From: Eledone cirrhosa
Lineage: Eukaryota
Length of the DNA: 64,000 nucleotides
NCBI GenBank assembly: GCA_964016885.1
Contig: OZ024743.1
Span: 175,274,001-175,338,000 of the forward strand
Reading direction: 5' to 3'
The notes under the pieces: generated by a model
Seen by the model: only the letters and a program-made list of their open reading frames with translations
Told to the model about the DNA's origin: nothing
Database searches by the model: none
Position numbers and translations under genes: made by a program
In this document: piece after piece, positions 1 to 64,000 of the stretch
Position numbering within the stretch: the first letter of the stretch is position 1
Layout of the letters: every line of letters starts with the position of its first letter

Positions 1-1253
1 AAAGTCCATCCCTCGACCCGGCTCACCGCTGCCCTTGAACAGCTGAGCGAAGTGTCGCTGAAAAGCTTCACACATTTGCCCGGGTACGAGTAGCATGCGC
101 CCGTCGTGGTCCACCAAAGACCGGATCGTGGCTTTGTTGCCACGGCAAGCCTCCGCCACTCGGGCCCATTGAACGGCTTTCGTCCCCTCGTGTCTGAGAG
201 CACGCACCCTAGCTCTGACAACGCAGCCTTCGTGCTTTGCATTGAAGAATTGGTCAAGGGCCAATTTCGCCGCAAGCACGTCGGTCGCAATGCCTTTGCT
301 AAGCGCCTCGTCTAATTTTCTAACTAGTTCTCCCTCTGCTCTATTTTTCTCTATTGCTAATGCCTTACTATACCTAATGGATTCTATTCTAATCGCTCTT
401 TTCAGAGCAAACCACCACTTGTTGTTGACGATGGCCCCCGTAAACGCCCGCTTAACTAGTTCGCTAATCCGGTCTCTGTAGACCTTGCGCGCTGGTAAGG
501 ACGCGTTTAGCTTCCAGTAGCCGGGTCCTCGTCTATGAAGCCTATCTAAGTCAAGCACACAGATCACGAATTTGTGGTCCGTGTAGCTGACTATCTTGAA
601 TTGTGGACAGCCTATGCTAGACCTATCTATTTCCCTACAAAATACTCTATCTAGATATGATCTGGATGACCCTATGCGATTTGTCCAAGTCCACATTGGC
701 ACATTCGGGAAATCCAATCGGTACCTGTCAGACAGTTCAAAACGCCTGAGCAGGTTGGTGAGGCTCTTGCACCCTCCACCCCTATCTGCTAATCACACAC
801 GTTACAAGCGTGCATCTAAGATCCCGTTCCAGTCGCCCACTAACACTAAAGAGCGGGACGTTCCAAGAAAGGTCTCCAGACGCCGGAAGAAATCAGGCCG
901 CCCTGCTCCTGTCGGGGCATAGACGCCCACTAGCCTGAAAGCTTGCCCGTCTCCGCTGGTCACGTCTAGCACCACCAACTTACCCTCTGGGTCCAGGAAG
1001 ATGGCCCGTATGGCGAGATCTAAACCTCTCCGAAAAAGCACAGCAACTCCTCCCCCGATCCAGGATGGCTGGGAGATGCGTACACATCGTAGCCTCTGAA
1101 GATCGGTGCGAAGGACCGTGCTTCGGAGATTCTGGTCTCGCTGATGGCCACTACATCTATGTTTTGTGACATGAGGTCGTTGAGCAGGTGACCCTGCTTC
1201 CATGACGACCCCAAGCCACGCGCATTTATGCTGCCTATTCTGAGTGAGGTCAT
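1..1253 (-). pseudogene. Tx1 ORF2 N-terminal APE endonuclease region, frameshifted
   Basis: MTSLRIGSINARGLG start at 1253; frameshift near 1060; homologous to the open ORF2 at 28628. Confidence 0.88.
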
Positions 1254-1404
1254 GTTTAAAATAGAGTGGAAAAGATGGGAAAGACCACTTACCGTACCTT
1301 TCGTAGAGGAAGGTGGTTTTTCCATCCCTTTTCACTTGATCGTCTGTTGAAGGGACCGTTGAATCGTCCCTTCAGCTGGTCGTCGGCTCTTCTATGAGTA
1401 TGTC

Positions 1405-3419
1405 CTAATATACTCTCCGGTTGAGAGTCCCTCCTAGGTCTCTGAAATCACCAACTGCGTTGGGGAATTTCGTTTTAATGTTTGTGTATTGTTTCTGTGC
1501 TATTTTTAGCAGTCTTATGTTAGTTGGCGTTTTGATTGGTGCTGGTATTATGTAGTCGTGCTGTGAAATGTCTGTGTGTACAATTATGTAAGTCATTAGT
1601 TTCTTGTTGTGTGTATTTATTGCCGTGCATTTGTTTTTCTGGGGGTGGGTGTGGTTCTGCTATTTTCTTGTCGTTGTTGCTGGGTGTGTGTGTTTTGTTG
1701 TTGTGTTTGCGATGTTGGTGCTTGTGGTGGTGGAGTTGAAGGTGTTGTTGTTGTTGGCGGTGGGGTTGTCGCCAGTGGTGATGGTGGTGCTAGTGCGGGT
1801 GGTGATGGTGTTGGTGGTGTTGCTGCTGTGAGTCTCTTTGCAGTAGCCTTTACCCTTTTTTCATTTCTTTCCTCCCTTTTCGAAGGCGACGATGCGCTGC
1901 TTCTGCGTTTTGCCTTTTTACGACCTTTTGGAATCCCTCTCCCACCTCACACTCCATGTCTGATTCTGTGAGGTCGGGGAGGGGTACCAGCTCCACTCTT
2001 TCATTTGTTGTTGTTGGTGATGTTTGCACTGGAGTCTATGTTGCAGCTTTGGTATTGCTGTTGTTGTTGTTAATACTTCCACTGCTGCTGCTGTTTTTGA
2101 TTTCCGTGGCGTGGGTATGGGTGCCACGGATCTATCGTTCCTGGTTGCCGCTTGTCCTGTTGCTGGTAGCCGTGGAGCCGGTTTCGGAAGGAGGGTTTTT
2201 TTATCCTTTCTCAGGGTCTTCTCGTTGCAGAAGGCCCTGAGGTGAGTCTTTGATCCACAGCGAAAGCATTTCGGGCGTTTGCCCTCAACACTTATGGGCA
2301 GTTGAGTGCCGTTATTGAAGTCTATCACATCCGGGATAGCTTCGATGCACTCCTGGTTGGTTTGGATTAACATCTCAATAGAGGTGCCGACCCAATCTTC
2401 TCTTACTTTTTTCTGTACTTGCAGTACAGTTGTTTTGTCCTCGGTTCCGACGAGGACAGACACGGCCAGCCAAGAAGGGGACATCCCGGGTGGGACGTGA
2501 GTCAGTATGACCCTCACAATTTTTTGCCCGCAATAAGAGGGCACCAACACCATCTCCTCGCTCCTTAGGGTCACTAAGGATTGAGCCTTTGCCTCCTGGG
2601 GTGTGGCAAAAAGTACGTCTACGGTGGCATATTTCTTGCCTAGGGTGATGTGCGTTTTCCGCTGCCACACAGACCCTAAGGCTTTTTGTATTTCAGCCTC
2701 TGTGGCTCTTTCAACCCTACGGGATTTTGTACTTACTGTACGGTACGTGACCGTACAGTGCTGTTGGGTTTCTAAAAATTTTTCGGCTGCCTTGCAGATT
2801 GCTCGGTGTCTGGTTTTTGTCACCATCTTCTTCGCTTCCTCTAATTCCTCATTTGTTATGAGGATGGTTTCCAGGTTCTTTGCGATACCTGCAAACGAGA
2901 TTGGTTTTTCTTTGCTGCTGTTGTTGTTGTTGTCGTCAGAGCTGCTGTTACTTTTGTTGTTGCTGCAGGTACTACGACTACTGCCGCCGCCGCTGTTGCT
3001 GTGGTTGTTGTTGTTGTTGTTGCTGCTGCTGCTGTTGTTGTTGTTGATGCTAATGCTGTTGTTGTTTATGCTGCTGCTGCTGCTGTTGCGGCTGCTACTG
3101 TTGTTTTCCTTGTCACTGTTGCTGCTGCTGCTGTTATTACGGCTGCTACTGCTATTATTCCTGACGTCAGACGAATGAAATGGGTTTTCGTATTTCCCGC
3201 ACACCTGTTTCGTCGTTGTCGTCGTCGTCGTGGAGAAATCTTGCACGCTTGCACGTGATTTTTCTTTTCTGGCGTCGCTTGCGAAAGAGAAGGGAGGGAG
3301 AGAGACACATTTAAAGAAGGGAGGGAGAGAGACAATCTTCTCTCTGCTGTAGTGAAGATTGAGGAAGAAGAAGACGGAATGAGTGGGAGTGACTTGTGAA
3401 AATTCTTTTTCGTAGCCAT
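1405..3419 (-). pseudogene. Tx1 ORF1 (gag-like RNA-binding protein), frameshifted
   Basis: ATG at 3419 after an A-run; Asn/Ser-rich N-terminus; EGKRPKCFRCGSKTHLRAFC knuckle; coding split across ORFs 3066-3455, 1918-3453 and 1405-1596. Confidence 0.8.
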
Positions 3420-3653
3420 GTTTTTTTTTTTGTTTAAAATAAATATTGGGCACAAAACCCCAATAAGCGGTTATTTAACCCCGAAGGGCTAAATAACGGA
3501 CAGAAAGACCCCCCTCACGAGGAGGAGGGTGTTTTTGTCTACAAGTTGGTTATAGTTTTAAACAATTTACAATTGTTATAGCGGTCAAAATTTACAATAC
3601 CTTACAGAGCCGAACCTCCGGCAACCATAGCATTCAATAATAATAATAATAAT

Positions 3654-3713
3654 TGTTTCTACTTTTGGCACAAGGCCAGCAATTACCCAGTGTATTACTG
3701 GTACTTTATTTTA
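3654..3713 (-). mobile_element. tRNA-derived SINE, 3' fragment between two (AAT)n tracts
   Basis: matches the 3' 60 nt of full copies at 58743 and 59531. Confidence 0.88.
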
Positions 3714-3748
3714 TAATAATAATAATTTATAATAATAATAATAATAAT

Positions 3749-6700
3749 GATTTCATTTATTGGCCACAAGGGCCGACATATAGGGGACAATACAAAAGAC
3801 TGGGACAGTGGGGTTTTACAGAAAAATCGAGTAAACAATATGAATAAACAAAGTAACAATAACAAAGTAACAATAAAGTAACAATAAAATTACAACAAGA
3901 AAAAATTCCCCAATAGGGGGGATGACCACCTAGGGTTCGCTCAGGTACCCCACCAGTCCTGAACGACCCGGCGCTTCGAGAGCACCCTGGAATGGCACCC
4001 CTCTCCTCTTCAAATTTACCTACCTATAGCCGCATGACCAGAGTAGGCCCACTCACACGGACCATTCTCGCCACATTCACCCACCTTTCAGCAAATGTAC
4101 TGAGGGGCAGCACTTCTCTCTCCACCCTCACCTTCCTTTCCAAGTGAAACTTGAAAAAGTTGATGAGGGATTGGACGAAGAGAAAATTCCTTTCAACCTC
4201 GTCCACCATACAACCTCTTTCGCTACTGCCACCAGACAGAGGAAAATTGCCTGCCCTTCCTGGCCAAAAGAAGGCGGCGGGTCGATCTTCACTATGGACG
4301 CGGCCGATAGCCGGATCCGTTCTACACGCGACAACAGCTGTTCAACATAACTCCACAAGTCAGTAATTCACGGACACTGGACGAGTGCGTGCAGAACAGT
4401 TTCGTCGCTCTGCGCGCATCTCGGGCAGGTCCGTCTGACAGCACTTCCGTGCCTGTAGAGTTTATCTCGAACCGGCAGTGCTCCCCGGTAGCACTGCCAA
4501 GCGAGGGATTTTTGGAAATTATCCATCGTCCCCGGCTCGAAAGTCCTCCGGTACAGACTGGTTAGTTCGATTTCGTTGACTCCCAGAGCCTCTCCGAGTG
4601 CGTCGTCGCACTTGCCCACCACTAATCCTCTATAGAACTCGAGAGTGGAAGTTCCACTGACCGCATTGCCCGCCTGGTAGGGGGCAGTGAGTGCCTGGCA
4701 ACATTCCAGATGCCAGTCACCCAGTCTCGGTCTCTTCTTGATCCAGGACTTCAACTCAGTCAAAGAAACGAGCTGCGGAAAGGCTCGTCTGACAAACGGC
4801 GACCACACCTGTTTACCGTTTAGGCAGAATATCTGGAGATGCCACAACCTCAGCGCGTGCCTGCGCATCATTAGCCACGGCATGCCCAGCCCTCCACGTA
4901 GAGGTGCTGGCAGCAGATGGACCGCCTCACCAGCGGAACCTGACCCCTCCACAAGAATTTGAAGAGGAGCCGCTCCAAGATGGCGAGGCGCGAACAGGGG
5001 CAAGGGACGACAGTCAGACGGTAGTAGATGACGGACGCGATGTACGCGTTCGCCACCTCCGCCCGACCTTTCAGTGATAGCTTCATCCCAGCCCATTTCT
5101 AGGTGAGACTGACTACCCTGCCCGTCACCTCGTCCCAATTCTTATCCACCTGGAGGTCTGGCCCGAACCAAACCCTTAGAAACTTTACCGGTCCGTCCGT
5201 CCAGCGCCTAACGACGCTGTTGGACGGCATGGACTTGCCTCTCCAGGTACCGAGTTGCAAGCCCACTGACTTTTCGGGTTAAGTTTTGCTCCCGTCAACC
5301 TTTCATATTCCTCCAATAAGTTGCCGACCACCTCGATTTCTGAGGTGTCCGACACCATCACGGTGATGTCGTCCGCATAAGCCGACACAGCCTTTCCGCG
5401 TCCCGGTTCGAGCGGGATGCCCTGCAACAGCTCCATCTTCCGCAGTAAAGGCTCGAGAGTCAATACGTACAGAAGGGAGGAGAGAGGGCAAAAAAGTCTT
5501 GAAGTGGGTTTTACGTTCGGGGTTCCCACGTCCCGAAGAAAGCTGTCTCGTATTTCTTTGAATATATCGAGCGACATTCGCACCAGAACCAAATCTTCCG
5601 GCACGCGAAATGTGCTCGATTAAAACATTTCCCCCTCTTTTTGTATATTTTCACTTCGTGCTACGAGGGCCATCAGTTCCTTATTGGCCCTCCTGACGAG
5701 CACGAAGTTTTGTATGTTTTGTTGGTGTGATTTTATTTGTTTGCGTGGCTGTGGTGGTGATGGTTTTGGTGGTGTTGTTTCGGTTGTATCTGTGTTTGTT
5801 GTGAGTGCGGTGTCTGTGGTTTCAGATGTTTGTGTGTATATTTGTTCTTGCGTCTGTTTCGGTTGTTTGCGTTTGGGGGATTCTGGTGATGGTGATGGTG
5901 GTGTTGATGTTGGTGTTATTGGAGAGATGTTTGCGTGGGTGGTGTCTGCGTTTTTTATTGTGGGTGCTTTTGTGCTTTGTTGAGTTTTTTTTTTCATTTT
6001 GTGTTTCCTTTTTTGTATTTTGGGGGATTTTGGATTTCCCTCATTTTCATTACTGGTAGATGAGGGGTCTGTGTCTGTAAGTGTGTCTGTATGTATGTTT
6101 AAGGTTTTATTGGTGTGTGTATTTTTTGGGGGAGGGGGAATTTGACAGCTTTCCTCGTTTGCCCCCTGGGTGGTCAATGTTGGTGGTGGGCTTTCTATTG
6201 GTGTTGTTGTTCGTGGTTTTGCCGGTGCAGGTGTTGGTTGTGGTCCTTGACCCGGCGTCGGCAGCAGTGGGGCCTTTCGACCCCTTGCCTCTTTCAGCAA
6301 TTGAGGGCAGAAGGCTCGCAAATGGGTTTTTTCCCCACAAACAAAACACTGCGGCCATTTGCCTTCGGTCATAATGTGAATGACAGTCCCATTCTGAAGG
6401 CGGATGTAGTCTGGGATTGTCTTCACATTCTCGGGCCTGATCTGGAGAAGGATCTCCAGGTCAACCCCGGACCAGTCCTCTCTGGCCGTTCTGGTCACTT
6501 CTATAGGGACTGCATCCGTCCCCTCCACAATCACACATCCCAGAAGCCACCACATGTCAAGTCCTGGTGGGATTCTGGGAATGCGGAGACGGGCCGTTCT
6601 TTTCCCATGTGGGAGGGGTACATTATGACCTTGCTGGTTTTGCAAGGAGTCATAGTGTGTTTCATAGCGAGGGCTTCTGACTTAAACAACACCGAAATGG

Positions 6701-7594
6701 TGCCGTACTGTCTGCCCCTCTCTATGTACTGGGTGTCTTCTCTGATGCACCTCAGCGCAACTTCGACATCTTCTTGTGGGATTAACGCTGCCCTTTTGGT
6801 TTGTGCTGAGATGCATCTATAATGCACCGTTTTGCGCTCCACTGCCTCAATAGCTTCTACCGGGACAGTTAAGTTGGCCCAAGTTTGCTCTTGCTTGATG
6901 AGCTTCCATGCCTGGGCCAACTTTTCATCTTTGTTTGAGAGGTCCATGTTGAAGCATGGCCTCTTTTTTGCTGCTGCCGCAGCGAAAGTGGTCTTGTTTT
7001 CGTTGGGGGTGTTGTTGACGTTGTTCTTGTTGGTGTTGTTGTTAGCACTGTCGCTGTTATCATTGTTGTCTTTGTTGCCACCGTTGTTCTCGGTGCAGTT
7101 GGTATTGTTGCTGTTGGTGTTGTCGCTATTTGTTTTCATGTTAGTGGTGTTGATATTGTTGTTGTATTTGTTATTTTTTTTTTTTGTTATCTATATTTTC
7201 GTTGTCACTGTTACTGTCATTTTTTTCAAAATTAGAGTTCTTATTGGTATCATTGGTGTCTTTGTTTACATTGTTTGTGGTGGTGCTTGTGTTATCAATG
7301 TGTGTTAATTTCACTGTAGCGCTCTTCTCAACTTCGACGTCGTTGTCGCACGACAGCCGACATATCGCTGGGGGGCGTGGCTCAGTCATGTTTTTTTTTT
7401 TTCGTAAATTTTTTAACATGTAAAAAAAGTTCAAATATTTGGGCCAAAAGGCCCAAATATTATACTTTCCCCTTCACGGGGCAAAGTCTAAGGGCTTATA
7501 TCCCTGACACAACAAGAAATATTTAACAACAAATAATTTAAACAGGCAAATAAAGCGACTTACTGTGAGCGAGCAAAATACGTCCGCTTAGACC
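3749..7594 (-). mobile_element. Tx1-like retrotransposon copy A2, with internal deletion of EN and N-terminal RT
   Basis: ORF1 pieces 7389-5620 (CFVCGEKTHLRAFC) joined at about 5490 directly to CPLSSLLYV...AYADD; C-terminal CPRCAQSDETVLHALVQC; 3' end GCCCTTGTGGCCAATAAATGAAATC then (ATT)n. Confidence 0.9.
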
Positions 7595-7624
7595 AATAAT
7601 AATAATAATAATAATAATAATAAT

Positions 7625-7727
7625 TGTTTCTACTTTAGGCACAAGGCCAGCAATTACCCAGTGCATTACTGATACTTTATTTTATCGACCCCGTAAGGAT
7701 GAAAGGCAAAGTCAACCTCGGCGGGAT
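7625..7727 (-). mobile_element. tRNA-derived SINE, 5'-truncated
   Basis: 3' half of the SINE consensus, flanked by (AAT)n on both sides. Confidence 0.9.
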
Positions 7728-7745
7728 AATAATAATAATAATAAT

Positions 7746-7922
7746 TGTTTCTACTTTAGGGACAAGGCCAGCAATTACCCAGTGTATTACTGGTACTTTA
7801 TTTTATCGACCCCGTAAGGATGAAAGTTAACCTCGGCGGGATTTGAACTCAGAATGGAAAGGGCTGTAACTCTTTGCGTCAAAGCATGGCGTCCGACCCT
7901 CTACCGATACTGCCAATCCACC
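7746..7922 (-). mobile_element. tRNA-derived SINE, full length
   Basis: box A TGGCAGTATCGG and box B GAGTTCAAATCCC on the minus strand; (ATT)n tail. Confidence 0.92.
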
Positions 7923-7955
<33 letters not shown>

Positions 7956-7957
<2 letters not shown>

Positions 7958-8551
7958 TTTCTTTATTGGCCACAAGGGCTGACATCAAGAAAAACATCAC
8001 AGACGGAACAGGACGGTACGATGTGGGTTTTGTGCGTGTAAATATTTTTATTATTTATATAAGAAAAGAAAAAAAAAGGACATAGAAACATATATATAAA
8101 CAATAAAAATGAAAATTGAAACAATGAAAAATGCCCCAATAGGGGGGAACCTCCGAGGGTTACTCGTGGCGAAAACCACACAAAAGACCACGGCCACCCA
8201 GACCACCAGGGCAAGCGCCCTCTCCCAATTTTTTCATTTCTCAAACTACAGACGTATATTCAGAGTGGTCCCGTTCACTCGGACCATTCTCGCTACATTC
8301 ACCCATCTTTCAACAAACTTGCTAGAAGGCAGCACTTGCCTCTCCACCCTTATTTTCCTCTTCAAGTGAAACTTGAAAAAGTTAATTAGGGATTCGCCGA
8401 AGAGGAAAGTGTCTGACTTTAACCCTGTAACCTTGTCCACCACACAATCTCTTTCGCCATGGCCACCAGGCAGATGAAAACCGCCTGCCCTTCCTCCTCG
8501 AAGGAAGACGGCGAGACCATCTGCACAATGGACTCAGTCGACAACCGAATC
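7956..8551 (-). mobile_element. Tx1-like retrotransposon copy A3, 3' fragment
   Basis: encodes ORF2 C-terminus (FVERWVNVARMVRVNG); 3' end GCCCTTGTGGCCAATAAAGAAATC then (ATT)n. Confidence 0.88.
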
Positions 8552-11299
8552 AGCAACAGCAAATGCGGTGAGGAAATTACTTGGCATAAAAACGAGAGGA
8601 AACAACAAACAAGAAAGATCAGATCCTTGGTGGAAGAAACGACTGAACAGTCAAATAAAGGAAATTAGAAAAGACATTGGAAAGCTTGAGTCCCTACTGA
8701 ATGGGACACTACAAAACATAGACACTAAAAATAGATTGGAAATAAAGTACAAAGCTAGGGGAAAAAGCTAAATATTATCATAGAGGAACTGAAGCAACGC
8801 ATAGTAGGAAAAAGTGCAAAGATTAGGTGGTATGAGAGCAGAGTCAGTCAGTATAGACAGAACCGCATGTTTGACAACAACCAGAAGATGTTGTTTGGAC
8901 AGCTTGAAGGGAAAGGAAGAGGCAACGACTTGATCTCTGAGGCGGAACAAACAAGACATTCTGGAGAGGAATATGGGAGCAGGATGTTGAACATAATGAT
9001 CAGGCAGTGTGGATTGAGACAGTACAAACGGAGATTAGTGAACAGGCACACCAACAAACTGATTTGAGTATCACAGTTGAAACTCTTAAGGGGCATGCCA
9101 GAAAACTAACCAACTGGAAATCAGGCCCAGATGGTGTGCAGGGGTATTGGATAAAACATATAACACCCCTCCACCTGAAACTGACAACCATGTTCAATGA
9201 CTGCTTGATGTCAGGTGAGGTACCAGAGTGGTTGACAAAAGGTACCACAGTTCTGATAATGAAAGACCGAGCCAAGGGTAATGATGTTACCAACTATAGA
9301 CTTATCACATGTCTGTCCGTAATGTGGAAACTGTTAACAAGCATTATGTCTGAGGAAATCTACCATCACCTCCACATAAACAACTTGTTACCGGGCGAAA
9401 AGAAAGGATGCCGAAAGAAGTCCCGTGGTACAAAGGACCAGTTACTTATTGATAAGATGGTAATGAAGAATTGCAGAAGGAGACACACCGGTCTTACCAT
9501 GGGATGGATAGACTACAAAAAGGCATTCGACATGGTACCTCATTCTTGAATAACCAAAAGCTTAGAGATCTTCAGGGTGGCAGATAACATCAGACAGTTG
9601 TTGAACAAAAGTATGAAGTCCTGGAAAACAGAGTTAACATCGGGCGGAGAATCCTTGGGAGGCATGAAGATCAAGAGAGGTATCTTCCAGGGAGATAGTC
9701 TGTCCCCTCTGTTGTTTGTCCTTACCCTGATGCCCCTGACCATTATACTGCGAAAAGTGAGAGCAGGATACAAGTTGGGAAAGGGAGAGCTTACCATCAA
9801 TCACCGCCTCTTTATGGACGATCTTAAGCTCTCCGGGAAGAGTGAGAAGGAGTTGGATGTGCTTGTTGACACTGTCCGTATTTTCATCAATGATATTTGT
9901 ATGCAATTTGGTATTAGTAAGTGTGGAGTCCTAGTGATGAAGAGGGGTAAATTGAGTAGAAGCAACGAAATCCAGGTACCAACAGGTGAGATGATAAAGG
10001 AAATTGATACTGAAGAGGGATACAGATATTTAGGTGTTCTGGAGGCTGATGACATCAAGAACCAAAAAATGAAGGAATTGATAAGATCTGAATACATTCG
10101 GAGAGTAAGGAGCGTATTAAAGTCACATCTGAACAGTAGGAATGCCATAAGTGCAGTAAATTCCCGAGCTGTGTCTATTATTAGGTACAGTGCGGTAATT
10201 CTGAGATGGAATGTTGCTGAACAAAAAGAAATGGATAGGAAGACTAGGAAGCTATTGACTATCTACAACATGTTCCACAAGAGGAGTGATGTTGATAGAC
10301 TCTACTTGAGGAGATCTGAAGGTGGAAGAGGTTTTATCAGCATAGAGGACTATGTTAAGATGGAGAAAAACAACCTACACAAATACGTGACTGATAGTAG
10401 GGAGCCAATGCTCAGAATTGTACTGGACAATAGACCAGGGGATGTCCAAGGAGGAAATAACAACAAAGAGAAAGAGCAGCCTTCATGAAAAATCCCTTCA
10501 TAGTACCTTCTTTGAGTAAACTGAATTTAGAGATCCACAGACATGGAACTGGTTGAAAAGAGGAGACCTTAAAAAGGCTACAAAAGGAATGCTAATGGCT
10601 GCGTAAGAGCAGGCCCCCAAAACGAAATGGCTGAAACGCCATATTTACAAGGAGGATCTGTGGAGAGAGAGAGGAGACTGTGGCTCACATTGTATCCGAG
10701 TGTAAACACCTAACTCAGACTCACTATAAAGGCTGGAGACATGATGTGATGGGCAGGGTGATCCACTGGCACCTATGCAAAGTAAACAATTTACCACATT
10801 CTGAGAAGTGGTATGAGCATAATCTAGAGTCGGTGATGGAAAACGATCAGGTGAAGGTGCTGTGGGAGTTTAGGATACAGACGGACAAGAAACTGGAACA
10901 CAATAGACCTGACCTGGTGGTTTGGGACAAGGAAAAAAGATCGTGCCTGATTGTGGATGTAGGCTGCCCATTCGACATGAGAGTGCAAGAGAAGGAGAGG
11001 GAGAAAATTAACCGATACCAGGACTTAAAGTGGGGGGTAAAAAGGATTTGGAACTGCCATGAGGTCAAAGTGGTCCCGATTGTCATAGGCGCACTCAAAG
11101 AATTTCCAAGGATGGTTAAAGAAAATTGGTCCCACCCCGCTTTTTGGAACACTTCAAAAGGCATGCTTGCTGGAAACAGCAAGAACCCTCCGATACGTCC
11201 TGAATATCTGAGGTTGCAGGTAGTGGCTTGATATTCATTTCAACAAACTTTCCAGTTAAATAACATCAATGACTGAGACACAAAGAACAATAATAATAA
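8552..11299 (+). mobile_element. R4/Dong-clade RLE non-LTR retrotransposon, 5'-truncated and degenerate, (TAA)n tail
   Basis: RT motifs GPDG, WIDYKKAFDMVPHS, RGIFQGDSLSP, LFMDDLKL; HIVSEC knuckle remnant; RHD and HNRPDLVVWD..IVDV..EKINRY restriction-like endonuclease; stops and frameshifts. Confidence 0.9.
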
Positions 11300-11501
11300 T
11301 GTTTCTACTTTAGGCACAAGGCCAGGATTTCCCAGTGCATTACTGGTACTTTATTTTATCGACCTCGTAAGGATGAAAGGCAAAGTTAACCTCGGCGGGA
11401 TTTGAACTTAGATCATAATGGGCCGTAATTCTATGCTGCAAAGAATGGCGACCGACCCTCTACCGATACTGCCAATTCACCGCCCTCACTGCCAATTCAC
11501 C
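11300..11501 (-). mobile_element. tRNA-derived SINE, full length with duplicated head
   Basis: SINE consensus; 14-nt head repeat at 11488-11501; (AAT)n on both sides. Confidence 0.88.
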
Positions 11502-11708
11502 AATAATAATACAAGGACAAATGGTTACTCCTTCATTACGTCTATTGGTGGTGATGCGCGTTTCGCTACTGATCAGCTCAAGGTTCGATCTGTATCGATC
11601 TGGCCCGACTCTGGAATCACAAGCTTGTCGGACCTCTGTAGTAGTAAACCTAAACATCGAGTGGTCACCTGGGTGAACCTACAGTAACTTCGCGTTACAC
11701 CCCCTGGA

Positions 11709-11791
<83 letters not shown>

Positions 11792-11797
<6 letters not shown>

Positions 11798-11916
11798 GAA
11801 ACTGACTGGCAAGTCTGCTGATATGCAAGTCTGGCTGATCAGTGGATCTGCTAATATGCAGATCTGACTGATCAGCCAGTCTGTTAATATGCAAATCAGG
11901 CCAATCAGTCACTGTA
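11792..11916. mobile_element. putative TA-flanked MITE with three internal 30-bp repeats
   Basis: ends TACAG...CTGTA; imperfect TIRs (ctgactggc / gccaatcag); three units of the form ctgytratatgcarrtc. Confidence 0.45.
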
Positions 11917-12274
11917 TAGTTTAAAAAATCCCATATATTTTCACTAGCTCTGACAGTTGGCAGGTGAACAGTGAACTGTACTAATGAAGGGTGATACCCA
12001 GAAACATTAGTGCCTGCAGTTCTGTTTACATGCCAACACAAGATCAAGAAAGAAGAGTTCATTCTACTGACATGGCTTTAAAAATGAGGCTTGTTTGCAT
12101 AATTGCAAACTGGAGCACTCAGAGAAATAACAACGCAACCAGGAGCTGGATATATCGGAGTATTGACGGAGTAAAACATACTTCAACAACATGTGTACCT
12201 GTCTCTCCCACACCAATTCGGACTGCCTGAAGAGGTCACATAAACGAAGCCAAATTTTACATATTTGACTTAAT

Positions 12275-12388
<114 letters not shown>

Positions 12389-12689
12389 GTTTAAATTTGG
12401 TGGTTTACCACTCGGTAAAATTGGTCATGCTGCAATGTTAACCATAACCTAATATGAGAAAAGCACTCGACGTTATGAAAGTCATCCATCTTCAATGTTG
12501 AACGGGAACAGATTAAATGTATTATAGAGTGAAAGGAATTTCCTTAATTTTTATTATTGTAAACACTATGGCCACTGAAATGTACATAGTGTTTACAGTA
12601 ATAAAAAAAGAAGGAAATTCAACATATTTGGCCTCCTGTCATTTTACTTTATAATATATATATATATATATTTAATTTTTAATATAGAA

Positions 12690-12870
12690 ATAGCTTCTAC
12701 AGGACTAGAACTGTTTCATTAAAAAAATCATTAGGGCTTTCCTGATGATTTCTTTTGAATTAAACTGTTCTAGTCTTGTAGAAATCATTTATATATTAAA
12801 CATGATGTTTACACTCTACTAATGTATTGAGTACCTTACTAACTGTGGTTACCCCCGATTGAATCAGGGA
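12690..12870 (+). repeat. fold-back mini-element, probable Penelope pseudo-LTR remnant
   Basis: inverted arms ctacaggactagaac / gttctagtcttgtag with CTGATGA inside; homologous to 55708-55900 and 58288-58330. Confidence 0.55.
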
Positions 12871-13201
12871 CTCACTCACACATAGATAGGGCTTGATTTA
12901 ATGGGCCAAAGGGGGCAAATTTTCCAGGCTCCCTGCAGTTGGGGGACCCCGCTAGCGACGGCCGAAACAATTTATATGTGCCCTCAACTAGGCTTTTTAG
13001 TTTTCGGATGGCTAGATTTTTTGAATTTAATACCTGTATGTATAACTTTTCAATTCCAATAACTTGCGCCAAGTAACTTTGATATGTAAAATTTGGGAGG
13101 TGGGGTGGGGGCACTTTGCTATGTATTATAGTTTGTTTGTGTATGAGGCGACCCTCAGACATGAAGTGCCTCGAGTCTCCCCAAGTTCTATATCCAACCG
13201 T

Positions 13202-13283
<82 letters not shown>

Positions 13284-13298
13284 ACATACACACACACA

Positions 13299-13360
<62 letters not shown>
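13202..13360. repeat. (CA)n microsatellite
   Basis: direct reading; a similar tract lies at 14024-14212. Confidence 0.97.
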
Positions 13361-13365
<5 letters not shown>

Positions 13366-14024
13366 ACTGACGCTTTAGCATTGTTAGGCTTTAATGTTTT
13401 AGTGTACTATCGGAAAACGCTATACATTTGAGTTAACCGCGTATGTGTGATATAATTAACATTAATTAGATGCATTAATTAAATATATTGGAGAATCGTG
13501 AAGGCTGTCGTTTTAGTTATACACATTCATTGTGAACAGAAAACCATTGTCCAATATATTCAATATCAATAGGTATCAATACGTATCAATACCATTCAAG
13601 GAAAATATCTGATCTTTATTAGAGGGAAACGTGTGCAAAATAACCATGTTTCAGATAAGTTAGTGTAATATACGTTGAAGATTTCTAGAGTTTCGGACAG
13701 GACGTGTGAGTATTCTGTTCTTGACATGGTATATTAACATAGCCATTTCTCAGTTTGATTGAAATCCTTTATGTTGGTGTGAACTAGCATTCGTTTAATT
13801 GAATTATAGTATATAATTAAGAAATCGTTTCACAAGCATTCATTGTCTTGTTCTTAAACGTCTTCTTCAGTTGCCATCAGTTCCAAACCATTTAGTCGAA
13901 GATATTTAATAAGTGCTACTGAATGGGTGTATAATGACATCCTTATCATCACATGCAATCGACACCGTTTTTTGATGAAGATGAAGATAAGAGGAACTGG
14001 GATACACAGACAGACACACGCACA

Positions 14025-14165
<141 letters not shown>

Positions 14166-14399
14166 ACACGCACAGACACACAGAGACACACACAGACACA
14201 GACACACACACGCACATCTTATTAATATACACCTTAATTTTATCATACAGATTTTAATCATACCTCCTGTAGCATGACGAAGCCTAAACAACTTTTGGCT
14301 GAAACCGGTACGATCATTTACCTTTTTTTTTAAATAAATGTTTTGCTGTTATTGTATGAGAAAATCCCATTACCATTTTCTACCGTTTTTCTTATTTTG

Positions 14400-14484
<85 letters not shown>

Positions 14485-14808
14485 CAATGATATTAATAAA
14501 TAGAAACTATAAAACCATATTTATTCTATTATATATATTTCAATCCGATGAGAGCGTACCGAAATTTTGGTACCCTTGAAATATATATAATAGAATAAAT
14601 ATGGTTGAAATATATATAATAGAATAAATATGGTTTTATAAATATAGTTTCCATATATTGATATTATACTCCAAATCTGTCGAGTGCTTCGAATCTGTTA
14701 TAAATATATTTGTTGAATTACCAACAAATTAAATATCCCTTTGGTTATATATATATGTATGTATATATATATATATATATATCGTTTACTTTATTTCTGT
14801 CTGCCTTT

Positions 14809-14876
<68 letters not shown>

Positions 14877-14935
14877 GCTATGTAATCTCTCTCTCTCTAT
14901 ATATATATATGTATGTAATATATATACATAATCGT

Positions 14936-15053
<118 letters not shown>

Positions 15054-15394
15054 ATATATATATATATATAAATATATATATATATTTATTGCTATAGGTA
15101 AACACATACAAAAATACATATATAAGTAGATAAAGATTATTGATTTCTCGCCTTAATAATCCAATGCTTTTATCTAAATTATCTTGAATTGAGCTTACTA
15201 TATAATTTCAATTTATAGCAACACATACGGAAAAAATATATCTACTTGTGAAATGCTATTAATACGTGTAGCTTTGTAGATGTTAAAATATTTTTAGTCG
15301 TGTACGTGTGTACATACACTGTATATACATATATATATATATATATTCTATATACATAAATGATATATATATATTATATAATATACACTGTATG

Positions 15395-15471
<77 letters not shown>

Positions 15472-15501
15472 TGTATATAATATAATATATATATATATTA
15501 T

Positions 15502-15660
<159 letters not shown>

Positions 15661-16123
15661 TAATACATGTGGGTGTGTGAATATATATGCGTGTATATAT
15701 ATATATATATATAAATATATATATGTGTGTGTGTGCGTGTCTGTGTATGTGTATATGTGTTTATAGTATGTTTGATTTCATATTTCTGACTCATGGTCAT
15801 ATAGTTATAATTTTCTGCCTGAAGCTTATCGCTTTTGAAATATTAAACTAACGAACGAGAGGAATATTTCTGCGAGTAAAGCCGAGAATTAAGCATCACG
15901 GTGCCATTTCATAATGAGCTGTTTCAGTGTATTTCTATTGAGAAGAAACACAACAAAAACATGAATAACAATAAGATCAAGATTATCATTATCAGCATCA
16001 GTATGAATATATCTAATAATCTGCAACCCACCATTATATATATATATATATATATATATTTATCAACATCATCATCACCATCGTTACAATTACCACTAGA
16101 AAAAACAAAGAAACAAACACTAA

Positions 16124-16170
<47 letters not shown>

Positions 16171-16374
16171 ACAAATAAAAGAGTAACTTAGGAGAAAAAT
16201 ACAAATTTGTAATTTTTCCCTGAGATACTTTTTGGCACTTCGAATATTTCTGCTTTTCTTTCACTGAAATGTTTTACAACAGAAGAAGGCAACAACATTC
16301 CATTCTCTCTCTCTATGGACTCCATATATTTACCCTCTGTTGAGATCTGCTGTATTCTGATTGTTATAGCAGTT

Positions 16375-16481
16375 GTTTTTGTTGTTGTTGTTGCTTCTGT
16401 TGTTTCTGTTGTTGTTGTTGTTGTTGCTTCTGTTGTTTCTGTTGTTGTTGTTGTTGTTGCTGTTGTTGTTGTTGTTGTTTC

Positions 16482-16518
<37 letters not shown>

Positions 16519-16583
16519 GCTTCTGTTGTTTCTGTTGTTGTTGTTGTTGTTATTGTTGTTGTTGATGTTGCTTCTGTTGTTTC

Positions 16584-16647
<64 letters not shown>

Positions 16648-16676
16648 GCTGTTGTTGAGTTTGCTTCTGTTGTTTC

Positions 16677-16716
<40 letters not shown>

Positions 16717-16724
16717 GCTGCTTC

Positions 16725-16761
<37 letters not shown>

Positions 16762-16778
16762 GCTGCTTCTGTTGTTTC

Positions 16779-16818
<40 letters not shown>

Positions 16819-17071
16819 GCTGTTGTTGCTTCTGTTGTTTCTGTTGTTGTTGTTGTTGTTGTTGTTTTCGATTTTGTTGTTGTTGCAGCTGTTGTTGTTG
16901 TTGTTGTTTCTTTTGTTGCTGTTGCTGTTGTTGCTGTTGTTGCTGTTTTAGTTGTTGTTGTTGTTATTGGTGTTATGACTGTTGTTGTTGTTGCTGCTGT
17001 AGTAGTAGTAGAAGTAGTAGTTGTTGTTATTGCTGCTGCTGCTGCTGCTGCTGTTGTTTTTTGTTGTTGTT
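16375..17071. repeat. compound (GTT)n/(GCT)n microsatellite with recurring gcttctgttgtttct subunit
   Basis: direct reading; produces spurious poly-Thr, poly-Val and poly-Leu ORFs. Confidence 0.93.
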
Positions 17072-17381
17072 GAAGTTGTATTTTTCCAGTGAACATTACG
17101 ATAGATCATGATAAGAGTGAGCGAGGAAATATTGATAGAGGCAGTTTTTTATTTACATACCTGACACACACACAAGCACATTCACCTCCCATACAAATAC
17201 TCACACTCATATACATATACAGCTATTATAAATATTAATTATCCATGTATGTATGTATTTTGCATGCATGCATGCATGTATGTATGCATACATATATGTA
17301 TGTATGTATGGATGGATGTATCCATGCATGCATGCATGTATGTATGAATGTAAGTATGTATGTGTGTATGTATGTGTGTGC

Positions 17382-17881
17382 GTCAGGTCGCTCTCGAGTG
17401 CTACTGGTAACATGTAACCCAGTACAACCTGTCTCATGGTCGGTTCGTCGGCGACTAAACCGGCAACCCCACCAACCTTGCTTGGTAAGGAGGGTGATAT
17501 TTGGACACCCTGCGGGATGAAATACAAGACCCTGAAAAGTAGTACTTTCTTTTTTCCTCTGGCAGTGAAAGGCCCCCAGTTGTTGTCCAACACCTTTCTA
17601 AAAGAAGGAAAACTCTGAAAAAAAAAAAAAAAAAAAAAACCTGCGGCTTCCGAAGCATTCGATGATGTTGACCAATTCTTTTCGGATAGCGTTTTCGATG
17701 CTCAGAGAGAGGGATTGGTCGAGTGCAAGGCCTTTCCACATTTAAAAAAACCTCCAAAGCACAGGCATTGCTTGTTCAGGATCTGTTACAGGTTCGTGTG
17801 GTTGGCCGTAGCCTAAAAGTGCACCATTTTCTGTAATCTTTCAAGCGATTGCAATACTCTTAACAGAATTTGCAGCCATCT
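17382..17881 (+). mobile_element. short non-autonomous RTE-derived element, second subfamily, (ATGT)n tail
   Basis: 5' about 150 nt homologous to the head of 46802-47404; gaaggaaaactctga motif; ends tgcagccatct then (TATG)n. Confidence 0.7.
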
Positions 17882-17896
17882 TGTATGTATGCATGC

Positions 17897-17929
<33 letters not shown>

Positions 17930-17967
17930 TGTATGTATGTATGTATGTATGTATGTATGTACGTACG

Positions 17968-18900
17968 TAAGTATGTACTCTCTTTCTCTTTATTTTGAGA
18001 TTGTTTTTGACCGGCCAGCTTCCCGGGTGCAAGGTTGTAAAGAAAGGAATTTGTCGTCGTCTTTTGTGTAAACATTCAACCTTTGAATGGTATGAAATTT
18101 TACAATTTTGATAGTCCCACATATCGCAACCATTTGTAGCTTATGCATTAAGGGGCGACGTTCTTTCTCCATAAATCCAAGCTCAGTTATACTTTTCTCC
18201 AGGCAGGTTGGTATATAATCTGTAGCTCCAATAAGGACGGATTTGAAGCTGAACTTGTAACTTGGATATTGGATCTGCAAACTCTTCATTAATGGTAGGG
18301 GGATATTTTCCTTACAACATTGATATCAAGTGAGTCACTGACTTCTAGAAAAGAGCGTGTTTTTAATGTTTGGTCCCAAACAACAATATTAGGACGGTAT
18401 TGCATTAATTTGGTGTTAAACTTTATTTTGAGGATCCATCAATATTCCTTTCAGTCATCAGTATCAACATGTTCCTCCCTATTTGATTTCATTTTTGTCT
18501 TCCGTAATGCATACCAGATTGTTCTAACTATCACTATCACATCGTGCCTCATCAGGAGATATTAACGAGAAAACATTCTTTCACATGTTAGCCATAATGT
18601 GGCTAACATCTCCAATCTTTGTTTTACACACCCTACATTCAGTCAACTGATAGCTTTCTTCTTTTGTGCAGTAGATAGTGGATGGGGATTTCGCATGGAG
18701 ATATCCTATAGGGTGGGATGTCAAGAACTTTTTTCTCCTGTTGAAAATGTTGCTTTAGTTTTATCATCCAGGTCTAGTGTGATGTTAATATGGATTTTAG
18801 ACCTTCACCATCCTTCTTGTATGAGAAATATAGCCTACACACATCACCATTGATGTTAAAATTTCCAATAACCCTTAAGTAGCTGGTGAGTCTTTACATT
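17968..18900 (-). mobile_element. degenerate 3' part of an R4/Dong-type RLE LINE, (CATA)n tail
   Basis: remnants RHDV, KEY-W, YRPNIVVWD, LIGATDYIP, KLQMVAICGTIKI; similar to 44700-45250; upstream boundary uncertain. Confidence 0.7.
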
Positions 18901-19577
18901 TATTTCGCCCAGTTCTTGCATCCATTTCAGTCCTTACATCCATTTCGCTCAGTTCAGCAGGTCACATGCTATTATTAGGATGAGCACAGCAAAGTATTTT
19001 GGGCAATGTGCTTGTATGCTGAGAATTCTGATCGAGTTATCTTTACTCATTAAATCGCCTTTCTAGCGTGGCTTCAGCTGATTGTGATAGGCTAGCAATG
19101 TGATAGTTGAAACATATATCATGAGGTCAACTTAAGGTTGTGGAGCTGTTGACACATATGCCAGATCACTTGTAAGGTGTCCACAAGTTTTTGGTGTTCG
19201 GTTTATACAGTGATACAGCTAAATTGTTGGTAACAGTTCTGCCTGTTCCCGCGTGGAAGTGGGAGGATTATCTTCAATGACTGGCTTTGTAGTGCTAGCC
19301 TGCCTTCAGTAAGACATTTCCGTTATATATGTATGTATATTTGTTTTGTTTGTTTGTTTGTTTGCTTGCATGCATAAATGCATTAATGCTTGCATGTATG
19401 AATGTATTTTTTATATATGTATTCAAATATGTATATAACAAACATTTAAACATACACACAAATATATATAAGTGTATGCACCATCACACATATATATAAA
19501 TGGAGGTGTATATGAAAATATATTTAAAAAATAGGTTTATATACAATTAACATATACGTAGCCTCATTACCGCCAAT

Positions 19578-19627
<50 letters not shown>

Positions 19628-19636
19628 TATATATGC

Positions 19637-19670
<34 letters not shown>

Positions 19671-19740
19671 ATATACAAACATATATATATATACATGCGT
19701 ACATAAATACATATTTACATACACACAACATACATACACA

Positions 19741-19787
<47 letters not shown>

Positions 19788-20145
19788 CATATATATGTAA
19801 ATGATGTATAATTTACAAGATGTTTTGATATATGTATGCATCGGTTTGTTTGTAAATACATATCAACACATCATTTCCCTCCACTCTTCCACTTTCCCCA
19901 CAGTTCCCCCATCCCCCACTAATGACACCCACAACTACTCTTAGACCTCTTTCATCTCCTCTCCTTCCTCCTACTCACTCTCCTCCTACTCACCTTTCTC
20001 CTACTCCCCCTTCTCTTACTTATCCTCCTTTTCACTCTCCTCTTCCTTGCTCTCCTTAACCTCCTCATCAACCATTAATAATACGTGATATATGTGCACA
20101 ATTTGCTCTCGTTAATTCGATAATAGAAGCATATATTAGACACAT

Positions 20146-20802
20146 GCATACACACCACCACATACATACACACCACCACATACATATACACCACCACATA
20201 CATATACACCACCACATACATATACACCATCACATACATACACACCACCACATACATACACACCACCACATACATACAGACCACCACATACATACACACC
20301 ACCACATACATATACACCACCACATACATATACACCACCACATACATACACACCACCACATACATATACACCACCACATACATATACACCACCACATACA
20401 TACACACCACCACATACATATACACCACCACATACATACACACCACCGCATACATATACACCACCACATACATACACACCACCACATACATATACACCAC
20501 CACATACATACACACCACCACATACATATACACCACCACATACATATACACCACCACATACATACACACCACCACATACATATACACCACCACATACATA
20601 CACACCACCGCATACATATACACCACTACATACATACACACCACCACATACATATACACCACCACATACATACACACCACCACATACATATACACCACCA
20701 CATACATACACACCACCGCATACATATACACCACCACATACATACACACCACCACATACATATACACCACCACATACATATACACCACCACATACATACA
20801 CA
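20146..20802. repeat. 18-bp minisatellite catacatayacaccacca, about 36 copies
   Basis: direct reading. Confidence 0.93.
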
Positions 20803-20918
20803 CAGAATACACATGGACATACATACGCTATGCACAATATTGTAAATATTTACAATACATATTCACACATAATCCACAAATAAACATACATATGTTATGC
20901 ACAATATATGTTTACACA

Positions 20919-20964
<46 letters not shown>

Positions 20965-21079
20965 ATATATATGTGTGTATGTATATATATATGTGTATGT
21001 ATATATATATGTATATATATATATATGTGTGTGTATATATATATATGTATATATGTGTATGTATATATATATGTGTATG

Positions 21080-21195
<116 letters not shown>

Positions 21196-21354
21196 TATAC
21201 ATACACATTTTAAACATACTATTGCGCTGTATATACACATGCTCACATGCACTACTAACATACGGTATATAATTCACATGCACACACACATACATATACA
21301 CTTGCATACATACATACATACATACATACATATGCATATACATACATACATAAT

Positions 21355-21448
21355 TGTTTCTACTTTAGGCACAAGGCCAGCAATTACCCAGTGCATTACT
21401 GGTACTCGGCGGGTTTTGCACTCAGATCGTAAAGGGACGTAACTATGC
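21355..21448 (-). mobile_element. tRNA-derived SINE fragment with internal deletion
   Basis: SINE 3' end joined directly to the box-B region. Confidence 0.8.
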
Positions 21449-21645
21449 ATACATAATACCTATATACATACGTACGTACATACATACATGTATATGTACT
21501 ACATACATACATATATATGCATATACATACATACATAATACCTATATACATACGTACGTACATACATACATGTATATGTACTACATACATATATATGCAT
21601 ATACATATACATACATAATACCTATATACATACGTACGTACATAC

Positions 21646-22111
21646 ATGGTGGCTGCCAACTCGTTTTCGAGTACGGCCACTACTTTATATCCATGTAGGA
21701 GAACCCCTACCGATGCGCTGAACGAGTGTGACATTTTAGTCCAGCCAGGGACTTGAAAACTCTGGTACAAACACTACACTTGTGACAATTATTGACACAT
21801 AGTACTGGGCTCATGGTACCATGTGACAAGTGCAGAGAGATCTCCAGATATAAAGCAATGCCTGTGCCGTGAAGCTTTTATAGTGAGCAAAGGCACTGCA
21901 CAAAGCCAGTCTCACTCTCTTAACCAAGATGATATTTACCAAAAAGAAGAACAAGTCAACATCATTGGATACCATCAGGGTTGCAGGTGTTATATCAGAG
22001 CTTTCCTTCTCCTAGAATTCTGCCTTGACAAAGGCTAAGGGGTCATCCCTCCCGGTGATTTTGGATGGCCATTGACTTTTAAGAGCTCCTTTGCCCTTTG
22101 ACAGGTTTTGT
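21646..22111 (-). mobile_element. bipartite RTE-derived non-autonomous element, 5'-truncated
   Basis: near-identical to 46802-47404; same 3' end gagttggcagccaccat then (GTAT)n. Confidence 0.82.
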
Positions 22112-22153
22112 ATATACATACATATATATATACATACATACATATATACATAC

Positions 22154-22281
<128 letters not shown>

Positions 22282-22572
22282 AAGGTCTTTTTTCTAAGCG
22301 CTCATATATTCACCTAGCTTATGCTAACAGAATAACTATGTAGCTTGTTCCCTTCCTCTCTACGGTTAGCTTTCCTCTTTGTTGTTTACTTGTCTCACTC
22401 GCTTTACGCGTTTTAATTGTCCTAATAACTTAATTTAGTTATTATTGCACCGACGTGAGATATATGATTTTTAATGCAATGAAATATCTATGATCGTCGG
22501 CAAATCACTGATGAGGGACTCATTTTATAACATGTTATCCATGTGCAACCTGCAGTATTCTTCTCCTCATTT

Positions 22573-22606
<34 letters not shown>

Positions 22607-22611
<5 letters not shown>

Positions 22612-23445
22612 AAAATCAACATACTGATTGCGGATTTGGTACGAGTGATGAGAAATGTGTCCAGCATATGCAACCCCGAAGAACTAGAGAGACACATACA
22701 ACACTTCATCCACCGTATGCAGTTCTCTGGCTACAATCAGAGAGATAAAATCAGAGTGTATAGAGGAGCCAGAATCAAATGGGAAAAAATGGTAAATAAT
22801 GACATAAATGGGACCTGCCCCTTGTATAGGAGCAAATTTTGGAATAGAATAGAAAGAACTAGGAACAAGGCTAATAGAATAAACGCATGGTATGATAGCA
22901 ATAAATACCAGAGTGTAATGTTCATCGATACAACCCCTAGAGGTGAATTAGCTTACAAATTTAGAAGGGCCCTAAATAAACATAAACTCAATATTAAGAT
23001 AGTAGAAAGACCAGGTTCCTCCGTAAAAACACTTATTAGCAAGACATACCCTTTTCAAAGACCCTCATGTATAGATATGAAATGTATAACCTGTAAAATA
23101 AGCCCCCATATTAACTGTAAAACTAGAAATGTAGTGTATAGCATAAGATGTACTGAAGGACAATGTAGAAACAAAAATATAGTGTACATAGGTGAGACAG
23201 CTCGTAGTGTAGGGAAACGGATAAATGAACACTGGCGAGACCTTCAAGATAGTAAAGAATCATCTGTACTCTACCAACATGCTAAAATAGAACACAAGGG
23301 TAAATTAGAGAACATAGAAATAAAAATAGAATCTACACACAGAAAAGACGCAATGTTTAGACAAATTACAGAGGCAATAAACATAAAAGAATTACAACCA
23401 AAATTAAATAGAAAATATGAGTGGAACAGCAACATCACAACTTAA
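22607..23445 (+). CDS. PLE ORF C-terminal fragment (RT thumb/linker plus GIY-YIG endonuclease)
   Basis: open frame 22543-23445; the first 21 codons are microsatellite and flank. Confidence 0.75.
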
Positions 23446-23651
23446 AATTAAGGACAAAATGAAAACACACACACACATAGAACAAACAACCAACCAGTAA
23501 CATATAAATAAACAAATAAATAAATGAACATAAACACACACAGACACCCGGATGTGGCGCATGCGCAGACTGGGCACACAACACACACACAGAAACAAAA
23601 TGGCGTAGGACAGAACAAAGGAGAGGCACAGAAACAAAGAAAGGAATCCGC

Positions 23652-23696
23652 AGTCACTGAAGAGGTCACAGAGTGTGTGACGAAAGAACTATGACT
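23652..23696 (+). ncRNA. minimal type I hammerhead ribozyme-like motif
   Basis: agtca-CTGAAGA-g-gtcaca[gagtg]tgtgac-GAAA-gaac-TA-tgact. Confidence 0.7.
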
Positions 23697-23844
23697 ATGC
23701 ATAAACAACTATCTGGTTGTGGAACCAACCAACCAACCAGAAATTTATAAATTTATAAATTTATTATAAATTTATTATAATAAATTGAAGTGAAAGCAAC
23801 TGGTGCGTGTGTTTCTTATTGGCAACATAACCCTCCCAAAGTAT

Positions 23845-23987
<143 letters not shown>

Positions 23988-24232
23988 TCAGGTTTGTGGT
24001 TCACCACTGTATAGAGCCGGTCTATTCCGTATGGTCAATCGTAATGTAATAATATAGAGAGTACTCAACGTAAAGCAGTTCAACCGTCTTTGTTTTTGTA
24101 GTTGGTGGTGCTATTACGGAGTTAAATATTATCGAGGGCGACCGGCTAATATAGAGGGTGCAAGATAGCGGTCGCCCTCGGGTCCTCGATTTTAAGCCCC
24201 ATGGATTTTATCTATTACATTCACGTATTATA

Positions 24233-24284
24233 TTTCGAATACCTGATGATATCACCGGATTCATACGGAAACCGGTCATTGAAA
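24233..24284 (+). ncRNA. possible degenerate minimal hammerhead motif
   Basis: CTGATGA...GAAA-ccgg-TC with imperfect helices I and II. Confidence 0.35.
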
Positions 24285-24342
24285 TGATCATAGTATAATA
24301 AACCTTTCAAGGATTTACACAAATCCAGCCTCCTGTCATTTC

Positions 24343-24439
<97 letters not shown>

Positions 24440-24456
24440 CATACATACATATATAT

Positions 24457-25043
24457 ATGGTGGCTGCCAACTCGTTTTCGAGTACGGCCACTACTTCATA
24501 TCCATGTAGGAGAACCCCTACTGATGCGCTGAACGAGTGTGACTTTTTAGTCCAGCCAGCGACTTGAAAACTCTGGTACAAACACTACACCTGTGACAAT
24601 TATTGACACATAGTGCTGGGCCCATGGTACCCTGTGTCGACAAGTGCAGAGAGATCTCCAGATATAAAGCAATGCCTGTGCCGTGAAGCTTTTATAGTGA
24701 GCAAAGGCACTGCACAAAGCCAGTCCCACTCTCTTAACCAAGATGATATTTACCAAAAAGAAGAACAAGTCAACATCATTGGATACCATCAGGGTTGCAG
24801 GTGTTATATCAGAGTTTTCCTTCTCCTAGAATTTTGCCTTGACAAAGGCTAAGGGTTCATCTCTCCCGGTGATTTTGGTTGGCCATTGACACTTAAGAGC
24901 TTCTTTGCCCTTTGACAGGTTTTGTTTTTAGTCCTGCAGGATGTCCAATGTCACCCTCCTCACCAAGAAACCTTGGTGGGGTTGCTAGTTTAGTCGCCAA
25001 CGACCCGACCGTGGGACAGGTTGTACTGGGATACATGTTACCA
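24457..25043 (-). mobile_element. bipartite RTE-derived non-autonomous element, almost full length
   Basis: near-identical to 46802-47404. Confidence 0.85.
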
Positions 25044-25110
25044 TATATGCATATACATACATACATAATACCTACATACATCTATATATATATGCATATA
25101 TATGCATATA

Positions 25111-25875
25111 CATTTTGTCCTTAATGTTGTGATGTTGCTATTCCATTCATGGTTTCTATTTAATTTTGGTTGGAGTTCATTTATGTTTATTGCCTCTGTG
25201 ATTTGTCTAAACATTGCGTCTTTTCTGTGTGTAGATTCTATTTTTATTTCTATATTCTCTAAATAGAAATAAAAATAGAAATAAAAATAGAATCTACACA
25301 CAGAAAAGACGCAAATTTTAGACAAATCACAGAGGCAATAAACATAAATGAACTCCAACCAAAATTAAATAGAAAACATGAATGGAATAGCAACATGACA
25401 ACTTACAATTAAGGACAAAATGAAAACACACACACACATAGAACAAACAACCAACCAGTAACATGTAAATAAACAAATAAATAAACAAATATAAACACAC
25501 ACAAACACCCGAATGTAACACATGCGCAAACTAAGCACGCAACACACACATATAAATAAACAAATAAATAAATGAACATAAACACACACAGACACCCGGA
25601 TGTGGCGCATGCGCAGACTGGGCACACAACACACACACAAAAACAAGATGGCGTAGGACAGAACAAAGGAGAGGCACACAAACAAAGAAAAGAATCCCCA
25701 GTCACTGAAGAGGTCACAGAATGTGTGACGAAAGAACTTTGACTATATATGAACAACCGTCCGGTTATGGAACCAACCAACCAACCGGAAATTTATAAAT
25801 TTAATTTATAATAAATTGGAGTGAAAGCAACTGGTGCGTGTGTTTCTTATTGGCAACATGACCCTCCCAAAGCAT

Positions 25876-25880
<5 letters not shown>
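25111..25880 (+). mobile_element. Penelope-like element fragment with 5' inversion (25111-25262 inverted, 25263-25880 direct)
   Basis: both parts match 23303-23850; inverted-plus-direct arrangement typical of PLE insertions; ends in (TA)n. Confidence 0.85.
25700..25744 (+). ncRNA. minimal type I hammerhead ribozyme-like motif
   Basis: agtca-CTGAAGA-ggtcacagaatgtgtgac-GAAA-gaac-TT-tgact. Confidence 0.68.
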
Positions 25881-25944
<64 letters not shown>

Positions 25945-26044
25945 CAGGGTGTCACAAAAAGTGTATACACACTTTGATTACCTGTACAGGTAATATTTAT
26001 TAGAATGCTGATGTAGTGTGTATACATTTTTGGGGGACACCTTT
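25945..26044. mobile_element. Tc1/mariner-type MITE, about 100 bp
   Basis: TIRs cagggtgtcacaaaaagtgtatacacact / agtgtgtatacatttttgggggacacctt, TA flanks; partial second copy at 58097-58172. Confidence 0.65.
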
Positions 26045-26710
26045 TATATAAATATATATAATTCTTTCTTTTGCTACATGTACGTTTTTCTACCTGCCTG
26101 TATTTTTTCCTTTCGATCCTGATTATTAAGAACTTTGAAAACTAAGAATCTAATAATATAAATATTTGAAGTGATGTTCAATAAATATTATCTATTGGTG
26201 AAAATACCCCCCCCCCCCAAAAAAAAAAAAAATAATAATAAATAATAGTAATAAATGAATGAAAACAACACCAACACATGAAGAAAGGAAAACGAAATTT
26301 CCATTAACGTTCAGACAATACTTTCAAATGGAATGTCGTTTTGTTCTACAGCTCTTACATAGAGGCGCCTCCATATTGAAGTTGGATTCTAATATATAAT
26401 GATTTATGGTTCTGATAGTATTACATTTAATTAGTGATTTACTTTGAAAATAGCTGATAATAAAACATAATAGTGAAGGTGAATTGTACCGTCTGCTATT
26501 TCAATTTATCATTATTAGGAAACGTTGATACACATTTAGCTTAACTGTTTCCAGAATTGTTTTTCCTCTTATTGTTTCTTCTTTTGTATCTTTATCCTTC
26601 TTCTTTTCTTGTTAGCTTTTCTACAGTTGTTTTCTTCGTACATTTATTTCGTTCATTCTTTATTTTCATGGTGTGATTCTTTTAATCCCCCTTTGCTCTC
26701 TATTTGCCCC

Positions 26711-26791
<81 letters not shown>
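26711..26791. repeat. (TATC)n tract immediately 5' of the Tx1 B array
   Basis: direct reading; further TATC tracts at 32388-32450, 37010-37026 and 41947-41962 separate the elements. Confidence 0.97.
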
Positions 26792-26794
<3 letters not shown>

Positions 26795-26797
26795 TAA

Positions 26798-28603
26798 ATG
26801 GCCGAAGCTTCTTCACCAAAATTCGAAGGAGGAAAGAGGAGATGAACTTACAGCTTTCCCCTGCCACTGTCACAGTAGCAGAGGTCAAGAAGAAAGGTCA
26901 GCCAGAGGAAGAATTCTCTCCACCTGCTAACCGACAACTTGACGTTGCCATGGCAACAACCCAAAGAACCAGCAGCAACAGCAACAACAACAACAATGCG
27001 ACGGACGAAAACAACACCGATAACAATAACAATAACAATAACAACAACAACAAGACCAATAACGGTGACAACAACAACAATGATAACAACAACACCACCA
27101 ACGACAACAACAACACAAACAAACAAAATTTCTCCTTCGCCGAGACGACAAGGAAAACCCTCGACTATCTGCCTGTAGATATAACAAAAGCGAAGGAGCT
27201 ACTGGCGGATGCGAAAAAATATATAGTGTACGGAGAAAATGGTTCATTCACAATCCATTCCCCCCCCCCCCCCCCGGAACTAAAAAGCCAGAGACTCCTA
27301 AACACGGTCATGTTTAGGACAATCTCGAACAAAAGTAAAAAACCAGCTCAACCATCACAGAGCGAGATAGAGCTGGTTTTAAAAGACGTCATGAAGGACA
27401 TCACCTTCATTCAGAAGGATAGACTCTACGGGAGTCTATCCATTCTCATGAAGGACAGGGACACAGCAGTGAAACTGTCCATCAAACCAATCACATCGAC
27501 CGCATACACCTTCTACCCTACGTACATGGGTAGAAGAACACAAAAATAAAAATCCACACCATCCTGCCGATTATGGACATATGGTGGGTTTGACAGGTTT
27601 CCTGGACCTGGAGGATGACATGCTGGTGTCCATGGGAAAGGCATCGGGTGACGCGTTCAGTGGAACGAGCCTCGAACTTGTAGTTCAAATGAGGCCCGAA
27701 AGGATCGCCCAGATCCCTGAACGCGTCATACTGGATGATCTAACCTTCATCAACATTACCGTTGAGGGTAGGCGGCCCTCGTGTTACCTCTGCGGAACCA
27801 GAGGTCACCTGAGGGCTGTCTGTCCCCAACTTAATAAGAAAACCCCAATCCTGCCTACACCACCAACAACTGCACAACCAACACAATCACCACAACTACC
27901 ACTACAAAAACAACCACCACAGCTCAAACCAAAACAAAACAATGTCCAACCCATCCCCTCCACTCAAAAAACAAAAACAATTTCCAAAACACCCGTACCG
28001 CAAACACAACCCGAAAATATACCCCTCCCCTCCAACGCGGAAGATGACCCTAGTTCGTCGTCAGACGAGGAGGAGCACTTCCACACAATCAAAAGAAAAA
28101 AAAGAAAACACACCTCAGACACACAAATGAAAAAAAACCCTCCCCAAAACATAACACTGACACCAACACAAAAGAGCTCACAACAACAGCAAACAAAAGA
28201 CACCACACAAAAACAAAAACATGCATACACATACATAAACACAAGAAACAAAAAACTGTTAAACATTGTGTACAACAACAATCTAATAAAAACACAAGGG
28301 CCTAACTTCACCCAGGCAGGGGATTTCCCCCACCTCAAAATGATTAAGGCCCCACAGGACACCTATAAAACTTTAAAAAACAATTTTAAAGAGGACGTGG
28401 GTCTCCCCTGCGTCGGGCCCATTAACCGCGTCCTCCTAAAAAACTATCCCACCCCCTCCCCAAACACCCACACAACTCCAAGCTCCCCAACCACACAACA
28501 CACTGATGCCCCCACACTTCCACAAACCACCACCCCACCCAACAACCCATCCCCCACCCTAATGGAAATTGTGCAGCCCGATACCCGGGACGCAGAGAGG
28601 TAA
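26798..28603 (+). pseudogene. Tx1 ORF1, frameshifted near 26840 and 27545
   Basis: Asn-rich N-terminus; EGRRPSCYLCGTRGHLRAVC knuckle; Pro/Thr/Lys-rich tail. Confidence 0.85.
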
Positions 28604-28627
28604 GTGCCTTTTCTCTTCACCACCAAC

Positions 28628-31600
28628 ATGGCTATGCTAAGAGTAGGCTGTTTAAATGCGCGTGGCCTGGGCTCAACTTGGAAGCAAGCAATGCTTCTAA
28701 ATGACCTCAGGTCACAACGTATAGATGTGATGGTTATTTGCGAGGCCCCCCGGATCAGCAACGTGCGACAGCTGGCCCCCACCTTTGATGACTTTGAGAT
28801 GCACGCATCTCTCTGTCAGCCCGGAGGTGGGGGTGGAGTTGTCGTTCTGCTGCAAAAACATCTGGGTCTCGCAACACAGATGGTACATTTGGACCCGGAG
28901 GGTCGACTAGTGGTTCTGGACCTTGGCAGTGGTAAAGGCGGAGCGTTTAGGTTGGTAGCCGCCTACGGCCCTTTCGGGTCAATGCGGCCGGACTATTTCC
29001 ATCGTCTGGAGACTTTTCTAGGGACGCCCCGCTCCTGGCTATTAGTGGGGGACTGGAATGGTATCCTAGATGCACGCTGGGACTACGTAGGGGCCTGCCC
29101 CGATAGAGAGGGGTGTAATAGCCTCAAAGGGTTAATCGGTCGATTTGACCTGGCCGATAGATATCGACTAGATTTTCCGACTGCGCCAACCTGGACTTGG
29201 GCAAATCGTAGCGGATCATCTAGGTCGTACCTAGATAGGTTCTTAGTTAGAATTAAGGATAAGGACTTTTTAAGTTGTCCAAAAATGCGCATGGTTGGCT
29301 ATTCAGACCACAAATTAGTGACCTGCATGGTCAACCTTGACAGAACTCATAGACAGGGCCCCGGTTACTGGAAGCTCAACTTGTCCTTGCCGGCAAGTAG
29401 AGCCTACAGGAATCGGATTAGTACGTTAGTTAAGGAACGGTTGACTGGAGCGATCGTCAACAGCAGGTGGTGGGTATCTCTAAAGAGAGAGATTAGAGTA
29501 GTCTCGATAGAATTTAGTAAGGTTCTAGCTGCGGATAGGAATAGGAAGGAAAGGGAGCTAATAGATAGAGTAGAAGAGGCAATTAGAAGCGGCGACGTGG
29601 CCAGAGTGCTAGCGTCGAGAACGGCTTTGAGCCAGTTTTTCGACGCGAAGCACGAAGGCTGCGTTGTCCGAAGTAAAATACGTGCTCTAGGGAACGAGGG
29701 GACCAAAGCTGTTAGCTGGGCCCGCGTGACAGAGGCCAACAGTGGAACTAAATCCACCATCCGGTCTTTGCGAGACCTGGATGGACGGGCGATTCTTGAG
29801 CCTAAGCAGATGTGTGAGGCCTTTCAAAGGCACTTTGCCCGACTGTTCGGGAGGGGCGGGAGGCCGGTTGGGAACGTGGACTTCGGTCCATACCTCGCCG
29901 GCCTGCCGCGCCTCTCGGACAGGGAGGCGAAGTCCTGCGAGGAGCCGATTTCGGCCGCTGAGATAGAGGACGTGCTGAGCCAATGCGGCAAACGCAAATC
30001 CCCGGGTCTCGATGGTCTTCCTTACGAATTATATCTAGCTATGCCGGACTTGTTCCCCGATCTCCTCGAGGCGGTCTACTGCAACTGGCAACAGAACGGG
30101 AGAATTCCCTGTACTGTGACCAAGGGCGTAGTCACGCTAGTGAGGAAGGACGAGAACAAGGGGGACGAAATAAGTAACTTCAGGCCCATAACTCTGCTAA
30201 ATACAGAGTTACAGATTTTGGCCAAGGTGTTAGCAAAGAGGTTGGCGCTTGTCGTGGGCAACCTGGTGGGAGATGCGCAGACATGCGCTATCCCGTCCAG
30301 GTCCATCCATGACAACCTCCACCTCATGCGATACATCATAGAGAGGGTTGGGAACGAACCCGGCTTTGGTGGGGCTCTGATCAACTTGGATCAATCTAAG
30401 GCGATCGATAGGGTCGACCATGGTTACCTGGATGCGGTGCTAGCGGCGGCAGGCTTCGGACCCGTTTTCAGGGGCTGGATCACTGCGATGCACAGCAGCC
30501 GCATCTGCTCTAGGGTCAAGGTGAACGGCTACCTCTCGGAGCCGTTCAAAATCGCGCGGTCCATCCGACAAGGGTGCCCTCTCTCCTCCCTTCTGTATGT
30601 GTTGACTCTCGAGCCACTACTGCGGAAGTTGGAGTTGTTGCAGGGCATCCCTTTGGAACCGGGATTGCGGAAAGCGGTGTCGGCCTACGCCGATGACGTG
30701 ACAGTAATGGTGTCGACGGCCTCCGAAATCGAGGCGGTCGGCACCTTACTGGAGGAGTACGAAAAGTTCACAGGGGCTAAGCTGAACCGGGACAAGTCGA
30801 TCGGTTTGCAACTCGGCACGTGGAGGGGCAGACCGATGCCCTCCGATGGCGTCGTCGGACGGTGGACGGAGGGCCCGGTGAAGTTGCTCAGGGTCTGGTT
30901 CGGACCGGACCTCCAGGTGGAGAAAAACTGGGCGGAGGTTACGAACAGGGTGTTTGCACTGACCCAGAAGTGGGCCAATTGCAAACTATCCCTGAAAGGT
31001 CGGGCGGAGGTGGCGAACACCTACATAGCGTCCGTCATCTACTACCGCCTGACCGTAGTGCCCTGCCCAAGGGAAACGCTCACCAAGATGGAGCGCGCGC
31101 TCTTCCAATTCCTTTGGAAGAGGCGGGCTCCTATGGTGAGGAGATCCATCTGCTGTCAACACCCTTCGAAAGGAGGGCTGGGGATGCCGTGGCTAATGAT
31201 GCGTAAACACGCATTAAGGCTACGGCACCTCTACGTATTCCTCACCGGACAACCGGTGTGGGCCTCGTTTGTGAGACGAACCTTTCCCAGACTCGTCTCA
31301 CTCACCGAGCTGCAATCCTGGGTCAAGCAAAGACCGAGAAAACTGGGCGCCTGGCACACTGAGTGTGCCCAGGCGCTCACCGCCCTCTGGCAGGCGGATC
31401 CGGTTATCAGTGGAGACTCCACCGCAACATTCTATAGAGGGCTGGTACGCAGCAGGTGCGACGACGCCCTCGGAGAAGCCCTAGACATGGAGGAGGACGA
31501 ACTGGCCAGCCTGTTCGGTAGGACATTCAGCCCGGGACCTATGGACAACTTCCAGAAGTCCCTGGCCTGGCAGTGCTACCGAGGAGCTTTACCCGTTCGA

Positions 31601-32068
31601 GAAAGGCTCTACAGACACGGGCGCCCGGGTAGGGACCCCGCCAAAAAGATCTGTCCCAGATGCGTGTGCGACGAGGAAACCGTTGCACACGCATTGGTAC
31701 ACTGCTCGGGCGTAGCCGATCTGTGGGGCTATGTCGAACAACTGCTGTCAAGGGTGGGACCGATCCGGTTGACCACCGAGTCTATTGTAATGATCAAGCC
31801 GCCTCCCCCCTTCAAAGATGAAGCAGAGGCGGTGTTTCTGTGCGTAATAGCCATGGCGAAAGAGGTTGTATGGTCGACGCGTCTGAAAGGACTGAGGTCA
31901 GGCACCTTTCTCTCTGGCCAACAACTGGTCCGTTTCTTCCGATATCATTTCGGAAGAAGGATCAGGATGGAGAGAGAGGTGCTGCACCCCAGTCGTTTTT
32001 ATGAAAGGTGGGTGAAAGTGGCGAGAATGGCCCGTGTGAATGGGCCTTCTCTTTACATGAGCCTGTAG
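28628..32068 (+). CDS. Tx1 ORF2: APE endonuclease, reverse transcriptase, CCHC finger (1146 aa, open)
   Basis: LNARGL, GDWN, SYLDRF, SDHK (APE); PGLDG, NFRPITLLN, LDQSKAID, RQGCPLS, AYADD (RT); CPRCVCDEETVAHALVHC. Confidence 0.95.
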   Translation: MAMLRVGCLNARGLGSTWKQAMLLNDLRSQRIDVMVICEAPRISNVRQLAPTFDDFEMHASLCQPGGGGGVVVLLQKHLGLATQMVHLDPEGRLVVLDLGSGKGGAFRLVAAYGPFGSMRPDYFHRLETFLGTPRSWLLVGDWNGILDARWDYVGACPDREGCNSLKGLIGRFDLADRYRLDFPTAPTWTWANRSGSSRSYLDRFLVRIKDKDFLSCPKMRMVGYSDHKLVTCMVNLDRTHRQGPGYWKLNLSLPASRAYRNRISTLVKERLTGAIVNSRWWVSLKREIRVVSIEFSKVLAADRNRKERELIDRVEEAIRSGDVARVLASRTALSQFFDAKHEGCVVRSKIRALGNEGTKAVSWARVTEANSGTKSTIRSLRDLDGRAILEPKQMCEAFQRHFARLFGRGGRPVGNVDFGPYLAGLPRLSDREAKSCEEPISAAEIEDVLSQCGKRKSPGLDGLPYELYLAMPDLFPDLLEAVYCNWQQNGRIPCTVTKGVVTLVRKDENKGDEISNFRPITLLNTELQILAKVLAKRLALVVGNLVGDAQTCAIPSRSIHDNLHLMRYIIERVGNEPGFGGALINLDQSKAIDRVDHGYLDAVLAAAGFGPVFRGWITAMHSSRICSRVKVNGYLSEPFKIARSIRQGCPLSSLLYVLTLEPLLRKLELLQGIPLEPGLRKAVSAYADDVTVMVSTASEIEAVGTLLEEYEKFTGAKLNRDKSIGLQLGTWRGRPMPSDGVVGRWTEGPVKLLRVWFGPDLQVEKNWAEVTNRVFALTQKWANCKLSLKGRAEVANTYIASVIYYRLTVVPCPRETLTKMERALFQFLWKRRAPMVRRSICCQHPSKGGLGMPWLMMRKHALRLRHLYVFLTGQPVWASFVRRTFPRLVSLTELQSWVKQRPRKLGAWHTECAQALTALWQADPVISGDSTATFYRGLVRSRCDDALGEALDMEEDELASLFGRTFSPGPMDNFQKSLAWQCYRGALPVRERLYRHGRPGRDPAKKICPRCVCDEETVAHALVHCSGVADLWGYVEQLLSRVGPIRLTTESIVMIKPPPPFKDEAEAVFLCVIAMAKEVVWSTRLKGLRSGTFLSGQQLVRFFRYHFGRRIRMEREVLHPSRFYERWVKVARMARVNGPSLYMSL

Positions 32069-32388
32069 GTGGAAAAGAGGAAGGAACGAGGGAGCACCCC
32101 CTCTCTGGGCTCCTGAGGAAAAGGGTTGCACACTTTTTTCGGGGGTGTGTGCGACCCCCCCAAGGCGCCTCCTCTCTATTGAGGATTTTGTTATAAATTT
32201 TATTTTTTGTTATATTTTATAACAAAATCCTCTATTGAGGATTTTGTTATAATTCTATTTTTTGTTATATTTTATTTTATTTTTATATATTGTTATTGCC
32301 TCCTCCCTATTGAGGACGCATTGTTTTGTAAACTCCCCCCTTTGTATTTGTCCCCTTCTTTTGTGCCCCTGTGGCTAATAAAGAAATA

Positions 32389-32448
<60 letters not shown>

Positions 32449-32451
<3 letters not shown>

Positions 32452-35400
32452 TACCGTTGAGGGTAGACGGCCCTCGTGTTACCTCTGCGGAACCAGAGGT
32501 CACCTGAGGGCTGTCTGTCCCCAACTTAATAAGAAAACCCCAATCCTGCCTACACCACCAACAACTGCACAACCACCACAACTACCACTACAAAAACAAC
32601 CACCACAGCTCAAACCAAAACAAAACAATGTCCAACCCATCCCCTCCACTCAAAAAACAAAAACAATTTCCAAAACACCCGTACCGCAAACACAACCCGA
32701 AAATATACCCCTCCCCTCCAACGCGGAAGATGACCCTAGTTCGTCGTCAGACGAGGAGGAGCACTTCCACACAATCAAAAGAAAAAAAAGAAAACACACC
32801 TCAGACACACAAATGAAAAAAACCCCTCCCCAAAACATAACACTGACACCAACACAAAAGAGCTCACAACAGCAAACAAAAAACACCACACAAAAACAAA
32901 AACATGCATACACATACATAAATACAAGAAACAAAAAACTGTTAAACATTGTGTACAACAACAATCTAATAAAAACACAAGGGCCTAACTTCACCCAGGC
33001 AGGGGATTTCCCCCACCTCAAAATGATTAAGGCCCCACAGGACACCTATAAAACTTTAAAAAACAATTTTAAAGAGGACGTGGGTCTCCCCTGCGTCGGG
33101 CCCATTAACCGCGTCCTCCTAAAAAACTATCCCACCCCCTCCCCAAACACCCTCACAACTCCAAGCTCCCCAACCACACAACACACTGATGCCCCCACAC
33201 TTCCACAAACCACCACCCCACCCAACAACCCATCCCCCACCCTAATGGAAATTGTGCAGCCCGATACCCGGGACGCAGAGAGGTAAGTGCCTTTTCTCTT
33301 CACCACCAACATGGCTATGCTAAGAGTAGGCTGTTTAAATGCGCGTGGCCTGGGCTCAACTTGGAAGCAAGCAATGCTTCTAAATGACCTCAGGTCACAA
33401 CGTATAGATGTGATGGTTATTTGCGAGGCCCGGATCAGCAACGTGCGACAGCTGGCCCCCACCTTTGATGACTTTGAGATGCACGCATCTCTCTGTCAAC
33501 CCGGAGGTGGGGGTGGAGTTGTCGTTCTGCTGCAAAAACATCTGGGTCTCGCAACACAGATGGTACATTTGGACCCGAAGGGTCGACTAGTGGTTCTGGA
33601 CCTTGGCAGCGGTAAAGGCGGAGCGTTTAGGTTGGTAGCCGCCTACGGCCCTTTCGGGTCAATGCGGCCGGACTTCTTCCATCGTCTGGAGACTTTTCTA
33701 GGGACGTCCCGCTCCTTGCTATTAGTGGGGGACTGGAATGGTATCCTAGATGCACGCTGGGACTACGTAGGGGCCTGCCCCGATAGAGAGGGGTGTAATA
33801 GCCTCAAAGGGATAATCGGTCGATTTGACCTGGCCGATAGATATCGACTAGATTTTCCGACTGCGCCAACCTGGACTTGGGCAAATCGTAGCGGATCATC
33901 TAGGTCGTACCTAGATAGGTTCTTAGTTAGAATTAAGGATAAGGACTTTTTAAGTTGTCCAAAAATGCGCATTGTTGGCTATTCAGACCACAAATTAGTG
34001 ACCTGCATGGTCAACCTTGACAGAACTCATAGACAGGGCCCCGGTTACTGGAAGCTCAACTTGTCCTTGCCGGCAAGTAGAGCCTACAGGAATCGGATTA
34101 GTACGTTAGTTAAGGAACGGTTGACTGGAGCGATCGTCAACAGCAGGTGGTGGGTATCTCTAAAGAGAGAGATTAGAGTAGTCTCGATAGAATTTAGTAA
34201 GGTTCTAGCTGCGGATAGGAATAGGAAGGAAAGGGAGCTAATAGATAGAGTAGAAGAGGCAATTAGAAGCGGCGACGTGGCCAGAGTGCTAGCGTCGAGA
34301 ACGGCTTTGAGCCAGTTTTTCGACGCGAAGCACGAAGGCTGCGTTGTCCGAAGTAAAATACGTGCTCTAGGGAACGAGGGGACCAAAGCTGTTAGCTGGG
34401 CCCGCGTGACAGAGGCCAACAGTGGAACTAAATCCACCATCCGGTCTTTGCGAGACCTGGATGGACGGGCGATTCTTGAGCCTAAGCAGATGTGTGAGGC
34501 CTTTCAAAGGCACTTTGCCCGACTGTTCGGGAGGGGCGGTGAGCCGGTTGGGAACGTGGACTTCGGTCCATACCTCGACGGCCTGCCGCGCCTCTCGGAC
34601 AGGGAGGCGAAGTCCTGCGAGGAGCCGATTTCGGCCGCTGAGATAGAGGACGTGCTGAGCCAATGCGGCAAACGCAAATCCCCGGGTCTCGATGGTCTTC
34701 CTTACGAATTATATCTAGCTATGCCGGACTTGTTCCCCGATCTCCTCGAGGCGGTCTACTGCAACTGGCAACAGAACGGGAGAATTCCCTGTACTGTGAC
34801 CAAGGGCGTAGTCACGCTAGTGAGGAAGGACGAGAACAAGGGGGACGAAATAAGTAACTTCAGGCCCATAACACTGCTAAATACAGAGTTACAGATTTTG
34901 GCCAAGGTGCTAGCAAAGAGGTTGGCGCTTGTCGTGGGCAACCTGGTGGGAGATGCGCAGACATGCGCTATCCCGTCCAGGTCCATCCATGACAACCTCC
35001 ACCTCATGCGATACATCATAGAGAGGGTTGGGAACGAACCCGGCTTTGGTGGGGCTCTGATCAACTTGGATCAATCTAAGGCGTTCGATAGGGTCGACCA
35101 TGGTTACCTGGATGCGGTGCTAGTGGCGGCAGGCTTCGGACCCGTTTTCAGGGGCTGGATCACTGCGATGCACAGCAGCCGCATCTGCTCTAGGGTCAAG
35201 GTGAACGGCTACCTCTCGGAGCCGTTCAAAATCGCGCGGTCCATCCGACAAGGGTGCCCTCTCTCCTCCCTTCTGTATGTGTTGACTCTCGAGCCACTAC
35301 TGCGGAAGTTGGAGTTGTTGCAGGGCATCCCTTTGGAACCGGGATTGCGGAAAGCGGTGCGGCCTACGCCGATGACGTGACAGTAATGGTGTCGACGGCC

Positions 35401-37010
35401 TCCGAAATCGAGGCGGTCGGCACCTTACTGGAGGAGTACGAAAAGTTCACAGGGGCTAAGCTGAACCGGGACAAGTCGATCGGTTTGCAACTCGGCACGT
35501 GGAGGGGCAGACCGATGCCCTCCGATGGCGTCGTCGGACGCTGGACGGAGGGCCCGGTGAAGTTGCTCGGGGTCTGGTTCGGACCGGACCTCCAGGTGGA
35601 GAAAAACTGGGCGGAGGTTACGAACAGGGTGTTTGCACTGACCCAGAAGTGGGTCAGTTGCAAACTATCCCTGAAAGGTCGGGTGGAGGTGGCGAACACC
35701 TACATAGCGTCCGTCATCTACTACCGCCTGACCGTAGTGCCCTGCCCAAGGGAAACGCTCACCAAGATGGAGCGCGCGCTCTTCCAATTCCTTTGGAAGA
35801 GGCGGGCTCCTATGGTGAGGAGATCCATCTGCTGTCAACACCCTTCGAAAGGAGGGCTGGGGATGCCGTGGCTAATGATGCGTAAACACGCATTAAGGCT
35901 ACGGCACCTCTACGTATTCCTCACCGGACAACCGGTGTGGGCCTCGTTTGTGAGACGAACCTTTCCCAGACTCGTCTCACTCACCGAGCTGCAATCCTGG
36001 GTCAAGCAAAGACCGAGAAAACTGGGCGCCTGGCACACTGAGTGTGCCCAGGCGCTCACCGCCCTCTGGCAGGCGGATCCGGTTATCAGTGGAGACTCCA
36101 CCGCAACATTCTATAGAGGGCTGGTACGCAGCAGGTGCGACGACGCCCTCGGAGAAGCCCTAGACATGGAGGAGGACGAACTGGCCAGCCTGTTCGGTAG
36201 GACATTCAGCCCGGGACCTATGGACAACTTCCAGAAGTCCCTGGCCTGGCAGTGCTACCGAGGGGCTTTACCCGTTCGAGAAAGGCTCTACAGACACGGG
36301 CGCCCGGGTAGGGACCCCGCCAAAAAGATCTGTCCCAGATGCGTGTGCGACGAGGAAACCGTTGCACACGCATTAGTACACTGCTCGGGCGTAGCCGATC
36401 TGTGGGGCTATGTCGATCAACTGCTGTCAAGGGTGGGACCGATCCGGTTGACCACCGAGTCTATTGTAATGATCAAGCCGCCTGCCCCCTTCAAAGATGA
36501 AGCAGAGGCGGTGTTTCTGTGCGTAATAGCCATGGCGAAAGAGGTTGTATGGTGGACGCGTCTGAAAGGACTGAGGTCGGGCACCTTTCTCTCTGGCCAA
36601 CAACTGGTCCGTTTCTTCCGATATCATTTCGGAAGAAGGATCAGGATGGAGAGAGAGGTGCTGCACCCCAGCCGTTTCTATGAAAGATGGGTGAAAGTGG
36701 CGAGAATGGCCCGTGTGAATGGGCCTTCACTCTACATCAGACTATAGGTGAGGAAGATGAAAGACCAAGGGAGCACCCCTTCTCTGTGCTCCTGAGGAGA
36801 AGGGTTGCACACCTTTTTCGGGGGTGTGTGCGACCCCCCAAGGCGCCTCCTCTCTATTGAGGATTTTGTTAAAAATTTATTTTTTGTTATATCTTATTTT
36901 ATTTTTATATTTTGTTATTGCCTCCTCCTTATTGAGGACGCCTTTTTGTGTAAACTCCCCCCTTTGTACTTGTCCCACTTTTGATGCCCTAGTGGCAAAT
37001 AAAAGAAATA
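32449..37010 (+). mobile_element. Tx1-like retrotransposon copy B2, 5'-truncated in ORF1; ORF2 (33311-36747) with a 1-nt frameshift at about 35359
   Basis: near-identical to B1; starts at ITVEGRRPSC directly after (TATC)n; ends GTGGCAAATAAAAGAAATA then (TATC)n. Confidence 0.95.
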
Positions 37011-37029
37011 TATCTATCTATCTATCTCT

Positions 37030-40000
37030 CATCTCGATAGACATGGCCAGTTCGCTGGTAAGTTTTTGTTGATTTTCTAAGTAAGAAACCAAAAATTTAT
37101 TGTTAAATTTTATACTATGTTATAGCTTGACCCCACGACTGGACATTCAGACGGTGGGTCAAGTAATTTTCACCCCTCCCTGGGGTGAAATTTTCGTTTG
37201 AAAAATTTTTTTCGGTGAAAAAAAATTGTAAACAAATGTTGCATTCAGTCATAGACGACGCGTCCAGTACTAGAAGTGGTGGAGAGGCGGTAAGAGTGTT
37301 AAGCTCGCAGTCATTTCCTCTCACTACCTCATTGAAAGACGTCGAAAATGTCGTCAGTTTTGAAAACACGATGTCGAACGCTGATTGTAACACCAACACC
37401 AACACCAATAACATGAAAAATGTAAACAAAATCAACTAGAACAACAACAACAGCAACAACAACAACAATGACAACAAGAACAACAACAACAACAGCAATA
37501 ACATGAACAATGTAAACAAAACCAACTAGAACAATCACAAAAACAACAACAACAATGACAACAAAAACAACAACAACACAGCAACAATGATAACAACAAC
37601 AACAGCAACACGAACAACTCCACAAACAAGGAAAAGATTTCCTTCGCACAAACCGTCCAAAAGACGAAACTGTTTACATACCTTGACATTTCCAATGCTA
37701 GGGAAATGTGAAGTGATGCAAAGCAGTATGTAACTTTTTGGTGAGAGTGGTGCTTTCAGCATCACTTCTCCTTAAGAAGTTACGTAGAGAAACTATCCTA
37801 AAAACAATAATATTTAGGACAGTTTCAAATGTGTCTAAAAAACCAGTCTAATTATCTCAAAACGAAATTGAACTGGTTCTGAAAAATTCAATGAAGGATA
37901 TTGCCTTCATCCAAAAAGTTAAACTTTTTGGAAGCATTTCGGTGCTAATGAAAGACCAATTGACGGCACAGAAATATTCTGTGTCGCCAATTGTGTCCCC
38001 CCTCTACACCTTTTTCCCCACATATATGGGAAAAAGGACACAAAAAAAATAAGAGTAACAAATATCACACCAAATGTAAACAGCTGGTAGATATAAATAT
38101 CACACCAAACGTAAACATCTGGTAGATATTAGCTGGTTTCATCAATTTTGATGAAGATGCAGTAATTTCGGTAGGAAAGTCCTCCAGGGGCATATTTAAC
38201 GGTACAAGCTTAGAAGTTCTGGTCCAAATGAGACCAGAACGGATAGCTAGAATACCACAAAGTGTGCCTCTGGATGGTCCCCGGGAGACGAAGAGGTGAG
38301 TGATTTCTTTTCCTCTTCTTTTAACTTTTCAGCACCAACATGGCCAATATAAGAGTTGGATGTGTGAATGTACGCGGCTTGGAGATGCCCTGGAAACAGG
38401 GCAAACTTTTAAACGACCTCAGGTCGCACAGTATGGATGTAGTAGCCATTTGCGAGTCCAGGATCCACAGCGAGCGACAGCTGACCCCCATCTTCGACGA
38501 CTTTGAGATCTACGCATCTCTCTGTCAGCCGGGAGGTGGGGGCAGGGTTGCCGTTTTGCTGCGGAAACATCTGGACCTCGTAACACAGACGATAGATCTG
38601 GACCCGGAGGGTCGACTGGTGGTCCTAGACGTTGACGGTAGTGAAGGTGGAGCCTTCAGGCTGGTGGCCGCATATGCCCCATCCGGACACCGCGGCCAGA
38701 CTTCTTCAAACGTCTAGAGACTTTTCTGGGAACGTCCCGCTCCTTGCTTTTAGTGGGGGACTGGAATGGAATCCTAGATGCACGTTGGGACTATGTGGGA
38801 GCATGTCTCGATAAAGGGGTGTAACAGCCTCAAACAGTTAATTGGCTGATTTGACCTGGCCGATAGATATCGACTAGATTTTCCGACTGTGCCACTGTGG
38901 ACGTGGACTAATCGTAGCGGAACATCTAGATCGTACCTAGATAGGGTTCTAGTTAGAAATAAAGATAGGGACATGTTAAGCTGTCCACAAATATTCATGT
39001 TGCCTATTCAGATCACAAACTAGTGACCTGCATGGTCAACCTTGATAGAGCCCATAGACAAGGACCCGGCTACTGGAAGCTGAACTTGTCGTTACCGACA
39101 TGCAAAGCCTACAATAGACGGATTAGAACTTTAGTTAAACAACACTTGACAGGGGCCATTGTCAACAACAGATGGTGGTACTCTCTCAAGAGGGCAGTTA
39201 GATTAGACTCGTTAGTTTTTAGTAAAGAATTAGCGTTAAATAGAAATAGGATCGAGAAGGAACTGATAGATAAAGAAGAAGAGGCAATTAGAAGTGGCAA
39301 CGTAGCCAGCGTGCTAGCAACGAGAACGGCCTTGTACCAGTTCTTCGACGCAAAGCACGAGGGCTGCGTTGTCAGAAGAAAAATACGTGCTCTGGGTAAC
39401 GTGGGAGCCAAAGCTGTTAGCTGGGCCCGAGTGACGGAGGCAAAAAATGGCAACAAGTCCACGATTCAGTCTCTGAAGGACTCTCGTGATACGTGAGCCG
39501 AAGCAGATGTGCGCGGCCTTTCAGCGGCACTTTGCTCAGCTGTTCGGGCAGGGCAGCGCGCCGGGAGGGGCTATGGATTTCGCTCCATACTTCGACGACC
39601 TACCGCGACTCTCGGACAGCGAGGCGAAGTTCTGCGAAAAGCCGATTTCAGCCGCTGAGATAGGGGACGCGATGAGCCAATGCGGCAAACGCAAATCTCC
39701 AGGTCTTGACGGTCTACGCTACGAATTTTACGTAGCAATGCCGGACTTATTCTCCGGTCTCCTGGAAGCGGTCTACTGCAACTGGCAGCATAACGGGAGA
39801 ATTCCCAGTTCTGTGACCAGTGGCGTAGTCACACTAGTCAGGAAGGACGAGAATAAGGGGGATAACATGGCAACTTCCGGCACATAACTCTGCTAAACAC
39901 AGAGTTACAGATTTTGGCCAAGGTGTTGGAAAAGAGGCTGGCGCTTGTCGAAAACCTGGTGGGAGAAGCGCAGACATGCGCAATCCCGACCAGGTCCATA

Positions 40001-41947
40001 CACGACAAACTCCACCTCATGCGATACATCATAGAGAGGGTAGGGTGTAAACCCGGCTTCGGTGGGGCCCTGATCAACTTGGATTAGTCTAAGGCTTTCG
40101 ATAGGGTTGACCATCGTTACCTGGATGCCGTGCTTGAGGCGGCAGGATTCGGACCCGTGTTCAGGGACTGGATTGCTGCAATGCACAACAGCAACATCTG
40201 CTCAAGGGTCAAGGTGAACGGCTAGCTCTCAGAGCCGTTCCATATTACGCGATCCATTCGACAGGGATGCCCTCTCTCCTCCCTTCTGTACGTACTGACT
40301 CTTGAGCCTCTACTGCGGAAGTTGGAGCTATTGCAGGGCATCCCTCTGGAACCGGGACTGCGGAAAGCGGCGTCGGCCTACGCCGACGACGTGACAGTAA
40401 TGGCGTCGAGCACCTCGCAAATTGAGGAAGTCGGCACCTTACTGAAGGAATACGAAAGCTTCACAGGAGCGAAGCTGAACCGGGACAAGTCCATCGGTTT
40501 GCAACTCGGATCGGGGAGAGGCAAACTGATGCGTTCCGATGGCTTCGTCCGACGCTGGATGGAAGGACCGGTAAAGCTGTTCGGGGTCTCGTTTGGTCCA
40601 GACCTCCAGGTGGAGAAAAACTGGAACGAGGTGACGGCCAAGGTGTTTGCACTCACCCAGAAGAGGGCCGAGTGCAAACTATCCTTGAAAGGTCGAGCGG
40701 AGTTGGCGAACACTTTTCTAGCGTCCGTCATCTACTACCGCTTGACCGTCGTGCCTTGTCCAGCAAAACCGCTCATCAAAATGGAGCGCGCGCTCTTCCA
40801 ATTCCTTTGGAAGAAGCGGGCTCCTTTGGTGAGAAGATCCATCTGCTGCCAACATCCTTCCAACGGAGGGCTGGAGATGCCGTGCACAAACACGCGCTCA
40901 GGCTGCGGCATCTCTACGTATTCCTCACCGACTCGTCTCGCTGACCGAGCTGCAGTCCTGGGTCAAGCAAAGACCGAGGAAAATGGGCGACTGGCACATC
41001 GAATGTGCTCAGGGGCTCACAGCCCTCTGGCAGGCGGACCTGGCGATCAGTGGAGACTCCACTTCGTCATTCTATAGAGGGTTGATCCGCAGCCTGTGCG
41101 ACGACGCGCTCGGAGAAACTCTAGGCGTAGAGGAAGACGCGACTGGCCAATCTGTTCGGTAGGACCTTCCGCCCGGGACCGATGGACAACTTCCAAAAGT
41201 CCCTGGCCTGGCAGTGCTACCGAGGAGCTCTACCAGTTCGAGACAAGCTCTACAGACATGGGCACCCGGGCAGCGACCCTTCGAAAAAGATCTGTCCGAT
41301 ATGCGTGCGAGACGAGGAAACCGTCGCGTACGCATTCATACATTGTCCGGGCGTTACCGACCTGTGGGGCTATATAGAACGACTATTGTCGCGGGTGGGA
41401 CCAATCCGGTTGACCACCGAGTTCATTGTCATAATCAAACCGCCACCCTCCTTCAAAAACGAAGGAGAGGCGGTTTTCCTTTGTGTGATATCTATGGCGA
41501 AAGAGGTTGTATGGTGGATGAGGTTAAAAGGGCTGAGGTCAGACACTTTTCTCTCCGGCCAACAACTGATTCTTTTTTTCAAATACCACTTTGGAAGAAG
41601 AATCAGGATAGAGAGGGGGGTGCTGTACCCCAGCAAGTTTTATGAAAGGTGGGTGAAAATGGCGAGAATGGCCCGAGCGGTTGGGCCTTCTCTCTATATC
41701 AGCCTGTAGGTTGAGGAAAAAGAGGAAGAGAGGAAAGGGGTACAAACTCTTCGTACTCCCGGAGATGATGGTTGCACATTTTTTCGGGGGTATGTGTTAC
41801 CAATATGAAATGTCTCCCCCTATTGGGGAAAATCGATTAATTTTTAAATTGCATTTGTGATAGTATTTTACACGTTTATGTTGTATGTAAACTTCCTCCT
41901 TTGTATTTGTTCCCTTCCTTTGTGTCCCTGTGGCTAATAAAGAAACA
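37030..41947 (+). mobile_element. Tx1-like retrotransposon copy B3, diverged subfamily with 5' UTR, ORF1 deletion and a decayed ORF2 (38340-41709)
   Basis: MANIRVGCVNVRGL, AYADD, CPICVRDEETVAYAFIHC; many stops; ends CCCTGTGGCTAATAAAGAAACA then (TATC)n. Confidence 0.92.
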
Positions 41948-42111
41948 TATCTATCTATCTATGTATCAATCCTCCTCTATCTACCTACCTACCTACCTAC
42001 CTACCTACCTACCTACCTACCTACCTACCTACCTACCTACCTACCTACCTACTTACCTACCTACCTACCTACCTACCTACCTATCTACTTACCTACCTAC
42101 CTATATATCTA

Positions 42112-45100
42112 TCACGTGTACCATCCGAGTCTACCTCGATTGTTGTGGAAAATACTATCGATAATGATAATCAAAAGTATAAACAATTGAAAATTTCCCT
42201 CAATGAAATCTTCCAGAGAGAAATTAACTCATGTGTAAATATCTCTCTTGCTGAACATGTTAAAACGACAATGTTGAATAAAAAACTAAATAATGAAATA
42301 TTACGTGTTATTGACGAAATAGGGAATGAATATTTACGACGGATAAAAACCCCAACATTTTGGCAAATCAACGCCTGTTTATATGCCTTAGCAATGACAG
42401 TGAAGCATTATCTTGGTGATAGCAGAGATATTAACAAGAACAAAACACCACCAAAAATACCATCATATATAACTAAAATAGAAAAAAAGATTGCTGACCT
42501 ACGAAAAAACATAGGATATGTGACAATCCTCCTTATATGCAAACAAACACAAAAAAACCTCACTCCTCACCAACAAAGAGTGAACAATAAAATAGAGACG
42601 ATGTTTGGTAACAGTAGAACCAGAACTCTCCAATATAAGCTGATCACCCTCAAACAAGAATTGAGAGCTGTTAGCGAAAAACGCCGATACCTGAAGAGTA
42701 TAGATGAGAGAAAAGTGCTTAATAAAAGATTCAGACGAAACCAAACATCAGTCTATAGAGATATGAAGGGCAAAATAATAAGTTTCACTGAGGCCCCATC
42801 CCAGAAAGACATAGATTCCTTTTGGAGAAAAATATGGGGTGAAAAGAAGAATTTCAACCAAGATGCAGTGTGGCTAAGAGAAATCCGAAAGAACTATTGC
42901 TCCTACACTACAACAAAAACATACAAAATAAGTGAGGTTAGGGTACCCTTGAGACTGTGATAGGAAAACTCCAATCTAAGAAAACACCAGGAAGAGACAT
43001 GATTGTCGGCTACTTGTACAAAAAACTGATATTCTATCGGAGGTATCTTACTGACCTCTGCCAACAAGTTCGTAAGGGAGATACACTTATACCAGAATGG
43101 TTGACATTAGCACAAACATTACTGGTCCCCAAGAACAAAGACACCCACTTGGCAAAAACTACCGACCCATTGCATGCCAGAACCTGATGTATAAGATGTA
43201 TACAGCCTGCCTGAACCTATTCCTCCAAGATCACTGTGAAAATAATAACATCATCACAGATGAACAAGCAGCTGGAAAGAAATGAATTTGGGGATGTGCT
43301 GATGAACAACTCCTAATCAACAAAACTGCGATGTCGGAGGTGCGACAACTTAGGAGGAGTATGACTACAGTCTGACTGGACTACAGGAAAGCTTTTGATT
43401 CTGTTCCCCACTCTTGGATGATAAAGGCCCTCCAACTTGCTAAAGTCACAGACATTATTGTCAGAGCCATAGAGAGGCTGTCTTCTTCTTGGGCTACTAT
43501 CCTAAGGTTAAAGACAGAGAGGGAGGACTCTATTTTCACTGATAAAATAAAATATTGCAGGGGTATATTTCAGGGGGACAGTCTCTCTGTGATATTGTTC
43601 ATCTTGTCATTAAACCCCTTGTCCTTTCTGCTCAAGAAATGTGAGGGATACATCATTGGCTCACAGGAGGACAGAAATACGAACCTAACCCATAACTTCT
43701 TTGTGGACGATCTGAAACTCTATGCCAAGAAGATGGATGGGATGAAGAAAAATATTGACCTGGTTACAACGTTCTCAAAGGATATAGGAATGGGGTTTGG
43801 CCAAGATAAATGCTCATACATGACTGTAAAGCGGGGAAAAACAACAACCCAATCTAGCAACATTGTCATCAATGGCCTAACTGTTTCACCGATATCTGAT
43901 GAGGACTGCTACAGATACCTGGGGATAGATGAGAACATAACCTATAATGGTATCTGTAATAAAGAACGCGTAACCAGGGAATACTACACCCGATTAAGAA
44001 AGATCTGGTCATCGGAACTCTCTGCGCAAAACAAAACAGTGGCTCACAATGTGTTTGCTGTGCCTGTCCTAACACCAACGTTTGGAATACTCAATTGGAC
44101 GATAGACGGAATCCGAGCAGTTCATGTTGGAACTCGAAAAATACTGAACAACACCGGAAACTTCCGTATCAACAGTGACATAGACCGCCTTTACTTGAAA
44201 CGTAAACAGGGAGGCAGAGGCCTAACATCAGTCCAGACAACATTTGAATGTCGCATCATATCTCTCCGACAACATCTACGAACCTCGAAGCGTAGGAGCC
44301 CGCTTCTCGAGCAAGTCTATCTGCATTAAACAGATAAGATCATGAGAGTTGGGAAGGAACTCCTTGAGAGATATTCCCTGTGTGATAATCAAAAACTCAC
44401 ACCCAGGGATGTCGCTCAGCAGTATCGCAGTGAATCCATGGATGAAAAACTGCATGCCTATCAGCAAAAAATCATGGATAGATATGTTGCCAGGAAGCTC
44501 CAGAGTGAGAGTAATATAGATAAGGAACGTAGTCTATCTTGGACCAACAACCGCTATATTGGCTCCCACTTTGAAGGATACGCTTTTGAAATCCAGGAAC
44601 AGGAGATTAGCACGAAATACCTGATACACAAAAGTGATAGGGATGCGGGCAAAACACCTAGATGTGATAACAAGTGCAGACTCTGCAGAACTAACATCGA
44701 GGATATCACCCATGTCATCAGCAGCTGCCCAAAGATGTCATCGCGGTACTATCTACCTATGAGGCATGATGTAGTGGCCAAAACACTGTACAATGCAGTT
44801 CGTAAAAAAGATAGCCCCGATAACAAACACATTAAAAGCTCCAGCAATGTGGAAGACATCCATGTACATAATATGAAAGAGTACTGGTGGAATGTTCCAG
44901 TAAAGACCCCAATAAAATGCAGGCATAACAGACCAGATATTATGATATGGGACAGGGAAAAGAAAGCATGCACAGTAGTGGAAATTAGCTGCCCAGCAGA
45001 TGCCAATATAATATCAAAGATTAGCAAAAAGGAGAATATTTATGCAGAATTGATGAGAAATCTGCAGATACTCCACCACGATTACACCTTCAGATTTATG

Positions 45101-45499
45101 CCTGTGATTATTGGGGCACTGGGATATGTTAGTAACTGCCTCAATACAAAAATTGAGAAGCTAGGCTTCACAGGAACAAGAAAGAACACAACTAGTTAGG
45201 AAATTACAAGTACAATCCATTAATGGAACATTAAAAAAAGACATTCCAAAAATTTTGCATCTAATAACTGCATATACAGATGTACAGATACAAAGCATAT
45301 ACACATGCACACATACAACTCAAAACATCCACATCCACACATACAATAACATCCATATCTACACATGCATGCATGCAGACATACATACATATCTACCTAG
45401 TTGATGTTGTGTAAATTCCAATGAGAGAGTCTTGTGTCTATGTTAGAAACCGACTCTCTCTCTATTGGTAAAACTTTGTGAAATTATAAAACCAGAATA
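42112..45499 (+). mobile_element. R4/Dong-clade RLE non-LTR retrotransposon, degenerate, (CATA)n tail
   Basis: PGRD, NYRPIAC, LDYRKAFDSVPHSW, RGIFQGDSLS, FFVDDLKL; CRLC..HVISSC knuckle; RHD, HNRPDIMIWD..VVEISCP RLE. Confidence 0.92.
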
Positions 45500-45562
45500 A
45501 CATACATACATACATACATACATACATACATACATACATACATACATACATACATAGATAGA

Positions 45563-45594
<32 letters not shown>

Positions 45595-45605
45595 CACACA
45601 CATAC

Positions 45606-45874
45606 ATGGTGGCTGCCAACTCGTTTTCGAGTACGGCCACTACTTTATATCCATGTAGGAGAACCCCTACCGATGCGCTGAACGAGTGTGACTTTTTAGT
45701 CCAGCCAGAGACTTGAACACTCTGGTACAAACACTACACTTGTGACAATTATTGACACATAGTGCTGGGCCCATGGTACCCTGTGTCGACAAGTGCAGAG
45801 AGATCTCCAGATATAAAGCAATGCCTGTGCCGCCGTGAAGCTTTTATAGTGAGCAAAGGCACTGCACAAAGCCA
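45606..45874 (-). mobile_element. bipartite RTE-derived element, 3' part only
   Basis: same 3' end as the other copies; lies within (CATA)n. Confidence 0.82.
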
Positions 45875-45965
45875 TACATACATACATACATACATACATA
45901 CATACATACATACATACATACATACATACATACATACATACATACACACATACATACATACATAT

Positions 45966-46506
45966 ATGGTGGCTGCCAACTCGTTTTCGAGTACGGCCAC
46001 TACTTTATATCCATGTAGGAGAATGCGCTGACCGAGTGTGACTTTTTAGTCTAGCCAGCGACTTGAAAACTCTAGTACAAACACTACACCTGTGACAATT
46101 ATTGACACATAGTGCTGGGCCCATGATACCGTGTGACGACAAGTGCAGAGAGATCTCCAGATATAAAGCAATGCCTGTGCCGTGAAGCTTTTATAGTGAG
46201 CAAAGGCACTGCACATAGCCAGTCCCACTCTCTTAACCAAGATGATATTTACCAAAAAGAAGAACAAGTCAACATCATTGGATACCATCAGAGTTGCAGG
46301 TGTTATATCAGAGTTTTCCTTCTTCTAGAATTCTGCCTTGACAAAGGCTAAGGGGTCATCTCTCCCAGTGATTTTGGATGGCCATTGACTCTTAAGAGCT
46401 CCTTTGCCCTTTGACAGGTTTTGTCTTTAGTCCTGCAGGATGTCCAAAGTCACCCTCCTCACCAAGAAACCTTGGTGGGGTTGCCAGTTTAGTCGCCAAC
46501 GACCCG
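45966..46506 (-). mobile_element. bipartite RTE-derived element, 5'-truncated
   Basis: near-identical to the neighbouring copy. Confidence 0.85.
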
Positions 46507-46688
46507 TATATATGTATATATATATATACATATATACATACATATATATATACACATACATATATACATACATATATATATATACATATATACATACATA
46601 TATATATATATATATATACACATACATATATACATACATATATACATACATACACATACATATATACATATATACATACATACACATA

Positions 46689-46719
<31 letters not shown>

Positions 46720-46801
46720 ATATATACATATATACATACATATACATACATATACATACACATATACATATATACATACATATATATATACATACATACA
46801 T

Positions 46802-47404
46802 ATGGTGGCTGCCAACTCGTTTTCGAGTACGGCCACTACTTTATATCCATGTAGGAGAACCTCTACCAATGCGCTGAACGAGTGTGACTTTTTAGTCCAG
46901 CCAGCAACTTGAAAACTCTAGTACAAACACTACACCTGTGACAATTATTGACACATAATGCTGGGCCCATAGTGACGACAAGTACAGAGAGATCTCCAGA
47001 TATAAAGCAATTCCTGTGCCGTGAAGCTTTTATAGTGAGCAAAGGCACTGCACAAAGCCAGTCCCACTCTCTTAACCAAGATAATATTTACCAAAAAGAA
47101 GAACAAGTCAACATCATTGGATACCATCAGGGTTGCAGGTGTTATATCAGAGTTTTCCTTCTCCTAGAATTCTGCCTTGACAAAAGCTAAGGGGTCTTCT
47201 CTCCCGGTGATTTTGGATGGCCATTGACTCTTAAGAGCTCCTCTGCCCTTTGACAGGTTTTGTCTTTAGTCCTGCAGGATGTCCAAAGTCACCCTCCTCA
47301 CCAAGAAACCTTGGTGGGGTTGCCAGTTTAGTCGCCAACGACCCGACCATGGGACAGGTTGTACTGGGATACATGTTACCAGTAGCACCAACTGGTGACC
47401 TGAC
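46802..47404 (-). mobile_element. bipartite RTE-derived non-autonomous retroelement, full length (about 600 bp)
   Basis: 5' part has an RTE-like UTR motif ctaggagaaggaaaactctga; 3' part encodes [22 protein letters not shown], resembling the C-terminal C2H2 finger of RTE ORFs; (ATGT)n tail. Confidence 0.78.
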
Positions 47405-47509
47405 ATACATATATACATACATATATACATACACACATACATACATACACACATACACACATACATACATACACACATACATACATACATACATACATAC
47501 ATACATACA

Positions 47510-47541
<32 letters not shown>

Positions 47542-47737
47542 AACATACATAGATACATACACACATACATACATACATACATACATACATACATACATAC
47601 ATACACACGTACATACATACCTTTCCACACACACACATATATATATATATATATAACTGCAGTGATCCACAGAAGACAGCTGATGAGTGGGAATTGTCCG
47701 TGTATTTTTGTCTTCCGTGTGTACCCCCACATTTAAA

Positions 47738-47862
<125 letters not shown>

Positions 47863-47865
47863 ATA

Positions 47866-48156
47866 TACAAGATGGCGTAGGACAGAACAAAGGAGAGGCA
47901 CAAAAACAAAGAAAAAAATCCCCAGTCACTGAAGAGATCACAGAATGTGTGACGAAAGAGCTTTGACAATATTTAAACAACCATCTGGTTGTGGAACCAA
48001 CCAACCAACCGGAAATTTATAAATTCCTAAATTTATAAATTTATTATAATAAATTGAAGTGATTGCAACTGGTGCGTATGTTTCTTATTGACAACATGAC
48101 CCTCCCAAAGTATAACAATATCGGTTTCAACACACGTTTTCAGATAAAGAATCTTG

Positions 48157-48157
<1 letters not shown>
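47866..48157 (+). mobile_element. Penelope pseudo-LTR fragment with hammerhead-like motif (47924-47967), in (TA)n
   Basis: matches 23595-23850; gtca-CTGAAGA-gatcacagaatgtgtgac-GAAA-gagc-TT-tgac. Confidence 0.82.
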
Positions 48158-48236
<79 letters not shown>

Positions 48237-48958
48237 CCAAAGTATCGTTTAGTAATTGATTTTATCTAACATTTACAATTATTTAAAGAGTTTTATTTTA
48301 ACTAAAATATCTTCCTACCATATGGTGTATTTTCCAAGCCAAGAATTGTATCTTTTTTCATTTTATTTTATCTTCATTTTATTTTATTTCATTTTATTTC
48401 ATTTTATTTTATTCCGTATTGTACGATTGATTACAGAAATTAATTATTGGATATCTATATTCTTATCTCTTCCTTCGATATTTTTCTTCCGAAAAATGCT
48501 TTATAATTTTCATTGAATAAAGATATATGTGAAACAAACCCCCCAATCATCCAACACCCACAAAAACAGCAGCGACACATACACACATATACACAAAAGC
48601 ACACCCATACACACACACATACACACCAGAAAATAAAACAAAACGACAAAAAAAATCATTATTTTGACCAAACTCAAATCCCACCCCTCCACGAAATAAA
48701 CAACAATATAAAAACAAAGTAGTCACACAGACACACAAGGAAATAAGACAAAACAACAATAAAAAAACTCTATTTTGACCTAACTCAGAGATCCTCTTTT
48801 AATGGGTTGATCGGAAGTTTTAGATTACAAAAGGGATTATTAAAGATGGCGTTATAAATGAAAACATCTTGAAAGGGAGTTGATGAAATTATTGGGGACT
48901 CATTGGAATTAACTGTTTAATTATTTTCTATTACCTCTTCATCTCCCTCTCTATTTCG

Positions 48959-49173
<215 letters not shown>

Positions 49174-49257
49174 AAAGGTAAACAGAAATAACAACACAAT
49201 CGGTACAGTATATGGAAGGTATATATTAGGTTAACGCTTGATATAGCAGGAAGAGGG

Positions 49258-49293
49258 TCTTAACGTTTTGGACGATAGTCCTTCATCAGAAGA
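49258..49293 (-). ncRNA. degenerate minimal hammerhead motif (GAAA mutated to AAAA)
   Basis: minus strand tctt-CTGATGA-a-ggac[tatc]gtcc-AAAA-cg-TT-aaga. Confidence 0.45.
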
Positions 49294-49484
49294 AAGAATG
49301 AGAAATAAGATAGATTGAGGGGACGGGCGAGTTGGAATTGGAAAACATGTCTTTAGATAAAAATAACAGGTCCATTCATGTTGACATCTCTTGCAAAACT
49401 GTTGGTGCTGGCGTGTTGTGTATGATTTATTTTTTAGAAAAGTGGATGATCGAGCGTGTCTATCTGAATTGAATATAAAAGAGA

Positions 49485-49747
49485 AATAAACACAGATATA
49501 TACATATATGTGTTCAAATCATAAGGAACCAGATTCGCTATGGTGAACAAAATATTAACTATGAACAATAGGGTTTGCCAGGGTCAATTTACACTCAATT
49601 TACAATTAAATAGCTCAAGGAAAAAAAAAAGTGTTTCGGGCCGTATAATATAATTGAATATAAAAGAGAGATAAACACAGATATATACAAATCGTAAGGG
49701 ACCAGATTCGCTAGGGTGAAAAAAACACTAACTATGAACAATAGGGA
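49485..49747 (+). repeat. diverged direct duplication of about 95 bp (49487-49573 and 49652-49746)
   Basis: aattgaatataaaagaga...actatgaacaataggg occurs twice. Confidence 0.8.
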
Positions 49748-49827
<80 letters not shown>

Positions 49828-49848
49828 AATATATACACATAAATATAT

Positions 49849-49909
<61 letters not shown>

Positions 49910-50040
49910 GATAAATCTACCAAGAGTTTACGGTAGTGTCCAATCCGTATGAAGGACTCAATGTATTCCGGATATCATGGAAAGAAGAGATGTAATGAAA
50001 ATCCACTTTCGGTGAAAGATAAATGGTATACAGAGTCAAG

Positions 50041-52277
50041 ATAAAATATTAAGCAAATAATGAATAAACAATTCCTTATATTAAACAAAAAAAGTTCATT
50101 ATTTAACGATCGTTTCTAGGGTATATATGTGTTATAATTGGTATGCATATTCAACAGATCTATGTACAAAATTATACAAAATTATACAAATTATCAAGAT
50201 TAAATATACATACCTAACACATATATACGCCGTCTTCAGAAATAATGAAGTATATTTATTGATAATAACAACAATTCAAAATATCAGTTCAAAATTGACC
50301 AATGAAAACACAAAGGGTTAAAAGCAGTTCGGTGTGTGTATATACATGTAAAATCCTTACACATATTTTACAATAATGTGTGTATAATTTGTATGCGCAT
50401 ACTAAAAAGATGGATGCAAACACAATTATAATCTTAATATTACTTTTGAAAAAACAAGTAAAGTAGTAAATTTCCTAGATATAACTTTAGATTTAGCTAC
50501 GGGTATATACCAACCTTACCATAAACCTAACCAAAACTTACATTACATACACTCACAATCTAATCACCCTAAATCTATCCTTAAAAACCTTGCATATAAT
50601 ATATCACTTAGAATTTCTAACCTTTCTTCTAACCAAGATGTATTTGATAAAAATGCGACCTTTTATAATGAAGCTCTAGATAGAAGTGGCCACAAAAATA
50701 GATTAGAGTATATACCTTCTACTAAAAATACTGAAAGCATACAGCATAATATTACCAACAAACACCAAATGAAAAGTACACACCTAAATGCCACCCACAA
50801 TATACCCCAAAATACTAAATCTTCTAATATAAAGTATAGTAACCCTCAAAAAACTACTCATCATACAACTATAATAAATACTAATAATAAAACTCCTAAT
50901 AAAAAAGATAAAACACCTAAATCTACAAATATAACTAAAAATAGTTGTGGTGAGATCATTAACATTAATCCTCCTAGTAAAAATCATGATACAACCTATA
51001 AAATAATAAAAATAATAAACAACATAGAAACCGTAATAGACGAGTTACTTGGTATAATGCTCCTTTTAATTTACAAGTTAAGGATAATATTGCTAAAAAA
51101 TTTTTTTATATCCTTGAGAAAAACTTCCCGCCAAACCACAAATACCATCAAATCTTAAATAGGTCTACAGTTAAATTCTCATACTCTACAACAAATAACA
51201 TAAAACAAAATATAAGTGCATATAATGCATATAAATGTAAGAAAACCATAAGTATACCACCAGTACATCAAATTAACAATAATATCTCCTCAAATACAGA
51301 ATTAACGAAAGGATGTAACTGTAGAAACAAAACAAACTGCCCATTAAAAGGGAATTGTCTTGTTAACAACATAGTCTATAAATGTAATGTTAAAACTAAA
51401 GATTCTATTTGCTCATATATAGGAGCTACCTCTAACAATTTTAAGACAAGGTTTAATACCCACAAACATAGTTTTAAAAATGCCGCACTGGCTAATACAA
51501 CATCTCTAGCAGAAAAAATCAATAGTTATAAAAATAAGAATATAAAATATGATTTGACCTGGAGTGTGCTCAAAAGAGCCACCCCTTATCAAAATAATAG
51601 AAAGGAATGTAGATTATGTTCCCAAGAACTATTTGAAATAATGAAGTCTAAGGATATCTTATTAAATAAACGACAGGAATTAATTATATCGTGTAATCAT
51701 AAACTAAAAAAAACATTTAAATATTATAAACCTAATTAATAACATTATTCTAGAAATTAATTTAATTTAAATGTTAGTTAACCTATAAATTTAATTTAAT
51801 TAATATTTTATTACAGATGAGAAAATATTATGTAATCATAAATTGTGAAAAACCTTTAAATATTACTAATATATACTTAGTAATTTAATTTATAGATTAA
51901 TTTTAATTTATTTAAACCTTTTATTATAATTCTTTTACAGATAAAATATAACAAAATAATATCATGTATCCAATGACGGAGAAAGAATTTTTAGTATTAT
52001 AGACCTAATTAATATACATTTTGGAAATATATTTATTATTTGGTTTTAGTTTTAATCAACCTAAAACTTTAATTTTAATTTGCTTAAAATTAGTATCCTT
52101 ATACAGACGAATTGCAGAATGTCATATAATCATAGAATGGGATGTGTTTTGGATATATACCTAGTTAATATATTCTGTGCAATTTTTTGAAAAAGATATG
52201 TATATGTATATGTATATGTATATGTGTGTGTTGTGTATGTGTATCTGTATGTATGTATATGTGTGTGTATATATGTA

Positions 52278-52316
<39 letters not shown>

Positions 52317-53440
52317 ATATGTATGTATATGTGTATGTGTATGTATATGTATATGTATGTGTATTAATTTTGATTTCTATTTGCATATAATTATATTATG
52401 CTATTGATGAAATACAATATCTGCTTTATGTATTGTATACCTAATTAACATATACTAATTAACGTATACTATTGAAATAAATATATAATTTTTAATTTAG
52501 TTAACATATAATTTATATGCTACTACCGATGTAATACTTTATTTTATTTTTATTTGGGTTTCTTTTCCCTATTACTAAATTTATCTCCTAATATTGATAC
52601 CATAACGTTATTAACTTTAATTTAGTTATAATGTAATTAATAATCTACTACTGTTTGACTTCAAAATTCTGCTTCAAATATTATAAACCTAACTAATTTA
52701 CACCTTAGAAATCAATATGTTGACTATCTTTGGTTTAGTTAACTTATGATTAATAGTATACTTATTTATTTTGAGCTGCATAGATTTCGTATTTCCTAGC
52801 ACTGAAAATATGTAAGAACATACATTGAATTAAGATACGGAAAATATTATATGTTTCTTGAAACATATATTTACTTTGATCCCCTTCTCCAAACCCCCCC
52901 TTTCCCCCATACTATTATCATCTGTATTTGTAAGCGTCTATGTATGAATATATATGTAGGTAGGTGTCTATATAGGTTTGGGTATTTATATCTAAATATA
53001 AAAATACATATATGAGCATGCAAATATGAATGTAAGATTGTGTGTGTATATATGATTGTACATACATATGTATGTATATATATGTATATATATGTATTAT
53101 ATATGTATGTGTATGTGAATGTGTTGTATGTATATGTGTATGTATGTGTATATATGTGTATGTATGTGTATGCTTGTATATATAGGAATATATATATGTG
53201 TGTATATGTATATATATGTATATGCGTGTATGTATGTATGTGTATGTGTGTTGTGTATATATATGTATGTCTCTCTATTTATACGTTTATCTTCGTATCT
53301 ATGTGATATATGTATGTGTGTGTGCACGTATGCATATGTATGTGTTTGTGTGTGTTTGTACGTGTGTGTGTATATATGTGTGTGTGCACACACTCACATA
53401 CACATATATATATATATATACGTGAGTGTGTATGTGTGTC

Positions 53441-53510
<70 letters not shown>

Positions 53511-53956
53511 GATATATATATATATATATATATGGGTGTCTATGTGTGAATATATGTCTTTATTCGTATGTGTGTATTTATGTATGTATATATTTATGTG
53601 TATGTATGTATGTGTATGTATGTATGTGTATATATATATATATATATATATGTATATGTATATATATATATATGTATATTATTCTTTATTATTATTGTAA
53701 TATAACTTATGTGTATATGTGTATAAGTGAGGTTGTGTATGTATATATAATATGTGTATATATAAGAGTAATGAAATATATATATATATATATATATATG
53801 TGCATGTCTGTTTTTTTTATGTGTATGTATATGTATATATATATGTATATATATATATATATGTATACGTGTGTGTATGTAGATATATATATATATATAT
53901 ATACATGTGGGTGTCTGTATGTGTATTTATGGTGGTATGAGTGTGTGGATATATAT

Positions 53957-54001
<45 letters not shown>

Positions 54002-54005
54002 TCTA

Positions 54006-54046
<41 letters not shown>

Positions 54047-54388
54047 ATATATATGTATGTGTATATATATGTGTGTGTATGTATATATATATGTGTATGT
54101 GTGTGTGTATATATATATATATCTCTATTAATGCGTGTGTGTATGTATATACATATGCCATTTTATTATTATTTTCATTTGTATGTCTGAGTTTGGTGAG
54201 GTTGTATTGTTTTTTATGTATATACACATATATGGAAGCGTATGTATTTATTTATATGAGTATAAGTAGGTGCATATGTATGTATGATTATATATCTAAT
54301 TCTGTGTATGAAGGTACATCTATATATATATATATATATATACGTGTGTATGTAAGTTGTGTGTGTATGTATCTTTATGTCTATGTGA

Positions 54389-54434
<46 letters not shown>

Positions 54435-54523
54435 CGATGTGCGTATATGTATGTACATGTATGTACATGTATGTGTGTATGTATGTGTATGTATATTTAG
54501 ATGTATGTGTATGAATATGTATA

Positions 54524-54578
<55 letters not shown>

Positions 54579-55599
54579 ATATGTATATATATATGGATAT
54601 ATATCTTTATTATCTATTTTTTATATATATGTGTATGTGTGTATGTGTTGCGCGTGTGTGTGTGTCTATATATATCTTTTTATATGTGTATGTGTATGTT
54701 CGTGTAAGTGTATGTGTGTCTATGACTGTATATGTATGTGTGTATGTGTGTATGCGTAAATATCTCTATGTGCGCGTACATGTATGTATGTGTATATATA
54801 TCCGTATGTGTATGTACATTATATTATATTTATTATATTTTATTGTTTTTATTTTTTTATTTTTCTTAATTTATAGATACATTTATATTAGGCAGTCTGC
54901 TCAGACAATGATATACTGACCCCTCCCCCCCCTCCCACCTAATTTCTGTATCTTGATCTTGAAATGTGTGTGCCAGTGTTTTATGTGAGTGACTTAATTT
55001 CTATGTGCTTATGATTTTATATCCACATATATAAATGTGAGTGGGGGAGTGTGTGTGTTTGTATGTTCGTGGTTATGTGTATATTTATGCATATACGCGC
55101 ATGTATGTGTGATTATGCTGATATGTGTGAGTATGAAAAAATATATTTATATGCTTGACTCCATAAGTATCAATGCGTATCTTATCAGCGCATTAAGCTT
55201 ACAGAGATATTAACCTTGAAATTTTGTGTTTGCATCCATCTTTTTAGTATGCGCATACAAATTATACACACATTATTGTAAAATATGTGTAAGGATTTTA
55301 CATGTATATACACACACCGAACTGCTTTTAACCCTTTGTGTTTTCATTGGTCAATTTTGAACTGATATTTTGAATTGTTGTTATTATCAATAAATATACT
55401 TCATTATTTCTGAAGACGGCGTATATATGTGTTAGGTATGTATATTTAATCTTGATAATTTGTATAATTTTGTATAATTTTGTACATAGATCTGTTGAAT
55501 ATGCATACCAATTATAACACATATATACCCTAGAAACGATCGTTAAATAATGAACTTTTTTTGTTTAATATAAGGAATTGTTTATTCATTATTTGCTTA

Positions 55600-55608
<9 letters not shown>
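50041..55608 (+). mobile_element. Penelope-like element, 5'-truncated, bounded by 385-bp inverted pseudo-LTRs (50041-50425 and 55224-55608)
   Basis: RT tail VNFLDITLDL..YHKPN..YIH..SNHP..RIS; CNCRNKTNCPLKGNC linker; IVYKC..YIGAT..FKTRF..H GIY-YIG; CRLC..LLNKR..CNH; ORF ends at 51739; inverted terminal copies appear identical. Confidence 0.88.
55400..55554 (+). ncRNA. type I hammerhead-like motif with 116-nt helix II domain (inverted copy at 50095-50249)
   Basis: ttcattattt-CTGAAGA-[116 nt with gtatatatgtgtta/taacacatatatac stem]-GAAA-cgatcg-TT-aaataatgaa. Confidence 0.6.
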
Positions 55609-55647
<39 letters not shown>

Positions 55648-55666
55648 CATACATACATACATACAT

Positions 55667-55701
<35 letters not shown>

Positions 55702-55707
55702 TAGATA

Positions 55708-55900
55708 GATGAGATTCTACAGACTAGAACTGTTTCATTCTTTAGAAATCATCACCAATATCTGATGATTTCTGATGATTTCTAAAGAATGAAACAGTTC
55801 TAGTCCTGTAGAATCTCATCTATATTAAAACTTTTATACTCTGCTATGTATTGAGTACCTTACTTACTGTGGTTACCTCCGATACAACCCGGAATAACTT
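55708..55900 (+). repeat. fold-back mini-element, probable Penelope pseudo-LTR remnant
   Basis: about 55-bp inverted arms; CTGATGA-tttctaaagaat-GAAA in the right arm; gtattgagtac motif, then (TA)n. Confidence 0.6.
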
Positions 55901-55901
55901 A

Positions 55902-55968
<67 letters not shown>

Positions 55969-56556
55969 GAATAATCGAGTATCGAAAAATCGGCGCACGA
56001 GTTCACAATAAACAAAATTCTATATGAGCGGCAGAGTGCTCCATAATTTAGATAAATCAGAGCTATAACTATCGTTAAAATACCGTCACACACAGAACAA
56101 GTCTATAATCAACCGCACGATCGAAAATTTGCGATCCGGAAGATTCGGGACACTCAGATAAAAAATCTCAATAAATCAATAAATTAAATGAATGTAAAAA
56201 GCATACCCGGACCCGCTAGGAAGATGTTAAATCTAGCTTCTTGGGTTTCTGTAAATCCTTAAACTGCTCTCTATCAGCTCACATAAAAATATATAAGACT
56301 TCTAGATATCAGCGGACAGGAAATTTACTTCTTCAACGAGCTTTGTCCAAACGAATGAAATGGCATAACCCAAGCTAAATACGCACATGGAATTCGGCAA
56401 GGGAGATAACCTCTACATCCGCGAAAACTATTCGGGAAAATGTGGAAATACACATATCGAATAAGAGTGCTCAATAGACATGTTAAAATAAACAGGAGCT
56501 ATTCATCATTTAATAGAATCGACAAAAAATGAACAATAAAATTAACTGGTCAATAG

Positions 56557-56598
<42 letters not shown>

Positions 56599-56640
56599 TT
56601 AAAAAAAATAGAGGTGTGACATACGAGTTGTGATATATTA

Positions 56641-56833
56641 GTAAAAAGGAAAAGAAAATGCTGACAAATTTTTCCCAGTGAAAAATAGTTTAATTAGGAA
56701 TAAGTACAAATTAGTAATAAGTATTGGTTAGTATTCAGTTTTAGTTTTAAGCTTTTACCGGTTGCGCATTTCTAATGCTTTTCAAAAATAATTTTGAGAT
56801 AGAGCGCTCATGATGTTTGTTCTAATCTGATTA
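56641..56833 (+). repeat. dispersed repeat of about 190 bp, second copy at 63578-63770
   Basis: gtaaaa(a)ggaaaagaaaatgctgacaaatt...ctaatctgattag occurs twice. Confidence 0.88.
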
Positions 56834-56892
56834 GATATTAATAAATGGAAACTATATTTATAAAACCATATTTATTTCATTATACATATTTC

Positions 56893-56959
<67 letters not shown>

Positions 56960-57008
56960 CATTTATAAATATATATTAAATATAATATAATATAATATTA
57001 CATATATA

Positions 57009-57093
57009 TTTCATCCTTACGGGGTCGATAAAATAAAGTACCAGTAATGTACTGAGTAATTGCTGGCCTTGTGCCTAAAATAGAAACAATTAT
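57009..57093 (+). mobile_element. tRNA-derived SINE, 3' fragment
   Basis: SINE 3' consensus. Confidence 0.85.
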
Positions 57094-57129
57094 ATATACA
57101 CACACACGCACATATATATATATATATAA

Positions 57130-57236
57130 GAAAATGTTTGACCTCGACGGCAGAGCTCAAGTCGTTTCGACGGGTATTTCTGTCCAGAAATAGCCGTCGA
57201 AACGGCTTGAGCTCCGCCCTCGGGGTCAAACATTTT
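57130..57236. repeat. fold-back palindrome with about 50-bp arms
   Basis: gaaaatgtttgacc...cgtttcgacgg / ccgtcgaaacg...ggtcaaacattttc; followed by gtattgagtac and (TA)n. Confidence 0.88.
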
Positions 57237-57317
57237 CCTATTACCCACTCTACTACCCTAAGTATTGAGTACTCTGGTACGTTATGGTCCATCTGGTTCC
57301 TTACCACACCTCCTTCG

Positions 57318-57403
<86 letters not shown>

Positions 57404-57553
57404 CTGTTAGAACACGAAAAGTGTGAAACAACAGAATGTTCACTTTTCGTGTTCTAACATATATGCCTAGCTTCTTCATAAATTTTTCGGGGATAGCCGT
57501 GGTGGTGGTGATCGTATGTCATTGGCTAATTTTCAACCAATCAGAGTAAGTGT

Positions 57554-57594
<41 letters not shown>

Positions 57595-58534
57595 TATATA
57601 TATATATTTATACTATTCCCCCTCTCTCTATATATATCTTACGCTTTCGCTTTACACTCCTCCCCTTCAATAACACATTTCCCCCTCTCTATATATCTCT
57701 TCCACTGTTACTTACGCCTGTTTCTCTCTATCTGTTCCGTCTCTATATATATCTCTCTTACTCTTTCGCTTTGCACTCCTCCCCTTCAATACCATCTCTC
57801 CCCCTCTCTATATATTTGTTACTCTATCGCTGCACGCTCCTCTCCTTCAATATATCAATTGCACACGCTTTACACTCCTTTATCCCCAGCGCCCCTATAT
57901 ATACACCCCCCCTCCCGCATCTATATTTTAATGTTCCGTTGCACCGTGAATATATGTGTCTATATATATATATATACATATATATTGTATATACACATTC
58001 ATGTATGTGTATACACACTCATGTATGTATATAGACTGGTTTTATGTGTGTATTGTAAATTTGTACTGTTAAAACACGAAACTAACATTCGATTGACACT
58101 TTGATTACCTGTACAGGCAATAGTTATTAGAATGCTGTTGAAGTGTGTATACATTTTTGGGGGACATCCTCTATATACACACATTATATATAATACAATA
58201 AACAGATAAATACACACATATATATATGAGCTTATTTAATTATAAATATTGTGAATTTTTAACTCAGTTCAATTATATATATAAATGGCTTCTACAGGAC
58301 TAGAACTGTTTCATTCGAAAGAAATCATCATAATATTGAGAGGGGGGACTAGATAAAATATTTCAAATCAAATGTGTATAAGTTATAAGTTAAAATGTAT
58401 AAATAGAGACGATAGTGGAGGTATATCTGTTTAGTGGAACAGTAGACGATAGAATTAAATACAGACGAGAATCTCCCTTTAATGAAACAGCAGACGATAG
58501 AATTAAGGCAATTTAAATTTTAAACATTTGCATT

Positions 58535-58586
58535 TTTGCCTTTCATCGTTACGGGGTCGATAAAATAAAGTACCAGTAATACACTG
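58535..58586 (+). mobile_element. tRNA-derived SINE, internal fragment
   Basis: tttgcctttcatc.ttacggggtcgataaaataaagtaccagtaat. Confidence 0.75.
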
Positions 58587-58742
58587 TCACTATAAGTAGA
58601 CGACTTTCAAATTGAATTGTTGGTTCCATTTCTTTAGTATTTTCAATTGTAGTTATCTACTTAAAAAGCGTTACACGGTTAGAGACATAATTGGTAAGTT
58701 ATATCTTCCCTATTAAACCATTGCATTATTTCGCCTACAATA

Positions 58743-58933
58743 TAGGCAAGGGCGGTGGATTGGCAGTATCGGTAGAGGGTCGGACGCCATGCTTTCCAGC
58801 ATAGTTACGTCCCTTTACCATCTGAGTTCAAATCCCGCCGAGGTTGACTTTGCCTTTCATCCTTACGGGGTCGATAAAATAAAGTACCAGTAATGCACTG
58901 GTAATTGCTGGCCTTGTGCCTAAAGTAGAAACA
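58743..58933 (+). mobile_element. tRNA-derived SINE, full length, 18-bp TSD attatttcgcctacaata
   Basis: box A and box B present; TSD at 58725-58742 and 58934-58951. Confidence 0.95.
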
Positions 58934-59203
58934 ATTATTTCGCCTACAATAGAACAAAAATGAAATGTTCTTTAAAGAAACAGGAATATAACTTTATAAA
59001 AAAAAAAAGTTGCATCCGCTTCTTTTATCATTGATAATTTTTTCGTTTTAATATTAATTGTTTTTTGTAGTTGTTTATATTAAAAATCTTACTGTAATAT
59101 TTACTTAAACGAAGGCAGACATCTAAACTTATAGATTAATCTTGAGCGAAGGACTAGATAAATCTCTCTCTCTCTCTCTCTCTCTCAACGAATAATGATA
59201 ACA

Positions 59204-59364
59204 TTTCAAGCAAAGAGTTTAATTAGGTAATGACTTACAAATTTGTTTCAGTATATCTTTAATATAATATTATTAACTAATTATTATAATTAGCGCTTCA
59301 GGCTTTGTCTATATACTGAAACAAATTTGTAAGTCATTACCTAATTAAACTCTTTGCTTGAAAT
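59204..59364. repeat. fold-back repeat with about 53-bp perfect arms
   Basis: tttcaagcaaagagtttaattaggtaatgacttacaaatttgtttcagtatat and its reverse complement. Confidence 0.9.
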
Positions 59365-59530
59365 TTTATCACTCTTCGTTTTGAATTTCTCCTAAGTATT
59401 CAATACTCTGTTGAGAAATACATTTTACATAAACAGTCTTTGTACCATTTATACGGTATTAATTACTTATATTTATATATATATATATATATATAGCGTA
59501 TGATTAGAACTGTGTTTATTATTAATATTT

Positions 59531-59713
59531 GGTGAATTGGCAGTATCGGTAGAGGGTTGGACGCCATGCTTTGACGCATAGAGTTACGGCCCATGCCATT
59601 CTGAGTTCAAATCCCGCCGAGGTTAACTTTGCCTTTCATCCTTATGGGGTCGATAAAATAAAGTACCAGTAATGTACTGGATAATTGCTGGCCTTGTGCC
59701 AAAAGTAGAAACA
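59531..59713 (+). mobile_element. tRNA-derived SINE, full length, 13-bp TSD attattaatattt
   Basis: box A and box B present; TSD at 59518-59530 and 59714-59726. Confidence 0.95.
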
Positions 59714-60349
59714 ATTATTAATATTTTAATGGATTTAATGAAAAATTTTAGGTGTTCATATATATATTCTAAAAATGCGCGAAATCGTGAATCCGCGATA
59801 GTTGAACCGCCAAGTAGCGAGGTATCACTGTATATATGTTTAAATATATAGTGTAGCTGTGATGTATCTCGCGAGTGAATCGAGACCTGTCACTGATTTT
59901 GGTGTCCCCACTGCCGATGTGAATGAGCAACGCTGCACTTGTGAATTGGGTCTTGATGTTGCAGGCAGTTCATATACTTACAATGATGCGGTCCCACAAG
60001 CTTGTTCACATTCCTGTGCTAATAATCTAGATGGGCGTATTAAATTGGATGTGAAAGCAGCTTACCGGATGCGGAATCGGGAGAAGTTGAGACAAAAACA
60101 GGCCGATTATAGAGCTGTGAATTTTGCTAAATTAACACAAAAACAGGCCAAGTATAGATGTTCAAAACGGTATGAGTTGGCAAACAAGCAGGCCAAGTAT
60201 AGATCTGCAAATTCAGCTATTATATCTCAAAAGCAAGCCGAGCGTAGAGCTTCTAAACGTACCGAGTTGGCTAAAGAGCAGACCAAGTACAGATCTGCAA
60301 ATATCTTATTGCACAAACAATAATTCTGCACAAATGTTGCTCCATTATT

Positions 60350-60524
60350 TTGGCAGTATTGGTAGAGGGTCGGATGCCATGCTTTCCAGCATAGTTACGT
60401 CCCTTTACGATCTGAGTTCAAATCCTGCCGAGGTTGACTTTGCCTTTCATCCTTACGGGGTAGATAAAATAAAGTACCAGTAATGCACTGGGTAATTGCT
60501 GGCCTTGTGCCTAAAGTAGAAACA
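60350..60524 (+). mobile_element. tRNA-derived SINE, near full length, attatt on both sides
   Basis: SINE consensus. Confidence 0.92.
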
Positions 60525-60714
60525 ATTATTAGATCTAATGTTGCAACGATACAGTTAAATGTTGTCTGTGTATTTTAAAAAAGATTTGCTTATAATCTTT
60601 TCAAATTTCATTACGCCAATGATTCAAGCTCAAATTGACATTATCTAAAAAATTGTACAAACAGCGGTGGATTAGCAGTAGTGAACAGATAAATCAGTCA
60701 ATTTATTAAGATTG

Positions 60715-61368
60715 ACTTGGCATCAATCAGCAAGACCTTCATTAGCTGCTCTCCAGCCATCTATTTAAAGCTGTATACATCTATGGTACGAATACACTTG
60801 GAGTTCGCGTCATCAGTCTGGAACCCCTATCTTGCTCAGAACATTGACCTCCTGGAAACTGTTCAGAGACATGCAACCAAGCGCATACCCTCCATCAGAC
60901 ACCTACCATACCCTGAATATTTTGCTTCCCTCTGGCAATGGACTTGGTAAACACCCACAAAGTTATTAACCATCCGACCAACAACAACCCCGAACACCTT
61001 TTTGATCTCCATGTGTTTAACACGTGGACATGCCTACAAAGTCAGAAAACAACACAGCTCCCATGACTTTAGGAAATATTTCTTCATGCTCAGAGTTGCT
61101 GAAGGATGGAACAAACTTCCTGCATCAGTTGTTAGCTGATGACACACTGCATCCTTTAAAACCATCATACATTCCGAAATACACCAAAACTACACCTGAT
61201 GTCCCCCTTCCATACACATGCACATATGTGTATATCATGACTCATGCACTGTTCTTTTTTCCTGACGTTTTTATATTACCCTATGTATTATATATGCACT
61301 TTTGATGAGTTGTAGTGCACCTCAGCATTGTACACAATATTTTCATTATTATTATCATTATTATTATT
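60715..61368 (+). mobile_element. CR1-clade LINE 3' fragment with (ATT)n tail
   Basis: KLYTSMVRIHLEFASSVWNPY..DLLETVQRHATKRIP..LPYPE, typical CR1/L2 ORF2 C-terminus; degenerate. Confidence 0.85.
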
Positions 61369-61836
61369 ACACTCATTGATCCATTTTCCACTAACTCTGC
61401 ATCAAGCACCCTCACCTAAATATTAACCAATCAAGGATCCAATACAGCTATCTGTTGGATGAGTATTGTATAGTGCCAAAAACGAAACCAATCAGTTTAG
61501 CAGAAAGTTTCCAGACAAGAAACACGCATATTTTGCTATCCTCAAACACGTTTACACATGGCATGAAATATAACTAATCCGAGATGGCTAGGTTTCATCT
61601 TCTAATTGGATATACGAAATCCATTATGTCTTGACAACAACATGAGGTAACATTATGTTATTCACAGACACACTTTGTACACTGTTCCATATCAGAATGT
61701 ATTTCCTTCGTCACATTCACAAACAGTATTGAAAATATGTTCTTCGGCAAATAAAAATGTTTTGTTCATAATATTTCAACTAGCGATTGCTCTACTCCAC
61801 GCACGACCACCATAAATTAATGACCAGCTCAACACA

Positions 61837-62009
61837 AGTATTGGTAGAGCGTCAGACACCATGCTTTGCAGTATTGTTATGGTCCTTTGCATTCTAAGTT
61901 CAAATCCTGCCGAGGTTAACTTCGACTTTCATACTTACTAATTCGATAAAATAAAGTACCAGTAATGGACTGCCGTAATGGATTTGTGCCGAAAAATAGA
62001 AACACTATT
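61837..62009 (+). mobile_element. tRNA-derived SINE, old diverged copy
   Basis: gttcaaatcctgccgagg...cgataaaataaagtaccagtaatg...tagaaaca. Confidence 0.8.
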
Positions 62010-62560
62010 AATGTGCAATAAGAGCAAAATATAACGACATTGCTCAATTATTTTATCTAATGTTGTAATAACACAAGGAAATGTTGTTTGTGTATTTTTT
62101 TTTATATTTGCTCATAGGCTTTTACAATTTCGCTCAGCCAACAAATATTAAAAAGTGAGTTGCTTAAGATAACAATTTAATCACAAATTGTTGCTATCTT
62201 TTAATACACTCCAACAAGTCATCAAATTATGTACAATAAAAACAAATCTTATTAATTTGCTCAGGGAATATAAAGAAAATGTATATACACTGATAATTGC
62301 AATTGTATGTAAATATTTTGTTTTTGTATTGTTTATTTTATGTTTTCTATTATGTATAATATATTGATTTAATATTGATTGTTTTTTGTAGTTGTTTATA
62401 TTAAAAGTCTGAAAATATTTTTATACATCTTACACTAATATTTATAAGATAATTTATAATAACAATTACATAATCTAATTACATTACAACGATAATTTAT
62501 TATTAATATATATCCTGTTTAACTAGAGTTATTAGAAGCGTTGCCTTAAAAAAATATTAA

Positions 62561-63517
62561 ACTAGACATGAAAAATGTGCAAGCTCAAAAGTGCCACAGA
62601 ATGTTATAATAAACCTTCAAAAGTGTGGGACTAGAGTTGTTGCTAAAAAATATTGTAATCATTATATATCGTACATTCTGTGGCATCCTTTATAAAAATA
62701 GCTTAAACCAACGAAGCCTTTATTTTTACGCTATTTCACTTAGTTAATTCTTAGAGTGTAACATATAAAAATAAATACATCTATGTTTAATGTAATAACA
62801 GCTATAAATAATTACGTAATATTATTATCATATACTCATAGTAACAAAATAATTGTGTTGAAAATTAATATGATGCTTATATGAACGATCAAATCTATAA
62901 TGATAATTTCTTAAATATACTAATAGTAAAATAATTTAGTTATCTATTGTTACATTTTCATAGAACTATAATATTAACAATCGTATTGCATTATCAAATT
63001 TTTATCACTACAAACTTTCATATTGTAATTACCTTAAGCCACCTATTATTACTTCGCTTTCGTACTTTTACAGCTGTAGATATTGCGCTGTATCTTATAT
63101 CTAATATCAATATCTCATGGTAATTTGCATGCAGTGTAAAATAGGTTTATTAATAACTTTAATATGAAATGTATTATACAGGGCTGCCGAATCGGCCAAA
63201 AATTGACTGGCTCCAACTCAGGATCCGATACTCCATTATTTCCTAAATTTCAGCTCCGCAGCTCTGTTATTATATTAATTAATTTATTTTATAGTTGTAA
63301 ATCATATTTTTATATGTTACACTCTAAGAATTAACTAAGTGAAATAGCGTAAAAATAAAGGCTTCGTTGGTTTAAGCTATTTTTATAAAGGATGCCACAG
63401 AATGTACGATATATAATGATTACAATATTTTTTAGCAACAACTCTAGTCCCACACTTTTGAAGGTTTATTATAACATTCTGTGGCACTTTTGAGCTTGCG
63501 CATTTTTCATGTCTAGT
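62561..63517. repeat. 213-bp near-perfect inverted repeats (62561-62773 and 63305-63517) around an AT-rich spacer
   Basis: direct comparison shows one visible mismatch; right end runs into (TA)n. Confidence 0.9.
63179..63266. mobile_element. putative hAT-type MITE, 88 bp
   Basis: TIRs cagggctgc / gcagctctg; 8-bp flanks gtattata / ttattata (7 of 8 identical). Confidence 0.5.
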
Positions 63518-63540
63518 ATATATATATATATATATATAAA

Positions 63541-63578
<38 letters not shown>

Positions 63579-63751
63579 TAAAAGGAAAAGAAAATGCTGA
63601 CAAATTGTTCCCAGTGAAAAATAGTTTAATTAGGAATAAGTAAAAATTAGTAATAATTATTGGTTAGTATTCAGTTTTGGTTTTAAGCCTTTACCGGTTG
63701 CGCATTTTTAATGCTTTTCAAAAATAATTTTGAGATAGAGCGCCCGTGATG

Positions 63752-64000
63752 TTTGCTCTAATCTGATTAGTTTTGGAAATTCTACCTGTTTTATGTGAAA
63801 AAAGTGGCTCCAGATATATATAAATAAGTTTCGCGCCAATTCGTGTTGCAAAAATTCTTGTGGTCAAAACAAATCAAAATTGTTTTGACCACAAGAATTT
63901 TTGCAACACCAATTGGCGCGAAACTTATTTATATATATCTGGAGCCACTTTTTTCACATAAAACAGGTAGAATTTCCAAAACTAATCAGATTAGAGCAAA
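63752..64000. repeat. long palindrome, arms at least 121 bp, 7-nt loop at 63873-63879, running off the window
   Basis: direct reverse-complement match with one visible mismatch. Confidence 0.92.

What the first reader, a model, noticed from the sequence alone, without database searches (positions are those of the whole stretch)
7746..7985. The tRNA-SINE 3' tail matches the 3' end of the ATT-associated Tx1 LINE: candidate Tx1-SINE partnership
Seen: the SINE ends GGCCTTGTGCCTAAAGTAGAAACA-ATTATT and Tx1 copy A3 ends GCCCTTGTGGCCAATAAAGAAATC-ATTATT. These align without gaps at 22 of 30 positions (16 of 24 excluding the tail), with CCTTGTG and AGAAA at the same distance from the tail. SINE copies also sit in the (ATT)n spacers between Tx1-A copies in the same orientation (3654, 7625, 7746). 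Established: many SINEs carry the 3' end of the LINE that mobilises them, mostly L2, CR1 or RTE; Tx1 partners are rarely reported. Inference: this abundant SINE uses the ORF2 of an ATT-preferring Tx1 family and inherits its target choice.
Basis: partly seen in the sequence, partly recalled or inferred. Interest (0 to 1): 0.8.

Follow-up and report, generated by a model that had tools for sequence, protein, structure and literature searches.

The report
Cephalopod SINE borrows Tx1 retrotransposon tail
A short repeat present in about 250,000 copies ends in the same small predicted hairpin as this genome's Tx1-like retrotransposons and inserts at the same ATT-type sites as one group of them, so it likely uses their enzyme to copy itself, a tail-sharing partnership I did not find described for Tx1.

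Summary
The match is real: 16 of 24 end-anchored positions, shuffle P=4e-5. The shared end is a predicted 3-4 bp hairpin with a 5-nt loop, then a purine-rich 5-mer. The stem covaries across Tx1-like subfamilies, and the SINE carries a further compensatory pair. The 28 Dong/R4 and RTE rows score 7-12 of 24; one CR1 end reaches 13-14. The SINE (about 252,000 ends) has target duplications of median 15 bp starting ATTAT, so its 'tail' is mostly target DNA. Two truncated ATT-group Tx1 copies show the same signature. Limits: the similarity is short, TATC-targeting Tx1 ends match slightly better (17-18 of 24), a Tx1-trained covariance model missed the SINE, SINE sites are shorter ATT runs than Tx1 sites, and no assay was run. 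Mobilisation by an ATT-preferring Tx1: about 0.7. It would be a new variant of known SINE-LINE pairing: crocodilian SINEU is linked to Tx1 by target only.

The parts
7746..7922 (-). Near full-length SINE copy, directly downstream of the Tx1-A3 (ATT)n run
   Evidence: 90% identical to the copy at 59531-59713
7904..7915 (-). Pol III A-box-like motif of the SINE head
   Evidence: read from sequence against the recalled consensus; ARAGORN and Rfam found no tRNA
7839..7850 (-). Pol III B-box-like motif
   Evidence: read from sequence; consensus recalled
7746..7769 (-). SINE 3' end of this copy; inner stem pair broken by a substitution at 7761
7625..7727 (-). 5'-truncated SINE; intact hairpin (stem 7648-7646 with 7640-7638, loop 7645-7641) and purine-rich 5-mer 7631-7627
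7923..7955 (-). (ATT)11 run between the Tx1-A3 end and the SINE
7595..7624 (-). (ATT)10 run between the SINE and the 5' end of Tx1-A2
7956..8553 (-). 5'-truncated Tx1-like copy A3 (end of ORF2 and 3' UTR)
7956..7979 (-). Tx1 3' end: hairpin (stem 7979-7977 with 7971-7969, loop 7976-7972), poly(A)-signal hexamer 7967-7962, purine-rich 5-mer 7962-7958
3749..7594 (-). Tx1-like copy A2 with both ends and an internal deletion of about 2.07 kb near 5490
3654..3714 (-). 3' fragment of the SINE in the ATT spacer between A2 and A1
1..3629 (-). 5' part of Tx1-like copy A1 (ORF1 with a CCHC knuckle, endonuclease); a B-type 3' end lies just upstream of the window and is followed by (ATT)5 and a same-strand SINE
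11300..11481 (-). SINE inserted into the (AAT)n tail of a + strand Dong/R4-like element
28604..32388 (+). Comparison element: TATC-associated Tx1-like copy with a 1154-aa open APE-RT frame and the same hairpin position at its 3' end

Best explanation
This abundant SINE shares a short 3' end and an ATTAT insertion signature with the genome's Tx1-like LINEs, and it is likely copied in trans by the ORF2 protein of an ATT-preferring Tx1 family. Shown: the end match, the covarying stem, target duplications of about 15 bp starting ATTAT, and same-strand stacking at Tx1 ends. Inferred steps: (1) Pol III would transcribe the SINE from its A/B boxes into the flank. (2) The predicted 3-4 bp hairpin with a 5-nt loop, plus the purine-rich 5-mer 8 nt after the shared 7-mer, would mimic the Tx1 RNA end and recruit ORF2p; the SINE lacks the poly(A) signal that Tx1 keeps there. 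(3) The APE endonuclease would nick the bottom strand opposite the start of ATTAT, and the freed primer could pair with AUUAU in the RNA. (4) A top-strand nick about 15 nt downstream would give the duplication. Whether the site choice comes from the nuclease or from primer pairing cannot be separated here.
For: End match 16 of 24, P=4e-5. The 8 Tx1 rows with correctly called ends score 13-18 of 24 (P<=0.02); the 28 R4 and RTE rows score 7-12 (P>=0.07). A weight matrix trained on 16 Tx1 ends only gave 199 hits at score >=10 among 2.53 million positions, 109 of them SINE ends (of 167 annotated). Stem pairing is 92% in 23 Tx1 ends and 87% in 21 Tx1+SINE ends, 0 of 500 shuffles as high, with slid partners 10-57%; the pair that is C-G in 15 Tx1 rows is G-C in all 4 SINE rows. 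Duplications >=10 bp in 92 of 180 SINE copies against 7% of mismatched flanks; median 15 bp. In a test that skips the first 5 bases, 29 of 36 are preceded by ATTAT in the 5' flank against 0.28% background. Two truncated ATT-group Tx1 copies have 15-18 bp duplications starting ATTAT. 11 of 58 Tx1-ATT ends have a same-strand SINE within 100 nt, 1 an opposite-strand one. Five SINE/Tx1 chimeras are joined inside the shared motif. 17 of the 150 best hits to an ATT-group ORF2 C-terminus lie in open frames >=1100 aa. Divergence ranges overlap.
Against: The similarity is only about 24 nt, and the SINE ends fold no better than shuffles (z +0.3 to +1.7). A covariance model built from 23 Tx1 ends found no SINE end in the window at E<=10. 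No LINE with the SINE's exact stem was found: the 16 genome-wide matches of SINE stem plus poly(A) signal are SINE copies (15 with clear SINE body). TATC-group ends match better (17-18 of 24) than ATT-group ends (14-16). One CR1 end scores 13-14 of 24 (P 0.022 and 0.008, uncorrected). Only 9 of 122 random SINE ends are followed by five or more ATT units, against 15 of 19 ATT-group Tx1 ends. The matrix columns were chosen after seeing the match, and related sequences can inflate covariation scores. Age overlap also holds for Dong and RTE, so it does not discriminate.
Confidence: 0.7

Rival explanations
1. The tail is Tx1-derived, but the working partner is a different, rarer or extinct Tx1 family with a relaxed ATTAT preference, not the (ATT)n-microsatellite families seen in the window.
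For: SINE sites are mostly one or two ATT units (80 of 122), while full-length A2 copies are flanked by ATT runs. No sampled family has the SINE's stem, and TATC-group ends match best.
Against: Two ATT-group copies sit in unique sequence with SINE-like duplications; SINEs stack at ATT-group ends; only 3 of 122 SINE ends are followed by TAT or ATC.
Confidence: 0.15
2. The young CR1-like family mobilises the SINE.
For: Its end matches 13-14 of 24, local score P 0.12 and 0.011; it is abundant and young (150 of 150 scored hits identical).
Against: The alignment needs 2 gaps and lacks the shared loop; the SINE lacks the CR1 terminal repeat; 29 of 30 CR1 ends printed run into TA-type microsatellites. 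About 29 non-Tx1 ends were tried, so P=0.008 is weak.
Confidence: 0.05
3. The tail match is chance or convergence, and an unsampled LINE (L2, Hero, R2, other) or relaxed recognition drives the SINE.
For: Short motif, weak hairpin, covariance model miss; only 1.26 Mb was surveyed for LINE families.
Against: P=4e-5, correct register from the end, compensatory pair and independent target evidence. Dong/R4 shares the same microsatellite but on the opposite strand; RTE ends in (GAT)n.
Confidence: 0.1

Closest known systems
Crocodilian SINEU and Tx1-Mar (Kojima 2015, PMC4494074; read part 1 of 5, passages and section 16)
   Same: SINE inferred to be mobilised by Tx1 from shared target preference and overlapping ages.
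   Different: SINEU has snRNA heads and poly(A) tails, and the paper found no retrotransposon sharing the SINEU-1 3' terminus. Here the head has A/B boxes, the 3' hairpin is shared, and the target is ATTAT.
Stringent L1-clade pairs: maize ZmSINE2/3 with LINE1-1_ZM, Chlamydomonas SINEX-3 with L1-1_CR (Ohshima 2012, PMC3472496 passages; 2013, PMC3747384 Table 1)
   Same: L1-clade LINE and SINE share a 3' hairpin with compensatory stem changes and a conserved loop.
   Different: Those are plant and algal with 45-80 nt shared; this is an animal Tx1-like lineage with about 24 nt and a smaller stem. The table of 58 pairs lists no Tx1 partner.
L2, CR1, Nimb and RTE partner SINEs (zebrafish ZfL2 stem-loop binding, PMC4176376 one passage; bivalve SINEs, PMC4824008 and PMC11481361 passages)
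   Same: Tail mimicry through a 3' stem-loop bound by ORF2p.
   Different: Different LINE clades; the bivalve matches are 35-61 bp at 72-95% identity, longer and closer than here.
Microsatellite-targeting Tx1 families Kibi (TC)n and Koshi (TTC)n (as described in PMC4494074)
   Same: Tx1-type LINE that prefers a microsatellite.
   Different: Targets here are (ATT)n and (TATC)n; no SINE partner is given for them in the passages read.
Octopus tRNA-SINEs OK, OR1, OR2 and tRNA-Core/tRNA-Deu annotations (PMC4824008, PMC4758252, PMC8967140 passages)
   Same: Very abundant cephalopod SINE; this family may be one of them.

Membership tests
SINE (Pol III, non-autonomous) | Short, non-coding, high copy | tested here: met
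   About 185-190 nt; 251,768 3' motifs genome-wide
SINE (Pol III, non-autonomous) | Target-site duplications | tested here: met
   92 of 180 copies >=10 bp against 7% control
tRNA-derived SINE | tRNA-related head with A and B boxes | tested here: inconclusive
   A/B-box-like motifs by eye; ARAGORN 0 genes and no Rfam tRNA hit at E<=10
SINE (Pol III, non-autonomous) | Pol III transcription | not testable with these tools
   No RNA holder listed
Tx1 clade LINE | ORF2 with APE, RT and zinc finger, L1-group affinity | tested here: met
   PF03372, PF00078 and PF13966 (the last below its cut-off); best PDB match human L1 ORF2p E 7e-45, R2 E 3e-18
Tx1 clade LINE | ORF1 with gag-like CCHC knuckle | tested here: met
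   CX2CX4HX4C in ORFs 1918-3474 and 27473-28603; that this marks Tx1 is recalled; no Pfam hit for 1918-3474
Tx1 clade LINE | Target sequence preference | tested here: met
   Full-length A2 copies flanked by (ATT)n; other families end at (TATC)n
Tx1 clade LINE | RT phylogeny with named Tx1 references | not testable with these tools
   No named Tx1 reference among the hits; the label is Tx1-like within the L1 group
Stringent SINE-LINE pair | Shared 3' terminal sequence | tested here: met
   13-18 of 24 for Tx1 ends; short compared with published pairs
Stringent SINE-LINE pair | Conserved stem-loop with compensatory changes | tested here: met
   not supported by folding energy or by the Tx1-only covariance model
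Stringent SINE-LINE pair | Shared insertion signature | tested here: inconclusive
   Same ATTAT start and strand, but different ATT run lengths and only 2 Tx1 duplications in unique sequence
Stringent SINE-LINE pair | ORF2p binds and mobilises the SINE RNA | not testable with these tools
   needs an assay
MetaSINE | Meta central domain | tested here: inconclusive
   No resemblance by eye to the bivalve Meta-SINE alignments in the PMC4824008 supplement; not aligned
CORE-, Deu- or Ceph-SINE | Diagnostic central domain | not tested
   Reference domain sequences not available

The most novel reading that the evidence does not exclude
An animal Tx1 (L1-group) lineage recognises its RNA stringently through a tiny 3' hairpin, and a 250,000-copy cephalopod SINE hijacks it with a compensated copy of that hairpin: the first tail-sharing SINE-Tx1 pair, and the missing engine of a major cephalopod SINE expansion.
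Probability: 0.55. Interest if true: 0.7.

Novelty: new variant of a known kind. Interest (0 to 1): 0.58.

Why it matters
SINEs are a main repeat class of octopus genomes (11.6% of O. vulgaris, PMC13282606), and the papers found name no partner LINE for them. L1-group elements in animals are usually treated as relaxed poly(A) readers; stringent cases are reported from maize, sorghum and an alga (PMC3472496). A Tx1-like lineage with a covarying 3' hairpin shared by a SINE would extend stringent recognition to animal L1-group elements. It gives a 24-nt, directly mutable test of how ORF2p chooses RNA, and explains why SINEs, Tx1 and Dong pile up on the same ATT/AAT microsatellites.

Tried and rejected
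ARAGORN and Rfam found no tRNA in the SINE head. The Tx1-only covariance model did not detect SINE ends in the window, and found nothing below E 0.06 in 48 of the 80 distant Tx1/L1-like metagenome loci, so there is no sign here that the hairpin extends beyond this lineage. The sequence-only model was built but not searched. Automatic end calling failed for 6 of 14 Tx1 rows, both CR1 rows and some RTE rows; CR1 was redone by coordinates and Tx1 ends were re-located but not re-scored. A 1045-aa ORF first taken for a second Tx1 type was reassigned to CR1 from its sequence and tail (recalled features). Dong/R4 was rejected as partner: same microsatellite, opposite strand, 7-12 of 24. Penelope and CRE-like ends were not tested. 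A search for unique-sequence duplications in 36 longer Tx1 loci found only ATT-repeat matches. A DNA search with a B-type end returned nothing (common words skipped). The ORF2 tree separates a TATC clade (100/100) and a B clade (100/97) but does not resolve ATT-group monophyly. No RNA holder listed. No earlier scan findings. The 'TX1' hits in PMC4176376 are mutant names, not the clade. Albertin 2015 was not held.

Full report
Setting. The window lies in a 3.0 Gb genome. The nearest named relative of the window's intact APE-RT protein is from Argonauta hians at 66%, so the host is likely an octopod-like cephalopod. The first 11.5 kb are a stack of retroelements on ATT/AAT microsatellites: three Tx1-like copies on the minus strand (A1 1-3629; A2 3749-7594, both ends with a 2.07 kb deletion; A3 7956-8553, 5'-truncated), four minus-strand SINE copies (3654, 7625, 7746, 11300) and a plus-strand Dong/R4-like element. 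The LINE has endonuclease, RT and zinc-finger domains, matches human L1 ORF2p best among solved structures, has a CCHC ORF1 and prefers microsatellites. I call it Tx1-like; no named Tx1 reference was available for a tree.

Observation. The last 24 nt of the SINE at 7625 and of A3 match at 16 positions without gaps, P=4e-5. The copy at 7746 has a substitution at 7761 and scores 15. The SINE 3' motif occurs 251,768 times genome-wide and an ATT-group Tx1 end motif 14,167 times; reversed-pattern controls gave 0.

Is Tx1 the best match? I sampled 12 arbitrary 100-kb blocks plus the window and found Tx1-like, Dong/R4, RTE, CR1, Penelope and a few rarer RT families. 84 ends were called automatically and reduced to 44 distinct rows. 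The 8 of 14 Tx1 rows with correctly called ends score 13-18 of 24 (P<=0.02). The 9 R4 and 19 RTE rows score 7-12 (P>=0.07); some RTE rows are not true ends. The CR1 end, redone by coordinates, scores 13-14 (P 0.022 and 0.008) and needs two gaps in local alignment; it carries its own terminal repeat and runs into TA-type microsatellites in 29 of 30 ends. TATC-associated Tx1 ends score 17-18, above the ATT group's 14-16, so the tail marks the lineage and not one family. A weight matrix from 16 Tx1 ends, scanned over 2.53 million positions, gave 199 hits at score >=10, of which 109 were SINE ends; its columns were chosen after seeing the match. A covariance model from 23 Tx1 ends did not report any SINE end at E<=10. 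Of 16 genome-wide matches to SINE stem plus poly(A) signal, 15 have a clear SINE body and none is a LINE, so no exact donor was found.

Structure. The shared stretch is a predicted 3-4 bp stem closing a 5-nt loop, followed at a fixed distance by a purine-rich 5-mer. Among Tx1 ends alone the outer pairs switch between G-C, A-U and U-A: 92% of cells pair against 81% in shuffles (0 of 500 as high) and 10-57% for slid partners. Relatedness can inflate this. The minimum-energy fold places the hairpin there in 6 of 9 ends folded and a 6-nt-loop version in a seventh, but SINE ends are no more stable than shuffles. Contigs of four runs labelled as four other organisms cover both the SINE tail and the Tx1 terminal 30-40 nt, with no variant at 15% or more listed in the hairpin arms or loop (the second list was cut by 7 rows); only sequences at least 80% alike are laid. 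Distant Tx1/L1-like elements from metagenomes (24-39% identity) showed no model match.

Insertion signature. 92 of 180 SINE copies have a duplication of 10 bp or more starting at the SINE's end, against 7% of mismatched flanks; the median of those >=8 bp is 15. 82 of the 92 begin ATTAT. To avoid circularity I seeded on bases 6-13 of the 3' flank: 36 of 179 copies gave a usable seed, and 29 of these have ATTAT before it in the 5' flank, against 0.28% background. The SINE's ATT tail is therefore mostly target DNA. Full-length A2 copies are flanked by (ATT)n on both sides. Two truncated ATT-group copies in unique sequence have 15-18 bp duplications starting ATTAT. 11 of 58 ATT-group ends have a same-strand SINE within 100 nt and 1 an opposite-strand SINE; SINE density is about one per 10 kb (122 ends in 1.2 Mb). 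Against a perfect fit: 9 of 122 random SINE ends are followed by five or more ATT units, versus 15 of 19 ATT-group Tx1 ends. Dong/R4 uses the same microsatellite on the other strand.

Other evidence. Four SINE bodies end in a Tx1 terminus and one Tx1 body ends in a SINE terminus, all joined within the shared motif; template switching or recombination could each explain them. 17 of 150 scored hits to an ATT-group ORF2 C-terminus lie in open frames of 1100 aa or more (their 3' ends were not checked). Divergence from column majority is 1.7-15% (median 6.6) for 89 SINE copies, 1-6% for 8 B-type and 2-12% for 5 A2-type Tx1 ends; Dong and RTE overlap too.

Mechanism. Likely target-primed reverse transcription in trans: a Pol III SINE transcript presents the hairpin and 5-mer, Tx1 ORF2p binds, nicks opposite the start of ATTAT, primes with possible AUUAU pairing, and a second nick about 15 nt away makes the duplication. 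All of these steps are inferred from sequence and from established LINE biology; ORF2p binding to a cognate stem-loop is shown for zebrafish L2 in PMC4176376 (one passage).

Literature. Eight searches found no tail-sharing SINE-Tx1 pair and no named partner for cephalopod SINEs of this kind. Kojima 2015 links SINEU to Tx1-Mar by target and age and found no shared 3' terminus for SINEU-1. Ohshima's table of 58 pairs has no Tx1, and only three L1-tailed SINEs, from plants and an alga. Bivalve partners are CR1, CR1-Zenon, L2 and Nimb. Only passages or named sections of these papers were read. Repbase, Dfam, subscription papers (Ohshima and Okada 1994, Kojima and Fujiwara 2004) and the SINEBase supplement could not be seen and may already record this pair.

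Verdict. Real feature; partner in the local Tx1-like lineage about 0.85, specifically an ATT-preferring family about 0.7. New variant of a known kind; interest 0.58.

Noticed in passing
window 26686-41947: Tandem array of TATC-associated Tx1-like copies, one with a 1154-aa open ORF2 frame; they form a separate ORF2 clade (100/100) but keep the same 3' hairpin, suggesting a target switch without a change in RNA recognition.
   Followed up: partly
window 8554-11290; L001-L030; L181-L210: Dong/R4-like elements end in (AAT)n on their sense strand, and Tx1 and the SINE often lie tail-to-tail against that run on the opposite strand, giving mixed retroelement stacks.
   Followed up: partly
L179 (CR1-like ORF 1160-4294); L267-L296: Very young CR1-like family (150 of 150 scored hits identical over 150 aa) whose ends run into TA-type microsatellites in 29 of 30 cases: apparent microsatellite preference for a CR1.
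   Followed up: partly
L297, L298, L299, L261, L300: SINE/Tx1 chimeras joined inside the shared 3' motif.
   Followed up: partly
L083:3800-3982; L079:6417-6500: A longer SINE subfamily with an extra stretch of about 30 nt before the hairpin and varied spacer; similar loose ends appear in runs of other organisms, so it may be the older form.
   Followed up: no
L039, L046, L051, L054: SINEs often form same-strand tandem arrays by inserting at the duplicated ATTAT site of an earlier copy.
   Followed up: no
L149:3080-3136: A TATC-group Tx1 end with a short inverted duplication of its terminal 20 nt.
   Followed up: no
window 22531-23445 and 50406-51739: Penelope-like RT and GIY-YIG-like fragments (label from recalled motifs; no Pfam hit).
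   Followed up: no

Follow-up and report, generated by a model that had tools for sequence, protein, structure and literature searches.

LINEs that insert into microsatellites have been described in several clades. In the sections of the literature cited here, Kibi and Koshi, Tx1-clade elements of teleost fish, are described as inserting in (TC)n and (TTC)n (PMC3812793, PMC4494074), and crocodilian Tx1 families as inserting in (TTCC)n or (TTTC)n, with a preference being called when more than 20% of flanks carry the repeat (PMC4494074). The same sections assign Dong, which inserts in (TAA)n, to the R4 clade, and Waldo and Mino, which insert in (ACAY)n and (AC)n, respectively, to the R1 clade, and they describe the way in which microsatellite-specific APE LINEs find their repeats as poorly understood (PMC3812793).

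Here, we describe LINE lineages associated with (TATC)n and (ATT)n in a 64,000-nucleotide stretch of DNA (the window) and at further loci across the genome. Microsatellite-specific APE LINEs are already known, and the TATC-specific lineage appears to be new: in agreement with the sequence-only reading of this DNA, which knew of no such family, a literature search (with Repbase outside its scope) found none. Like Kibi and Koshi, for which Kojima and Fujiwara 2004 is said to be the original paper, our elements are, when compared with the cited descriptions, APE-type LINEs with the identical microsatellite on both sides and with related lineages that use different units. Unlike Kibi and Koshi as described there, they use the units TATC and ATT and no pyrimidine tracts, and their host is a non-vertebrate, as far as the nearest named relative alone can tell (a limpet hypothetical protein, 30% identity). 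They resemble the Tx1 clade in having a target-sequence preference, a trait that is common in that clade but does not define it. As in the cited account of the crocodilian families, the preference is read from the flanks (52–100% here) and SINEs have the target preference of the LINE; by contrast, the units differ, and the SINEs there are poly(A)-tailed, while in our SINE-like elements the target unit itself serves as the tail. Waldo and Mino, as portrayed in the cited text, are likewise microsatellite-specific APE-type LINEs, but the best solved relative of our elements is L1 ORF2p and not an R1-type protein.

By their sequence, the elements are APE-type non-LTR LINEs that would fall in the L1 group, going by this best solved relative. 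The best PDB match is human L1 ORF2p (8sxt, 8uw3, 9k6g; E 5e-45, residues 15-866), and the Pfam matches include Exo_endo_phos (9.5e-8) and RVT_1 (2.8e-23). In the alignment, the residues at N14, E43, Y115, D145, N147, D205, D229 and H230 of the L1 endonuclease, which we take to be its catalytic residues under this numbering, are identical. Unlike in human L1, the ORF1 translation contains one CX2CX4HX4C motif, a putative single CCHC knuckle, and matches no Pfam family, Transposase_22 included. Lineages A and C align to the B APE domain over ORF2 residues 1-240, which rules out their membership of Dong/R4. The A/C target is the same double-stranded microsatellite as that described for Dong, (TAA)n being (ATT)n read from the opposite strand in a different phase. 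Dong has a restriction-like endonuclease downstream of its RT and no APE domain, whereas the APE domain of A/C is N-terminal; the common target therefore reflects convergence, not kinship.

Three copies of lineage B and their flanks fill one part of the window:

26711-26792, plus strand: (CTAT)20 microsatellite flanking B1 on its 5' side, preceded by DNA that is not a LINE 3' end
26793-32388, plus strand: B1, a young B copy without ~210 bp of the 5' UTR
26798-28603, plus strand: ORF1 of B1, frameshifted
28604-32068, plus strand: ORF2 of B1, open, 1154 aa, encoding APE and RT domains and matching zf-RVT weakly
32355-32388, plus strand: conserved 3' box of B1 (GCC-CCTGT-GGC, AATAAA, GAAA plus 2 nt)
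32389-32451, plus strand: (TATC)15 spacer between B1 and B2
32452-37010, plus strand: B2, 5'-truncated, starting at ~1045 of B1, with ORF2 split over two frames
37011-37032, plus strand: spacer between B2 and B3, TATCTATCTATCTATCTCTCAT, that is (TATC)4 plus CTCTCAT
37033-41947, plus strand: B3, an older subfamily, with several frameshifts and a complete 5' UTR of its own
41948-42113, plus strand: 3' flank of B3, consisting of (TATC)3, a degenerate stretch and then (TACC)31

B1 and B2 are 98.4% identical over 4467 bp, and B3 is 82% identical in nucleotides to B1 (80-87% to B across ORF2). These analyses confirm that 26793-41947 consists of three independent insertions of a LINE lineage with an APE endonuclease and an RT, joined only by (TATC)n. 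The sequence-only reading had placed the three copies head-to-tail with nothing but (TATC)n between them, and our coordinates and spacers agree. It had also argued for separate insertions from the truncation of B2, which stands, given the different 5' ends, subfamilies and spacer lengths; one correction is that B1 is 5'-truncated as well, being ~210 bp shorter at its 5' end than 29 other genomic copies. Simple repeats are very dense in the window (118 TRF rows in 64 kb).

Elements of the other two lineages, together with SINE-like pieces, lie on the minus strand near the window start:

1-3635, minus strand: lineage C copy running past the window start; its 5' end GAATGCTATGG adjoins (ATT)6
3654-3714 and 7625-7727, minus strand: SINE-like copies, 5'-truncated
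3749-7594, minus strand: A copy with an internal deletion of ~2 kb near 5500, 96% identical to genomic copy L154; its 5' end GGTCTAAGCGG adjoins (ATT)10 and its 3' end ...AATAAATGAAATC adjoins (ATT)n
7746-7922, minus strand: full-length SINE-like element of 177 bp between (ATT)11 and (ATT)6
7956-8550, minus strand: A 3' fragment with ORF2 aa 1054-1154 and the 3' UTR, with (ATT)11 downstream and a 5' flank other than (ATT)n

The LINE pieces had been read as three copies of a single family in a setting of (ATT)n and SINEs. They do not form a single family: they are an A copy, an A 3' fragment and a copy of lineage C, whose nucleotide identity is 71% with A and 68% with B. In the ORF2 tree, (B,B3) is sister to (A,(C,P0001)), each with 100% support, which bears out the proposal of sister lineages with different targets.

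To survey B junctions, we used 29 young full-length copies (L002-L030) and 29 3'-end loci (L032-L060, 18 of them truncated within 1.5 kb); our samples are taken from best-scoring or first-listed matches and include the duplicates L022/L023, L036/L037 and L055/L056. At the 5' junctions of full-length B, at least three perfect TATC units lie within ~34 nt in 25/29 copies and at least two units in 26/29. Beyond this tract, 15 copies have unrelated DNA and 11 the 3' end of another LINE, the remaining 3 having no tract. Truncated copies carry at least three units at the truncated junction in 13 of 18 cases, and the repeat is therefore not carried in the 5' UTR; their truncation points are many and different. 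B3-type 5' ends have at least three units within 70 nt in 17/26, and B 3' flanks have at least three in 19/29. The GATA orientation or ATT at three or more units was seen at 0 of 84 B junctions. As a background, the frequency of three or more units in random 34-nt windows of unrelated loci is 0.04-0.08% for either TATC or GATA and 0.07-0.17% for ATT or AAT. Thus, the repeat is present at both junctions far above 20% of copies and in fixed orientation, as in a microsatellite-specific LINE. Non-repeat flanks at most 5' ends, which the sequence-only reading had named as counting against targeting, are not what the sampled full-length and truncated B copies display.

The specificity of B for TATC is not absolute. 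(TA)n-rich DNA with no more than one or two TATC-like units surrounds 3/29 full-length copies and about 7/29 3' ends, and 3/18 truncated copies lack any repeat at the 5' junction. L057 and L058, which have unique 5' flanks, have no TATC array on the 3' side either.

In lineage A, ATT at three or more units flanks 28/29 5' ends and 25/29 3' ends, with TATC at 0/58 junctions and the AAT orientation also at 0/58. All 30 of the C 5' flanks examined have ATT at five or more units and never TATC. An age-unbiased positional sample, in which 30 were drawn from the 19,383 matches to TGTGGCNAATAAAGAAA in the genome, points the same way. With N = C, an ATT tail of at least three units follows in 3/5 and TATC in none; with N = T or A, a TATC tail of at least three units follows in 13/25 and ATT of that length in none. 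Among the mapped truncated copies of this sample, the 5' junction carries TATC in 6/10. Three or more units are retained by only about half of its B tails. The two specificities that had been proposed are thus borne out, B occurring almost only with TATC and A/C with ATT, and an equal presence of A and B in both repeats was looked for and gave zero cross-occupancy at the sampled junctions.

Upon close examination of the five LINE 3' ends in the window, we found the one common box that had been noticed earlier, GCC-CNNGT-GGC-N-AATAAA(N)GAAA-NN, each time running straight into repeat: TATC... in B1, B2 and B3, and ATTATT... in the A pieces that end at 3749 and 7956. AATAAA lies 6-8 nt before the element end. 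The GCC and GGC of the box could form a 3-bp hairpin; folding energies of the 3' ends were no better than those of shuffles in 5 of 7 folded sequences. A variant of the box is present in the SINE-like element. Stringent LINE/SINE pairs with a common 3' sequence were reportedly described by Kajikawa and Okada in 2002, a work cited in PMC4494074; the 177-bp element resembles such pairs in having the LINE's 3' box and tail, and differs from them in that the common tail is also the insertion target.

Target-site duplications locate the insertion point. B insertions outside arrays have duplications that begin with TATC or TATA, such as the 7 bp TATCTGT at L159 and the 19 bp TATATTTATCAATAATTCT at L176, which adjoins CTATC. 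Among 27 SINE-like copies from loci that had been picked without regard to A, duplications of 8 bp or more (lengths 9-20 bp) flank 12; all 12 begin with ATTAT(T) and 6 extend into unique sequence. Because the 5' junctions carry the repeat and the duplications begin with the motif, the repeat is the target and not merely a tail. This agrees with the earlier claim of insertion into the repeat; the 5' junctions that carry the repeat include those of truncated copies and have unrelated DNA beyond. At the unique-site copies L057, L159 and L176, only about one unit follows the 3' end, so that de novo synthesis is not the source of long tails.

We conclude, with a probability of roughly 0.8, that B inserts in a single orientation at TATC and that its sister lineages A/C and a small non-autonomous partner insert at ATTATT/(ATT)n, probably by a nick-and-pairing mechanism. 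Because B targets TATC motifs it piles up in (TATC)n, and hence the window has three head-to-tail copies. In human L1, the nick falls at TTTT/A and the poly(A) RNA tail pairs with the freed 3' end. By analogy, the present elements would also pair a nick-left 3' end with an RNA tail, in principle; unlike in human L1, their tail consists of tetra- or trinucleotide units in place of poly(A). The endonuclease, presumably sequence-selective by itself, would nick the bottom strand directly 5' of the motif, and the 3' end thus exposed, ...GATA-3' or ...AATAAT-3', would base-pair with the RNA terminus, (UAUC)n or (AUU)n respectively, and prime reverse transcription. AATAAA near the element end may cause the transcript to stop within the downstream repeat, so that a small number of target units would be included in the RNA. 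A candidate recognition site for the RT is the conserved GCC-loop-GGC box, which may also be the basis for mobilising the SINE-like element. Short tails at off-target sites might expand later and seed new arrays.

Other readings fit parts of these data. We consider it rather unlikely that the endonuclease is non-selective and that a read-through RNA tail pairs with any matching nicked end, a heritable 'tail memory'. It is similarly doubtful that the insertion address lies in the RNA and not in the protein, such that a transcript ending in flanking repeat guides the next insertion through the pairing of its tail. Target unit and tail unit are indeed the same in three lineages and the SINE-like element, the position of AATAAA would place cleavage in the flank, and fixed APE differences between the A and B groups are few: they show no concentration, with one change (S vs I) in the stretch aligned to the L1 endonuclease hairpin loop. 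Yet the targets are stable across lineages 19-30% apart in nucleotides, where a memory held only in the tail should drift more readily, and the duplications at unique sites begin exactly at the motif, which requires nick placement there. Nor do the (TA)n-sited B copies form a sublineage: their mean distance is 0.0114 vs 0.0060 among the others (6 vs 15 copies, 440 nt), and 1963 of 2000 random groups were equally tight. If the address did lie in the RNA, these would be naturally RNA-guided LINEs that could be retargeted via a few tail bases, and the TATC/ATT split would be one retargeting event.

That sites are random and the RT merely adds the repeat as a tail at each insertion is highly improbable: all 3' ends run into repeat, and a LINE 3' end precedes 16/30 of the sampled (TATC)n arrays, but the 5' junctions of all three lineages carry the repeat at the frequencies given above, truncated B included, with unrelated DNA beyond, and unique-site copies have only about one unit. 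An origin of the head-to-tail order by tandem or segmental duplication, or by unequal crossing-over after one insertion, is very unlikely. Regular arrays do exist elsewhere, with truncated B plus (TATC)n recurring at a 1443 bp period on C2 (L035-L037) and C copies spaced at ~6.06 or 12.1 kb on C4 (L216-L221). The window copies, however, lack ~210 bp, ~1260 bp or nothing at their 5' ends and differ in subfamily (98% vs 82% identity) and spacer length, and 15/29 full-length B have unrelated DNA upstream of the repeat. We give just as little credence to random insertion after which copies persist only where DNA is rich in repeats and poor in genes, the kind of passive accumulation that has been put forward for Drosophila Waldo near CA repeats. 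The simple-repeat richness of the window would suit it, but the repeat adjoins both ends of the element with single-base precision, its orientation is always the same, A/C and B share no repeat type, and the duplications begin with the unit.

Targeted insertion of B at TATC and of A/C at ATT offers a clean natural comparison between sister clades, both young (copies 97-99% alike) and abundant (the 19,383 matches are exact 3' boxes), with a co-targeted non-autonomous partner and at least one B copy with intact ORFs (L153; ORF1 597 aa, ORF2 1153 aa). The off-array insertions fix the nick position to the base, and the contributions of endonuclease and RNA tail are testable by swaps. When we sampled 30 perfect (TATC) runs of at least six units (28 independent), 16 lay after a LINE 3' end, 6 had a LINE only downstream and 6 were free. 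Given these 16, part of the arrays may stem from tails and not pre-exist. About 22 of the 28 independent arrays touch these LINEs, so that the repeat class and the family appear to build each other.

Tandem Repeats Finder and self-BLAST of the window located the copies of B, a LINE lineage that inserts at TATC, and we then read their junctions directly. As the sequence-only reading had proposed, B1, B2 and B3 are related, lie on one strand and are joined by TATC repeats. (CTAT)20 stands upstream of B1, (TATC)15 fills the spacer between B1 and B2, TATCTATCTATCTATCTCTCAT that between B2 and B3, and B3 is followed by (TATC)3 that passes into (TACC)31. The first 8.6 kb of the window hold (ATT)n-ending relatives of B on the minus strand, with 177-bp SINE-like pieces between them. 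That much of the earlier description of the minus-strand 'A' copies stands; the copies belong to two lineages, A and C, rather than one, and the 5' flank of one fragment is not (ATT)n.

LINE copies of lineages A, B and C in the window
26793-32388, plus strand: B1
32452-37010, plus strand: B2, 98.4% identical to B1 across 4467 bp, starting at about B1 position 1045
37033-41947, plus strand: B3, a diverged subfamily, 82% identical to B1
7594-3749, minus strand: an A copy, about 2 kb of it deleted internally
8550-7956, minus strand: 3' fragment of A, 5' flank not (ATT)n
3635-1, minus strand: lineage C copy, 71% identical in nucleotides to A and 68% to B

B1 is itself 5'-truncated, as the 29 further genomic copies retrieved by its 5' end all reach about 210 bp further upstream, to ...CTGGGATGGACACACGCG. 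Because B1, B2 and B3 differ in 5' end and in subfamily, they argue, as the sequence-only reading did, for three separate insertions and not a tandem duplication. None of the three is intact: ORF1 of B1 is frameshifted, ORF2 of B2 is split and B3 carries several frameshifts. An intact B copy is found elsewhere in the genome (L153; ORF1 of 597 and ORF2 of 1153 amino acids). All five LINE 3' ends in the window share the box GCC-CNNGT-GGC-N-AATAAA(N)GAAA-NN and run straight into their own repeat, confirming what had been noticed from the sequence.

If the repeat were merely a synthesised tail, most copies should have non-repeat 5' flanks. We therefore counted flanks in searches of the window's own 3.0-Gb genome, in which random 34-nt windows of unrelated loci meet the unit thresholds in 0.04-0.17% of cases. 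The 29 young full-length B copies (L002-L030) carry three or more perfect TATC units at the 5' junction in 25 cases and two or more in 26; those below three units lie in (TA)n-rich DNA (L003, L018 and L025) or in an imperfect TATC/TACC tract (L009). Beyond the 5' tract follow unrelated DNA in 15 copies (two of which, L022 and L023, are duplicates of each other) and another LINE 3' end in 11; three have no tract. A TATC stretch carried in B's own 5' UTR is excluded by the 5'-truncated copies: a search by the 3' end yielded 29 loci (L032-L060), of which 18 have their truncation point within 1.5 kb, and 13 of these 18 have at least three TATC units at the truncated junction. Two more, a duplicate pair, lie in (TA)n and have two units, and three have none; L057 and L058 have unique 5' flanks, and a TATC array is missing from their 3' sides as well. 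Downstream of B, three or more units are present in 19 of 29 copies, and 17 of 26 B3-type 5' ends have at least three TATC units within 70 nt (three further loci had no central match).

The (ATT)n lineages behave likewise at their own repeat, with at least three ATT units in 28/29 5' flanks and 25/29 3' flanks of A, and at least five in 30/30 5' flanks of C. No GATA or ATT array occurs at any of 84 B junctions and no TATC array at any of 58 A junctions. Insertion is therefore strand-specific and the groups are unmixed, rather than occurring equally in both repeat types. The lineages are LINEs of the L1 group that insert target-specifically, and each of the two sister clades has its own repeat; that repeat is the target and not merely a tail, and the central claim of the sequence-only reading is correct.

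A genome-wide count of the 3' box TGTGGCNAATAAAGAAA gave 19,383 places, and that of its reversed control gave 3; the first 30 places of the box on contig 1 served as a less biased sample. The five boxes with N = C have ATT tails (at least three units in 3/5, TATC in 0/5), and the 25 with N = T or A have TATC tails (at least three units in 13/25, at least three ATT units in 0/25). Of the mappable truncated 5' ends in this sample, 6 of 10 have at least three TATC units. The repeat association is weaker here and the copies are mostly older, which fits decay of the repeats together with some insertions at short motif sites.

Target-site duplications show where the target was opened. For B we read them at two copies outside arrays: L176 has a 19-bp duplication, TATATTTATCAATAATTCT, preceded in the target by ...CTATC, and L159 has the 7-bp duplication TATCTGT. 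Of 27 SINE-like copies in loci that had not been selected for lineage A, 12 show a duplication of 8 bp or more; all 12 start with ATTAT(T), and in 6 of them the remainder is unique sequence, e.g. ATTATTACAGACAAG. Since the duplications start with the unit, the pre-insertion site already began with it, and the first nick probably falls on the opposite strand, just 5' of the unit. After GAAA-NN, copies at unique sites have only about one unit, so long tails are not synthesised de novo. The SINE-like element itself (window 7746-7922, minus strand, with an (ATT)n tail; 27 + 27 copies in the fetched loci) carries the GCC-loop-GGC box, and ARAGORN found no tRNA in window positions 3500-8100 that would point to a tRNA origin.

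The geometry is thus a motif at the nick, a unit that equals the tail, a single orientation and conserved catalytic residues. The likely mechanism behind it would begin with an endonuclease nick, at GATA^ for B and at AATAAT^ for A and C, upon which the freed DNA end would pair with RNA that ends in (UAUC)n or (AUU)n. Such RNA ends could arise from the position of AATAAA, 6-8 nt short of the end of the element, which would let transcripts finish in the flanking repeat; the GCC-loop-GGC box may be the handle held by the reverse transcriptase. Seven sequences were folded, and most of the minimum-energy structures contain a small GCC/GGC stem; folding Z-scores are -2.1 for B1, -1.8 for B2 and about 0 for the other five, whose energies are not significant. 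The only covarying stems are ACC/GGT (lineage C) and GGC/GCC (SINE-like element), so that a 3' hairpin is possible, with modest support.

What sets the address may lie in the endonuclease or in the RNA tail. Differences in the APE domain between the target groups show no local excess; the stretch that corresponds to the L1 hairpin loop contains just one fixed group difference, which is a lead only. Copies of B sited in (TA)n form no sublineage or cluster, and in this small sample they give no support to a pure 'tail memory'. The low protein identity of the B3 APE domain to B1 (58% by tblastn) had raised a natural 'domain swap', which we rejected because the low value stems from frameshifts: in sliding comparisons, nucleotide identity to B is uniformly 76-87%. 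These lineages form an attractive natural system for asking how microsatellite-specific LINEs are aimed.

The 1154-amino-acid ORF2 of B1 matches Pfam Exo_endo_phos (9.5e-8) and RVT_1 (2.8e-23), with zf-RVT at 24.7 bits, under the Pfam cut-off of 27.5. Among solved structures the best relative is human L1 ORF2p (E 5e-45, residues 15-866), and the L1 endonuclease catalytic residues are identical in the alignment; the APE domain alone had no PDB match at E of 0.001 or better. ORF2 identities are 75% for B-B3, 67% for B-A, 68% for B-C and 70% for A-C. A maximum-likelihood tree (1066 columns, LG+G4, 1000 ultrafast bootstraps), rooted with unnamed database proteins of 30-44% identity, joins B and B3 (100%) as sister to (A,(C,P0001)) (100%), P0001 being an unnamed database protein. 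Broken copies were placed on B coordinates via tblastn segments, which inflates the B3 branch by frameshifts. As anticipated, sister lineages differ in target repeat; each target habit is common to diverged lineages and separates sister clades, and the tree thus suggests one target switch between them. Database names do not separate Tx1 from L1: a homologous-protein search with the element gave 15 matches without useful names, cluster look-ups only 'exonuclease III' and a Patella caerulea hypothetical protein, the ESM Atlas domain names only, and a representative search 150 unnamed matches. No relatives were found in the scanned metagenome contigs.

Microsatellite-specific LINEs are already known. 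The available parts of the literature describe Waldo at (ACAY)n, Mino at (AC)n, Kibi at (TC)n, Koshi at (TTC)n and Dong at (TAA)n (PMC3812793), Togen at (TG)n and some HERO families (PMC4640811), and crocodilian Tx1 families in (TTCC)n or (TTTC)n, for which repeat preference was set at 20% of flanks (PMC4494074). They also assign target-specific APE elements to the Tx1 and R1 clades (PMC4640811), fit RRM/CCHC ORF1 variants of non-mammalian animals to the Tx1 group (PMC5203782) and report 13 recently active L1-Tx1 families in Octopus vulgaris, with target preference unmentioned in the parts available (PMC13282606). The lineages here far exceed the 20% criterion. The (TAA)n·(ATT)n duplex is the target of Dong as well as of A and C, but the clade of Dong has a restriction-like endonuclease, and the likeness is therefore convergence. 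The target units seen here were not found in the literature covered, and neither was any TATC/GATA-specific LINE (Repbase Reports and subscription journals lie outside that scope), in agreement with the earlier statement that no described family of this kind was known.

Perfect TATC runs of at least six units start at 12,640 genomic places (the same repeat backwards is an uninformative control). Among 30 sampled runs, 28 of them independent, 16 follow a LINE 3' end, 6 are bordered on the downstream side only, by a LINE 5' end or a truncated LINE, and 6 stand free; the LINE family thus takes up most of its target class, and its short tails probably also give rise to new arrays. Further 5'-end types directly after (TATC)n, e.g. 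GATAGAGTAAGACACGCTTCGC..., AGACGTGTGTAACTTCGCGGAG... and GAGTGAACGCGTGTCAGATCG... (loci L037, L178, L194, L202, L204; L209, L213, L214; L171, L192, L212), indicate that TATC-targeting subfamilies exist beyond B and B3. Regular arrays show that tandem amplification also occurs after insertion: a truncated B copy plus (TATC)n recurs with a 1443-bp period at G000:C2:372390728-372400894 (L035-L038) and looks like satellite-like amplification of an insertion unit, and at least six full-length C copies lie head to tail at G000:C4:350725486-350774154 (L216-L221), at intervals of about 6.06 or 12.1 kb, with (ATT)n and the previous copy's 3' end upstream of each.

The window is extremely rich in simple repeats (118 Tandem Repeats Finder rows), among them an 18-bp tandem repeat (CACATACATATACACCAC) at 20141-20803 with 36.8 copies and 93% match. 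Another element with a reverse transcriptase (42114-45300, plus strand; RVT_1 2.3e-15 in the ORF at 43376-44329) begins directly after the (TACC)31 of B3 and is followed by (ACAT)27 at 45500-45607; relatedness to B was undetected at E 1e-5. A reverse transcriptase fragment of a further LINE (8941-10488, plus strand; RVT_1 1.4e-09), about 30% identical to B ORF2 at amino acids 476-676, adjoins the A 3' fragment at 8550-7956. ORFs at 50406-51739 have no Pfam match; they lie inside a perfect 385-bp inverted repeat (50041-50425 and 55224-55608, 100% identity, arms about 4.8 kb apart) that may represent the ends of a DNA transposon.
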